Shown here in pieces: positions 1-64,000 of a stretch of 64,000 bases of DNA. The position numbers and the translations under genes are program-made. The stretch lies in NCBI GenBank assembly GCA_905178155.1, contig CAJINV010000001.1, positions 3,983,706-4,047,705 on the forward strand, in the 5' to 3' direction. The notes beneath the pieces are model-generated. The model had not been told where the DNA came from, did not search any database, and saw only the letters and a program-made list of their open reading frames with translations. Each line of letters begins with the position of its first letter. Position 1 is the stretch's first letter. This DNA comes from Amoebophrya sp. A120 (taxonomy: Eukaryota > Protista > Dinoflagellata).

Positions 1-17
1 ATAGCTACGCCGACATT

Positions 18-1803
18 ATGGCTCCTTGCATAGTGCGTGCGACAGACCTGCCGCCACGGCGGAGCGAGGGAGGCGGGTTTATCATCGCAGACATCCTGTC
101 GGCCTATGAGTACAACGAGACGGACCCGTTCCTCATCTGGCACGAGCTCCCCAAAAAGCACATGGCGCGAGGCGAATTCCCCGGAGCGCCCATGCACCCC
201 CACCGAGGTTCATCATTTGAGTCTTGTTCGTAGAAGTAGTTATCTGCGTGGATCGTGATCTTCAATAGGAATAGCAACGCTGACGCACCACAACTTAGTC
301 GTAATATTGAATCCTCTAAAAAAGGAGCTTGTTGTATTGAAACCGCCCGGAAAGGACGAGCGGAAAAGTGAATGTGTGTGAGCATGGAAAAAGGAGCATC
401 AACATAAACATAAAGATGCAACATCGAGCTAGAGGCGTTTGTCGTGCTTCATCGTCCATTTTCTGAGTCGTGCGCAACGGATTTTTCTGAGAGCAAATGA
501 GCAACTATTTTCAATCCAGGTTTCAGCGAGGTCCCTTATTTCAAGCGGATGGGCGAGACGAAGTACACAAGAAAAGTGGCCGGAAAAGAGGTCGACGGGC
601 GCATGGGGGACGGGGACGTGGAGTGGGGAATGGCGGCGCACGGCATCGAGCACGGCGTTGTGGTGGACAGCAACTGGTCCGGCGAGATGCACGGCTTCCA
701 GCTGTGGGTGAATCTGCCTGACAAAAACAGAATGGATCCCCCGGAATTTCAGAACGCCGCATCCGCATCCATGCCGGTATTTGACTACCCGAAGAGCAAC
801 TTGAAGTGTAAAGTTCTCGTCGGGGAGCTCTGCGGCAACAAGAGCCCAATCCAGCCAAAATTCACGGAAGTCAACTACTTCGATTTCGAGATGCGGCCCG
901 GGGGCTACAGCAACCCCGCGCAGGTGAGCATCCCGCTCGTCCACGTGAGACGGATCCTGTACTGCTACAGCGGCACGCTCTGCATCTGCCCACAGGAATC
1001 CCAAAACGTCCACCACCAGCCCCCGGAAGCTGGGCGGGCCAGAGCAGATGGGGCGATACAGGTATGACGATAAGAGGAACGCATTAGAAATGATGTTGAG
1101 CATGTTCATGCTATGTGGGTGGCGTGCAGGATGATTTCAACATGTGATAAGTTTTTTGTGTTGCGCTTTCACTTCCTTTTCGCTAGCAGGTTGCTGGTCG
1201 ACTTATTCTTTTCCGTTCGTGTTTTAGCCGAAGCCGAAGCCCTCGGTAAGTTGACAGCAAGAAAATAATCAACACCTCGCACCAGCCGACAACCGCGTCT
1301 GCGCATTCCGCTCCGCATCCTTCCGCGCAGGGCGACGAAGCGACCTTCAGAAAGGTGTGCGGTCGATCTTCATCTTCCTGCGTTCCAATTTGCATTTGGC
1401 GCACAGCCACAGTGTCAGTTGTTTTTGCGTTCATTCTTGCGCGACCCGCATGAAAATGATTTTTGCAGGGGATGGTTGGCGTTCATCATACACATACTTA
1501 TAGTACTTAACGACAAAAATTTTGTCACAAAATATGAAAGAAATTAAAAATAAATTCATACTCCAACAGATCCACACCGGCGAAGTTGCGATGCTGGGCG
1601 AGCACGGCGACGAGCTTTTGTTGTCCAACATGTCCGAAGACTGCATGTTTCTCCTCATTACGGGAACCCCGCTCCGAGAACCCTGCGTGCAGTACGGACC
1701 ATTCGTGATGGGCAACAAGCAGGACGTCATGCAGGCGTTTTCCGACTTCCAAACGGGCAAACTGACCGAGAAGCCGGCGAAGTACACTAGGTATGGGTAC
1801 TAG
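18..1803 (+). CDS. Pirin family protein (3 exons: 18-207, 520-1061, 1570-1803)
   Basis: HPHRG|FSEV joined across GT-AG intron 208-519; pirin motifs GIEH, HGFQLWVNLP, C-terminal GTPLREPCVQYGPFVM. Confidence 0.9.
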
Positions 1804-3826
1804 AAAATAGAGGCAGATGAACCAGAAGCAGAGCATCACCTTCATCAACACGAGGCTGTTTGTAAGAGTTGGTTGCACAACGAACGTGACAGGAGAAAAA
1901 AATAATGGAGTGGAGGAGTTTATGTGTATGATGCAACAAGAGCAGGAGCACGTGAGTTGATTAGCTGCTTTTCTTTCTTCATATGTACGATTCTCTTCTT
2001 CACGAATCACGATCACAAAGAAACCAAGCCAAAGCCCGCAGTGGATGACCACCATGTAGTTGAATCAAGGTTAGCTGCCTCAGGATGTACAAATACAATT
2101 TGGATTGGACTATCCTGCATCGACCATGACACATAAACATACATGATGCAGCAGCGCTTACGGTGAGTGGCGGTGACGACTGCCCAACACAAAACATTTA
2201 GATTTACGACCTTGATGAAAGATAAAGAAATAGAAGGAGCGGAGGTTCTTGTCTATCTTTGTGCTAAAGGGCCATCGCGGGTGCTTCTTTTTGCGATTTT
2301 GTTTAAGGATTCGTGTCGGTCCCTCTACTCTTTTTTTCGACGCTTGAGGTGGAGATGATTCGGCAGTACTTCTCTGCCTGACCAACAAATCTTCGACATC
2401 GGCTGCATGAGAAATGTGCATCCCTTTGTCGGTGATTTGTCATTCAAGAAGAGTATAATCTATCCGCAAGAAAAACAAAGAGCTCCGGTGTCGGTCCTGA
2501 TCTGGGAAAAATGAAAATCAGTAACGGAGAAAACGATCGTCCACCAGAACCAAAATCTTCGGTAGAGCTAGATGAGGGGAACAGAATGCAGTTATTGAAA
2601 TTTGATCAGGCATAATTGTGATGATCCGATCTGAAGCTCCTTTGCAAGTCGGTAATAGAAGTTTTGTTCTAGAGAAATAGCTCTTTCTCTTGTACGAGTG
2701 GTACGAGTTGCCTGATCCAAGAAAGTGCTGATATAGTAAAAATTATGATCCACCTTCCACTTCTCCTGATCGGTCGGACAAACCACGAAAATGCAGAAGT
2801 ACACGTCGGGATGTGGGCTGTACGCATTGACATGCAAAATTTTGTTTTTCGGATCTGGTGCCAAAAGCATATTTCCATTTTGGTAAGTGAATCTGTCACG
2901 CCATTCCACAATCTGAACAGCGGCATTTCTTTTTCCAACATCATCAAAACCCCAATAACTTTTTTTTTCCGTAAGTGTTCTATCTCGACGCAACAGAAGC
3001 ACATAAGTAGAGTCTGAGTACAAAGTATAAAAAAGTTCATTTTTTTCGAGGTTTTCCTTGCGCTGCTCTCCAGCAGAGGTGGGCCGGGAGGCGTGCCTTC
3101 CGCTGATATTCTCAAGCCATTGGAACATCATTTCGTCAAAACTGAGAAACGGGAGCACGACAGGAACTCACCAAAAAAGTAGCAGCGTCAACAAACCGTA
3201 GCATAAGACTACGGGGAGTGGTAAGCGCATACGCACTGGCTAAAAGTAAAAACATTTTGAAAACCTCCTCTAAAGAAATTCTTATCCTCCTGTCTTTACC
3301 TCGATGAGTACAACCATGGCAACTCACTGTAAAATCATGACGACGCGCCACCTCAAGACTTTTTGATCTCGGCCCGGCGTTCAGCGAGGTCTCTTTTTTT
3401 GTAAATTCGTCTCCCGTCGTCTCTCTTGCCGAAGACAGCTTCAGTGCATCCGGTCCGCTACTGACACAAACTCTGACGAACTCCTGGAGTCTGGGATCGA
3501 TCGGGACCGAGAAGTTGATGTATTGAAAACGTACCACGACCACGAACACGTCTACAACTGGCAGGCAAAAATCAATTTCTGACCACAGGAGTAAGCGTGA
3601 CACCGAAAGAACGATAGAACGACACCAACAGCAACAGATTCCCCGAAGATAAAAATTGGAAAGAGGAAAGCGGAACCCAAACGAACCCCAGTGGAGAAAC
3701 GACGTGACTACAGGCATATTCTTATCAACAGCCGCGTCAAGAACAAGAAGGCGTTAAGCTTCTCGGCCGAACCCGGCGTGCGCAGAGGTGTTGATCACGA
3801 AGAAAAGTTCTCTCGAAAAAATAAAA

Positions 3827-6800
3827 ATGGTCGAGGCAACGACGTCGACCGGGCGCCAGGCGTTCAGCATCGAGCACCAGCAGAATGGTGGCGGTGTGCC
3901 CAGTCCTCGGACGGCACTACAGGCGAACTCAATACGAGGCGGAGTTGCAGCAGCAGCAGCTACTACTACATCAGCATCCAGCTCGTCAGTGAAAGGGAAC
4001 CCCAAAGCTGGAAGAAACGACAAGAACAGCAGAATCGTGATGTGCGTGCTGATTTTTTGTGTCTGCCTCGTTTTGTTCCTGTTTATCATGCAGATGAGCT
4101 TGATGGGGGCGACCTTCCAGCAAAGGCACGCACCACAAACGCAGGAGGAGCGCGAAGCGGAGCAGATGCGGGCGTTAGAGGAGCTATTCGACTCCGGCGA
4201 GGGCCCCACCATGAACGGCAGGAAAGTGAAAGTCGTGATCCGCTTCAACGGCGGCGGTGGCGCCAAGCTTCGGGGCGCCGGCCACGCGCTCGACGGCCTG
4301 GACGACGGCCTGCGGCAGTTGCTAGAGGGCAGTGCGAACCGCATCAGCGGTTCCTTGCTCCCCCATGTCCACGAGGTACACGGAAAAGAAGATCACAAAG
4401 AAATCAAGCACAACGAAGGAGGCGGCCAGATAATACGTATTTTACGTTTCATTTTTTGTACATAGCTCTTGGTGTTGTTGATGTTTTGAAAAATCCATTG
4501 TCTTGTAAATATGCATATGGTCAGCTGTGTAGTTCGAGCTCCATTCATTCTATTGATTGTTTCAAAAACTTGGTTCCGACTCCGAGCCACGAAGAGTTTT
4601 GAACTCTTTCTTCGCAGCTGCAAGAAAACACGACGTATTTATTCCACTTGTCCAATTTTTATCTTTACAGGCGTTACCCGGCGCATGAGCAACCCCTTCG
4701 TTTCCGCTGGAAATCCTTTTGACATGTTTGGCGGGGGCGAAGACCCGTTTGGCGACCCGTTTGCCGCCACCGAGGACCCGATTGAGGCCATGATGCAGGC
4801 CGCGCTCGGGGAAGCCATCGGTATGGGCGGTGGGGGCCCACCGGGGCATCAAATGGTAATGCACTCGGGGAACCACGACAACCATGCCGTTCGTGTGGTG
4901 CGGCTCGGGAACCCGCAGGAGGCGATGGACTCGCTGTTTCCGATGATGATGCTCTCTACCCTCATGGAAAGCGGGATTTTGTCGCACATCATGAAGGACC
5001 TGTCCAGCAAGTACGGCAACGCGCCCAAGGAGTTCAAGGATCCGGTCACCGACGCCCTGCTGGACGAACCCGGGTACATCTACTGGCCCAAGAAGGACAC
5101 GCTCTGGAAAGAGCGGGCGTTCGAAATCCACCAGATCAAACACTGGTATAAGGAAATAAATCGAAATTATGTCTAATGCTGAATATTGACCAAGGTATGC
5201 CCATGCGTTGTATTTTTCAATTTCATCGCGCGAACAAGTAGATGAAGCGGCCCTCGCCCACCTGCAGTGCGGTCATACAATTGTCTTCGTGGTGGGCTTT
5301 GTCTTCGTGGTGGTCTTCGTGTTGAACTTGAAGTGCACGTTGTGCATGAACAAGACCATGACGTCAAAATGTCGAGAACTACATCATTTTCATTGAATAA
5401 ATGGAATTAAAGACGACACTACTATAACTTCGTTCCTACTTTGTGATAGGTTCAAGATCGGCAAGACCACGAACCCGGCGAACGACGCGGAGATGCCGGG
5501 TCGTTTCGACGTGGAGCCCGCGCCCGAGCTGAAGAAGCGCATCCAGGAGTGGAAGGCGGAGCAGGACGCCGAGGAAGCGAAGAAGCGGCAGGATCCGCAC
5601 GCGGCAAAGAACGTCGACGAGGGACTGGCCTACGACGACAAGGGCAACCTGGTGCCGGAAGTGAAGAACGCGCGCGGGCAGGCGGAAGCGATGACGGCGG
5701 AGGCGGTGCACAGCGAGGAGATCCACCTGTGGCAAGAATCCAAGTGCGCGCTCACGCAAAAGCGGCTTCTGGAACTCGCGTCGCCCGTCACGCGCGACGG
5801 CGTCAACTTCTACGAAGCAACGGCATTGGATGAGTTTTTGCGACATAACCCAAAGGACCCGGCCACCCAGGTCGTCGCCGTGCGCTCAGAGTACATCGGG
5901 GCAAAAGGTATAGTTTTGACGAGTTGCCGTACCTACAACTCATTTGGCCGCGTCTCGAGATCCTGATAAGATAGCCATAGCATACAACTTAGTACTACTT
6001 GTAGGTAGTGTTATTTGGCAAGAACGTGGTGCCGAGATCAAATACAAAGAATTGAGGCTGAGCTTCTTGCACAACAACTGAGTGTCATGTCCTTATTTGA
6101 TGATGATCTCCATCTTTCCGTGAAATTATGAATTGAAAAATCAGATCTGATCGCGGAGTTTGGCAAGAGCGCGCCTCACGGCAAGGCCACGCCGATGGAC
6201 GCGGCGCGGGCACTGCACCTGGCTGGGCAGCGGTTTAACGAGAAGACGCTGACCTACAATGCCTTCAAGGCGCGAGCGGTGCGGATTTTCACCAACGGCC
6301 ACGCGTCCTGGGAGCCCGCGAAGGGGAAGAAAAAACGGGTCTTGGTGCTCTCGGCGGAGGAAGACGACGGCGCGCAGCACATGCTCAAGGAACAGTTTCT
6401 GCGAAAGGGGTTCGAGGAGGTGGACGTAAAAAACTTCAAGACGCCGGAAGAATTTCAGGCGCACCAGAACTTCGCCGCGGAGGGCTACGTACTTTTTTTT
6501 GTTTTTACAGAAAATGAAGTTAGCGCTAAGATGCTTTTGCATTTTTCAGTGCGTGTTGTGGCATCTTGTTCGATCGCTTCGAGCAAATGGATGATGTATG
6601 ATATTTTTAGCAAAACAAAAACTCGACCAACAGGACGAGATGTACGACCTCGGAGTCCTTCCCAAGGCGCACCGCAAAAGCACGGAGAGCATCGCGGGCT
6701 TCTGGAGCAAGATCAAGTCCTTGTTCTCCAACGATTCCGCGCAATTCACGACGATGAGCGCGATGGATGCAGAGGTAAAAATAACGCGACTACTTACTAG

Positions 6801-7135
6801 GTAGTATGATACGGATTGATTATTTGCATGCGACTAGGTAGCTGTGTGATGATGGTCGTCAACATACACTTTAGGGTTACATTCAATTAGACTTGACGCA
6901 GGGGCGTAATATTGAACACTGAAACAAACCGAAAATAGTTCGGTGGTGCCAGTAGTGTTGGAGCTTAGCTATTGTAAAAACTCATCAACTACAGGACCTC
7001 GAGGCCGCTCATAAGCTCGCGTGCAAAGAGGGCAAGGAGAAAGACTGCCGCGCGCTGCAAATTCTTTCCGTCCAGAACGTCAACGGCGTGACGCAAACCA
7101 GATGGGTGCCCAAGCCAAAACATACCGAGTTCTAG
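3827..7135 (+). CDS. Signal-anchored protein with two U-box-like domains (6 exons, GT-AG introns)
   Basis: TM segment IVMCVLIFCVCLVLFLFIM; U-box-like EFKDPVTDALLDEP...FEIHQIKHW|FKIGKTTNPAN...PELKKRIQEW and KCALTQK...FYEATALDEFLRHNPKDPAT; phase-compatible GT-AG introns (e.g. 4437-4670, 5146-5449); ends KHTEF*. Confidence 0.65.
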
Positions 7136-9096
7136 TAACAGGGCCGATCTGATGAAAGAACCGACACACGCACGACACACACATGACGCGACAAAAGAAA
7201 AAGGAGAAGCGACTACGACAAGAGCACGATAGTATTTTTACATGACGAAAAGGAAAAAGACGCCGTCCCGCTTCCCGTTAGTCGCTCGTCTACTACGACC
7301 TTATAATATATCAACACCTCATCTGCTTTCGCTTGTCGCCAACTAAGCGGAAAGAAGAGGCACTGAAGACGAAGGAGCAAGCGGCCCTCATGTCATGGAG
7401 ACATATGAATCCGTCATGATCATGAAGTAGTGAACGATGAACATTTTTTTTTAACAGGTGGATCCTGCTGTACTTTAAGTTTTTTCTAGTGGTTGTGCTC
7501 CCCATGACTGCTAACGAAGTTCTATAAATTATGTGAGAAGATCGCGATCGCCCTAAAATCTAGAAACGCGGCATGAGTCAAAGTAGACACGACAAGTACG
7601 AGCCGCGCGGCGCGGGTCGTGCTCGTCCTCGTGTCTACTTCGTCTCACGAATAAAGGGTGGAAGCGTAGAGATTATGACGTAGACGTGCTGATTTTTGGC
7701 TATCGTGGTGATTATGACGTGACTTTTTTGTCTATCAACTCAAAGATCCGACTTGCCTCAGGGACTCCGTCCGACGAGATCTAAATCGAGTATGGGTAGG
7801 TACTCTAGCTATGTAGGAGAAAAATACTAAACGCGGCACTCTCCTCCTCTGTTTTTGAGCCTTTTGGCATGAAGATGCGCATGATAAATAACATGATAAC
7901 AACCCCCGAACCTGAGGAGCGCATAGGCATAGCCATAGTACAACACGTTGTATGTAGCTGATCTTTCTTTTGTGTGGCATGGTTGATCGATTTCTTCTTT
8001 TGACATGATACAGTGGAAATGAAATGGAAAATATGCGGGAGAATATGAGTTCCCCTTCCAGTAGAGGCGACAGCTGAAAAGTGAAGAACAAGAAGTCAGT
8101 GAACCACGAAGAAATTTGGTGGCAACTACAAACGACGAGTAAAAGCGAACGTAGAATAAAGAAATCGAAATCTCAGACACGACGAACTGAACGGTTGTAG
8201 GAAGCCGTGCGACTTCCGATGTGGCAGCCCTTGTTTCTCGCCCATGAGACCTTGACGTCATTTGCCTATCTTCAGGACGATGAGAATGTGTTCAGTAATA
8301 TAACAAGTTCGCCCTCTTGTTCTAGCAGTTGCTACAGGTGCAGCAGCTGCGACATCAAATTCAAAACAATAGCAGAACGAGAACGACTACATCTTCTCGA
8401 CTTACGTCGAGTTTTAGTCATCAATCTTGAGAAGATGAAGATCCAACTGACAATCATAATATTGGCTGGGCGCATGTTCTTGCGCCTGGCAACACAGCAC
8501 GATAATGGTTCTCTTCTATTTCCGCGACGACAAAGAAAAAGATCACATTTCTCCTAACCGACCGACCTAGTCGCTGCGCAGTTCGTGGCGTGGTTCGTAC
8601 GAGACACAATAGCGATAACTACACTCAAGCGATGAATACATAGAAAGGGCGTTTGAACTCTGATTTTAGTATGTTCTTGCTCTCCGGTTTTCGTTTTAGC
8701 GCTACAGCCACTTTCTACACCTTGTCCGAGGCACCAAGTGCTATATTCAAAGAAAAAGATATAAGAAACTCGAGCTGGTGTGAATTCACCAACTCCCTAC
8801 AAGTTCAAGTCCAACTTAAAGCGCAATAAACTTTTACTCAGCGACCATAATGGTAATAGATCAACAACTTTTAGGTTAGAATTGAATTTTTATCTTCATC
8901 TGGCGACAGCAGTTAGAAGGTAGCGACACGAAACACGACAGGATTTTTCACCTATACACTCTGACTCTGTAGTACTTCTAGATCAAGTTGCCTATCTATC
9001 TTCAGTGTCAAAAGTAGTTTTTAAATACGACCAGAAGATATTTTTCTTTTAGTTTGATTCTCCAAGCGACCTTATCCTTAACCTTATTGATTCACG

Positions 9097-10696
9097 ATGG
9101 CGGGCACTGGACAGGGATACGATCTGTCGGTAACGACTTATTCCCCGGATGGCAGAATCTTCCAGATTGACTACGCCCAGAAATGCGTGGACAGCTCACC
9201 CACGTGTTTGGCAATGATCTGCAAGGACGGCGTTGTTTTGGCTTCGCAGAAGCTGAAGCTCTCCAAAATGCTCGTCCACGGGACCAACCGCCGGGCTTAC
9301 GCCATCTCAAAAACGTCGGGCTGCGTGGTTTGCGGAATGGTATCCTAGTAGATAATTTTAAGCTTTTGATGGCTATTTTTTCATCCTGCCTGACCAAGAA
9401 TTTCAATTTACTGGCAAGTGGAAGTGCAAATGGCGTCCAATTCTGTTTGCTTTTATCAGCTGAATGGTGAATACTAGCGGCTGCTGCACATGCTGCGCAT
9501 CTTCCTCCCTCTGCGCCGCTCGGGCAATATGAATAAGCAAGAAGAATAAACAAACCAGGTTCCAGAGGGTCGCAATGTGGTCGCCCGCGCAAGGCAAGAG
9601 GCGCAGTCCTACAAGAAAAACTACGGGGAGGTCGTCCCGGGCTATCTCCTGGCCGAGCGACTCGGGTTTTACATGCACCACTACACTCTGTACGCCTCCC
9701 TGCGACCGATTGGATCCGCGGTGCTACTCGTATGCATTGCAAAAGTAACGTACTAGTGCAACTTGCATTACAAGTTTTCTCAGAATGGAAAATGGAGTTT
9801 GTATTGCTGGTTTACCTTGGGAAGCAGATTTGTCATTGCAAGTCTGCAATTAGGTCGAGTGCGATACTTTTGCAAGGCATAACTCGCGTCCTACGACGAA
9901 TCCCCGTCCAACCCGATATTACAGTGAAAAGTGCCCCCCACCCCCAAAGTTGCAAAAATTTGTGATGCGAAGTTTCCAAATGAAGCCTTTTTGTCATGCA
10001 TGAAAGGAATATGAATCTTTCTGATGCAGATTCTAGTGCTGTTTCGCATCGCTTGCATAACAAGCACCGCTCTTGCTGGGATCTTTTGCAATACAAATTT
10101 TTGCTATTCCCGATCGGAAATCTGTGATGCTGATACATGCAAGAGGGCGAATGTTTCATTTGGAAAGGTTTGCAATACAAATGCTTTCAAGTTCGGGGGT
10201 GGGGGCATTTTTCATTGCAATACCCGAAGGTAAAAGTCCCCACCCTCTTCTCCGTCGAGCCGAACGGCTTGGTGCAGAAGTGGTTCGGCCGCGCGATGGG
10301 CAAGGGACGGCAGTTGGCAAACACGGAAATCGAGAAACTGGACTTGAAAACGTTGACGGTGAAAGAGTCCCTGTTTCACATCGCCCGCATCTTCCACAAG
10401 GTCCACGACGAAAGCAAGGCGTTCGAGATTGAGGTAAGGGTGCCTACAACTCCTTTTGCAGCACTTCATCTATGTGTATGTATCGTAACCTTGTTTGACT
10501 TTGATGAAAATTCAAATTGAATTTCTTTTTCGCAAGGATGTTGAAGAATAAGAAATTCAAATTTGAATGATTGATTACCTGCTAGGTGAATTGGATTTGC
10601 GAGGGGAGCAAGTGGCAGCATGAGGTGGTCCCAGCAGCATTGATTGCCGAAGCGGAGGAGGCGGCAAAGAAGGCGATCGAGGACGAGGATGAGTAG
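9097..10696 (+). CDS. PSMA3: 20S proteasome subunit alpha type-3 (alpha-7); 5 exons, two non-canonical TIR introns
   Basis: MAGTGQGYDLSVTTYSPDGRIFQIDYA signature; YTLYASLRPIG; GKGRQLANTEIEKL; acidic C-terminus; frame restored only by removing 9731-9886 and 9917-10227. Confidence 0.93.
9731..9881. mobile_element. Introner/MITE family A (reverse orientation), non-canonical intron of proteasome alpha-7
   Basis: TIR tatgcattgcaaaagtaacgtact / agtgcgatacttttgcaaggcata; 5-bp DR actcg (9726-9730, 9882-9886); removal gives AVLL-ASYD. Confidence 0.9.
9917..10222. mobile_element. Introner/MITE (family C), non-canonical intron of proteasome alpha-7
   Basis: TIR tattacagtgaaaagtgcccccc.. / ..gggggcatttttcattgcaata; DR cccga (9912-9916, 10223-10227); removal gives SNP-KVKVPTLFSVEPNG. 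Confidence 0.9.
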
Positions 10697-11785
10697 CTGT
10701 TGTGAAAAATAAACCAGGTGGTGGCCGCGAAAAAAACAATACGAGATGAAAGCTGGTCAGACAAAGATTTTTTTAAAGCTGCCCTTAGATTCGTTTTATT
10801 TTCTCGGCTAGTACCAACGTGACGATCTACAGCGACACGCTGTGTGGAACGAAGTACGAACTTTACCCCGCCATACCATGTCACTCAGGATCCCATCTCC
10901 TGGGAGGTGCTCCAGGAAAACAACGGGAAGATCATATGGTACCGTAGAAACAGTACTACAGCGGCTGCCGAGCCTATTCAACTTCGTCGACGTGGTGTTT
11001 CCACCAAATAACAAAACTTCCCTGCGCTTTCACAGACTGCAGTTGGAAGAAAGTTTAGTTGACCTCCACGTCATGATCGTGATGAGGGCCTAGCTGCTAA
11101 TAATGTTCATGGTTCGGCTCTTGTCGGCGCACGATGATCTGTTCTCGTACATTCTTCTGCGGAAGCGCCACCAGATGATGCTAGTATGGGTGATTTCGTT
11201 CATATGGATCATGCGCATATCAAATAAAGTGGCATGAGCAGTTCGTTGTTGTGTATCATGAGGAGCAGTGTCAGTTGGAGAGCGCCAAAAATTTATACAC
11301 GTTCAACTTCCGATCGGATCACGCGAGCAGCAGGAGAAGATCTTATACATCACAGGGCGAGCAGACTGTCGTTTTTTCGTCACTCAATCAACTTGTTTGA
11401 CCTCGATCTTCTTTTAGCATGCGCGTTTGCGGTCTCATCTTTTGCTTTTGCATATACAATGTTCAAGATCAAATAAAGTTCACGCTGGATTGTGCCTTTT
11501 GCATGCGTCCCGGGTATCAGGAGGTGAACCCGCTCGCAGATCTGGGCGAGCCTACCTTGCTTTTGTAGTGTCGGTTAGCGCATCCGCATCAAGTGCGCTA
11601 ATCGTCCTCTACGTTTTGTAAGTTCCTTATCCTTTTTTTTCGTGATGTTTGTTGAAGATGCCGACCACGCGCAGTCGATGTCTTATTGAAGAAAAACAAT
11701 GACCAATTGCAATTCCATGTAGAGGCGGCGCGCAACCTGAACATCAACCGAGGCTAAACTTAAACAAAGAAACGCATACGCCAAC

Positions 11786-14700
11786 ATGCCGCGCGTCGCC
11801 CCTGTGGGCGACCAGAAGTATGCGGTGAGGCGCCTGGTCGCCGAGAAGAACTCGCTTTTCTTTCCTCTGGCATTTCTGTTTGTGATGCGCATCCTCAGTG
11901 CTTTGTACGCACCGATGGACGACTGCGACGAAGTTTTCAACTACTGGGAGCCCGTCCACTACCAGATCTTTGGACACGGCCTGCAAACGTGGGAGTACAG
12001 CGAGCAATACGCCTTGCGGAGCTACGCGTATCTGCTCCTCTTCACCGTTTTTGGGCGGATCTACCACATTTCCTTCTCGGGCTTTCTGCTGCCACTACAG
12101 TTATTAGTTGGAGGAGGTTCCACGACACCTGGTGTAAATTTGAGTTTTCCCGAAGATGTAGAAGTTCAGGATCCTGGTGGTATCTCGTCGTGGTTCTTGA
12201 CAAGATCTGGCAACATCTTACCTGCACTTATTCCCGGGAAAGGAGCGGAGAATTTGACACTCGAGCAGACGCTAACACGCACGACGCTTTTTTACGCGAT
12301 TCGGATTTTTTGCGTCGCGATACCGTGTTTTCTGAGCGAGCGCTTCCTCGTGTACTCTTTGCAACGGCTGGAGGAGCGATGGGGCGGGCGGCACTGGCAG
12401 TGTCCGATTGAACAAATAGAGGTGCCAGACCCGGAGCTGGAGCGAGAGGGGGCGCAAGCGTCACGTGGCGGCATGATGACGATGGAAGTGGCCCCTGCCA
12501 GCGGGGACGAGCAGGACCTTCCCGCCAGCGGGGACGACGATGTCGACGCCGGGACCAGGCGACGGGACCGAGACGCGGACGCAAACTGGAGAGATGTCGA
12601 GGACGAGCGAACGTTGCGATCCGAGCTGCGGCACCGAGGCGGGGTGAGACCACCGCGGGCATTGGCGATGAACCAGCCGGCAACGCAGCGGCGCGACTGG
12701 TTCAAGCGGACGCCGCATCACTTGTCGGCGCACCTAGCTTGCGTCCTCGCGACCACGCCTGGGATGTTCATAGCGTCCTCCGCGATGCTGCCCAGCACCT
12801 TCTTCATGATCGGCGCAAACTTCGTCTGGGGTGCGTGGATTCGCGCGTACGCGACCTACGGGCCCTGCCGATACCTCACGGTAAGTAGAGCGCATACTCT
12901 TTTTTATCTTCTTCTTCATATCGAAGTTCTTGTGTACTATAGCTTTATCGATTCATGAAAAACAAAAGGAAAGAGATCATGTATGATCGGGGGGCACCTC
13001 GACCTCGAGATAGGTCTTGAGCTTCACGATCTTGAGTAGAGGGCGTTGATTGTTTCACTCTAAATGTAAATAGACATGTTACCACCTTCTATATCCTATT
13101 CCTGCTGTGAACTACTTCCAACTGTTTTCTACACAGCACATCCGGCACACCCGAGGCCTGAACGCTAGCCGGTGGAATTGGTGGCTTTTTGGAACTTTCG
13201 CTTCCATCGCCACGACGCTGTGGTCGGGTTGGCCCTTCGCCGCGCTCATTTTCGTCGCTTTCGCCCTCGTGTATCGTGAGAAAAAAGTGTTACAGTTACA
13301 CATTCTGTTGCAGGAGCCGCAAGACAGCCAACCTTTGTCATGCAGGAAAGGCTTGCGAGCCTCGTTTCCTACGTGTTTTCCCTTAAGATCTTTGCATTAC
13401 TGCCACACAGAGAAAATTTGTGATGCAGAAACTCCAACAAATGTGTAACTGTAACACTTTTTTCTTGTGATATCGTGGCGCTTTCGTCTAATCGAAGGCG
13501 TTTATTCCGACTCGTTTTCTATGCGGGGATCTTCGCCGCGTCGCTCGCTTATTTCGTTTCCCTGGTCGACTGGTATTTCTATGACCAGAAACCTGGGACC
13601 TTCGAGAAGCTTCCGCTGTTCAACAACATTCTGTACAACGCGCCGCAGTCTGTGAAAAGGCTGTACTTTCGCGATCATCCTGGTGGAATGCCGCCGGGCA
13701 GTGAGCTCTACGGCGTGGAACCGATGACCTTCTACGTCAAGAACCTCTTTCTGAACTTCAACACCCTGTTCATCTGTGCGGTCGCAGCGATACCCTTCGT
13801 CACCGTGCGAGGCAGATGGTTCCGGACGTGGTATTTATGCAAGGGAAGAGAGATAATCATGCTGAATGGATTCGATAATCATTCAGTGTTGGTGCGATTT
13901 TTCGACTGGTCGTTTAGAATAAAGCAATATGAAGAGCAAGCTAAGTAGTCAAGCAGCATCTTTTTTTTATAGCGGCAGAACAGAGCGTCAGCGTTGCAAC
14001 ACCGTCACCGACCTCCTGTGCAAAGTCACTCTCTTCCCCTGAAGACTAGTTTAATTCGCAGTCCAATCGAGACGAGGTGGACACGGATGCGGTGCTGTTT
14101 CTCACTGACGGGGAGATTTTCCGCCACCTGGTCGTAGGTTTGGTCGCATGGCTGGGGTTGTTGAGTATGCTACCGCACAAGGAGGAACGATTCTTGTTTC
14201 CGGTCTACCCCTTGATCTGCCTCTACGGGCTGGTATATGATTGAAGATGATGATGATGATGCAGCATATACGATGATATTTTTTCCGTAAAAATTTTGTT
14301 GATGTCAATTAGTGAGTCGCGTGTTTTGAGTTGTAACAAGTGCGTGCGCGGCGCCCCATAATTGATTCTTCATTTCTCCCAGGAAGTGAGCCAAATTGAT
14401 ATAAGTTTAAGTACAAACCAACGCAGATTGGCCTGGTATGGTTTTCGCCGAATATCAAGTCCTATTGGGTGGCTTCCGTGCCACTCTCCCTTATCCGGAT
14501 TTTCGCCATAGTTTTCTATTACTCCGACCCGATAAATCGTGTGTGGATGCGGGCACTGACGCTGTCTTACGCAAACCCTGGGAGCACGTTCTGCGTCGGT
14601 GACCAGTGGCACAAATTCCCAAGTCACTTTTTCCTCGAACCAAACGCCAGGCTGCACTTTCTGCAAACTCCGTTCGACGGAATACTGCCGGGACACTTTC

Positions 14701-15995
14701 CCCTGGCGGAAGTGAATCCGGATCTGCAGGACTTTTTAGCGGGATCAATAGCAACAGCAGCCAAAACAAACTCAACAACAGCGTCCATATTAGTGCAGGA
14801 TGAATATTCCCCTCCAGAAGGACCCGCTTCGTCAGGCGGACGACGAGCGGCCTCGTCGCCGTATTTCGCAGCCTCTGGCGCGCTCCTTTTCGACGCCTTT
14901 TCGAAACTTAAGAGCGAGCACTTGTATTCGAAGCCAAAAGTAGTGGAGACCTCTGCGTTTCAGAAACCGGACCACAAGAACAATTACAACCGAACCCCAA
15001 AGTTCAACAACCAAAACAAGGAGGAGCCGGATCGGTATGTTGGCAGGGAAAAATGCGACTTCATAATCAACGGGATCAGTAAAGCGTTGTTGCTCAGCTT
15101 TGTGAAGGAGGACGAAAATAACAACAGTGAGGCTGCTGGTAGTGAAAGTAGCCGCAAGATGCTATCAAATGTAAAAATGTCTGGGTCTGGAAGAAAGCCA
15201 CGTTTGTCATGCATATTTTGTATGTCTCATGATGCTTGTAATGCATCACCTAGCATCACAGATTTTTAGAGGGCTTCCTGATGCCTCTCCCGCATGACAA
15301 ATGACCTCTCCGCGTAGCACAAACTGGACCCCTCTTGCTGGTCATGCAATACAGATTTTTTTCGAATTCAAAGACAGCATCACAAGTTGCAACCTTCCAG
15401 ACCCAGACATTTTTACATTTGATAGATGCCGCACTACTGCCAGCCTGTCGTGGACAACAGCGCGTCCCGGTTTATGGGAGTGTCAGGTTTGAAATCGACA
15501 AAGTTGAAATAATTTGTCATTGTCATGCATAAAATGCATGACCCGCGGCACGTGTGTTGCAGAGCAGGCAAGTGAGGCCGATTGTAAGCCTGTTTGGGGT
15601 TACAGCTCGAGCTGCTAAAGTAGCATGAGAAAATCGCTCTTCTTTGCCTAAACAGCATGACGCAGTGGATTTAGGGACCACCGAAATTTGTCTTGCGCCA
15701 CTTGGAAACTGGGTTCCAATTGGCATCCATTTTATGCATGACAAATTATTTCAACTTTGTTGATTTCAACTCTGACACATCCATACGGTTCCCGTTTCGG
15801 TCCTTCTACTTTCTGCCAACAGAATCCAGCAACCCCAATGTGCAGCAAAACCTGATCCGGAAATTTTTGGAATTCCAATTTTTCTGCATCATGGCTGGCA
15901 ATGTGAAGCCACCAGCGGGGGCGGAATTGGACCCCCATACGGCGCATGTATTGAGGTACACGGCCGATGAGGAGAGACCGACCACCAGCTCGTAG
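11786..15995 (+). CDS. ALG9: Alpha-1,2-mannosyltransferase ALG9 (GT22), multi-exon, three TIR introns
   Basis: DCDEVFNYWEP, GLQTWEYSEQYALRSYAY, SAMLPSTFFM, GWPFAAL, LYGVEPMTFYVKNL, HKEERFLFPVYP, QWHKFPSHFFL, FDGILP motifs. Confidence 0.9.
13272..13472. mobile_element. Introner/MITE (family D), non-canonical intron of ALG9
   Basis: TIR tatcgtgagaaaaaagtgttacagttacacatt / aatgtgtaactgtaacacttttttcttgtgata; DR tcgtg (13267-13271, 13473-13477); removal gives FALV-ALSSNRR. Confidence 0.9.
15163..15424. mobile_element. Introner/MITE family B, non-canonical intron of ALG9
   Basis: Perfect ~31-bp TIR tatcaaatgtaaaaatgtctgggtctggaag; DR gatgc (15158-15162, 15425-15429); removal gives SRKM-PHYCQPVVD. 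Confidence 0.92.
15473..15785. mobile_element. Introner/MITE (family E), non-canonical intron of ALG9
   Basis: ~48-bp imperfect TIR tatgggagtgtcaggtttgaaatcgacaaagttgaaataatttgtcat; DR cggtt (15468-15472, 15786-15790); removal gives ASR-FPFRSFYFLP. Confidence 0.92.
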
Positions 15996-16846
15996 GTCCA
16001 ATTCATTATTGATGGATCATTGCAAACGCAAAGCAGAGCAGCAATTATAGCAAGAAATGGAATTGCGTAGAAGTTGTCGTGAAGATACCCTCTTCGTCCT
16101 GTTAACCTGTCGCGCATGATAAAAGACGATGAGAAAAAAAAAATAGGACGAAAAGGCGCTGCTTGTAGCACTTTTGTGCGAGAAACTTGCTGTACCTAAA
16201 CACGATGAGCACGTAGACGGTGTTCTAATGAGCCGGCATGTTATTGCAGATCACCGGTCGACGTTACAGCACTAGGACCTGTTTGGGATCCCAAAATCAA
16301 AAACAAGATCGAACGCAACTCATCGTCACTTCTACTCCATCTTTCAATCATGAACATCATGTGAGATGCAAGATCTTGAAATAAAAGTAAGTACGAGTAG
16401 ATTAACATCGAAACGAAGATCACAAGTATTCATGTATTGTGCACTAGATTGTGTCGCTGGAAGCAGGTCCAGCTCGAGCGTAAAGAAAAATTGTATTGAT
16501 ATGGTGGGGCGACTAGTTGAAGATCCGATAACGATCCCTCTTGTTTACGTTCTCACCCGGCACATCAAAGTGGATCGGAGACACAGCTAGCAGGATTTTT
16601 AGTGCCATCGGACGATGACGAGACTAACATCAACAACAGCGACCTTCGGGGCGATGGAAATGGTGGGAAGACGTGATGAAACAAGAGTAAAAGAAAGTCA
16701 CCTCCTTGTCCTTTCATCATCTTTGTTCCGTTTCATCATTAGATTTTCTTACTCCTAGAAGACCGCGATACAACAAATTCAACTTAGCTTGGTCTGTACA
16801 ACGATTTCTTTACCTTCTATCAGCGACTGCTCTTCCTATCCAAAAA

Positions 16847-18007
16847 ATGGGCGGCGGTAAAGGGAAAGGCAAGGGCAAGGGAAAGCGGTTTTTCGACCGC
16901 AGCCAGCTGCCGCGGTCGGATAAGAATGGAAAGGGTATGCCCTTGTATCCTCCGGACGCGGACATGCGCGAGGTGCTCGAACAGCACCTGTACCGCGAGA
17001 GTGACCCGTTGCTGGACGTGAAGCTGCACCACCACTTCGTCCCAAACCGGCCACAGTTGAACCTCCTGAACCAACAGCGGACTTTCATGCAGAAGAATTT
17101 CAGCGGCACCGGAGATCAGGGAAGTGCAAAGCACTGGCGGGCGAGCGGGACAACGGCGGGAGACAGTAGCAGCAGCACAAACAGCACGGCGATTAATATC
17201 CCAAGCTGTTCGAATGGCGCGCCGATGGGCGGTCTGTTTAACCAGACGGAGCTGGCAGCTCTGGCCCGGGCTGCGCACGAACAGGTATTGGAGCAAAAAG
17301 CTAGAAAATTAGCAATGTCAACGAAAGCAGGAGCTCCAGCGAAATTAGGGACTACAAATAAGACGACCAGTGACCAACAACAGAAACAAGGATTGAAATC
17401 AACCAAAATGGAAATAAACAAAAGCAAGCTGACTTCAAGCAACAAACGACGTCGCAAGGACAGTGCGAGCAGCGAGGACGGAGCGCACCACGAATCTGCC
17501 GATAGCGACGACGCAGCCGGCCAGGATGACGACGACGTGGACGACGAAGATGAAAATCAAAATGAAAACTCAGCACTGATTCCGAAGCACGTTAACCCGC
17601 AGAACTATTTCGAAGCGATGCGACTTCAAAATCTCGTCGTCGGTGCGGAATATTTTCCGGCAGAGCTTGTCGACCCGCAATTGCACCACACATCCTCACG
17701 CAAACAAACAAGTACGAAGAAGCGAAAGAAGGATCTCCAAGAGGCGGCAGGAACCGACGACGATGGCGACGACAACGAAGATGATCTCTCTGAGGATGAG
17801 GACGAAAAGTCCGGCAACGAGCAGGACGATGCAAACCGGTCGGAAAAAGACGAGGACGAGAACTCGGACGCCGAGAATCTGAGCGAAAACGCGGACGACG
17901 GCGACGAGTTCTTTGGGGACGAAGACTACCTGGACGGCTTCGCCGACGCGGACGCAAACGATTTTGGAGAGGTGGAAGAGGGCGGGGGCAACGCTTACGA
18001 GGACTAG
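16847..18007 (+). CDS. Probable RNA polymerase III subunit RPC31/RPC7-like protein
   Basis: G/K-rich N-terminus, PLYPP, YFPAEL and long acidic tail ending DEDYLDGFADAD..GGGNAYED match the RPC31 family layout. Confidence 0.55.
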   Translation: MGGGKGKGKGKGKRFFDRSQLPRSDKNGKGMPLYPPDADMREVLEQHLYRESDPLLDVKLHHHFVPNRPQLNLLNQQRTFMQKNFSGTGDQGSAKHWRASGTTAGDSSSSTNSTAINIPSCSNGAPMGGLFNQTELAALARAAHEQVLEQKARKLAMSTKAGAPAKLGTTNKTTSDQQQKQGLKSTKMEINKSKLTSSNKRRRKDSASSEDGAHHESADSDDAAGQDDDDVDDEDENQNENSALIPKHVNPQNYFEAMRLQNLVVGAEYFPAELVDPQLHHTSSRKQTSTKKRKKDLQEAAGTDDDGDDNEDDLSEDEDEKSGNEQDDANRSEKDEDENSDAENLSENADDGDEFFGDEDYLDGFADADANDFGEVEEGGGNAYED

Positions 18008-18751
18008 AGGACAAACGGACGGACGAAGGTGTTGCTTCACGAAGACAGTTGTCTATACTTGCATGTCCATGTTATTTCCTTTGGCGACAATGTTTGTTCT
18101 CACATTTACTTGAGCGCAATGATAAGCTTGAGCACCACGCAAAAGCAATAAATACAGCAACACTGGTGCTGGCTTGACCACACCGCAAGAAACAATTGCA
18201 GGCCCATGCCATTGATTGATTGACGTCATAGATGAAGTGTTCGACTTCGAACGGTCAAACCACATCTCAACAAATACCAAACCTTCACGTTGACCTTCGC
18301 TGGTGTTGTGTCGTCAACCTTTTCGTATTCCTCGTAATCGTTGTCGTCTCAGACAGAAGGCATGTGCCAAGCATCTGTTGAGAAAGCTGGAGCTCTTGTG
18401 TGTCTCTTCTTCGGTCTTGACGAAGAGGATCTCGATCTCCCAGCCGATCCACTCAATTCGTCCGGTAAAATCGGACAGCAGAAGCAGAGTGCTACTGCTA
18501 CTCTAGAGGACATTGTCGACCAGTCACACTCTGAGCGAGGACAAGAGAGTGCGGCTTAGCGAGGCTTTTATGTGTTGGGAGATACAAAGGAACCGAATAC
18601 AGTAGACCGAGTATTGTCTCTGCTGCTCGCTCGGGTGGCGTGGCCGCAACGAGCACGAGGCGGCCGTCGTGTTGTTTTTGATTCTTTTTAGTTCTTTTAG
18701 TGTCGTAGTTTCTCGTTCGCAGAAGTAAAACAGGGAGATAGGTGGAAAAAA

Positions 18752-19975
18752 ATGGTGCGGATTTTGGAAACTATCGGTTGGCAGGAAGTGAAAACCGAAG
18801 TGGGCAAGTACTACTGGTGCGAAAAAGAAGAAAGGTGTCAGTCAAAACCGCCACTGTACGAAGTTCTTGGCCTGCTCTCCGCGCCGAGCTCGGATGGAGC
18901 ACACACAAGACACCAGATATTCAAAGCGTATAAAAAATGTAGGCCACGGTGTGTGTAGTATGCCTTTTGAGCAGTTGCAGTTCAACTTGAATTTTAATGC
19001 TCGATGAAAATCAAAATATAAATAGCTCGAGCTCCTGACACACAGGCAACATGACGATGTGTATTAGAATTGATGCTGTTGCCTGCGTTTTTAACTTTAC
19101 CCGAAAGGAAACTGGCAACTTAAACTTTCAGATACCAAGAGAAGCTAGCTGAATTTGGGGAGGATACAGGGTCGAAGGATCTGCTGCTAGAAGCCTACAC
19201 AACCCTCACAGACGTCGAAGCCAGAGCAGTTTACGATTGCAGTATTTTTCTTTGCGTCGTCTTCGAGGATTCACGACTCAGATAAATAGTGATACATACT
19301 TAGATTGTTGCTGATGCATCACGCTTGATACTGAAAGAACGAGAAGTGCGTCAAAGCTGAATGCAACAAAGGAAGATTCAAAACGAAAAATAAGGCACAA
19401 CGTCGGAAGCCGCACGGAATGCCGCGGCAGGCTTGACCGCTCGCCACCTGAGCACGATAAAATGCGAACCGATCTACGTACCCCCCGAAGAGACGCCCGC
19501 ACCTGAGGAGGGTGGATAGGGTTTTCAAACTGATGTTTGCCATGATGAGACGGTGTCTATGCCTTCGCCTACCTCCTCCCATGGTTCATCTTCAGAGTCA
19601 GAGACATGGCCATGGGTAGAAGCAAAACGAAGCTAGCCAATGTCGGTTTACAGTGCGCATTCCGCATAGTTGTAGCTACTTGCGATATATAGGACATCAT
19701 CCTGGTGCTGGTCCTGCCACTGCCTATATCAGAGTCTGTCTCGTCTCTGGTGCAGATCCAGCATTTGCGCATGACAGGACGCATCAACATTATTTGATGA
19801 TGTTCCGTGGTGCGTTGACTGGAATCATGACTGGTGTTCATCGGTTGTAGTACAAATGCATTCGTCCAGCTGAAGCTGAAGAAGTTTCTGGCAATTGGCA
19901 AAGTTAAAGTCGACGTGCTGCTGTTGGCCGAGTCTAGTTTCATAGAAGAGCCAAAAAAATTGGAAAAAGCTTGAA
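18752..19975 (+). CDS. WW-like + J-like domain protein (3' exon structure uncertain)
   Basis: GWQEVKTEVGKYYW; LYEVLGL...IFKAYKK; after intron 18949-19131 LLEAYTTLTDVEARAVYD; no HPD. Confidence 0.45.
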
Positions 19976-20597
19976 GCTAGATAGGAGCGAATGTTCGGAC
20001 GAATCTGGTATATTAGCCCATGCACAGGAAAGTCGGTCCTCGCTCGTCGTCCACATCACCAGGAATTTAAAGAAAAGACTTGTAGAAGAAGTACGTCCTG
20101 AAGCACCACTGAGCTGCATACTGCTTACAACTTATTTCACCGGACTGTAGTTGATGTCGTTGAGAGATTTATTCGCTTTGCTCTCTGTCTCGTTCCTCGG
20201 ACCTCGTTTCAATGCGATAGTTGCAAGTTTTAGTGCCTATTTTAGAAAATTATCATTCCACTATTTGAAGACCAAATACAGGTCCACCATTTTGCAACCA
20301 CCACCAGCACCACAACTTCCCCCCTACTATTTTTCTTCCCGCGTATTTGCTGCTTTGTTGCCTTTGTTTCTGCCTTTTTGGAGGACGTTTACCTTTACGA
20401 CGAGCAGCCGCGTTTTGTACACTATTTATCCCCCCCGACCAGCTACACTAGTACCTCCTCATCTTGCTGTCGAATTATTTCTTTGAAGAAAGGCCATTAG
20501 TTTTGTTGAAAATCGAAATCCTCGAGTCTGGCAGAAACAAAAAAATCGTAACCGATTCGTTTTGAACGTGTAAGAAAGAGAGATATACGCACCGAAA

Positions 20598-21160
20598 ATG
20601 GCTTCGGTGCAGAAGGAATCCACATTTGAGAAGCGATCCGCCGAGGCAAGGCGCATCCTTGCCAAGTACCCGGATCGCATTCCAGTTATCTGCGAGAAGG
20701 CGGCGCGGTCAGACCTCCCAGATATCGACAAGAAGAAGTTTTTGGTACTACTCATACTCTAGTTTCTTCTCTATGTTGCTGACCGGATTGGAGCTTTTTT
20801 TAGTTTTTACTGACGAAGAAGTACATCATGCAGGGAGGAGCTGGATGAACTTCAACATCAAAACATACTAAACAACAATTCTGTATCGAGATTTCTGAAA
20901 CAACTTTCTGTCACCTCGCAAAACCAACACGACAGGTTCCGGATACGATGCTCTGCGGGCAGTTTAAGTATATCATCCACAAGCACATCAATCAATGCGC
21001 TACTGCGGGGAGCCAAATCAGTGCGGACCAGACAATCTACCTTTTCGTGAACAACACCTCGCCAAAAACGGGGGCGCTGATGAGCGAAATCTACGACTCC
21101 TACAAAGCAGACGATGGTTTTCTCTACATCACCTATTCGGCGGAAAACACGCTAGGGTAG
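20598..21160 (+). CDS. ATG8: Autophagy protein ATG8 (2 exons, intron 20745-20935)
   Basis: [21 protein letters not shown]|[17 protein letters not shown]. Confidence 0.95.
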
Positions 21161-23041
21161 AAGAGAGGACGGGGAGGTTGATGGAGAGAGAAAAATGGGA
21201 ACAAGAACTTCTAGCACCACGCGTTTGATGTTCGAAACAAAAATTTTGAAAGGAACAACTAAAAACACACAGAAAGGAAGTAGATGTAGAGCAACATCCT
21301 CAAGAAGGATCGAAACCAGGACCGACCGCAATAATACTCAGTCTCTATGAAAATGAAGTCAAGTCGTAGTGGGAGACCGCTGCTGCAGCTGCGGGAAGGC
21401 AGTGCCAATGTGCTGGGAGAAGTGAAACTGCGCAGACAAGCAGATGGAAAACGGTCTGCTGCATTTTGCTCGCACCCATCGATCTGGCTCGCATTTCTCG
21501 AAGTAGTAGTTTCAGCAAGTAGCGGGCGCAAAAAAGCGACGCTGTGAACAATTCTCGTGCGCAAACGCTGATAGCTTAAGCTTGTCGAAAAACTTCATTT
21601 TTTGATTTTTTGAAAATAAATCCGAAAGATGGGTGGAGGGCGAAGGACCACTGCCACATGAGGTCGAGGGCAATGTTACGTGTCGATCTCTACAACATCG
21701 GGATCGTGTCTCAGATCTTCTGGTAGTTTAATTGATAGTTGGGGTGCATGACTGACAAGCAGCATTCTTTTTTGGATCCTATTTCATAGGCCTAAAACTT
21801 TGCAACCGCACCACCGTAAAAATAATCACGAAGTTATGAAGATCCGGATCTCGTCTTCCCTGTGACTTGAGTATTCACAGACAAAACAACTACGTTTTAT
21901 CGCACTACAACTTTTGTTTTTACGAGCTGGAGAACCCTGTGTTTGCGCAAAAGAGCGTCACGCTTGCCTCACTTCCTCGCCGCTTGTTTGCAGGAAATTC
22001 CCTGTTTACTATCATATTTTTACACAGATTGATAGTAGTTAGAAGCCAGTCGCCTGGTGCTTTGACAGCCGTGCTTTTTCCACTATCACACCAATGAATG
22101 TACAAAAGCTTTCGCCACCTGGTGCTGGTTTTCCTTGCCTATTTTTAGGTACCTTCAATTTTAGAACTACTACATGAAATCTACTACGATGGTGTTGCCT
22201 ACTCCTACCGTGAGCCTACTGATCACTGGTATTGGAGCTCTTGTTGTGCAAGCCAACCGCTCCTCCGTTGCACGGAGTTATTTTTTAAGTTTGTGCTCCT
22301 GGTATACTTGTTGTGACAAAAAAGATTATCGCAGAGCAAAGTCATTGCCTTGCCTACAGGATAGAACCCTGTCGCGTGTAGTTTTCCAATGAATTTTTTT
22401 ACAGACGTTCGGCAAAAGTATACAAATACGTGGCGACGTGACTACGACCACCAGAAGGAAAAGTTGCCTTGTTTGGCGCTGATCCGAATGGAATTTGTAG
22501 TAAATGTGTTGCGACGACGACGAGCAGACAATCTCCTGATAACTTGGACGTTGAAGTTGATCCTGTTTGGTCTTAAAGAGTGCCTGATAGTAGGGCCACA
22601 AAGAGAAGGATCGAAGGGTAGCGGCCGCAATGACCGAGAAGTGGTTCATGAGCATGAAGATCAAAAAAGGCTAAGGCTTCAAGAACCGCCGGAAGTGTTA
22701 TGATCTGTTAGCTCTACTTGTTAAGGTCGTGACCGTGTCGTCTCTTGTCGGTAGTTTGCCAGCGCCAGCCAGCATAGTGCTATTACGTTGTTTCGCAATC
22801 ACAGTTCAGACACATATTAGTATTACAAAGACTCGCCACTGCTGTTGCATGTGGTTGTGCCTTAAATATCTTCGCCACGACGACATAAATACCACCTTAA
22901 CCACCTGCACCAAACAATAATCACGATTTCGATGAGGTCGCGCCGTAGTTTGAAATTCTCTCCAAAGACGAGCATCAATGCCGCACATGCAGTCCTTTGT
23001 AGAAGCTCCCTGAAGATTTTACGATCCTGAAACTAAAGATA

Positions 23042-23878
23042 ATGGCGTTTCGTCTCTCCGCGGAATCTCGCTTGATCCGCAATGTGACGCACCTCTGTCA
23101 GCGGGATGCAATCGCGTTGGATGAGAAACTCTTCGAGTGTTTCTCGGTGGACAGTCTGATGGAGCTCGCCGGTCTCGCGTGCGCGCAAGCAATTGTCAAG
23201 GAGTTCCCCGACCGCAAAACAAAAACCTACATTTTTGCTGGGCCAGGGAACAACGGTGGAGACGGACTGGTGGCCGCACGCCACTTGCACCATTTCGGGT
23301 ACAAGGACCTGAAAGTGTGGTACCCGAAAAGACGAGCAGATAGCGCGTTGTTCGAAAATCTGGTCAAGCAGCTAGAACAGCTGGAGATACCAGTGCTAGT
23401 AAAGGAAGAAGATGTGTTATTTTCAACACCACGGCAAAATGACGACGCGCATGCGGTTGAAGACGAGCCGGATGTGTTCATAGACGCGATATTTGGGTTT
23501 TCTTTTCGAGGGTGGCGCGGCGCCGGGAAAGACGCACCTTTCGACAGAATGGTCCAGTATCTAGCACAAACCAAAAAGCCGGTGGTGTCGCTTGACATTC
23601 CCTCGGGATGGGAAGTAGATGGCAGAGAGGACGAAATACGTCACGAATTGATGGGAGGAGAGCAGATGACCTCCCAGTCACAGGAGACTAGTACGTCGGC
23701 TACAAGAAATATCGTCGGAACAAAAATCAACCCACACATGCTGATCTCATTAACGGCTCCAAAACTTGCCGCGTCTTCGTACACGGGAATTCACTACGTA
23801 GGGGGGCGGTTTGTGCCGGAGAGCTTCGGGTTGACATTGCCCACTTTTCACGACTGTGATGCTATCGCGAAACTATGA
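23042..23878 (+). CDS. NAXE: NAD(P)HX epimerase (YjeF_N family)
   Basis: LMELAGLACA, GPGNNGGDGLVAARHL, DAIFGFSF, SLDIPSGW, LISLTAPK, HYVGGRFVP. Confidence 0.93.
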   Translation: MAFRLSAESRLIRNVTHLCQRDAIALDEKLFECFSVDSLMELAGLACAQAIVKEFPDRKTKTYIFAGPGNNGGDGLVAARHLHHFGYKDLKVWYPKRRADSALFENLVKQLEQLEIPVLVKEEDVLFSTPRQNDDAHAVEDEPDVFIDAIFGFSFRGWRGAGKDAPFDRMVQYLAQTKKPVVSLDIPSGWEVDGREDEIRHELMGGEQMTSQSQETSTSATRNIVGTKINPHMLISLTAPKLAASSYTGIHYVGGRFVPESFGLTLPTFHDCDAIAKL

Positions 23879-24647
23879 TACCTGAAGTGATATGCGAGCC
23901 GTTCAGGTTGAAGAAAGTACCACGTTTGATATCTTCGACGTCGCGATCATGGACGATAGAGACAAATCTCAAAGGTCGGTATGCGAGCCGAAGGTTGTTG
24001 AACCCCTCATCTCGTAAAGACTCCACGTCTCTGTGGTGCACTGGTCATTTGTCGTTTTGCAGTTTTACGATTGGAATGAAATGAGTCAACATTGTCTGCA
24101 AGAAGAGCAACTACAAGACGACGACCGCCACGAAGAATAGCATGATCAAAAATTGAACCAGATGAGGCTCTCGACGTCTAAAAATTGCAAAGATCATTTA
24201 CCTCATTGTGCCTTTAGTGCTACTCATTTTCTCGTCTTTCCAGTGAAGATCCGTCGACGATCAGGGTCTTTTGAGATCTAGCCCCTGGACCGAATCGCAC
24301 GCTTGGTGCCAGGTAGATGATGTTGCTCATTAGATAATGTTAGTGACACCTCCTCGTGTTTCTTACTCTAAAATGAACACCACTGCTGTCATCTCTCGCT
24401 CCAGGAAGTCAATAATTTGGAGGCATAATAATTTTGTTCATATTGATCAATGACACAACAGACAGACACAAAGTATGAAAGAAAGTGAAATTTGTGAGCC
24501 TTGAAGCCGCCGTGTCTTTGTTCCCCACTTCAAGACGTCGAAAGCTCATCAAGTCCAAGTGAGTGAAGTAGATACTAGCTCTAGCACGAGCATTTCTATC
24601 TCGAGCTCCCCACATTAATTGCTTTTTGTTTTCAAACATCCCCGACC

Positions 24648-27580
24648 ATGAACGCGACAAGTGTGAATAGCGCGGCGACCACTACCTCTACCGGCGAGCC
24701 TGCCGCCAAGCGAACCAAGACGGACCAGCCGACGCCGACATTCCACAATAATGTGACGGCGGCGACGCACAAGATGTCGGTCAGTGTCGCGGCGCCGGCG
24801 CAGCATCTTCATGCTAGTAGCAGCAACCAGCAGTACAACATCAGCAACGCGCAGGCCCAACACAACAACACCTGGTATAACCCCCCGCGAGCAAATGCGA
24901 ACTCTAATGGGTGGAATGTGTACCCGAAAAACATGAATAAAACATTGGTGTTGAACAATAACGTGAACAAAACCCTAGTGAACAATAACAACAGCGACAG
25001 CAAACAACAGGATAGAAAGAAGAATACAACTAGTAGTAGTTCTAATTTACTGGCGGCGCATGCTGGAGCTGCACCTGCTTCGAGCAACACGAACACCACC
25101 AGTACAATTGGACAGACGACCACTACACCAAGTTCAGCAACTTCTGCCCAACCAGCAAAAGCATCGGCGATCGGTAGCAACGCTCTGAAAAACAATATGA
25201 GCAAGCCTGGCTTATCTGCACCGACGTCATCATCAACCCATTCCGCAGCAGGAGCTCCACAAGGACAACACCAGCACATCACAACTCCCGCAGCTGCCAT
25301 CCAGCAACAGAATTTTTTATCCAAGCCGAAAAATTATCAACAACAACATGCGACCGCTGGTGCGCAAAATAGAGGCACAACTACTGTGACAGTGAAGCCA
25401 GCAAAGAACGCAAGCCCCCCGGCGTCCTCGCTGGAAACAAGTATCAATCATGACAAAGATCTTGGTCTTGCCGCGCGTTCGAAGCTGAGCAAATACACGC
25501 AGGAGGCGATTTATCACATCTCCAACGCGGCGTTTGTGGGGATCGATTTCGAGTTCTCGGGGTTGTTCGTGAACCAAGGCAACATGGCGAGATTCAAGAC
25601 ATTCGACAAATACTGGGAAGAAGTTTCGGAAAACACTCAAATCTTTGCTCCCATAGAGCTCGGCTTGAGCTGTTACATGGCCCATGAAGATAAATACCAC
25701 ACTTACTCCTGGTAGGAAATAAGTGTTGCTCGTGCTTCAAAAGATATACATACACATAGTACTTGGAATTGGATGCCTTTTATGTACATTTTTAGCAGGG
25801 CGAGGTAAAGGTATGACCGGCGCTCATCTTCTACGCCAGCCACGTTCCCGCTCGGCATGAACTTGAACGAGAATGAAAAAAATTAAAGGCGAAACTACGC
25901 ATAATGTGGTGATAAAGAACGTCCTCCGAACTTCAATTCTTTTTCATTGAGTTTTGCTCTTATCAAGCAAGCCCCTCCATGATCAAATTCATTTCAGGAA
26001 GATGCAGCCGGACCGTATTTTCTCTATGTCGCGCGAGAGCATGCAGTTTGTGCAGAACACTGCGAATTTCGACTTCAATGACTGGGTCAGGACGAAAAAT
26101 ATAGTGAAGCGCGCCGGGTGCTTCGAGGGCTACCGCAAGGCCGTCGAACTCGACCACGTCATCCACGCACTGCTTTACCGTCCGGAATACGATCCGTACC
26201 TAGGAAAAACAACAGCCGGATCTTCGATGCAGAGTGGTCCTCCTGCTTCTGAGGCGACACTTGGACAACAGCACGAGAAAAGCAGTGTCGTCACCTCGGC
26301 AAGTGCAAGTGGGTCCTCCGTCGTGCCCGTTGCGATTGCAGCCCCAGGCGCAGCTGCAGCGTTGACAACTACCGGAGACAAAGAGCAGGAAAGAAAAACG
26401 GATCATGTTGACGCGAAGAACAGTACAACTGCGGTAGAAAAAGTCAATGTGAAGCCCCCTCCCTCGCGACTTGTGTTTCACCATGGCATTTTCGACATTT
26501 GCCATCTGTATCACACGTTTTTCGGCGACTTGAGCAAGGTGGAAAACGCGACAGCCGGGTTTCTGAAGTCCTGGACCGGCTTGATCGGTCAACGTATTGT
26601 CGTTTACGACACCCGGCACGTGATGCGGGCAGGTATAAGTTTGTGGCCGATTTGTGCTTCGACGAATTTTTCCTTCGTTATTTCGTCTAAATCGCTTCCA
26701 CGATATATTTTTCGCAGGTAAGCTAAGCGTTTTCCGGTACGCAGACAATACTTTAGCTTTGCAGGCTCTGTACGATTTCTTCTGCCCGACCGGGCCCAAG
26801 TTCAATGCCCATTGTGCCGGAGATGACGCCGAAATGACCGCTCGCATTTTCTTCCAAATGGCCACGAGGTGGCATGAGCACCATGTTGCAAACGAGGCGG
26901 CAGGCGGTAGTTCTGCAAATCAGACCGCTCAACAAGGTGGAGGGCAAGCACAGCAGAAGCTGCAGAAAAAGACCACCAAGAGCAAGAAGAAGGGAAGTAA
27001 GAAGAGTAAGACTAAGAGCAGCAAGAAAAGCAAAAGCAAAAAGGTTTCTTCCTCCACCGCGAAGGCAGAGCCGGCCGCGGCCACAGCTCCTTCATCTACG
27101 AGTGAGTCAAAGTCCTCAGCGTCGTCTGCTGATCCTCCTGTTGACGCCCCAGCTTCTGCATCCCGGGATAATGAAAAGATAAACTTCGAGAACAAACAAG
27201 CGAATACCGGCGCGACCCCCGGTGAGTCGGTAGCAGCTGCACACCCTCAACCACAAGAAGGCTCATCCGCGGCGAAGGAGACCGGCGCTGTTGCAGCACC
27301 CGTTGAAAAAGAAAACGAAGGTGAAGCAGAGGACGCTGAAGACACGACTTCGAGTAGCGAGGACACGGATGAATCCTCGAGCGACGACGAGTCTGAAGAG
27401 TTAGAAGAAACAGTTCCCTCCTGCGAGCATCTGTGGGGTAACCTCTGGAAATACGAGAACTGCATCTCAGGGTTCGGCGCGGCGCCGCAATGGTTTCGTG
27501 TGGCCCACGAGAAAAAACCGATTGTGACGGCGAACAAAGCGACGTCCTCTGCGCAGCCAGCTGCTACAGCGTTCACCTGA
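24648..27580 (+). CDS. CAF1-family (PARN/PNLDC1-like) DEDDh ribonuclease with low-complexity extensions
   Basis: AFVGIDFEFSGL, IELGLSC, NFDFNDWV, LVFHHGIFDICHLYHTF, YDTRHV, HCAGDDAEMTARIF; GT-AG introns. Confidence 0.8.
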
Positions 27581-28316
27581 GTAGAAGCTACGAGGTCGGG
27601 GAACGATGTAAGTTGTGTTTCAACATTATCATGTAAGTAGCTCCTCCAAAAGCCATACAATATGCGCAGCAAGCTAGTAAAGTTCAAGTCTTTTGTGCAA
27701 TATGAGCATGAGCGAGAGCAGGATTTCTTTTCACGGTATAGATGATCTGCATTGCCATGCCATATGCTGTTTCACCTGATGAAGCATCGGAGTTTCTTGC
27801 GCATGGTGCTGGTGACTGAACATCGGTAAAGTCTGCATGATCATGAGGTGGCGAGTTTACTAAATTCGCATCGACGAGGTGGCAGGAGGTCAGCCCATCA
27901 TTAGCAAGCAGAGAACACGGAGAAAAGTGCGCAAGCACTTGCTCAAAAAAGAAAAGAAAAAAAGAAAAGAGATGGTCGCGCGTACTTATTGTCCGCGACG
28001 TCATCCAAAATGCAAAAAAGAAAAACCTGGCAGAAACTTCTGCACAGAGGCAACTGCTTTCTTGCAGCTTGCCGTTGTTTTTGAACGAAAAGAGCTGTGT
28101 TCCGAATTTTTCGATACTCCGTTTCCTTGGCCTTCGTCACGCCTCAGATCTCCTTCGTTGTCGTGTTTATTCACCACCGCCAATTATAGCGATCTTGTGC
28201 ATATTCATATTGACAATTGCCACATCCGAAGTAAGTATTGAAATTTAACATCGTTTCCGTTTGTAAAAATCAAAGACAAGAACAGTTTTGCTGCTGGAGT
28301 TCCTGGTAGTTCGAAA

Positions 28317-29661
28317 ATGTCGCAGGCGTCCCGTTTGCCTGCGCGACAGCTGTTTATGGCTCTCTTGGCCAACGTGTTGCTGCTCTTGTTCCTCCCAATT
28401 CAGACAAACGCCGAGACGTTTGGAAAGATTACGAGTTGCCCGGCGTGACGCTTAAACGCGCTGCCCGAGGTGCGGAAATTTCTGAAGGATGAGAGCAACC
28501 GATCGGGCGTGTCCCAGTACCCCGGCGTCCAAATGGTTTGGCACCGGGGAGAGTCTCCCCGTCTGGAGATCAGGCCTGCGCTGTCCAGCGGGAACAAAGC
28601 ATCGCTGGTTACACGACCCGGAGTTGTTGCCTCATCCGAAAGTGGATCCAACCAACCAGCAAAAACCGCTGGAGCTGACCTAGACTACGATACGCCAATA
28701 GCGGCGGAGACGATACCATTGGACAAGTTTAAGTTTCACGACCTGCATCTGCTGCTGCAATGTAAGGGCTTCCGCACCGTGCTACAGGAGAGGGCAAGTG
28801 CGAGGGAGTGCGATAGCTTCAGGGAGAAGTTTCCGGAGCACTTTCAGATCAACGCCGCGGTGCCTCTTGCACAAGATGCAGAAGACAGGGAAGGCCAACT
28901 GAATCCGGTAGCGCGAGACAAAGCAGGAGAAGCAGTCGCAGCGACGTTGAGCCTTCTGCATGATTCCCGTATTTTTTGTTTTTCTTGAGTGCGATTCTTG
29001 TGAGTCTGTCTGATGAACTAATATTGAGATTGCCGCGTGTAGTTGCTCGATTATTTTGGCAGGCCTTAGCTACCACTACGCTTGTCTCTATCTGGTGGCG
29101 CTCGTCCGTCTTCGTGTAATCTGTATCTGGGCATGAAGATCTGCACCTCGTCCAAGAAGTCTTCAACTCATAAATATTCACATGTGATCAACAGCTGCCA
29201 ACCTTAATGCGCAAAGCCGCCGAACTTGGGCCGCTTCGCTATTCCGAAGCCCGCTGGTGATACTTCTTTTCGGCGTCTTCTGTTGCGGTTGCGTATTTTA
29301 CCAGTACGCTGACGCCGCGATGGATCGCTTCAATAGACGGCAGCAGCGGAGAAAATATGACGCGGCAGCTGTCACTGAGCTTGACGCGGTGGAACTAGGG
29401 CAGGTTTCCGCTTCCCACGCCGCGCAGACGCCCGAGGGGGACGAGGACGAGGAGGGTGTTGTAGACTCTCAAAACTTTAGCCGCGGGCCGACCTGGATGC
29501 GAAATTCAAATTTGGGGCCGCGAAGCACGTCGAAAAATCGAAGTAACACGACCTCCGGGGATGGTGCCGTAGCTGCCTACGAGAGCCCGATCGCATCTTC
29601 GCCCGGGAAGATTCACTACGGACATAATATTGGGGTAAGGAATGCGGAGGATGCGATCTAA
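28317..29661 (+). CDS. SelM/Sep15-like selenoprotein (CxxU), signal peptide and probable C-terminal TM; in-frame TGA 28446-28448
   Basis: Signal-like LLANVLLLLFLP, then TSCPA[TGA]RLNALPEVRKFL, YPGVQMVWHRGESPRL, ETIPLDKFKFHDLHLLLQCKGF; probable GT-AG intron to the exon encoding LVILLFGVFCCGCVFY. Confidence 0.8.
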
Positions 29662-30099
29662 CTGGGCTCCTCCGAGGAGATGCGGTCTTCGTCTTTTTTC
29701 AAAGTGATCCACTGACTCCCGATTCTATTTTCCAGAAAGAGCTACTGCTACCCTTTTTCCAGTACATTTCTTGAGGAGTGATTCCGCGCAGTATAATGAA
29801 TGAGCCTAGTGACTCTGCGAATTTTTATTGCTTTTGCTGGCGTGGTTGATATAGTCTCACGACTACAGGAGTTTCTACATCACAGCGGCTATGCCTATGT
29901 TTGCTGTCGGAGGAGGTCGCGATGTAGTTTTTCTGAATCGGATGCGGGTTGTTCGTTACACGTGCAGAGCACTGGCGTGGAGAAGGATCGACATGGCGAA
30001 AGCCGAAGTCGAAGAGGGCAGTCCATAAAAAATGTGCTGCGTTGCATTGTTGCACGACATTCAAATGATCGCAATACTGCTCAATGCGATTGTTAGCGG

Positions 30100-33000
30100 T
30101 GTTTTGTGGTTCTCGTTGTTCGCAAGTTTCTTACGGGGAAAAAATAGCAGCTGAGTTTGTGGGAAAGGTAGTTTGCCAAATAGCCGGATGATGAATTTGT
30201 GAGCAGGGTGATGGGGCGGGTAATTCGGCGAACCGGCGGAGGACCAAGGGGCGCGCCGCTCGTGGTGGAGGTCTCGAGCTGTTTCGGCATTGCGCAGGAA
30301 ATTGGCGGCCCCTTCATCAAGCAAGCGGCGGCGCCTGCCCTTGCCAGATGGGGCCGGCGCAGATTGTGGGGAGGGGGTGCCGAAAGGCTTGGCCTAGAAG
30401 CGCGCCACGTCCTCGAAGGCCGAGCAGGAAGACCGCGCGCGATTCTTTGATCCGGGGCTCCGGTAAGTTGGTCGGCGGCTTCTGTGTGTTCCGGCCGAAC
30501 AAGCTGCCCAACGCGGCCGCGGAGGTGTCGGCCCCCGGCATTGCGCCGGGCGACGCATATCGGAGGCCCGCGGGGGGGGGGGGGCAGCTTTGGGTGGCAG
30601 CGGCCGCGCAGCTCTGGGGCCGCCCCGGCCCGCCCAGGGCGATGCCACGGCCGGCGAGACGCGGGCGGCGCGGGAAGCGCGTAGCCGGCGAGGAAACGGC
30701 GCGCGGCTTGCCGGGAAGGCCGGCGAACGGGACAAGCAGCACCTTCGCGCCTCCCCGTGCCGCCCGGAAGTCCCCGAATGGTGGACCAGGCCGCCGCCTG
30801 CTTCGAAGGCCTGGCGAAAAACTTCGGGCGCCCGCCAAGGCCGGCGAGCTTCGGCGATGGATGCCGCGGCGCAAACGGGTCGCGCTGGCGTTTTTTGGTC
30901 GCGGGCGTATCGATGCTAATTAGAAGCAATATCTTTGGCGCTGTGAGGCCGTAAGTTAGTGACTTAGTGGCGCGGAATTGGCGGGGTTGTAATTTCAAAA
31001 GAGGCCCAGGGCCGTCCTGCGCGTTTGCCGGGGCGGCCGCGAGCGCGGTACGTAGGCCGCCGCTAAAAAGGGGGCGAAGGAGAGCACTCCGGCGAACCGG
31101 GGCGCGAGGGCAATGGCGCAACATGTTCGCGGGGCCGGCTGGTGGATAGGCCGCTCCGCGCCCCAGGCGCGGGCGCCTGGCTTTGGTGCAATGGGCGCGC
31201 CCCCCGCCCCCCCTCCGCTTCTTGGCCTTGTGTTGCCGTGGCCATTTGCAACGAACGCGCAAAGCCATTGGCGGGCAGAGTTGACCAAGAGGGTTGCCCC
31301 CATGTTACATTTGGCACTTCAGTCGTTCCTCCGGCGCGATGCCACGCATCCGCACAGCGCGAAAAGCTGCCATCCGTCACTTGATGGAGTACAGCCAGCG
31401 ACAGCGAGCGGCCGGGGCTTCGAGTAGCCAGTATACAAGTGACAAGCTCCCCCTCCCCCTCAAAATATTACTTTTTTGTAATATTTCGCAATTTATTTGG
31501 TTACCAAATAATGCGTTTTTATGTCACCAAATGTTGCACTTTTGTGCCATCAAATCGCGCACGTTTCGACTCCAATAAATGCGAAGCGATCCATCGCGTT
31601 GCGTTTTGTGGCAGCAAACGCGTCGCAAAAGGTCGCGGACCCGGAGTGTCTTCGTGCCTTTGATCGGTCGAGCCTGTGATCTCCGCACACCTGGCGCAGA
31701 AATCGGGGTCAGATGACTGCGTCAGGAATAAACAAGGAGACGGCAACAACCAAAAGAAAATGCCGGGCCTTCTTCTGCGTGTAAGTTGATAAGTTGCAAG
31801 ACTTCCGGCAAATGCTCGCCAAATCGCCACTTTTTGTGTCGTCAAATCAGCGACTTTTTTGCGACCTCGGAAGTGAGCTCAAAAAATATTACTCTTTGAT
31901 CGCTAATCACGATGCTATGGGCCCACTCCCCCTCATGAGGGAAAGTGGACGGCTTTGGTGAGGGGGAGTGAGCCCATAGCATCGCGATTAGCGAAAATTG
32001 CAGCGTTTTGGCCCCGGCAAATCGTCCCCATAGCATGCAGCCTAGCTCCTAGAAAAAAATTAAAAAAGCGCTCGCTTTTTCATTCAAATCATCCACTTTT
32101 TGTCATTCAAATCATCCACTTTTTGTCATTCAAATCAGCGACTTTTTGGGCTCGGAGCTGCGAGCCGCCAAAAAGGAGCAAAAAATATTACATTTTGATG
32201 GCTAATCGCGATGCTATGGGCCCACTCCCCCTCATGAGGGGAAGTGGACAGCCTTGGCGAGGGGGAGTGAGCCCAAAGCATCGCGATTAGCTTTCACAAC
32301 ATAGCGAGAGACTGCAAACTTTTGCGACGCTTTTGGTCGCACAAAAAGCAACGCAAGCGCTCCGCATTTGAGGTCGAAACGTGCGCGGTTTGATGACATA
32401 AAAGCGCACTATTTGGTGACATAGAAGCGCGCTATTTGGTAACCAAATATATACTCCAATATCAATATTTTGAGGGGGAGGGGGAGCTGAGCACTTGTAT
32501 AGCCAGCCAACGCCGGCCAGTAGCGGGGCGGTTTCGGCATGGTGGACCATCGCAGGCGTGGCGAGCAATGCCAACAATGCGGACCGCGGCTGCCGACGTG
32601 TGTTGATTATTGGCATGGCCATTGGGCCGATTGTCCAGAATGCGCACGCAGCGCGAGAGTCACGAGACTCCTTGTCGATGAGGGGCTCACCGTTTCAGAA
32701 GGCGAGCCGCTCGGGCACGAGTACAAGGTCTGCGAGCGCGTGAACCTGTGCACTGGGCCGCGAGCAGATCCCAGGAAAGCCGCCGGGCATTTTCCATCGT
32801 GCGCCGCGTCTGAGAGTTTTGCAATCGCACTCGTTCCGGGCAGGGGGCCCCTCCGCGGCGGGCTAGCTTGCAGCTTGGCAGCGCGGCCGCCTATTTGGTC
32901 CGCTCGCTTCGCGGCCCTTTCTTTGGGCTGGCCGGGCCCGCGGTACTGGGTTGGAGTCGCCAGGGCGGCTGAAAATAGACGCCGTCCGCGATTGCCCGAC

Positions 33001-33430
33001 TGCGTGTTTGGCGCGCCAGTGTTGGTCCCCGCGGGCGGTCTGCCCTCTAGTTCTTCACTCTTGGGCGCCGTCCGCCGGCCCGCCCGCCCGGGCAGGCGCC
33101 GACAGCCGACCGTGCGTCGCGCGCCAGCTGATTTCAGGCGCGCCTGCCTCCCAGCAGCCGGCGCCGCGATGTCGATTTCTGGCGACCATGTGAACAACGC
33201 GATGCAATGACTCGGCGCCCGCTGCCGCAATGCGAATGCCCTCCTTCGCGTTTGCTCTTCCTTGGCGTTGGTTTTCTGTTGAAGGTGTTGGCCGCACCGA
33301 CAAAAGGAATGGAGTGAAAACTGGAGTTGGCCGCGGAGTGAAAACTGGACTCACGATGAGCAAGCATGGTCATTTGCCCGCCTGTGGAAAGTGAACATAC
33401 CACGGAGCGGAAACCACTTCCAGCGTTATC
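30100..33430. repeat. GC-rich degenerate repeat/TE-derived block (boundaries approximate) hosting a nested TIR element
   Basis: Abrupt GC-rich composition, overlapping uninformative ORFs on both strands, nested element at 31432-32501. Confidence 0.5.
31432..32501. mobile_element. 1070-bp non-autonomous TIR element with long (~200 bp) imperfect TIRs
   Basis: tatacaagtgacaagctcccc.. / ..ggggagctgagcacttgtata; DR gccag (31427-31431, 32502-32506); two internal hairpin units at 31901-31993 and 32201-32291. Confidence 0.88.
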
Positions 33431-34097
33431 ATATTCTAACGCAGTGCGCGAGCGCGTCTAATTGTTGCGCTTTTCTTTGTGCCTGCAAGCCGTGCGTGTA
33501 TGCCTGTTGTTCGTCCACTTTTTTTATCTGCTGCTCCATGTTTTTTCGATACCTCAGCGCGGCCGCCATCGCCTCATCTTTTTCTTTCCTATGTCAATGG
33601 ACCCCTCCGCGAAGCGTGTGGAGCAGCGCTGCGCTAGGTTGCTGCGTGTCTCTTTCTGACTCTGAATCTGATACAAGAACAAACTTGAAGTCTTGAGCGA
33701 TATCGAAGCCGACGACCCATGATATCCCTGACCAGACACCAGCTCCGTAGTTTAGTCTATTAGTATGTTGCCGTCGACGATGAGCTGCAAGAGAAGGAGC
33801 GTCATGACCCGGCACGCTTGGCAGTTAATTTAATATCAGTCGCATTTCGATATCGATTCTTCCGTTCCTCGGTTGCGTGAGAAGATAGCACTAGAAGTAG
33901 TGTAGCAGCTGCAGCTCGAGGTCGAGGAGCGAGTGCGGGTTTAAGATATATACTTTATTAAAGGTTGGACACATGTACATGTTGATACCCGTAGCCGTAC
34001 CCCATAGCTGCATGATATCGACCCGTCGTGGACAGAAATTTTACACACTCGCATTGAGCAGACGACTTGGCATCGGATCAAAGAACAACACGAAAGT

Positions 34098-35995
34098 ATG
34101 GAGTTCGATTTCAACGTCGCGCGAACGTTCGGGCTCCACAGCAACAGCGGCGTTGCCTGTTTGTCCGCCGACCGCATTGCCGATGCGAGCTCCAGCATCG
34201 ATCCCCGGCGGAGGACCAGTGTCGCACCCAATGATCCCAGTCGACTCAAGAAGCAACTGTGTGAAGTCATCGAAGAGATGGGTAGAGCAAGCCAGATAGC
34301 GCAGGGACTCCGCCAACCGGTTACGGTAAGTCGTGCTGCACAGTTGTGTGGCACAACATAACATCAATCGCCATGCTGCGCTTTCAGTAGAAATTGATTG
34401 AAACTCATGACTCATTCCTTGAGTATGAACGAGCGGAGGCCACTGCCAAAATTGATACTAGCAGACACATCGTTAAGTGCTCATTTCAAAAACACACGAC
34501 GACCAAAATAATGCTTACAGAACCTCATCAAGCTTTCGGGCTGCCCGGACCAGCGCGTGTACATTGCAATTTCGGATCGCAGCAAGGTGATCGGCTTGCT
34601 GAAGGTCGGCGTGAAGAAGCTCTTCGTGCAGACGCCCAGCATCAACACCAGCATCTACACCCGCAGCAGCGACACGGGCCAGATGGCGGAGATCCAGCCG
34701 CTCTGCGTTTTGGACTTCTACGTCCACGAGTCGTGCCAGCGTCAAGGGTGGGGCAAGAAACTGTTCGAGTATTTCCTCTGGCAGGAAAAGAAGAGCCCCA
34801 CGAAGCTGGCCTACGACCGCCCGAGCTCGAAGTTGCTCAAGTTTTTAGACCGGCATTACGGGCTGAAGCAGTACACGCCGCAAACGAACAACTTCGTGGT
34901 CTACCACCGGTTCTTCGACAAAAAGGACAGCGGCTACATGCCCTCTTCCTGCCCGGTGTTGTTCGAGGAGCAACGGGAGCGGGCAGAATCCAAAGGAAAT
35001 AAAGTGAAGTTTGCGGTGGAGGCCTCCACGTCCTCACCAGAGAAAGACTACGAGGCGGAGCGGTCCACGTCTTGTTCCGAGGGATCGCACCCCGGTGGAC
35101 CCGCGGTTGCAGCATCTTCATCGAGCCGGTCGTCGCGAGGTGCAGCAGTTCCAACGGGCTACCGAAGTCAAGCCGACGCTGAGGGTGGCGCAGGGTCCCC
35201 GGAACTGCCGTCGCGGCACGACATGGCGGAACAACTGAGAGGCGGCGAGGGAAAGCTCGCATCTGCACTAGAGCAAGCGAGGGCACTAACAAGGCTACAG
35301 GAGGAACAACGAAGTACCGCGGCGCTCGAGCAGCAACGGCAAGACTCACGAACCCACTTCCAGAAACACGTACTACTAGTACAGTTGCTTTCTTAATTTC
35401 TATAATTTCATGGCTTGACCATGGTGCGCTTGGCATTGGCTTTGCACTTTATCATTTTTCTTCTGTTCGACGTTTAGAACAATAAGTAATCTGTAAACAC
35501 TCAGCCTGTTCGACGAGCGAGCATCTGTAAACACTCACCTGGTGAGTGATTTCAGAACATTATCTGAGTCTGAATCTGTTTAAGTTTTTTTTTATTTTTC
35601 CAATGTCGATGTCGAAATAATAGCGCACATATAATTGACCTCCACAGCTATCTTCCACCTATGGCTCGCAATTCGCCGACCCCTCTCCCTACGACGCGGT
35701 GTCTGAACACTTCACCCGCCCAGCCTACGTACACTATCGTGATCGACAGCGACAGTCCAGCGGTGTCGCAAATTTGCTGTCTACGCACGGGTCGAAAAAT
35801 GGAACGAGTGGCGTTGGAGCAAGCGAGCAGCCTCATGGCGAATTACAGAGGCAGAAGAAAACATCCCTGTACGGAAGCGATTTCCAGGCTCTCACGGGCT
35901 CCGACTCGAAGAGCATGCTCTCGCAACAGCAGCAGCTCAACAACATGGTGGCAAACAGCTTGAAAAATCCGCAAAGATCAAGAACGATTCTGTGA
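34098..35995 (+). CDS. ATAT1: Alpha-tubulin N-acetyltransferase (MEC-17)
   Basis: MEFDFN, MGRASQIAQGL, GLLKVGVKKLF, CVLDFYVHESCQRQGWGKKLF, LAYDRPSSKLLKFL, PQTNNFVVY; introns 34326-34520 and 35370-35647. Confidence 0.93.
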
Positions 35996-37209
35996 ACTCC
36001 TGACGAACAATAATATTCTCTTTCAATTTATTTTTCAATTCTTTTCCAAGTACGTCGTCTCGTGCGAACGAAGCCGAAGATTCTGATGAACGTGTGATCG
36101 CTTCTTGTTGTTGACCGCCACCGGACACAAGAAAAACTTTTCGCTTTCTTTCTCTGTTTTTCTCAGCATGCATTCAACTTTGTGGCACTTTCGTCGAGTG
36201 TGGCCGCGGCGCCGAACTTTCAGTTTGGCGTATGTCCTTTTTGAGAAGAATTTCGTTGCGTCCAAGTGGAGCTGCACCTTTCAAGATGCAGTAACAAGTA
36301 CTTTTTATGAAGCGAAACTATGACAACAAGCATTCTTCTAAATCTGATCTGAGCCCGACCCTCGCACACCCTCTGGCTGGCAAAGTAAGTACAACGCTTG
36401 CGCGACCGCTACTTCATCTATTGTGGTCACCAGAACTACACCCAGTGCCAGTGCTGACGACACTACGTGTTACCTGCGGAGGCAGAGCAGCAGAAGACGA
36501 AGGGGTTTGTTTCTTACACGCGTATCTGACGCAGAATCGGGGTTGTCTTCTTCGGTCATAATCAACCTGCAGCTGATGGTTGCTCTTACCCGGAGCAGCT
36601 CGGAGCAGCTTCAATTCATGTTGTGTGCCAGATTTTGTCAAAGAAAAGATCCCGCTGCGGCAAGGAGATCAAAATCAAATGGATCATCTTCACATGAAGG
36701 AGATCTAGAAACTAGAAGAAGAGCACCCTTTTCATTCCAGAGGAACGGTAAAGCAGATCCAGATCTGGACGAAATACACAGTAATAAACAGATGACGAAC
36801 ATGACAAGACGAGTCCAACATGAGTATGGTGGTCAGAAAAGCAAAAACATATGGATGTTGTCACGTAAACCTAACAAGTAAACGTTACGTTTACTGGACA
36901 TGATCCTTATCTAAATCTTATACTTATCCGTCGACGACGAGCACAATGATCTTTCTTGGAGATTTGTCGTCTTTTTTTCTTTCTGCATTTCCTATGATGT
37001 GAAATGATGTCAGCGACCCAACAAACAAGCGACCTCTTCCCATCTGCACCTGTGACAAGATTTGAACCTCACATGCCCCGTCGTGGTGTTGTATTGGTGA
37101 AAATGAAGCAGTAGCAAATGTAAAACTATAAAGTTGAAGTTGTATTTTTATCATGTGCCTTTTTGAGCGAGAATATCGGTGGCGGGAAACCGTAAGAATC
37201 TGAAGAAAT

Positions 37210-38997
37210 ATGTTGCTTGTCGAAGAAGGCAACTCGGCGGGCACCAGGAAGATCACGTCGTCTTCTATGCCCGGACGACAGGAGCCTGCACCAGTCTCCC
37301 TCCAGCATCAGGATGGCGAGCTAGTACCTGCTGAACTCCCTCCGGAGCTGCAAGAGCAGCCTCCAACCATGTCCAAGCGCGCTGCCAACAAGTTGCTTCA
37401 CAAGCAGAGCAAGCGACTCCGGCGCCACGACGACCGCGTGAAGAAGCACGAGGAATTGCTTGAAAAGGCGAAGGAACTGCGCAAGGAAATATCACAAGAT
37501 CTGCCGCGGCTGACGGTCCCAGATGCATCGCTCTATCAAAACCTCAGGGAATTTTGCGAAACGGAAATTCTGAAGGGAAAAGAAGCGTCTATTGATGAAG
37601 GATATCCTCACAATCATGAAGAGAGCTCTGACCCATCTACGGCGGAGGGCATTGTTGGCGCTTTCCTTCGGCGACCGACCGCTTATCATGCCAAGTACGC
37701 CGCCCAAGAGCTCTGTCTCGCATACCAGGTCTGGCGATTGATTCGCGCACAGGAGCAGAGGTCGTGCCGGGGGGAGACTGGAAGAGCATCACAAGCAGCG
37801 GCGAGGACGACCACGACGAACGGTGAAAGGACATTACAACGACCCGTAGACGCTCTTGTGGATGTTGGGGCCGGAAACGCGAATCTCAGCCTTTTTCTCG
37901 CTTTGCTGTTCGATCTGCCGGTGCTGATGGTGGAAATGGACTCCCCAAGAAAGGAATTGCGGGGCGAAGAGTGTCTTCCTACAGATGAGGGTGGTGACAG
38001 GGAAGATGTTGATGACCAACGAGGCACTTTGGCAAGGGAGGTCAGAAGAAACCTAATCCGCGTTCCAGACACGAGGATAGAAGGCTACACACTGCCGAGC
38101 GAGTACCAGAGTGTCATCGTTATCGGCAAGCATCTGTGCGGCCCAGGAACCGACGCGGCGATCGAGTTTATCGCAAGAAATGAAAGTCGGGTCGCCGGAT
38201 GCGTGTTCGCCACGTGCTGCTTCAACAAAATTTGCAACGACCATTACTTCGCAGAATGCTATGGCGATTTGCTGTTGAGAAACAAGAAAAACACGTCAGT
38301 CGCAGAGGTGGAAGGTCGTCGCGAGGACAACTTTGTTTGCGAGAGCGTGGAAGCCGAGGACGACAGCACAGGAGATCATGACGCAACTTCCGCAGCAATT
38401 TCGAGCATACAAATCAAACAGCGCATCCAAGAGCTGGCGCGCATGACTTCGTGGCGAAACACGCATCTTACCGATAACAGCCTGATTAGCGAGCCGATGC
38501 TGCGAGAAGCCGAATTTTTCGAGTCCTGGATCCAGCAATCGAGAATACACCGGCTCAAGCAAATTTTCACTGCGAGCGACGTGGACGAATTTCTCTACTG
38601 CCGCAGCGGCGCGCATTCGCAACAGAACAGGTGCCTAATCGCAGGAACAACGTCAAGAGCTAAAAGAAGTCACCAGAATGACCAAGTCGAAAGCTGCGAC
38701 ACACAAATACAACAAACAGACGCTGAGAGGGTACCAGCCGAGGACTACTTGAGCACCGAACTTCCGTCTTTTTGGCAACGGATAAGGCATCGTGCGCACT
38801 TTCTTTCCTCGATATTACCAATCGACCTGAGACCCGTCGGGCTCGTCTCAGCGCGATACAACTTTGATGGCCGGGGCTTGTTGAAGAAGGCTGGAAAAGA
38901 CTTAGATATCTGTCCAACAGTAGCAGAGGTGGACGAAGAAGACATTCTTGACGGATCCACTGCTTCCTCTCTAGCAGAAGTAGTCCCTTCGACTTGA
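37210..38997 (+). CDS. TRM13-like SAM-dependent methyltransferase
   Basis: VDVGAGNANLS motif I, VIGKHLCGPGTD, ATCC motifs. Confidence 0.7.
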   Translation: MLLVEEGNSAGTRKITSSSMPGRQEPAPVSLQHQDGELVPAELPPELQEQPPTMSKRAANKLLHKQSKRLRRHDDRVKKHEELLEKAKELRKEISQDLPRLTVPDASLYQNLREFCETEILKGKEASIDEGYPHNHEESSDPSTAEGIVGAFLRRPTAYHAKYAAQELCLAYQVWRLIRAQEQRSCRGETGRASQAAARTTTTNGERTLQRPVDALVDVGAGNANLSLFLALLFDLPVLMVEMDSPRKELRGEECLPTDEGGDREDVDDQRGTLAREVRRNLIRVPDTRIEGYTLPSEYQSVIVIGKHLCGPGTDAAIEFIARNESRVAGCVFATCCFNKICNDHYFAECYGDLLLRNKKNTSVAEVEGRREDNFVCESVEAEDDSTGDHDATSAAISSIQIKQRIQELARMTSWRNTHLTDNSLISEPMLREAEFFESWIQQSRIHRLKQIFTASDVDEFLYCRSGAHSQQNRCLIAGTTSRAKRSHQNDQVESCDTQIQQTDAERVPAEDYLSTELPSFWQRIRHRAHFLSSILPIDLRPVGLVSARYNFDGRGLLKKAGKDLDICPTVAEVDEEDILDGSTASSLAEVVPST

Positions 38998-39831
38998 CGT
39001 TGACGAGGACCTCCACCCTCACACTCGTGCGCCTGACAACTGGCTTCTTGAACACAATAAATGATGAAAGTAGATCGAACAAAAGTAGTTCTTTTTTACC
39101 GAGCAGCACTTTCACCGGCGACCTCAATCTTCAACGACGCATCCCTACAGCAGCATCATGTTGCTCATCATGGTGATGAAAACCCAAAGCGTAGAAAGCT
39201 CTACGACTTGTTCTGTACGACATCAAGGTCCCTTTGTTCATATTCGTTCCCAGTGGCCGGATGAAGATCCAGCAGCGACTGCATCTTCATCCCTTTGGGT
39301 AATTAGAGTCATTACAGCGTCGAGCGCATTCTATTGTCCCTTTCGTTGTTGCAGCTGTTGGGCGGCGCAACTAGCAATGTTTTTAGTTTTACATGTTTTT
39401 TCAATATCGTGTCGTGGTCGGGAGAGACTTCTGAGTGTATGCCTGTTGACCTCCTCGTGAGCGTGAGGGTGATGATGGAGTGACGATTAGACGTTCGTAG
39501 TTCGATTTAGAAAGAAGATGCGAGCCTTGTCTAATGAAGATTAGTGTGGGTATGCATAGAAAGAAGCTTCAGCTCTCCGACGAATAGACACGTTTTTTTT
39601 CCTATGATGACGCAACTACATCGCAACTAGTTGTTGAAGAAAGAGGTCGAGAGTGTAAACATAAGATTCTGTTGCCTTGCAGAAGTATTAGAACCGGCAG
39701 AAACAGTAGCTGTAGCTGCACCTGTAAAAATAAAAAAGATCAACGAATTGTTGATGGACCTGAACTGGCTATTAGACTGTTGAATCTAGTTGGTATTGGT
39801 ACCACTGGCTCCTATCGCCGGAACCAAAAAC

Positions 39832-42472
39832 ATGGGTAAATTTTCGGACCGTGGCTTCGTGGTCATTACTGGCGCGGCCGGTAATTTCGGTGCGGCGATG
39901 GCGAAGAAAGTGGTGGAAGAGGGGGGCTCTGTGCTTCTCATCGACACGCCGGCATTGACGAAGCCACTGGAGGCGCTGCGCGACTACCTTGCCGACCGTG
40001 CCGCGAAAATCTTCGCCGCACAAAAAAACGCGATAAAGCGCACGGTGAGCGGGACCGTGCTGAATCAACAACTTCTCTTACAACAAGGAACTTCTAGCAG
40101 AAACGGTTCCAGCAGCGATTTGCAGAAGATCCAACAAGGAAATATTAACGGGGACGCGTCGGCGTCGAACAAACCAGTGAAGCTGGAGGATGAGAACAGT
40201 ACTAGCAAAAAGTCCTCCAATGGACCGAGCAGTCCGCTTCCCCCCGGAGCCAACTCCGTGGACAACAGCGCCACAACGACCACCAGCAGTGGCGCACCCG
40301 TCGCAGCCACACCTAATGGCCCGCCGAGCATCAATGTCTACCCTCCGGCAACTGCGTTCAGTCCCGGGTCTCGCTTGTTACCGAGTCCGATGAGCCTGCC
40401 GCATCTCCAACAGCCACGCGTTTATGAAATGCAAATATGTCTGGGTCTGGAAGAATGGAACTTGTAATGCTGTCTGCGGATTCTAAAAATAGCTGTGTTG
40501 CATGAGCAGCAAGAGGAGTCAGCTCTTGGCACGCGGAGAGGGCATTTCTCATGCGTAATTAGCATCAAGCAGCTCTCAAAAAATCTGTGATGCTAGCACC
40601 AGCATCACAGACCTCACGGGTCATGCAAAACGTGCATGACAATCCCCGACTCTTCCAGACCCAGACATTTTTGCATTTGATAGCGTTCTCATGTTCACGA
40701 TGGACGTGCGCATCGACAGCGAGATCGCAAAAATGGAGAACTTATCCTGTGCAAAAGTATCGCACTCGTAGTAATCGCAGCTGTGCATTACAAATCTCCA
40801 TCCCAAGGCAAAACAGCATGACAAATTCCACTTATCATTCTGAGCCAATTTGTAATGCGATTACTATATATTATATTCATGCGAAAAAAGAGGTAGACAG
40901 AGGGTAAACAAGAGGTGGCCGAGAGGTCAAAAAGAGGTCAAAAGAGGTAAAAAAGAGGTCGACAGAGGTGGAGAGGTGGCGCGGGACCCCTTTCGAGAGG
41001 GTCGGCGAGAGGGTGCGCGAGTATAGCCCGCCGAAGGCCCCACCTTAAGGCGGCGCCTAAGTGCCTCAGAGGGTGCAGAGATGTCAAAAAGAGGGGGCGC
41101 GAGAGGTCGACAGAGGTCGAGAGAGGTGGCGCGAATAAGGGGCGACCTCTCGCGGACCCTCTTGGCCACCTCTCGGCCACCTCTGTCGACCTCTACTCGC
41201 GAGTATAGCCGGATTATTAGCGGGGACCCCCAAAAGAGGCAAAAAAGAGGGTCTGCGAGAGGTCTGCGAGAGGGTAAAGACACAAAGTGGTGGGCGCGAA
41301 TCCGCATGGTACTACCATTATTTGGCACTGCAGGCTATTCGCGGACTTGTTTTGTTCGGCGCCTGTCCCCGCCACCCTCTCGCGCACCCTCTCGCGCACC
41401 CTCTCGCGCCACCCTCTCGCGCACCCTCTCGCGCCACCCTCTCACAAACCTTCTCGCGCACCCTCTCGCGCCACCCTCCCGCGCTACCCTCTCGCGCCAC
41501 CCTCTCGCGCTACCCTCTGCCGCCGAGCGGCTTCTGTTCGCCCCCGGCGTTCTTTGCCGCTGCTCGCTGCGCAGAGCGCCCGCAGGCGCGGGAAGCGCGC
41601 AAGTGGTCCTGCGGGTTGGCGCGGCGCAAACCGGCGGCACGAATGCAGTGTGTTTCGTTGTGCATAGGCCCGTGGGGTTGTGGTCCGGTCGGCAAATAGT
41701 CTTGCCCCGGCCCAACAGCCTTGCGCTCCGGCGGCAGCCGGAGCATGGCTGGTTACTACTAGTGCGATACTTTTCTTTGAAATGCATAGAACTTTCTGGA
41801 GCAGGAGAAGCTGATCGTCTACGGGCTCTTCAACAACGCGGGGATCCAGGGCGAAATTCAACCCATCTACGACACCACGGTGCAGGACTTTGAGAACGTC
41901 ATCCAGGTGAACGTTGTCGGTGCCTTCAAGGTTTTGCGGTCCGTAACGAAGTACATGAAAGACCGAGGGCAAAAGGGCGCTGTGGTGTCAACCTCAAGCA
42001 CGGCGTGGAACGGCGTGCCAAACATGATCGGGTATGGACGGTTAGTAATTGAGTTGTTGAAAAGACACACAGACATAGATAAACTCGATCGAGAAGTGAG
42101 ATGTCAGAAACGAATCACGAATACCACCCAAATACAACAAAAATCAGATACTCGATGTCCAAGGCCGCGGTAGTGGGCATGACGGGCAGCGCCGGCAAGG
42201 ACCTGGCACCCTTCGGGATTCGCGTGAACTGCATCTCCCCGGGCCACGTGGGCGGCACCATGTGGGACCGCAAGCTGAACCTCCAGGCCAAACTGAACAC
42301 GCAGTACTGGCCGCACGGGGACCCAAAGGCCATCGGCGAGGCCATGCTGAAAAAGGTTCCCCAGCGCCGAGCCGCGGACGTGACAGAAATCATCAACGTG
42401 GTTAGCTTTCTCCTCTCCGAAGAAGCATCCTTCATGACCGGGGAGAACGTGCGTGTCGCGGGCGGGGAGTAA
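39832..42472 (+). CDS. Short-chain dehydrogenase/reductase; two TIR introns plus GT-AG intron 42032-42147
   Basis: ITGAAGNFG, FTMDV, FNNAG, G|YSMSK, GIRVNCISPG, SFMTGENVRVAGG. Confidence 0.9.
40423..40682. mobile_element. Introner/MITE family B (opposite orientation to the 15163 copy), non-canonical intron of SDR
   Basis: TIR tatgaaatgcaaatatgtctgggtctggaag / cttccagacccagacatttttgcatttgata; DR gcgtt; removal gives QPRV-LMFTMDV. Confidence 0.92.
40743..41788. mobile_element. Introner/MITE family A with nested ~887-bp insert (40867-41753), non-canonical intron of SDR
   Basis: tatcctgtgcaaaagtatcgcactcgtagtaa ... ctagtgcgatacttttctttgaaatgcata; DR gaact; removal gives MEN-FLEQEKLIVYGLFNNAG. 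Confidence 0.9.
41374..41520. repeat. Tandem ~12-13-bp repeat (accctctcgcgc/c), with inverse agagg-rich tract at 40885-41130
   Basis: Directly visible iterated units. Confidence 0.8.
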
Positions 42473-42484
42473 GAAGCTCTACTG

Positions 42485-43154
42485 TACTGACGCGAATTTT
42501 GTCTGTAGACGAAAATTTTCAAATTTTTGCTTCCCTGCCGATGTTGGATGGATGCAGGGGCGCTGATGATGATCTGTTCGCAGAATTTCTTGGGGACATA
42601 TTTTGGACGTTTTCTGAAGGCAAAAAACGTCGCGCCACAAGGCGGCCGGAGAGGGAGGCCCTTTTTCGGCGGCCTACGCCGAGCTATTTCGGCCGATTTT
42701 ATCGGCCAGTCTGAAAATTTGTCTGCAGCTCTCCGGGAGGGGTCGGAAACGAGGTCGTTTCCGGAGCTCCCGAGAGAGCCAAAAATGGCCAATTCGCGAG
42801 GCTTTTTTTCGGGGCCCGGCCGGAGCTATTTCGGCCGATTTTATCGGCCAGTCTGAAAATTTGTCTGCAGCTCAGGAGGAGCACTCCCAAAAGCTACCTT
42901 TTTTGGCCTCCTTCTCAAGGCCTTCAAAAACTGCCAAAAAGGCGACACCTGCCCAGCAGCTCCAAGCGCCTCCATTTGGCGCGGCTGCTACTGCCAGTCT
43001 GCCAGCCTGTTATGCCCGCCCTTGCGAATTCCTGTGGAGCCTTCCCAAAAAACCGAAACAGGTCTCACCCTTCGCGGCAGCAAGATCGCCGGGAGGGTGC
43101 TGCGGAGTGAAAAAATTTGAAAAATTTCGTGTACAGACAAAATTCCCGGTAGTA
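42485..43154. mobile_element. 670-bp TIR element (TAC...GTA ends) just after the SDR stop codon
   Basis: TIR tactgacgcgaattttgtctgtagacgaaaattttcaaattttt / aaaaatttgaaaaatttcgtgtacagacaaaattcccggtagta; DR tactg (42480-42484, 43155-43159); internal ~50-bp direct repeat at 42681 and 42823. Confidence 0.85.
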
Positions 43155-45588
43155 TACTGTTGATCTTACTTAATAAAGATTGTACGCTCATCGCTGAACA
43201 GGATGGCGGAGGTGGCGGGCGAGGACTTCGTCACAAAATGTAATTGCGATGGAGGACGAGATGAAATATTTTTAAGACAGGTGTTGTAACATGTTCTTGT
43301 AGAAAGATTTTCTACTCACTTCGATTTTTTATTTTAGCAAAGCGCTTCCAAATCCGCTTGGTCCGCCAATACTGGCATTGCCGCAGCTCCATTTTTCCCT
43401 TACATCCACTGCACCGCTAAGCTTACCTTTTATAACCTTATCGTCGTGTGTGTCATAACCATAAGTCAACGAAGATTGTAGTGTCACAAGGTGCTCCACC
43501 ACCGCTATGCCCCCGTTTATTTGCCACCCAGGTTTACACAAATTTGCAACTTGTTTCAGTAAAACTTAACTGCGAGTTTTACTGGATTGATTTGAAGATT
43601 TTTTTTACCGATATGGGGTCAATAATACAGGGTCGATCTTAGCACAGAAATTCTCAAATGTGCAGCAATATTTAGAAGCTGAGAAGGACAAGGAGGACAA
43701 TACTGAAGCGCTTTTGGAAGGACGATTCTCATTGTGAGTGTGCTGAAGCTGATGATGGTCAATACATCGTAAAAGCATCAATTTCATCAAATACAGCTGC
43801 TGCATTGTCCTCCCCCTCGCGAGGTCAATAAAAAAAGCAAAAGGCCAAGCTACTCCCCCCACCTAAACGTAAACGTGTATGCGCAGCTTCTTCCCGCTGC
43901 ACAGCTTGCATACGCATACTCCAGCACATAAAATTGATCGCGAACCGATTCTATCCACTTTCTGGAAGAGTGAGATAGAGATGTCGTGACCAGCAGTAGT
44001 AACGGTGCCAAACTATGACCATCTACTAACGCTAACGATTTTGCCTCAGATATTTATTCATCAAACCTTAAACTTTTTTGATTGGGGCAAAACAACAAGC
44101 ACTGCTTCAGCTTCTCACCAGCCGACTCGGGGTCAGCACGCTGATGGCGGGAGTTATGCTGTCAATATAGTTTCCCTCCCCCTGACGGCGATGTCAACCT
44201 TGAATAAGTTGAAAGCGAGTAGAACGGAGGACAGCTTTGAGGTCGCTGAGAAGGAGTTTGTTCTGAATTGTCGAAGAATTTTTATATCGCAGTGATTATC
44301 TACCTATACGGTTTAGGGGCATCAAGAATTTTTACCTGTTAGTTTGTGATGTTTACGAGACCATGAGCATGACAACAGGGCGTGCAGCAGGAAGAGCCAC
44401 AACTTCGTAGAATGGTATCAATTCATGATTTTCGAATCTGCGTCAAGTGAGACGGTGAGGCTGTCGTGAACGTTGATCATTAGGAACTACACCAGGCACG
44501 ACTCGCGCTGCAACATTTCAGACTGCATGACTGTACATCAGATTTGTCACATGAATCGAGGCAAAACACGCTAGACCGCTGCTGTTGGAAATAAACGTAA
44601 ATCAAGAAATGTGTTGCCAGAATGTACCTGTACCTATGTAAACTTCATCATCTTCGTCGACCTACGACATTTGCCCTCCACCGGAGGTGAGACGTTCCTT
44701 ACACTTGATGGAGGATCTGACCGCGAGAAGTTTCTCCTGTTCGAGCGGAAACATCACTGAAGCAGCTGCGTCCTCCTAGTCAGTGGCGCACCACGACTTC
44801 GTGAACCGCATCGTCAAGAGCAGTACGGACGCGGTGTACAACTGATAGAAGTGTTGATGATCAGAGACCAAATAACTCATCTTCACACCGTTCGTACAGC
44901 TCGTTCTGCTAATATGTACTTGCCAGTATTTCTACTTCAGGTAGTTCGGATGGAAAATACGATCGATCAACATTCCACGCGGTCCGTTGTGGTTGATGTA
45001 CTAGAGGTTTATTCGCTCCATCACTATAACTCTTCCTTGTCGTGAGATCACGAGTGAGAAGAAGTTGAAGAGAATTTGATCGTGAAGCTTGTATCAAGGG
45101 TGAGGGAGGGAGCACGTAATATGCAATCACCATCGGATTCGGATACGACGAAAAGTATTCGTCCTGCCGTTCTTGTTCTTTCCGTAATTCTTCTGGGTGT
45201 GAAGATTTTCATCTCATCTAGAGGGTATAGGGTTCGGAATCGCATTTGCTGCCTGTTTGGTAATTATTATGTCTACGGGTCGTGTAGTACGCGTTCGTGT
45301 TGTTTATTAGCTTTCTACGGATTGACGCTAGGACGGAGGTGTTCCATGGCGTCCACGTAATACATCGAAAATTGCAGACAGACTTGTTTTTTCGTGCAGG
45401 GTGTTGCTGTGGCTCTACGTCTAGTTGAACAAATAACAAACAAGCGGCCATCTTCGGGTGTCTCGTTTCGTGGTTCGGTCGCATTTTGGGTTGGACTTTT
45501 TTTTAGATCTTTCAGAACTGCAACAGCTGCTAGAGAATACACCATCTATTTCTTTGTTTTCCCACCCCCACCTGTGAACGAACCAATC

Positions 45589-46930
45589 ATGTCTGCCACC
45601 GGGTCAACAAATGTGGAGAGGGGTGAGGGCACGGTGGAGCCCGTGGTGCCCAACTACCCCATGAGCAGCCAACCAGGACAGCACGCTGAGTGGGCGGGAA
45701 GCGTGCCGAGCAAGTGGATGGATCGAGCGTCTAACAACTTGCGATCAAGACACATTGTGCATACCGCTGCACGAAACGGAGATGGAGATTCGCTCGCGAG
45801 GATGGGTACAAAAGAACTCGAAATTTCTGTATTGTTGATTGCTTCCTTTGCTTTGTTCGTCACTCATGGGCTCGTGCTTGTTGATTCTTCTTGTATGTTA
45901 CTACTGCACGCGCCCGCTATCTTTTCCTGCACAGGAAGACGAGTTTGTTATATCAACCGTGTTCTTCATTCTGAATCCCGAAAGAAATGATCTGAAAACG
46001 AGGTTTTGGTTGCTACTACGAGGACAAGCGCGGTCTGGAACGAACACACGGCCTGAAATACATTCCCGAGCCGCAGTTTCCGGAGGGGGAGTGGAAACCG
46101 CTGGTGAAGAAGGTCGAGGAGGTGTCCGGGTGGGACCGCCCGGACCGCCCCGAGGGGACGAAGCGGCCGCCCAAGATGGAGGGCCAGCGACCCACGATGC
46201 GGCGGGAGAAGCGCCACGTGCGGCAGGTGGAGTCCCACCAGGAGATCTTCGACATCCCGGAGGGCAAGCACATCGCCATGATCGACCACCTGCATCCGGA
46301 CGGAAGCAAGTCCCAGCTGCGGCAGGCTGACAAAGTCGCGTTTGAAGCGACGTTGGAAAACAGCATGACCCGGAAGCGGGTGCAACCGCGAACGCTGACC
46401 GAGCAAAGGAATGGCATCCCGTGTGCGAGTTTGGGTGACAAGTACTACATATCCTGTGCAAAAGTATCGTGCTCGTAGTAATTGCAATGATGCGTGACAA
46501 ATCTCCTTCTTAATTGAAATCAGCATTACAAATTCCATTTTTCATGCTGGGGGAATTTGTCATGCGATTTCTACTAGAAGTGCGATACTTTCTTTGCAGT
46601 TCATACTACAAGTTCCCGGAGTACAGTGACAAGTTCTTCCACGGATTGTCAGCATCCACAACTGCGGAGCTGATCTGCGGCAGCGGGTTCGTGCGGGGGT
46701 CCTACCAGAAGACCATCCCGCGCATGACGACGAACTGGGAAGCGTTTGCGGCCGAGTGCTACCCGGAGTCCTGCAGGAGAAAACCCTTCGCGCAGTTGGA
46801 AAAGGAGCGGGAGCAGAAGGAGGCCGAGGACTCCGTGGAAGTGCTGCACAAAACGTGGGAGAAGAAAGAGCTGAAATTTGGCGATCCAAAGTATGTGGAA
46901 CCCAGCGACAGCGAGGATGAGTCACCGTGA
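45589..46930 (+). CDS. SPATS1/SASRP1-like protein, one TIR intron
   Basis: RNGIPCASLGDKYY-KFPEYSDKFF resembles the SASRP1 RNGIP..PGD..Y..PE.S..F motif; C-terminal coiled coil. Confidence 0.55.
46450..46605. mobile_element. Introner/MITE family A, uninterrupted 156-bp copy
   Basis: tatcctgtgcaaaagtatcg ... tgcgatactttctttgcagttcata; DR ctaca (46445-46449, 46606-46610); removal gives DKYY-KFPEY. Confidence 0.9.
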
Positions 46931-48052
46931 GGGCGGTGAGCAGGTGATGTGTCGAGCTGCTGGGGCTTTTTTTTCCTGAACGACGGTTCGCAGTGAAATG
47001 ATGTTGATGATGAACCTCAACATCTATTAGAACAAACAAGAGCAATGTATCATGCGCGTCCTCGTCGTCGATGCACTGACGTGTTTTCGTTGTGATGGCT
47101 GCCCGACTTCTGTACGAACTTGTCAAAGGAAATTCCTTTCGAGAAAATGAATCGGCCCCGAATGCGCGACAATATGAATGCTCCTTCGCCTCTGCGAAAT
47201 GAAAAGCCGGCTTTCGCTTTTTGCTGTGTCCTGTACAACTGGCTGTTTCTCTTTTCTCGTTTCTATTGAGGAAACATGGATTCTACTACTTTCGTGGTAA
47301 ACAGCTATCCACCGCGTGTCAGTCTTCGTGTACATCCTTCGGTTCGTCGCGCCACGTGATCTGTCTGTGCTTGCCAACGTCAAAAAGTAAAAATTAAAAT
47401 CAAAATTTCCAATTCCATGCATCTTCGGTTCGTCCAACGTATCATGAAGGTCGTAAAGATATTTATCTTCTCGTGCGTTTCGTTGACGTTCAACATCTTG
47501 CGATCGTTTACCAGCACGACCCGTCGGTGGATTTATCGTATAATTGTTGAGCAGGACTACAAAAACCAACATTTCTATTCGTCCACATCAAAAGCAACGA
47601 GGTAGAGGCACAACGCGCGTCGTGTCTCGTGCAAGACGGTGCTTTGATTCTTCACTGTCACGACCGCCAACGGAAACCGTTGAATACTAGAACGAGCTAC
47701 TGTTAGAAACCATAAGACATAGATTGACGCTCTCCCTCTCGCTTTGCAACCTTCACTTCTTCGAAAAATGACAGTTAGAATACCCTACTTTTGGTGAAAC
47801 TAGAAATTTACTAATCTACCTCCCCAGTTTATTCGCACATATAGTGTGTATCTGTATTTTTCATTTGCGTTTGCTCCCGGCATTTCTTCATCAGGAGCAG
47901 TGCATTTATCGTTGCGGAGCCCAAAGTACAACTTCACATCCGACTTTCCCCACTCATTTTGAACAACTTGAATTTCTAGGACGAGGACGGACTCGCGCTA
48001 CGGCAGTTCCCGTGTTTTTTCCCGTTCTGGCCCCTTGCATGATCGCAACAAA

Positions 48053-51000
48053 ATGAGTTCGTCCTCCGAAGAGCAGCAAGAAGAGCAGGAGTTCAACAGC
48101 ACGGGAAACTACTCGGAGCAGGATTTCGCCTCGACGGGAGGGAATTCGGAGCACGATTTTGAGTCTGTGCACGGCGGGAACAATAGCAACCACGGGGACA
48201 ACAATTATCCCTACAACAGCGACTCTGCTGGAAATTACGACAGTCTCGGCGAGGATGGGGCTGAAGAGCATAATCTGTCTTCGGAAAACGAGCTAGAAGT
48301 TGCGGAGAACGCGCTTTTGTCCGCTTCCCGGTTTTCACAGGTCACGTCCAACCACGATAATTATCTTGAGCAGGAACTCCCCGCCGTCGCGCAAGTGGAC
48401 ACCAGGTACGTCAACGATCCGTTTTCGGCGTTCGGCGATGGGGAACACAATTCCGGCCAGTCGGAAGATCATTCCTCAGAGGACCAATTTGAAGACGAAG
48501 CCTTCCAGTCCCCGATAGCGGCAGCCGCTCCACGAACGATTCTACCAGAGGGGGAGGGGCTGGTGATGAGCACCACTTTAGTACCAGAGCGTGGGGTCGA
48601 CGACCTCCAACAGCATCAGAGCTCCAGTTCGAGCGATATTCCGGATGGTATTGTCTACGGGTCTGGGCTGATGCAGGGTAAAGCGGTCGATGAGGAGGAC
48701 GATGACGAGGACCATGAGGTTGACACGCAATTGACAAGGACCGTCCTTGCGGCCAGCGGCGGGGCTTTGCCTCCGGGCGGCGCCGTTCTGGTCGAGGGCC
48801 AAGCGGGGTTTGAAGACGACGGTGTTGAGGGCAGCCAAGGGGAGTTGGCGGAAAACCTCAGCCTGGTGTCGTCTTCTTTGGAAAAAATCAACGGTTTGAA
48901 AACGAAGAGCAACACTTCTTCAAAAACAGCCTGGGACCGCGAGCAGGAGAGACAGAGGAGACAGGACATGATCACGGAAAGCAGGGCAAAAGCTGTCGTG
49001 CAAGTGGTCGCACCGACCGCCACCAGAATGGTCTACCACCAGCAACAAACGACCTCGAGTAGAAGCAGGCCCGGCATCAGTACAACTTCCAGCAAGACCG
49101 AGAGTGTGGAAGACGTGAAGGAAAAGCTCGCATCGTTGCAGGAGCGTAGGAACGAGCGCACAGCCAAGATGAACAACTACCTCCAGCGTCACGACATTGT
49201 GTCGCCGACACGGGTGGGAGGAGCAACAGCAACAGCAACTTCTACATCGAATCGGCCTAATATCGCACCAATCACAGCTACGACCCTCGATCTAAACGCG
49301 GCCCGGCGGCAGCAGGCGGAGAAGCGATCGAGCCCGCGACAGCACAAGACCAAGCACGTACTCGCCGCGACGTACCGCAAAGAGATTTTAAGCGCTGCGT
49401 CGAACGCCGCAACGACCAGTGTGTACGACACCTGCTCCGCACCGAGTACGGCTCGGAACAATTTGATGAAGCAGCAGCTGTTGGCCGATCCCGACCGTCT
49501 GTTTGACGAGGAAGAGGAAGATGAGGAGGACGACGTCCCGGCTTACACCCTGCCGATGAAGCTGATCGCCAGAACGAACTACGAGGAGTCAGAAGAAGAG
49601 GAAGTGGTCGATGACTTGGACAACGGCTTGCTCTTAGACTTCGACTTAGACGTCGCTCAGCTACAGGCACAGCAACAGATGATGCAGCAGGCGGGCGGGA
49701 ATGGTCCTCAGATGAGCACCCGACCAGGTGGCAACTTGGGTGGAAACAAGAGTCTGCGCATGAAGGGCGGCGGCCTATTCTCCTCGGCATCAACGTCCGG
49801 TCCGCAGAATTCCTCCCCTCCCGGCCCTGCTTTGCGGGGCATTATGGCTGGTAGTGGACTACAGCCTGCACCTGCTGTCGGGTCTTCTTCATCTCAGTAC
49901 CGCGGGCGCAGTGGGGCTGGAAGTAGTAGTGCAGAGAGGAGGAGAAAAAACAGCCCGGGCCGCAGTGCGGAAGACCACAGTACGGGGGTGCTGACCACAA
50001 AATTCGGCAGTAACCGTATTCCAAACATCGCCCCACGAGCGGCAGAGCCGTGCCTCGAGGTGGTGAACTTGGGCACACCGCCGCCAACCGCTGTTTCTTG
50101 CTTTTACGGGGGCGACGAGCGGAGCAGTGCACCCGCGAGCGCCCGCACCTCGGGCAGTGCGAGGGGATCTGCCAGCACTAGTAACAACAATCCGGCACAG
50201 AGACCGCCATCGCTGGGGGGAAGCAACTACCAAATCATGTTGACGCGTGCGAGCGATGCGAACCACGAGCAGGTGGACATCACGCCGCGAAAGAAGGACC
50301 CGACCAAGCACCCGGAGTTCAAGAAGCTGCAAACGAGCATCAGTGCGAAGATAAAAATGCCGGATGTTCTTGGCTACAACGTGCAGTCCATTCTCGCCGG
50401 GCGAGACGCGAGCGAGTTCTTCTCGCCTCTCCCCGCCGCGAGCGCGACAGCCGCGCGAAATAATGCCACAGGCGGGCCGCTGTCGTCCAGTGGGACGAAC
50501 AAGGACTACAAGGTACTGGAATACCAGAAGATCCAGCCGACAAAACAGCCCCAGGCCCCGACGTTCTTCAAGGCGCCAGATTTGGCACAGCACTTCCATG
50601 CGATCGAAGCTGCGAAGAAGAAGGAAATTGAGGACCAACTTCGGAAACAGCGCGAGGAGGAGCGGCGCCGACTTGCCGAAGAGGAGGAGCGACGACGGTC
50701 TATTGCTGCGATTCCCTTAAAGCCGATGCTCGGGCGCCCGGTAGGCATCGGCGCCAATCTGCAGAACGTGGTCCGGCTGAACCAGCAAAAGTGGGAGCAG
50801 ACAGAGGTCAAATTTGGCGAAAGATCCGCGTCTGCGGCGAGGCGGAAGCAAGCAGAGGCACACGCGAAGCTTCACCAGAAGATGGTATTATACATAGGAG
50901 TTAGGTTTCTGTAAATTAGAATTTCCCGCCTTTCTACACTTTGATATGATCCAACACGGCTATCGCATTTTGTTTTCGACGTTGTGATTTTTTTCACCAA

Positions 51001-54000
51001 GAACTACGAAAGCGTAGTTGAAGTTGAAGTTGATCTTTTTTTCAAAAAAAAAGATCACGAGAGCGTTGAAGTTGATCTTCATTTGACATAGTCAAAACAA
51101 AAATCCTAAAACAGCCGACACGCGCGATGCATACGCAGCACCACCAACAATCGCCGTCCTCTCCCCGACATAACTTTTTGGCACCGCCGACCGCCGGGCA
51201 ATCTCCTCTGAAGAGCAGTCTTCCTGAAACCAGCAGAGACCCAGAGCTGTATGCGTCGTCCATCTCCGCGACGGCCGACCAACAACTACCGCACCATCGC
51301 GCACCAGACGGGCTCGGGGCCTCGGGGGTGGAGAGCCTTACTACTTCCTTTGACAGAATTCGGCTCCCCTACGAGGTGGAGGGAAACGAAGAGGTGGAGG
51401 AAAACATGGAGCGCATCGAGAGTGTGATCAACAAGGTCGCGGCTAACACGAGGCGGGCCAAGCTGCCGATCCAACTACCGCTGAACACGTTGCACCTCAC
51501 GCCCCGAATCGTGGACTTGAGCACCCTGGCCGCGGCCAGCAGTGCGCGGACCGGGTCGCCCCCAATCACCGCACGGGCCGAGGGGGAGGGAATCCCCCCT
51601 CCCATGAACAGCAGCAAAGACAAGCAGCTACCCTTCGAAACACCACGAGAAATGGACACTCCGCGTTCGCCGAGAGCGGTGGTCGGTTCTTTGGCTTCAA
51701 GGGTAAAGCGCATGAGCAAACCCCTAACGACGAAGCAGTATGAACAGCCTACAGAGGCTCCGGAATTCATCGAGGAACTACTGTATAAATGATTTACATT
51801 TTCTATTTTGTTGTCGTCTCTGTAGCTGTCCACTCACTGTGCTGCTTTTCAATCTGAAGTCTTCAGATTCAGAAGAATTTGTATTTGAAACTTCTTGTCT
51901 ATATATGATGCAGCATCACCAAAAGTTTTATCTATCACACAACAGCGAACCAAGCCAGCTTCGTTTGTGTTCGAATCCGCCGTCCGTGGGGGCGAGCAAG
52001 AAGTCGATGGATGTTCCGGAGGACGAGAAGATCAACCCCTGGTACACTCCGGGGGAGTACGAGCAAAATAACGGGAGCAAGTTCTCCATGAACGTGATTG
52101 GCGCGGCGGAAGATCAAGAACAGAGTCAGAACGTCGACCCCATGGTAGAGGTTTCGAAGACCATCGGCAGGATGCAGCAAATGACGAGTTTGCCGCCCCG
52201 AAACCTCCCAAAGGGAACTCTCCGGGAACACCAGAGCCGGTCGTTTTTCGACCGAATTCCGAAAACCCCCCGGGACGGCAAGATGCAGATGCCGGCACCG
52301 CTGGTGTGTCCCGCGGGCGCGCAGATCGACGAGGAGCGGCTGGCCATGGCTCCCCAGCTGTCGATGAGTGCTATGCCGCCCATCCGAGCAGATTTGAACT
52401 TCGTCGACGTGGAAAATTTCATGCAGAACGCGACCCTGACGGCGGACGACATTGACCTCTGCCCCATGCCCCCACCGGAACTGGTCGAGGAGTTCCAGAC
52501 CCCGCGGCCGAATGTCGGTCCCCCGATGCCCATGCCGTTTGACGGCATGGTGGGCACCGGCGAGTACGTCCAGGCCGACCCGGAGGCGGAGAAGCGCGAG
52601 TTCCTGGAGAAATACGACATGTGCCCGCAGAAGGTGGTCGCGCCAATCGCCACGGTGAAGCTGGACATGGAGTCCTTCCAGAAGAAGTCGCTCACCGCCA
52701 GTTTGGCCACCGGGGGACGGGCACTGGAGCACTGCCAGAAATTTTTCGTCACGGACGCGAGTGCTGCGCTCGTGGAAAAGAACCTGACCGACTCCCCACG
52801 TGGCGTGTTAGCGTCGCCACGCGGAGTCGCTGGTCTGTTCGCCACCACCACATCAGGAGCCTCGGCGGACCGCGACAACCTCCGCGGCAAGATGAAGTCT
52901 GGACGCAGTAGAGGTGGGGGTACAACTTCTAACGCGGGAAACTTAAGCGCGAGAGGTGGGCCTGCAAGTAGTGTACCTGGAGGTGGGAGAAATAGACCGG
53001 CCTCGAAGACGCTGCAGCGTGGCACCTCGTCCGGAGCTGCAGTGAATATTAACAATCGAATCGCTACGCCAAGCTCCAAAACAAGCGCGAAAGGAGCGAG
53101 CACCACTGGCACTAGAGCGGGAAGCAAACTAGGCAAAGCCGCCCTAGCGCCGCCAAGTGCGGATGGCGCTGAGGCCGCGGAGCAAAAGAACACACAGAGC
53201 GACAGAGTCATGAACACCATCGATCCGACTACATCAAGCACAACAACTGGAGCAATTGCCAGTACAAATAAAGCTCCGACAGAACAACAACCGCAGCGAC
53301 CGAAAGCACTGCCGATGTTCAACATGGTTCCGAACACGCAGACCGTGCGCGCACTGATGACCCCGAGACCAGCACCGCCATTGACGAACAAGTCTGGCGC
53401 TGGAAGGCAGTCGCAGTCCGGCAACTTGAGCAGCGGGAGTGCGAGCGGTTCCGGGCCGGAACGACAGAGGTCAGCTTCCTCCTCTTCCAGCCGACAGGGG
53501 GCGCCGGCCTTTGGATTGCAGATGGTATCGCTTTTCCCGCCAAGAAAAAGTGTGACCGGCGCGAACAGAGAAGACGCTGTTCGTCCGGAGATGCGTGCAC
53601 CCACACCGAAACCGCCGGCCCCACAGTTGCAGCCCCCTCCGGAGATGATCCTGCAGGAACAAAGAGCGATGCAAGAGCCGCAGCCGCTGCCCGGCGTTTT
53701 GATCCAGCCCATGAGCGTGCAGGACTTGCAACGCAACACCATGCTGAAGCCGGGGGATCGAAACTTTTCCAGAAACAAGATCGTCGTGCAAGAACCGTTC
53801 TCAATGCCCCAGAGCAACGCCGCCGTGATGGTGGAAAGCGGAATAAAGGCCGCACAGGTGGTTGCCGCTCAACAGCAAGAGGAGCAACAGGCAGCACAGT
53901 TGAACAACAACACGACCCGAACGACGGAACGAAGGCAGCACCACGGGCATACGCACTCCACGAGGATAAAGGAACGCGAGCCGCACGGCCAGAAAAGACG

Positions 54001-55492
54001 GTCATCCAGTCGCGGTCAGCATTACCGGCATCATTCGAAATCCAGGCACTCTAGTAAAACCACCGAGGATCCCAACCCGGAAGACCGAGAGCTGTCAATC
54101 CCTCAGCCTGCGGTCGATTGGCGAAATCCAAGTATCGTCTGCAAAACCGGACTGCCGACGGATTGGGCGGCGTCTAGCCGGGAGCAGTTTCGCAACACTA
54201 TGCAGAACAAAGTAGCGCAGATAGCCGATAGTCTCGCGCCGAAGCTAGTTTCCACGGTTGTCTTCAGTCCCCGGCTGAAAGAAAAGGAACAAAACAAGAC
54301 AAAAAAGGAAACATCAAGTAAGCGCGGAAACAGCCCGACGACCGGAGGAGTGCTTAGTAGCGACGGCGGCGGGGGTAAAAACACCTCCGGGTCCTCCAGC
54401 TCGCGGCCCGGGACTAAAACCACAGCCAAAAAGAGACCGAGTACTTCATCTACTACAACTGCCGCGCAAAAACGATTACCCGCAAGCAATTCCACAACAG
54501 GCCCCGATCTTAACGACGAACTTGCAGCAAGGGAAGGTGCTGCTGTAGCACCAGCAGTAGAGATGAATTACGCAGCATCCACCTCCACACCAGGGGCTGT
54601 GCAAATGCAAAACAAGAGCAACACCGAGGCAGCCGCTGTTTCGCCCCTTTTACTCGACGAAGCCGTCGCCGCCGAGGTGGAAGAGTCTCTGGAGCAGAGC
54701 CGGGCGAGCAGCAAAAACAAGATCCAGGCCGTCCTGTTCACCCCTAGATCCCGCGGTCAACCACCCGAGCAGCAGCGCGCCGGCAGCCACCAGATGGCGC
54801 TTTTGCGGTCCCAGTCCTCGAACACGCAGAGCCAAACTAGTACATCGAGAGATACCACCAGCAGTAACACTAGAACAACCCCCTTGAAAAAAGCAGCGAC
54901 TGTGTCCCTAGCTGGCACAACTCCTGATGAACAACGTAGTGGCAAGGTGGTTCACACAAAAGCAGCGCTGTACAGCAGGAAAGTGAAAGCTACTTCATCT
55001 GGGGATGCTGGTGGTCGTTCACGGTCATCAGCGGGGTACAGTCCCGTCAGCCGGCAGTCTTCCACTTCTGTGCTCCCGTCCTCTTCTCGGGGCGGCGGTA
55101 CCACACCCCTGGTCGTGGAATACTCCTCCGCCATGACGTCGCGCGCGCGGACGCCCACTCCGCCAAAGAGGACGCGATCCCGGGGCGGTGGAAGTAGTAC
55201 ATCGCCGAAGGCGGGAGCACGAAGTCGAAGCCGATCTGGGTCGAAGAATAGCCGTAGCCCACCACCGACCGGTAGGCCGTCCACCGCGGGGAACCCTCAG
55301 CTCAGGATTCTGCGGGAACGCCAACAAGACAAAATCGCGGGAGAAGCCGCCGCGAAGAAGGCCGCAGAGAGAAAAGCTAGGATTCAGGCCAGACAAAGCA
55401 GCAGAGGACCGGGTGCTGCTGCCGGAGGTGCTACCGCAACTCCCGATCGATTTACCTCGCCGGCGTTAGCTGATCCGCTACATAGATACTGA
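48053..55492 (+). CDS. Giant (~2350 aa) low-complexity, probably disordered hypothetical protein (exons 48053-50884, 51115-51782, 51946-55492)
   Basis: Three long ORFs joined by phase-compatible GT-AG introns; no domain recognised. Confidence 0.7.
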
Positions 55493-57005
55493 GCAGCTCC
55501 TCAAACATTTCAAGTTTTTTTTTCACATCGAATTCTCCTCGCAATTCTAGCCTACCCACACCTACTAGTAGTTGACATAAATAAGAAAGAAAAATCCCCC
55601 ATGATCATGAGCAAGAGATTTGCGCTGGATCGCAAGCATGCTAGTGGTCACAGTATTCATTTTCTTTTTCATTTATCCACATGATCTTCCAAATAGCCTG
55701 GGTAGCACATCCTGCACACTCCTGCTCCGAGTTTTTTTTTACATGTCTTATGTCATAGAGCATGCAAGAAAGACATCAACGTAATTATTTCATCAACATT
55801 TTTCGTTGCTTAACAATATTCAACGTGTCATAGATACAAATCGCATTCGCTGGCCACGATCCATCGATCGCGATCCAGGCCTCATCTATGTCCTTCATTT
55901 TTCAATTGTCACTATCATGAATCATTTGTCATACGTCTAAAGGAGGGTGCTATCAGCCTCTACGTCTACTTTCTGATTCCATTCATACATTTCCTACGAT
56001 ATGTACTGAATTTCGCCAGAGCACCACGAGACAGATGGTGAGTGCCTGAGGTTTTGGTTGTTGAAGACATTCCTGGATATGGTTTTCATTGCCTTCTGAT
56101 GTACAAATTTTGGAAGACGCAAATTTACCATAGCCATCCGTTCATATTGATATCACTCGAACGTGTTGCAAAATTCAACAGCCCCCTACACGAGAGGCTG
56201 CAAGATGCAGATGTTCAGAGGCCCACTGGTAGTAGTAGGCCGCAAAATCGTAATCCAGACTTTGTGCTGTACTAGATGTGGTTGTACAAAGAGCTATGTA
56301 GTTGGCTCTACCTGCTCAGCTGTCCTCGCGTCACCAAAGTTCAGGCTGTCCCAACAGAAAAAATAGAAATTTGGAAGTTAGCGCTCAGCTTTAATCCGTA
56401 GTCGCTCCTCCTCAATTACGAATTGGCATAGGTAGCCGGGTCCCACAACCGCGATCGAACTTGAAAAATCTGCCCGATCTGGTTGTATAAGTTTTTGTTG
56501 ATCTTCTATCTTCATCTCCATTACAGCAGCCTTTGCCATACTCACCACGAACACTTATCATTTTTTCGTAGTACAACTCAGCAACACCATCACCAAGCAC
56601 TGTAGAAATAATACGCCATCTCAAAAACGAAACCGAAACGCGGTTTCCAGTCCTCAGTGTTTCGTCTATTTTTACCCGACGCGAGTAATGAAGTAACAGT
56701 AAGTAGAAGTACCCTGCCAGTGATACCAGCAAGTACAACAAGTAGTTTTACAATCTCAATCAAACGACCCACCAAGATGTTGGCAAGCAAGATGGTCGAA
56801 CGGGTCCGTGCATCGCGCCGGTGTGAAAGTTTCTTGCCTTTTCTCCAATAAACCGAGGAGTGGGGGCTTACATTATTAGCAGTCGTTTTTGTCCGCCGGA
56901 GGGACCGCGCAGCGACCGCGAACGAGGAAAAGAACGACTTTCTCCAGCTCTTTCTAGAACAATAAATACCCACGACGGCCCCCCCGCGGCAACGACGAAC
57001 GACAA

Positions 57006-60000
57006 ATGGGACGCGATCTGGATAAATCCCTAGAGGAGTTGATCGACTCAGGCTCAAAAAAGAATGTCACCCTCCGCCCTAACCACAGCCAGACCGGAAG
57101 TAACACTGCCTACCCGCCCCCGCAGAACAATAACAGCTATCATGGAAACAACAACTACAGCAACAAGAACTATGGCGGCAAGAATGGGGGCGGTGTTGGA
57201 GGGTGGAACGGGGGCAGCGGGAAGAGCAATTGGAGTAACAACAGCGACCATTACGACCTGGCCTACGGGCAACCGCCAAACGCTGGCCCGCCACTGATGC
57301 AGCACCACCCGCCAGGAGCAGGCGGGGGAGCACCATGGCAACACGGCGGCCACCACCAGCCACCCCCTGCGTACTACCCACCGCAGGGCGGTCCGGGTGG
57401 GCCACCGCCCATGCAGGGCGGCGGGAAAGGTACTGGAAGATCTAATAGTCGTGTTATGAATATGATTAGATTTTTGTTTGAAAAATATGTACCAAAGCTT
57501 CGTCTACTTCTTCATCTTCTACCGAGAACGCCGTGGAGCTGTGTAGGATATTAGGCATCACTGAATCAGAATGACCATGACGATAGACTATCAAGAAAGG
57601 CTTTCAACAAAAATCTGAGAAGCGACATTGAACGACATCAACGATAATTGAATTTTCTAAACGTAAACCAAAATAGGCAACGGCTGGAGTGGTCCACCTG
57701 TCGGCGGCGTTGCTAAGCCGTTCGATAAGCGAAACCAAGCCGGTCCGTGGGGAAACGTAAAAGGAGGCATGAAAGACGCCGGTGGAATGAAAGGCCGCAA
57801 GTGGGGCGGGCACTCGCAACCGCTTGACGAAAAGGCTGCTAGGATGACCAAGATACAATTCAACAAATCCGGCGACCTCTGTGTGAAATTGTACTACTTT
57901 ATCATCAGCTACTTCTGCAGTTCGTTTCTTTTTTTTTTCTCAACAAGTGAAGCTCTTGGTCACGCACCTTGCGGAAGCGGAGTGGGGAGGTCTCCCGCCT
58001 CCACGCCGGAACCAGTATGTTGATATTTAGTAATGGCGTTTCCTAGTAATCGAATCCATTTACATTTTCGCAGGTATTGCTATTCCCGTTTCCCACCAAA
58101 ACTACTAAATCTCTGCAGGTATGAAACCGATGTGTGTATTTTTCGCAAGAACCTTGCCACGTCCAAGTGTGCCAGCGTGGAGATTAACAGTGGCGGCTTC
58201 CACACGCCGGAAACGAAGGCCATCATTCGCGAGTGCCTCCATGCCGTCGACCTGAAGATCCGGCACACGAAGAGGAGATCCGTGGTTCTGAAAGAGAATC
58301 CGAACAACAGCAAAACACCAAAGAATGACGCCAATTTATCCCCGACGACCGAAGAGGACGACAAAACGCAGAATGAAAGTGGCGAGAACAACGAGATGAA
58401 TACAGCGAAAACTTCTTCGCTAGTGATCGATGGAAACGCCAGCGTCGACGCCGAAGGAGCGGCTGCTCCGGTGGTGAAGAAGCGACCACGGCTATCCTGT
58501 GTAAAAACGTCCCCACACCAGAATTGTAATGCAGATTTGCAAACAAGACAGGAAGACTTGTAACGCGCATCCCCATGAGAGCCATTTCCAATCGCGTTTT
58601 GGAATTTGTGATGCTGTGAACAGGATGAGGAGATGAATCTGTGACGCGGCTGCACTTCCTAACCTGCACTACACTGCGGAGTGCAACTTGTCATGCGTGA
58701 CTCACAAAACTCCTAGGTTTGTGTTGCAAAATCCCCTTCCTGACTCTGGTGTGGGTACGTTTTTACTCAGGATAGCGGCCCGTCGCGGGGCCAGACGATT
58801 TGGACTTCGCCGAGGAGGACGACGATATACTGGCCGAATCCGACGAACACGAGGAAGAAAATCAAAATGCAGCTGCAGAAATAAATGCCGCCGACCCCGA
58901 GCACCAGGAAGGAGATGCTGAAAACGAAGAAAACAAAGAAGCCGGAGACGACGAGGAGCAGGCGGCGGCAGAGCCAAATCCCAACGAGGCTTCCGGCAAG
59001 GAAAAGGAGGGTGAGGCGCCAGCGATGAGTGGGGAAGATAAGGAATCCAGGAGAAATTTCTTGGTGGAGCGGCTTGCGATGCTGAAGAAGAAAAAAGCGG
59101 AGCAGAATCAAAAACAAAAAGCTGCTACGCTGGTATATTCTTTTTGAAGTTAGAGGCCTTGTTCTGTTCTCAAAAAATAGTTTGCTGTTGGTGCAACTGA
59201 TTCAAACTCTTTGTAGCAGTCACGCACAGGTCATGCGAGGATATGCATTATGCAGGTGTCACGCGAGGTCGCAGATTTTTTCCGTATGCGATTATGGACG
59301 AAGATCATGAAGAACGTATACAAAAACCAATGCACCAGAATTACAAAACACGCAGGCACATGATGTTAAAGTTGAAATGAACTGTGACTCAGATAAAATC
59401 CGGACAAGTGGTTGCCAGCAGTTCTGTTGCGAAGAAGAAAGGGCCCCCGTGTCCGTGGACCGTTTACGGGAGAAACGTATCCTGTGCAAAAGTATCGTAC
59501 TCGTAGTAATCGCAGTCATGGTGCACTACAAATCTTTTTCTTAAGGCAAATCCGCATTACAAATTCCATTTCTAATGCTAAGGAGATTTGTATTGCGATT
59601 TATAGTATAAATCGCAATACAAATGTAGGCAAGGGAGTGAAACTTCGAAGGGAGTCAAGGGAGCCAAGGGAGGAAGATAAAATTTGTACAAATTGTCTCC
59701 CCTTAAATCATCGCCAAAATGCTGCATGCTATGGGCGCGCTTACCGGTCGCCGGCTTGCGCCCTGCTGCCCCCCCCCCCCGCTGCGGCCCCAGGTTTGTC
59801 CGCGCTTAGGCATTGGCTCGCTGCCGAAGGCCCTGGTCTCTTGAAGAAGGTGAGGGCTTCTAGAGTCGCCCCCGTCATCAACAGGAGTCGCCGGGGTGGC
59901 CTGGCCTCTGCCTGGCAACAAAGAGCGTGGAGCCGAAGGAACGCGTAAACTGCTGCCGTGACCATGTCGAGTTTCCGTCGTCCGGGGGAAGTCGCGGCAG

Positions 60001-63000
60001 CCACTTAAGCAATTTGCTTGTCGAGATCTTTCAGGCGAGGTTCTGCGTGACCAGATTCAACGTCATGCGTTGCCGAGCAGGGAATACGAAGTGGAAATGT
60101 TGAAGCGGCCACTTCGACTTTCTCCAATCGGGAAAGAGTTGCAGTGGCCGTCGGAACGCGCAGCAAGTTTGAAGCTCACACGCGTAGCATATGCAGCCTG
60201 CTTCGCGCTGATGCTACTTCGCAACATTCCCACACGCGGGCGCATGTCTTACATGTTGCACGCGCCTCGCTGCGCGCGCGCAGCGCGCGGCCTGAAAAAT
60301 TTTTGTTGTGTGCGCACAGGCGTCGATCCGCGCGCGCGCAGCGCGCGCCGCGAAAAATTTTTGCTATATGCCGATCGCATTGGCGCGCACGACTGCTTTG
60401 TTTTTTATCGTACTCCCTTGGCTCCCTTGGAAAGTTGCGCTGTACTCCCTTGGCTGGCGCCAGACACTAATAAACCTATTATACTAGTGCGATACTTTTG
60501 CAATGCATAAAACGCCGCGGGCGAACATTTCGAAATCGAGTGCTACGACGGAATCGTACTGCAAACTGTTGCTGTGCTTTTCCTATTTGCCCCAGTTCCT
60601 TGACAAAAGTAAAAAAGTAGAGCAGTATTGGATTCTTCCAGCTACAGTTTCCAGCGCATATCCATATCCGTTTCGAAGTCTTGCTGCAGCAAATAACATA
60701 TAACAAGTTCTATGATGCATACTTTACTTACTACAGGTCATCTCACTCCCCAACGCTCTGACGGTGCTTGGAAAGCTGAAAGGCAAACTGATGGACCGCA
60801 TGCGGTTCTTACGCAACGAACAACCGCTCTATCCGCAGCGCGGCATGCACCACGGCGGTCCACCAGGAGCACCAGGTGCCCCCCCGCACGGCGGACCACC
60901 TCCACCAGGGATGCATCACATGCACCCGCAGCAACCCGCACCTCCGGGTGCTGGGGTTCAACCGAGCAACCTCCCACCCGGAGTGCAGCCAGGACAGGTG
61001 ATCTACCAAATTCCCCACGGCGCGGCTCCGCCACCGAATCTGCCACCGGGATCCGTCGTTCAGTACTTACCACCGGGACAAGTAGTACACGCACCGGGAG
61101 GACCGGCGCAAGCACAGTATCTACTAATGATTTTATTCTATCAGTACAACTCTAGCGCCGCGAGCGCCATCACTACAGGATGAAGCGAGCAGGAGCTCTG
61201 GACTACTTTTTTTATTTTTCATCACTCGGCATATGCTTACGATTACTATAGCCTTCGGTTGGAAATCTTGTTCAGAAGGCGTGTGATATAACTAGCGGCA
61301 CCTCGAGGAGGTGCGATCGAGGAGTTGTCCTAAGGCTAGAATAAAGTCGCGGAGGATCATGGCAATACGTCATGGCAATCAAATTTATTGTGTTTATCAT
61401 TTTTTCATTACCGAATTTTATGTGGTCCAATTCCCATGATGATATAACTGATATAACGGAAATTAAAAATTTTCGCCCATGGGAGGGCACCGCGCGAGGC
61501 CCATCGTTGCCGTGGTCTGTCTGCCCGGGGATTCGTCGGCATAGCGTAAACCCCTCGGCCGTTCTGCGCAATGCCTCCGCAGCGGCTGGTCGACTCAGCG
61601 TCATGAAATTCGCGAGAGATGGCACGGCCAAAGACCTGCCCGCGGTTCTCTCTGAAGCCTTTCGGCTTGACCGCGCCGGTGCGGCGGCGCTCTGTAACTG
61701 CAACCAAGGGCGCTGCGTAATTTTCGAAGCGCCCGCCGAGCGACGTTGTAGAAGTAGCAGCCCCGGCTTGGCGATATCGGTCGTGAACGCCGGCGGCCTC
61801 ACCGGCTGGGAAAGCCGGCGCCTCCCCGCGGGCCCCGCTACGATCTCGTATTGGGACGACGCGAGAACGGTCGATATCAAAGCGATCGATGTCGCATGAT
61901 CTCCACCTGATCTCCCCCGCGATCTCGTTGATTTCGTGCCCAATGTCGCTGATCTCGCGGACGGAAATTCATGATCTCCCGCCTGATCTCCCCCGCGATC
62001 TCGCTGATCTCGTGCCCGATCTCGTTGATCTCGCGGGCGGAAATTCATTCTACAGCGAAAATGGGAAGGAATTTTCGACCTGCGGGCGCTGGCCAGTAAG
62101 ATCAATTTTGGCCGTGAGTTATATCGCAGCGAGATCGGCGGGAGGGGGTGCGAGATCGGCCGGAGATCGCCGCGAGATCGGCCGGTGATCGGCACGAGAT
62201 CAGCGAGATCGGGAGTCCGCTTTCGTGGATCTCGCTATGGTGCCGGGACGAGGTTGGGGGCTCTTGCTCGTAAGATCAGGAGCCCCCGATCCTGCCAGCT
62301 TATTTATCTGTGCCCGCGCTCTGAGTGAGCGCGGGTTCGAAGCTGGGTCACGACTTCGGGCTTCGGGGGCACCATGACCGAGAGCGCCGAGTGTTGTTCC
62401 GATTGGTTGCGGCTGCGTGAGAAGTTTTGTGAGCTTCTGGCGCGGGTGTGGCACTGTGTGGCGCTGCTGGGGGCCCGGCCCCTGTGAATTTGCGTGCGCA
62501 CCTGTGACCAACAGAAAGTGGTCGAGCGTCGCACTTGTACCACTGCGACGGACGCATCCACTTCGGCGCACTATGTCAAGGCGCGAGGAAAGCAGCGCTA
62601 GAACCTGCCTACGCGCTTGGTCACATTTGCGCGAACCCGGGGCGCGAAATTTTTAAAATCGGTTACATGCGTAAGATCATCTTGGGAACTTGGACCACTT
62701 GACGAATTATCCGAAACTAAACAAACAGGATCGTCCACGTTCTACCAGCGGGAAGTCCTTCGGGCCACCACGCGCAAAATCATGCTGGCAGCAATTCAGA
62801 CAATGAGGATCTGAAATGGGGCCGCGCAGCGCAAGGCGGCACGAGCGGCGGTGGCGCCATCCGGCTGGTTTCCGCAGCCGAGAAGCAGCAACGAGACAAC
62901 CGCCCACAGTATAACCAAGTGCAGCAGGTAGTTTCAAGTTCCAGTCACGGCGGCGTCACACTTGTGTCTAGTAGCGGGTCCCGCGGGCCGCCGACAATAG

Positions 63001-63428
63001 GCGCCACCGGGGAGACGCCGCAGTTTCGCATCGTGAAAACTGCCAACGGCGTGATCACGGAGCCAATTCTTCCTGGAGAAGCAGATTACCAAAACGCTTC
63101 CAACAAGCGGCCACGCGCGCCCTCATCCGGTCACCTCCAGGCAGGTGGTGTAGTGCTGCAGCAGTCACCCGCGCGGCGAAGGGAACGGGAAGAGCGCGAA
63201 GAGCGCGAAATTCGAGAGCGGGACCGAGAACGGGCTCGCGCGGAGAAGAAAAAGAAAAAAAACCACACGGACGAGGAACCCTCCAGGAAAACGAAGGAAA
63301 GGCGGAAAGACAAGGACCGCACTGCGACGTCTGCTGGACCACCGCCCACCATCGTCGCCGCAGCTGCTGCGCCCGGCACCGTCTGGATGCCGGCTGCGGA
63401 TCCAAACTTCGTCCCTCAGTTTCAATAA
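57006..63428 (+). CDS. Gly/Pro-rich multi-exon protein with N-terminal Yra1/ALYREF-like LDKSLEELI motif; two TIR introns
   Basis: Phase-consistent GT-AG introns (e.g. 59133-59392, 61117-62728) plus elements at 58493 and 59478; spliced reading PWTVYGRN-AAGEHFEIECYDGI|VISLP. Confidence 0.6.
58493..58774. mobile_element. Introner/MITE (family F), non-canonical intron
   Basis: TIR tatcctgtgtaaaaacgtccccacaccaga / tctggtgtgggtacgtttttactcaggata; DR acggc/gcggc (1 mismatch); removal gives KRPR-PVAGPDDLDFAEE. Confidence 0.88.
59478..60509. mobile_element. Introner/MITE family A with nested ~874-bp insert (59605-60478)
   Basis: tatcctgtgcaaaagtatcgtactcg ... ctagtgcgatacttttgcaatgcata; DR aaacg (59473-59477, 60510-60514). 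Confidence 0.88.
61418..62702. mobile_element. Degenerate TIR element inside a canonical intron, with a GATC-rich core (~61895-62235)
   Basis: gtggtccaattcccatgatgat..aaaaattttcgccc inverted against gggcgcgaaattttt..atcatcttgggaacttggaccac; flanked by cgaatt on both sides. Confidence 0.65.
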
Positions 63429-64000
63429 AACGAGGTTCGCGAAGAGATGTTGAAGTGACTCATACTAGAAACATTCACTCAGCATCTTCCGCTTGTCTAG
63501 GTAATTAGATCTGCAGGAGCTTTATTTTTCCCAGACATCGACATACGACCACGACGACGATCGAAGATGATAAAGTCCACGCTTTTTGCAGCTCGCTGTG
63601 GTCAATCCTGAACTTTTTCAAAGATTCAACCCAACTTAAGCATCTGACTTACTAACTTGTCTAGGGGCCACAGCTTCTTGTTGCCGGGCAACTGCCTGTT
63701 CTCGTACATTCCTACCGACGTCGCTAGTGCTCCAGTTGAGAGGTAGTTCCCCTCGTTCTTCTTTCGTTTTTACTGCGTCTTCTTTGCTGGTGGTTCCACG
63801 ACTATTAACCGAGGGGTGCTTTGTTGACCGCTTTGCTTCACCAGCATTTGAAAGCAATTATCCGGGTGGATGTATTGAGAGTGAGGGCCTTTCTTCATCA
63901 AATCCTAAAGTAAAAAAGACGACGCATGTTGCGAGCCTATATCGCTGAAAGACGGTGGTCTGTTGAGTATGATTCATGCGTGCTTTATGAAGACGAGGTC

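What the first reader, a model, noticed from the sequence alone, without database searches (positions are those of the whole stretch)
40857..60491. Two unrelated ~0.9-kb inserts at exactly the same 5-bp site inside family A introners
The 40743 copy reads GCGAT[TACTA]-887 bp-[TACTA]CTAGTGCG (40862-40866 / 41754-41758). The 59478 copy reads GCGAT[TTATA]-874 bp-[TTATA]CTAGTGCG (59600-59604 / 60479-60483). Both duplicate the homologous five positions at the inner edge of the right TIR, the lengths are similar, and the inserts look unrelated to each other. Inference: a landing pad or cleavage hotspot that lets cargo hitchhike in a harmless, excisable element while leaving the termini intact.
Basis: partly seen in the sequence, partly recalled or inferred. 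Interest (0 to 1): 0.8.

Follow-up and report, generated by a model that had tools for sequence, protein, structure and literature searches.

The report
Helitron-like element homing on parasite introners
In a marine parasite related to Amoebophrya, two unrelated repeated DNA pieces sit within six bases of each other inside copies of one small transposon-made intron; one has the ends of a rolling-circle transposon and recurs at the same base of that intron at other loci, so it likely homes on these introns and is likely spliced out with them.

Summary
The coordinates and letters are exact, and the inserts are unrelated. But neither is cargo, and the 5-bp repeats are probably not target duplications. 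Both inserts are multicopy, non-coding repeats. Insert 1 redraws as an 892-bp element (40861-41752) inserted between A and T with no duplication. It ends in a 20-nt hairpin plus CTGG, a Helitron signature found at only 2 of 127,878 window positions. Its left TACTA is its own 5' end: a homologue in another assembly (L047) sits at the same base of a different family A copy with TACTA left and TTATA right. A third copy shows the same left junction. It starts TT, not TC, so it is Helitron-like, not canonical. Insert 2 shares its TTATA end with copies in other flanks and has a locus-specific 20-nt fold-back at its left junction; its class is unresolved. Repeated homing of insert 1 is likely, but copying of one composite is not excluded (AU p 0.185). 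No genome was held, so genome-wide counts are missing.

The parts
40743..41788 (+). Family A introner copy (TAT...ATA ends, about 25-bp inverted arms, duplication GAACT at 40738-42 / 41789-93) holding insert 1, inside a short-chain dehydrogenase gene
   Evidence: adh_short hits on flanking reading frames
40861..41752 (+). Insert 1 redrawn: 892-bp non-coding Helitron1-like element between target A (40860) and T (41753), no duplication
   Evidence: multicopy contigs end at 41753 in X1, X2 and X4
40861..40868 (+). Element's own 5' end TTACTATA (source of the apparent left TACTA); TT instead of the canonical TC
   Evidence: same start in L047, whose target 5-mer is TTATA
41725..41744 (+). 20-nt GC-rich hairpin (8-bp stem, 4-nt loop), ending 8 nt before the 3' end
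   Evidence: fold z -1.77, 10 of 200 shuffles as stable
41749..41752 (+). 3' CTRR terminus (CTGG), followed by target T
41358..41523 (+). Internal 12-13-bp tandem array, much shorter in L047; AGAGG-type units in the 5' half are its inverted partners
59478..60509 (+). Family A introner copy (duplication AAACG at 59473-77 / 60510-14) holding insert 2; removal restores an open frame
59605..59624 (+). Locus-specific 20-nt perfect inverted copy of the local target (59586-59604 plus the base now at 60484), forming a 19-bp hairpin; likely a fold-back repair scar
   Evidence: exact 20-mer in 1 of 27 copies; fold z -8.5; single-locus depth in bin 59588-59618
59625..60483 (.). Insert 2 body: multicopy non-coding repeat with imperfect subterminal inverted repeats (59627-59692 / 60397-60455) and a right end ...CCTATTATA shared with copies in other flanks; class unresolved
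9731..9881 (-). Empty family A copy (duplication ACTCG)
46450..46605 (+). Empty family A copy (duplication CTACA)

Best explanation
Insert 1 is a multicopy non-coding element with Helitron-type ends, likely moved by a rolling-circle transposase encoded elsewhere, that has likely inserted repeatedly between one A and T in the right arm of family A introners, where it is likely spliced out with the host intron; insert 2 is an unrelated multicopy repeat that landed 1-6 bases away in a likely separate event with a likely repair scar. Shown: insert 1's ends (TTACTATA ... hairpin-CTGG), the A|T junction without duplication at two loci, the same left junction at a third, multicopy status of both inserts, intact introner ends. 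Inferred: the transposase nicks the target at A|T and favours this site because the bases after the nick (TTACTA / TTTATA) resemble the element's own 5' end, which is also what mimics a 5-bp duplication. Inferred: copies inside an introner are harmless and so persist. Inferred: insert 2's left junction was repaired by fold-back synthesis from the target end.
For: Two-locus comparison: window GCGA|TTACTATA...CTGG|TTACTA, L047 GCAA|TTACTATA...CTGG|TTTATA; removing the element leaves normal family A alleles. CTRR|T plus a stem of 7 bp or more occurs at 2 of 127,878 window positions, one of them exactly 41752. TACTA matches the TA[CT]TA core of the maize Helitron 5' consensus (PMC2267711). Collapsed contigs end exactly at 41753 in three runs, two at about 26-28 times single-locus depth (819.6 vs 29.6; 1130 vs 43.7), as expected if T is the last shared base and flanks then vary. 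No terminal inverted repeat (best 5 bp). L047's flanks do not match the window's gene. Its family A part is 80% identical (120/150) to the window's, while the inserts are 87% identical (646/740; Fisher p 0.027; binomial p 0.008), and the two do not group on the tree. X4 record 21 is a third locus: 40750-41190, 27 differences, no gaps. X4 record 24 starts at 41788 with depth 123, the upstream exon bin has depth 120 and the mid-insert bins 0.
Against: The 5' end is TT, not TC. The hairpin ends 8 nt from the terminus (canonical 10-15), and in L047 it carries an uncompensated mismatch (z -0.07). No RepHel partner was found or could be sought; none of the 8 earlier notes returned for Helitron words in this genome reports one. 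The AU test does not reject the two insert-1 hosts being one clade (p 0.185), and 80% identity is in the top 15% of 351 family A pairs (median 74%). X4 record 21 appears not to carry the common T at 40831 (inferred from table 3), which hints at common descent with the window copy. X2 record 16 ending at 41745 suggests another locus with the same TACTA right junction, as composite copying predicts. The share of insert-1 copies that lie in family A is unknown. X4 is only guessed to be RNA and is a different sample, and the splice joint row was among those not shown.
Confidence: 0.55

Rival explanations
1. Insert 1 entered family A once (by Helitron-type insertion), and the 1-kb composite was then copied as a unit by the introner's transposase; later conversion of arms between family A copies made the hosts look different. 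This is hitchhiking without targeting.
For: The introner's ends and fresh 5-bp duplications are intact at both loci. AU p 0.185. Hosts are somewhat closer than the median pair. There are hints from X4 record 21 and X2 record 16. Family A ends look mosaic.
Against: Hosts are more diverged than inserts (p 0.008-0.027). The target alleles differ (TTACTA vs TTTATA). A collapsed group of about 26-28 near-identical 3' ends branches right after 41753 instead of running on into the family A arm.
Confidence: 0.25
2. Both inserts are rolling-circle elements using adjacent bonds of one GCGA-T-T motif: insert 1 at A|T (Helitron1 rule) and insert 2 at T|T (Helentron/HLE2 rule, with a fixed TTATA target). 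The site is then a shared landing pad for that class of enzyme.
For: Insert 2 has a 12-nt inverted repeat 2 nt after the fold-back scar and 28-40 nt from the right end, plus a short palindrome about 20 nt from that end, close to HINE anatomy (PMC4067079; PMC11417382).
Against: Other copies share TTATA in full and then continue with varied bases, so a strict 5-bp target would be needed. The inverted repeat is part of a longer 60-bp one. The left end is damaged and untestable. No HLE1 3' signature lies in insert 2.
Confidence: 0.12
3. The site is a fragile or nuclease-cut spot in family A, and both inserts were captured during break repair or by recombination through 5-bp microhomology (Crypton-like or end-joining).
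For: Insert 2's junctions look like repair: a 5-bp overlap on the right and a 20-nt fold-back on the left. Small insertions in empty copies peak in this 10-bp bin (7 of 41). Cryptons have 5-6-bp terminal direct repeats and no inverted ends (PMC3212892).
Against: The indel peak is p 0.02 for one bin and not significant across 15 bins. Insert 1 has precise, identical ends at two loci and a Helitron 3' signature, which random capture would not give.
Confidence: 0.08

Closest known systems
Non-autonomous Helitron1 / HLE1 (HelibatN with Helraiser, PMC4778049; wheat Xuan with Feng, PMC13286980; definitions in PMC11417382)
   Same: A|T insertion without duplication, 3' hairpin plus CTRR, no inverted termini, AT-rich 5' end with TACTA core, AT-rich flank after the 3' end, non-coding and multicopy.
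   Different: 5' TT instead of TC; hairpin 8 nt from the end; recurrence at one base of another transposon family; no RepHel partner identified.
Amoebophrya introner elements (Farhat et al. 2021, PMC7789003; Gozashti et al. 2025, PMC12130899)
   Same: Family A has inverted ends, a 5-nt direct repeat, no GT-AG and sits in coding sequence; a window protein's best named hit is Amoebophrya sp. A25 at 52%.
   Different: The passages and tables read do not describe nested insertions ('nested' 0 occurrences in both main texts) or Amoebophrya Helitrons.
Target-specific Helitrons of Paramecium (PMC13085455)
   Same: Alveolate rolling-circle elements proposed to insert into one host repeat; internal satellites.
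   Different: Their target is telomeric repeats and they encode the transposase; here the target is an intron-forming transposon inside genes.
Tx1L retrotransposon in the Tx1D DNA transposon of Xenopus (recalled, and named in earlier scan notes; not read here)
   Same: One mobile element using a fixed site in another as its habitat.
   Different: Tx1L is a coding non-LTR retroelement with a long duplication; insert 1 is non-coding with rolling-circle-type ends.
HINE / DINE-1 (non-autonomous Helentrons, PMC4067079)
   Same: Insert 2 has subterminal inverted repeats and a short palindrome near one end.
   Different: No T runs at the ends; T|T insertion not demonstrable; left end damaged.

Membership tests
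Helitron1 / HLE1 (insert 1) | 5' terminus TC | tested here: not met
   Both loci start TTACTATA; the TA[CT]TA core of the maize consensus is present. So 'works like', not filed as a canonical member.
Helitron1 / HLE1 (insert 1) | 3' terminus CTRR | tested here: met
   CTGG at 41749-52 and in L047
Helitron1 / HLE1 (insert 1) | 16-20-nt hairpin 10-15 nt before the 3' end | tested here: inconclusive
   20-nt hairpin with 8-bp stem, but 8 nt from the end; one stem mismatch in L047
Helitron1 / HLE1 (insert 1) | Insertion between A and T without duplication | tested here: met
   2 of 2 loci with both junctions; two neighbouring registers are formally possible; contigs end at the T in 3 runs
Helitron1 / HLE1 (insert 1) | No terminal inverted repeats | tested here: met
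   best match between the terminal 60 bp is 5 bp
Helitron1 / HLE1 (insert 1) | Autonomous RepHel partner sharing both termini | not testable with these tools
   no genome held; no RepHel query available from any call
Amoebophrya introner element (family A) | Inverted repeats at the ends and a 3-5-nt direct repeat at the borders | tested here: met
Amoebophrya introner element (family A) | Repeated in the genome | tested here: met
   4 copies in the window, 23 complete copies in 19 loci of another assembly; very high summed depth
Amoebophrya introner element (family A) | Removed from the transcript | tested here: inconclusive
   40743 copy: likely-RNA contig consistent with precise removal, joint row not displayed, different sample; 59478 copy: open frame only
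HLE2 / HINE (insert 2) | 12-16-nt subterminal inverted repeats and 3' palindrome | tested here: inconclusive
   11 of 12 match within a longer imperfect repeat; 10-bp palindrome near the right end
HLE2 / HINE (insert 2) | T|T insertion with T runs at both ends | tested here: inconclusive
   left end damaged; TTATA shared by other copies, then varied bases
TAT...ATA cut-and-paste element of this genome (insert 2) | TAT...ATA inverted ends with 5-bp duplication | tested here: inconclusive
   right end reads TATAATAGG inward and ends ATA with varied next base; no matching left end or duplication in this copy
Crypton (either insert) | Matching 5-6-bp terminal direct repeats | tested here: not met
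   met in the window but not in L047 (TACTA vs TTATA)
Crypton (either insert) | Tyrosine-recombinase partner with shared ends | not tested
   no genome held

The most novel reading that the evidence does not exclude
The right-arm motif of family A introners mimics a Helitron left end and is a shared docking site for rolling-circle transposons of two kinds, which cut adjacent bonds (A|T and T|T) and live almost wholly inside self-removing introns of active genes: a TT-start Helitron lineage specialised as a hyperparasite of introners.
Probability: 0.2. Interest if true: 0.72.

Novelty: new variant of a known kind. Interest (0 to 1): 0.48.

Why it matters
Helitrons usually need only an AT dinucleotide in AT-rich DNA (PMC4778049). 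A family that returns to one base of another transposon would be a natural case for learning how a rolling-circle transposase picks a target, which bears on Helitron-based gene delivery. It also shows that the unexplained non-GT-AG introns of Amoebophrya likely tolerate a sevenfold length increase between their paired ends, a constraint on their unknown splicing. As a practical point, it shows how a transposon end that resembles its target fakes a target-site duplication. No paper on Helitrons in Amoebophrya introners turned up (open-licence library only).

Tried and rejected
No whole genome was held, so genome-wide plots could not be made. Pattern scans for insert or family A ends found nothing in viral contigs or prokaryotic genomes. 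No insert-2 homologue was found in the 116 fetched loci, and no further insert end turned up in the window or the 19 family A loci (36,784 bp). Of those 116 loci, 97 were set aside as chance matches to the 16-mer (L070 had one weak hit, E 4.7e-4). Earlier-finding look-ups by sequence returned nothing. No RNA holder was listed as such. The raw-read RNA run X11 gave only 92 partial reads on a neighbouring element, so it is uninformative. Coding cargo: four open frames overlapping insert 1 or lying in it and two overlapping insert 2 were among 10 proteins scanned; none of these hit Pfam. No meaningful Rfam match in 40700-60600. LTR or poly(A) retroelement readings were rejected by eye: no TG...CA ends and no poly(A) tail on either insert. 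One common ancestor for both inserts was rejected. Depth bins beyond 41753 and at insert 2's left end were examined to count copies inside family A and to place the natural left end; both were ambiguous. Depth was zero at 60487-94 even for the window's own junction, so short junction contigs are likely filtered and absence there proves nothing. A resemblance of insert 1's reverse 5' end to the dinoflagellate spliced leader (recalled) was noticed and not pursued.
Full report
Setting. The window is from an Amoebophrya relative: a window protein's best named hit is Amoebophrya sp. A25 at 52% identity. It holds several families of short elements with TAT...ATA ends and 5-bp flanking duplications, matching the introner elements of PMC7789003 (passages and section 10 read). 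No whole genome was held, so outside evidence comes from two read-layings and one pattern scan.

Observation. Family A is about 150 bp with four copies in the window. Removing the 40743-41788 copy plus one GAACT restores a short-chain dehydrogenase frame. Removing 59478-60509 plus one AAACG also gives an open frame. The two inserts are unrelated (score 30 against shuffles with mean 23.3, maximum 37) and show no Pfam or Rfam match.

Insert 1 is a repeat family. In the DNA-like runs X1 and X2 (one sample), contigs covering 41553-41753 have depth 819.6 and 1130, against 29.6 and 43.7 for the single-locus flank contig, roughly 26-28 near-identical copies (the tool warns that depth is a poor copy count). 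Summed depth over the two terminal regions is higher still. Contigs end exactly at 41753 in X1, X2 and X4.

A second locus changes the reading. The 16-mer scan gave 116 loci, 19 of them with family A, all from one other public assembly. From these I took 23 complete copies. I left out L048 (interrupted), L076 and one L039 copy (divergent), one internally deleted L068 copy and two copies cut by locus ends. One of the 19 matched right ends, L047, holds an insert-1 homologue (646 of 740 aligned bases identical) at the same position, in a gene unrelated to the window's. Its left 5-mer is TACTA but its right is TTATA, the commonest family A allele. So TACTA belongs to the element. Redrawn, the junctions are GCGA|TTACTATA...CTGG|TTACTA (40861-41752, 892 bp) and GCAA|TTACTATA...CTGG|TTTATA (747 bp): insertion between A and T with no duplication.

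These are Helitron1 hallmarks: A|T target, 3' CTRR, subterminal hairpin, no inverted ends (PMC4778049, PMC13286980, PMC11417382, passages; PMC4588551, parts 1-2 of 3). A scan of both window strands for CTRR|T with a stem of 7 bp or more 4-15 nt upstream gave 2 hits in 127,878 positions, one at 41752. TACTA matches the TA[CT]TA core of the maize 5' consensus (PMC2267711, passages). Against this: the 5' end is TT rather than TC, the hairpin ends 8 nt from the terminus, its fold is only marginal against shuffles (10 of 200), and L047 has an uncompensated stem mismatch (76 of 200). I therefore say it works like a non-autonomous Helitron1 (about 0.8) but do not file it as a canonical member. No RepHel partner could be sought.

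Is the site targeted? Three loci share the position: the window, L047 and X4 record 21 (left junction only; 40750-41190, 27 differences, no gaps). By my own arithmetic, with at most about 300 copies in about 100 Mb, finding one at a given base among 23 independent copies has a chance near 1e-4, or 1e-3 if only A|T sites count. So either insert 1 homes on the site or the composite was copied as a unit. For homing: hosts are more diverged than inserts (120/150 vs 646/740; p 0.027 and 0.008), target alleles differ, the hosts do not group on the tree, and the collapsed 3' contig branches right after the target T. For copying: AU p 0.185; 80% identity is in the top 15% of 351 pairs; record 21 seems to lack the common T at 40831; X2 record 16 ends at 41745, suggesting another locus with the same TACTA junction. 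Both processes may operate. What share of insert-1 copies lies in family A is unknown.

Insert 2 is a different repeat. Summed depth at 59755 is 130 (X1) and 241 (X2) against 20 and 36 for its single-locus contig, and it rises towards the right end (746 and 1240 in the last full bin). In X1, four contigs match through 60483 or 60484 and then run on into long unlike flanks; X2 shows two such; 32 loose-end rows were not displayed. TTATA is therefore the family's own end or a fixed target, not a duplication of a chance site, and some copies lie in flanks that do not continue as CTAGTGCG. The first 20 nt (59605-59624) are the exact reverse complement of the local target. That 20-mer is in 1 of 27 copies, with the next best at 2 mismatches, and the bin has single-locus depth. 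This looks like fold-back synthesis during repair (the mechanism is recalled; PMC5728401 and PMC2943611 were seen only as search listings). My odds for its class: a TAT...ATA cut-and-paste element with a damaged left end 0.5; an HLE2/HINE-like element at T|T 0.25 (PMC4067079, passages); other fixed-target or repair capture 0.25. Its right junction is 6 bp from insert 1's if TTATA is element-borne and 1 bp if it is target.

Other nesting. Among 27 complete copies, 3 carry a large insert, all in this right-arm spot; two of these prompted the finding. L048 has a poly(A)-tailed insert at a different place, near position 37. Small insertions peak in the same 10-bp bin (7 of 41; p 0.02 for one bin), which is not significant over 15 bins.

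Harmlessness. X4 (guessed RNA, another sample) has a 1472-nt contig that starts matching at 41788 with no differences, where removal of the composite plus one duplication predicts. Depth is 120-123 on both exons and 0 in mid-insert bins. The joint row itself was not displayed, and it is not shown that this sample carries the insert. Insert 2's host was not tested.

Literature. PMC12130899 lists non-LTR, LTR and TIR introners for Amoebophrya A120 (passages). Its supplement file 8 has 18 Helitron mentions, none in an Amoebophrya row, one in Polarella; files 13-14 were not searched. The PMC7789003 supplement held as text had no occurrence of Helitron. Target-specific Helitrons are proposed in Paramecium (PMC13085455, passages). 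Cryptons were considered (PMC3212892, passages) and fail at L047. Searches found no report of Helitrons nesting in introners. Earlier scan notes on retroelements homing on introners in this genome were leads only.

Verdict. The feature is real. New variant of a known kind; interest 0.48.

Noticed in passing
L048, minus strand, upstream of position 1603: Family A copy interrupted near position 37 by an insert of at least 660 bp ending in a 17-nt poly(A); the left junction lies beyond the contig end. A second, retro-type nesting site.
   Followed up: partly
window 31432-32501: 1070-bp TAT...ATA element with 5-bp duplication GCCAG, long inverted arms and an internal direct repeat with hairpins, inside a GC-rich block at about 30.1-33.3 kb with no evident gene.
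   Followed up: no
window 61292, minus strand: The only other CTRR|T plus hairpin hit in the window (CTAG|T, 7-bp stem); may be chance or another Helitron end. A TTACTATA motif lies near 61243.
   Followed up: no
window 61420-62701: 1.28-kb element with about 55-bp inverted ends, an apparent 8-bp duplication and internal tandem repeats, inside an intron.
   Followed up: no
window 42486-43149: Element with TAC...GTA ends, apparent duplication TACTG and an internal 77-bp direct repeat, just after the dehydrogenase stop codon.
   Followed up: no
window 15163-15424 and 40423-40682: A second introner family whose arm is extremely abundant in the reads and appears in raw RNA reads of X11.
   Followed up: no
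family A copies, both arms: End subtypes appear shuffled between copies; for example L047's right end is of the type usually found at the left, suggesting conversion between arms.
   Followed up: no
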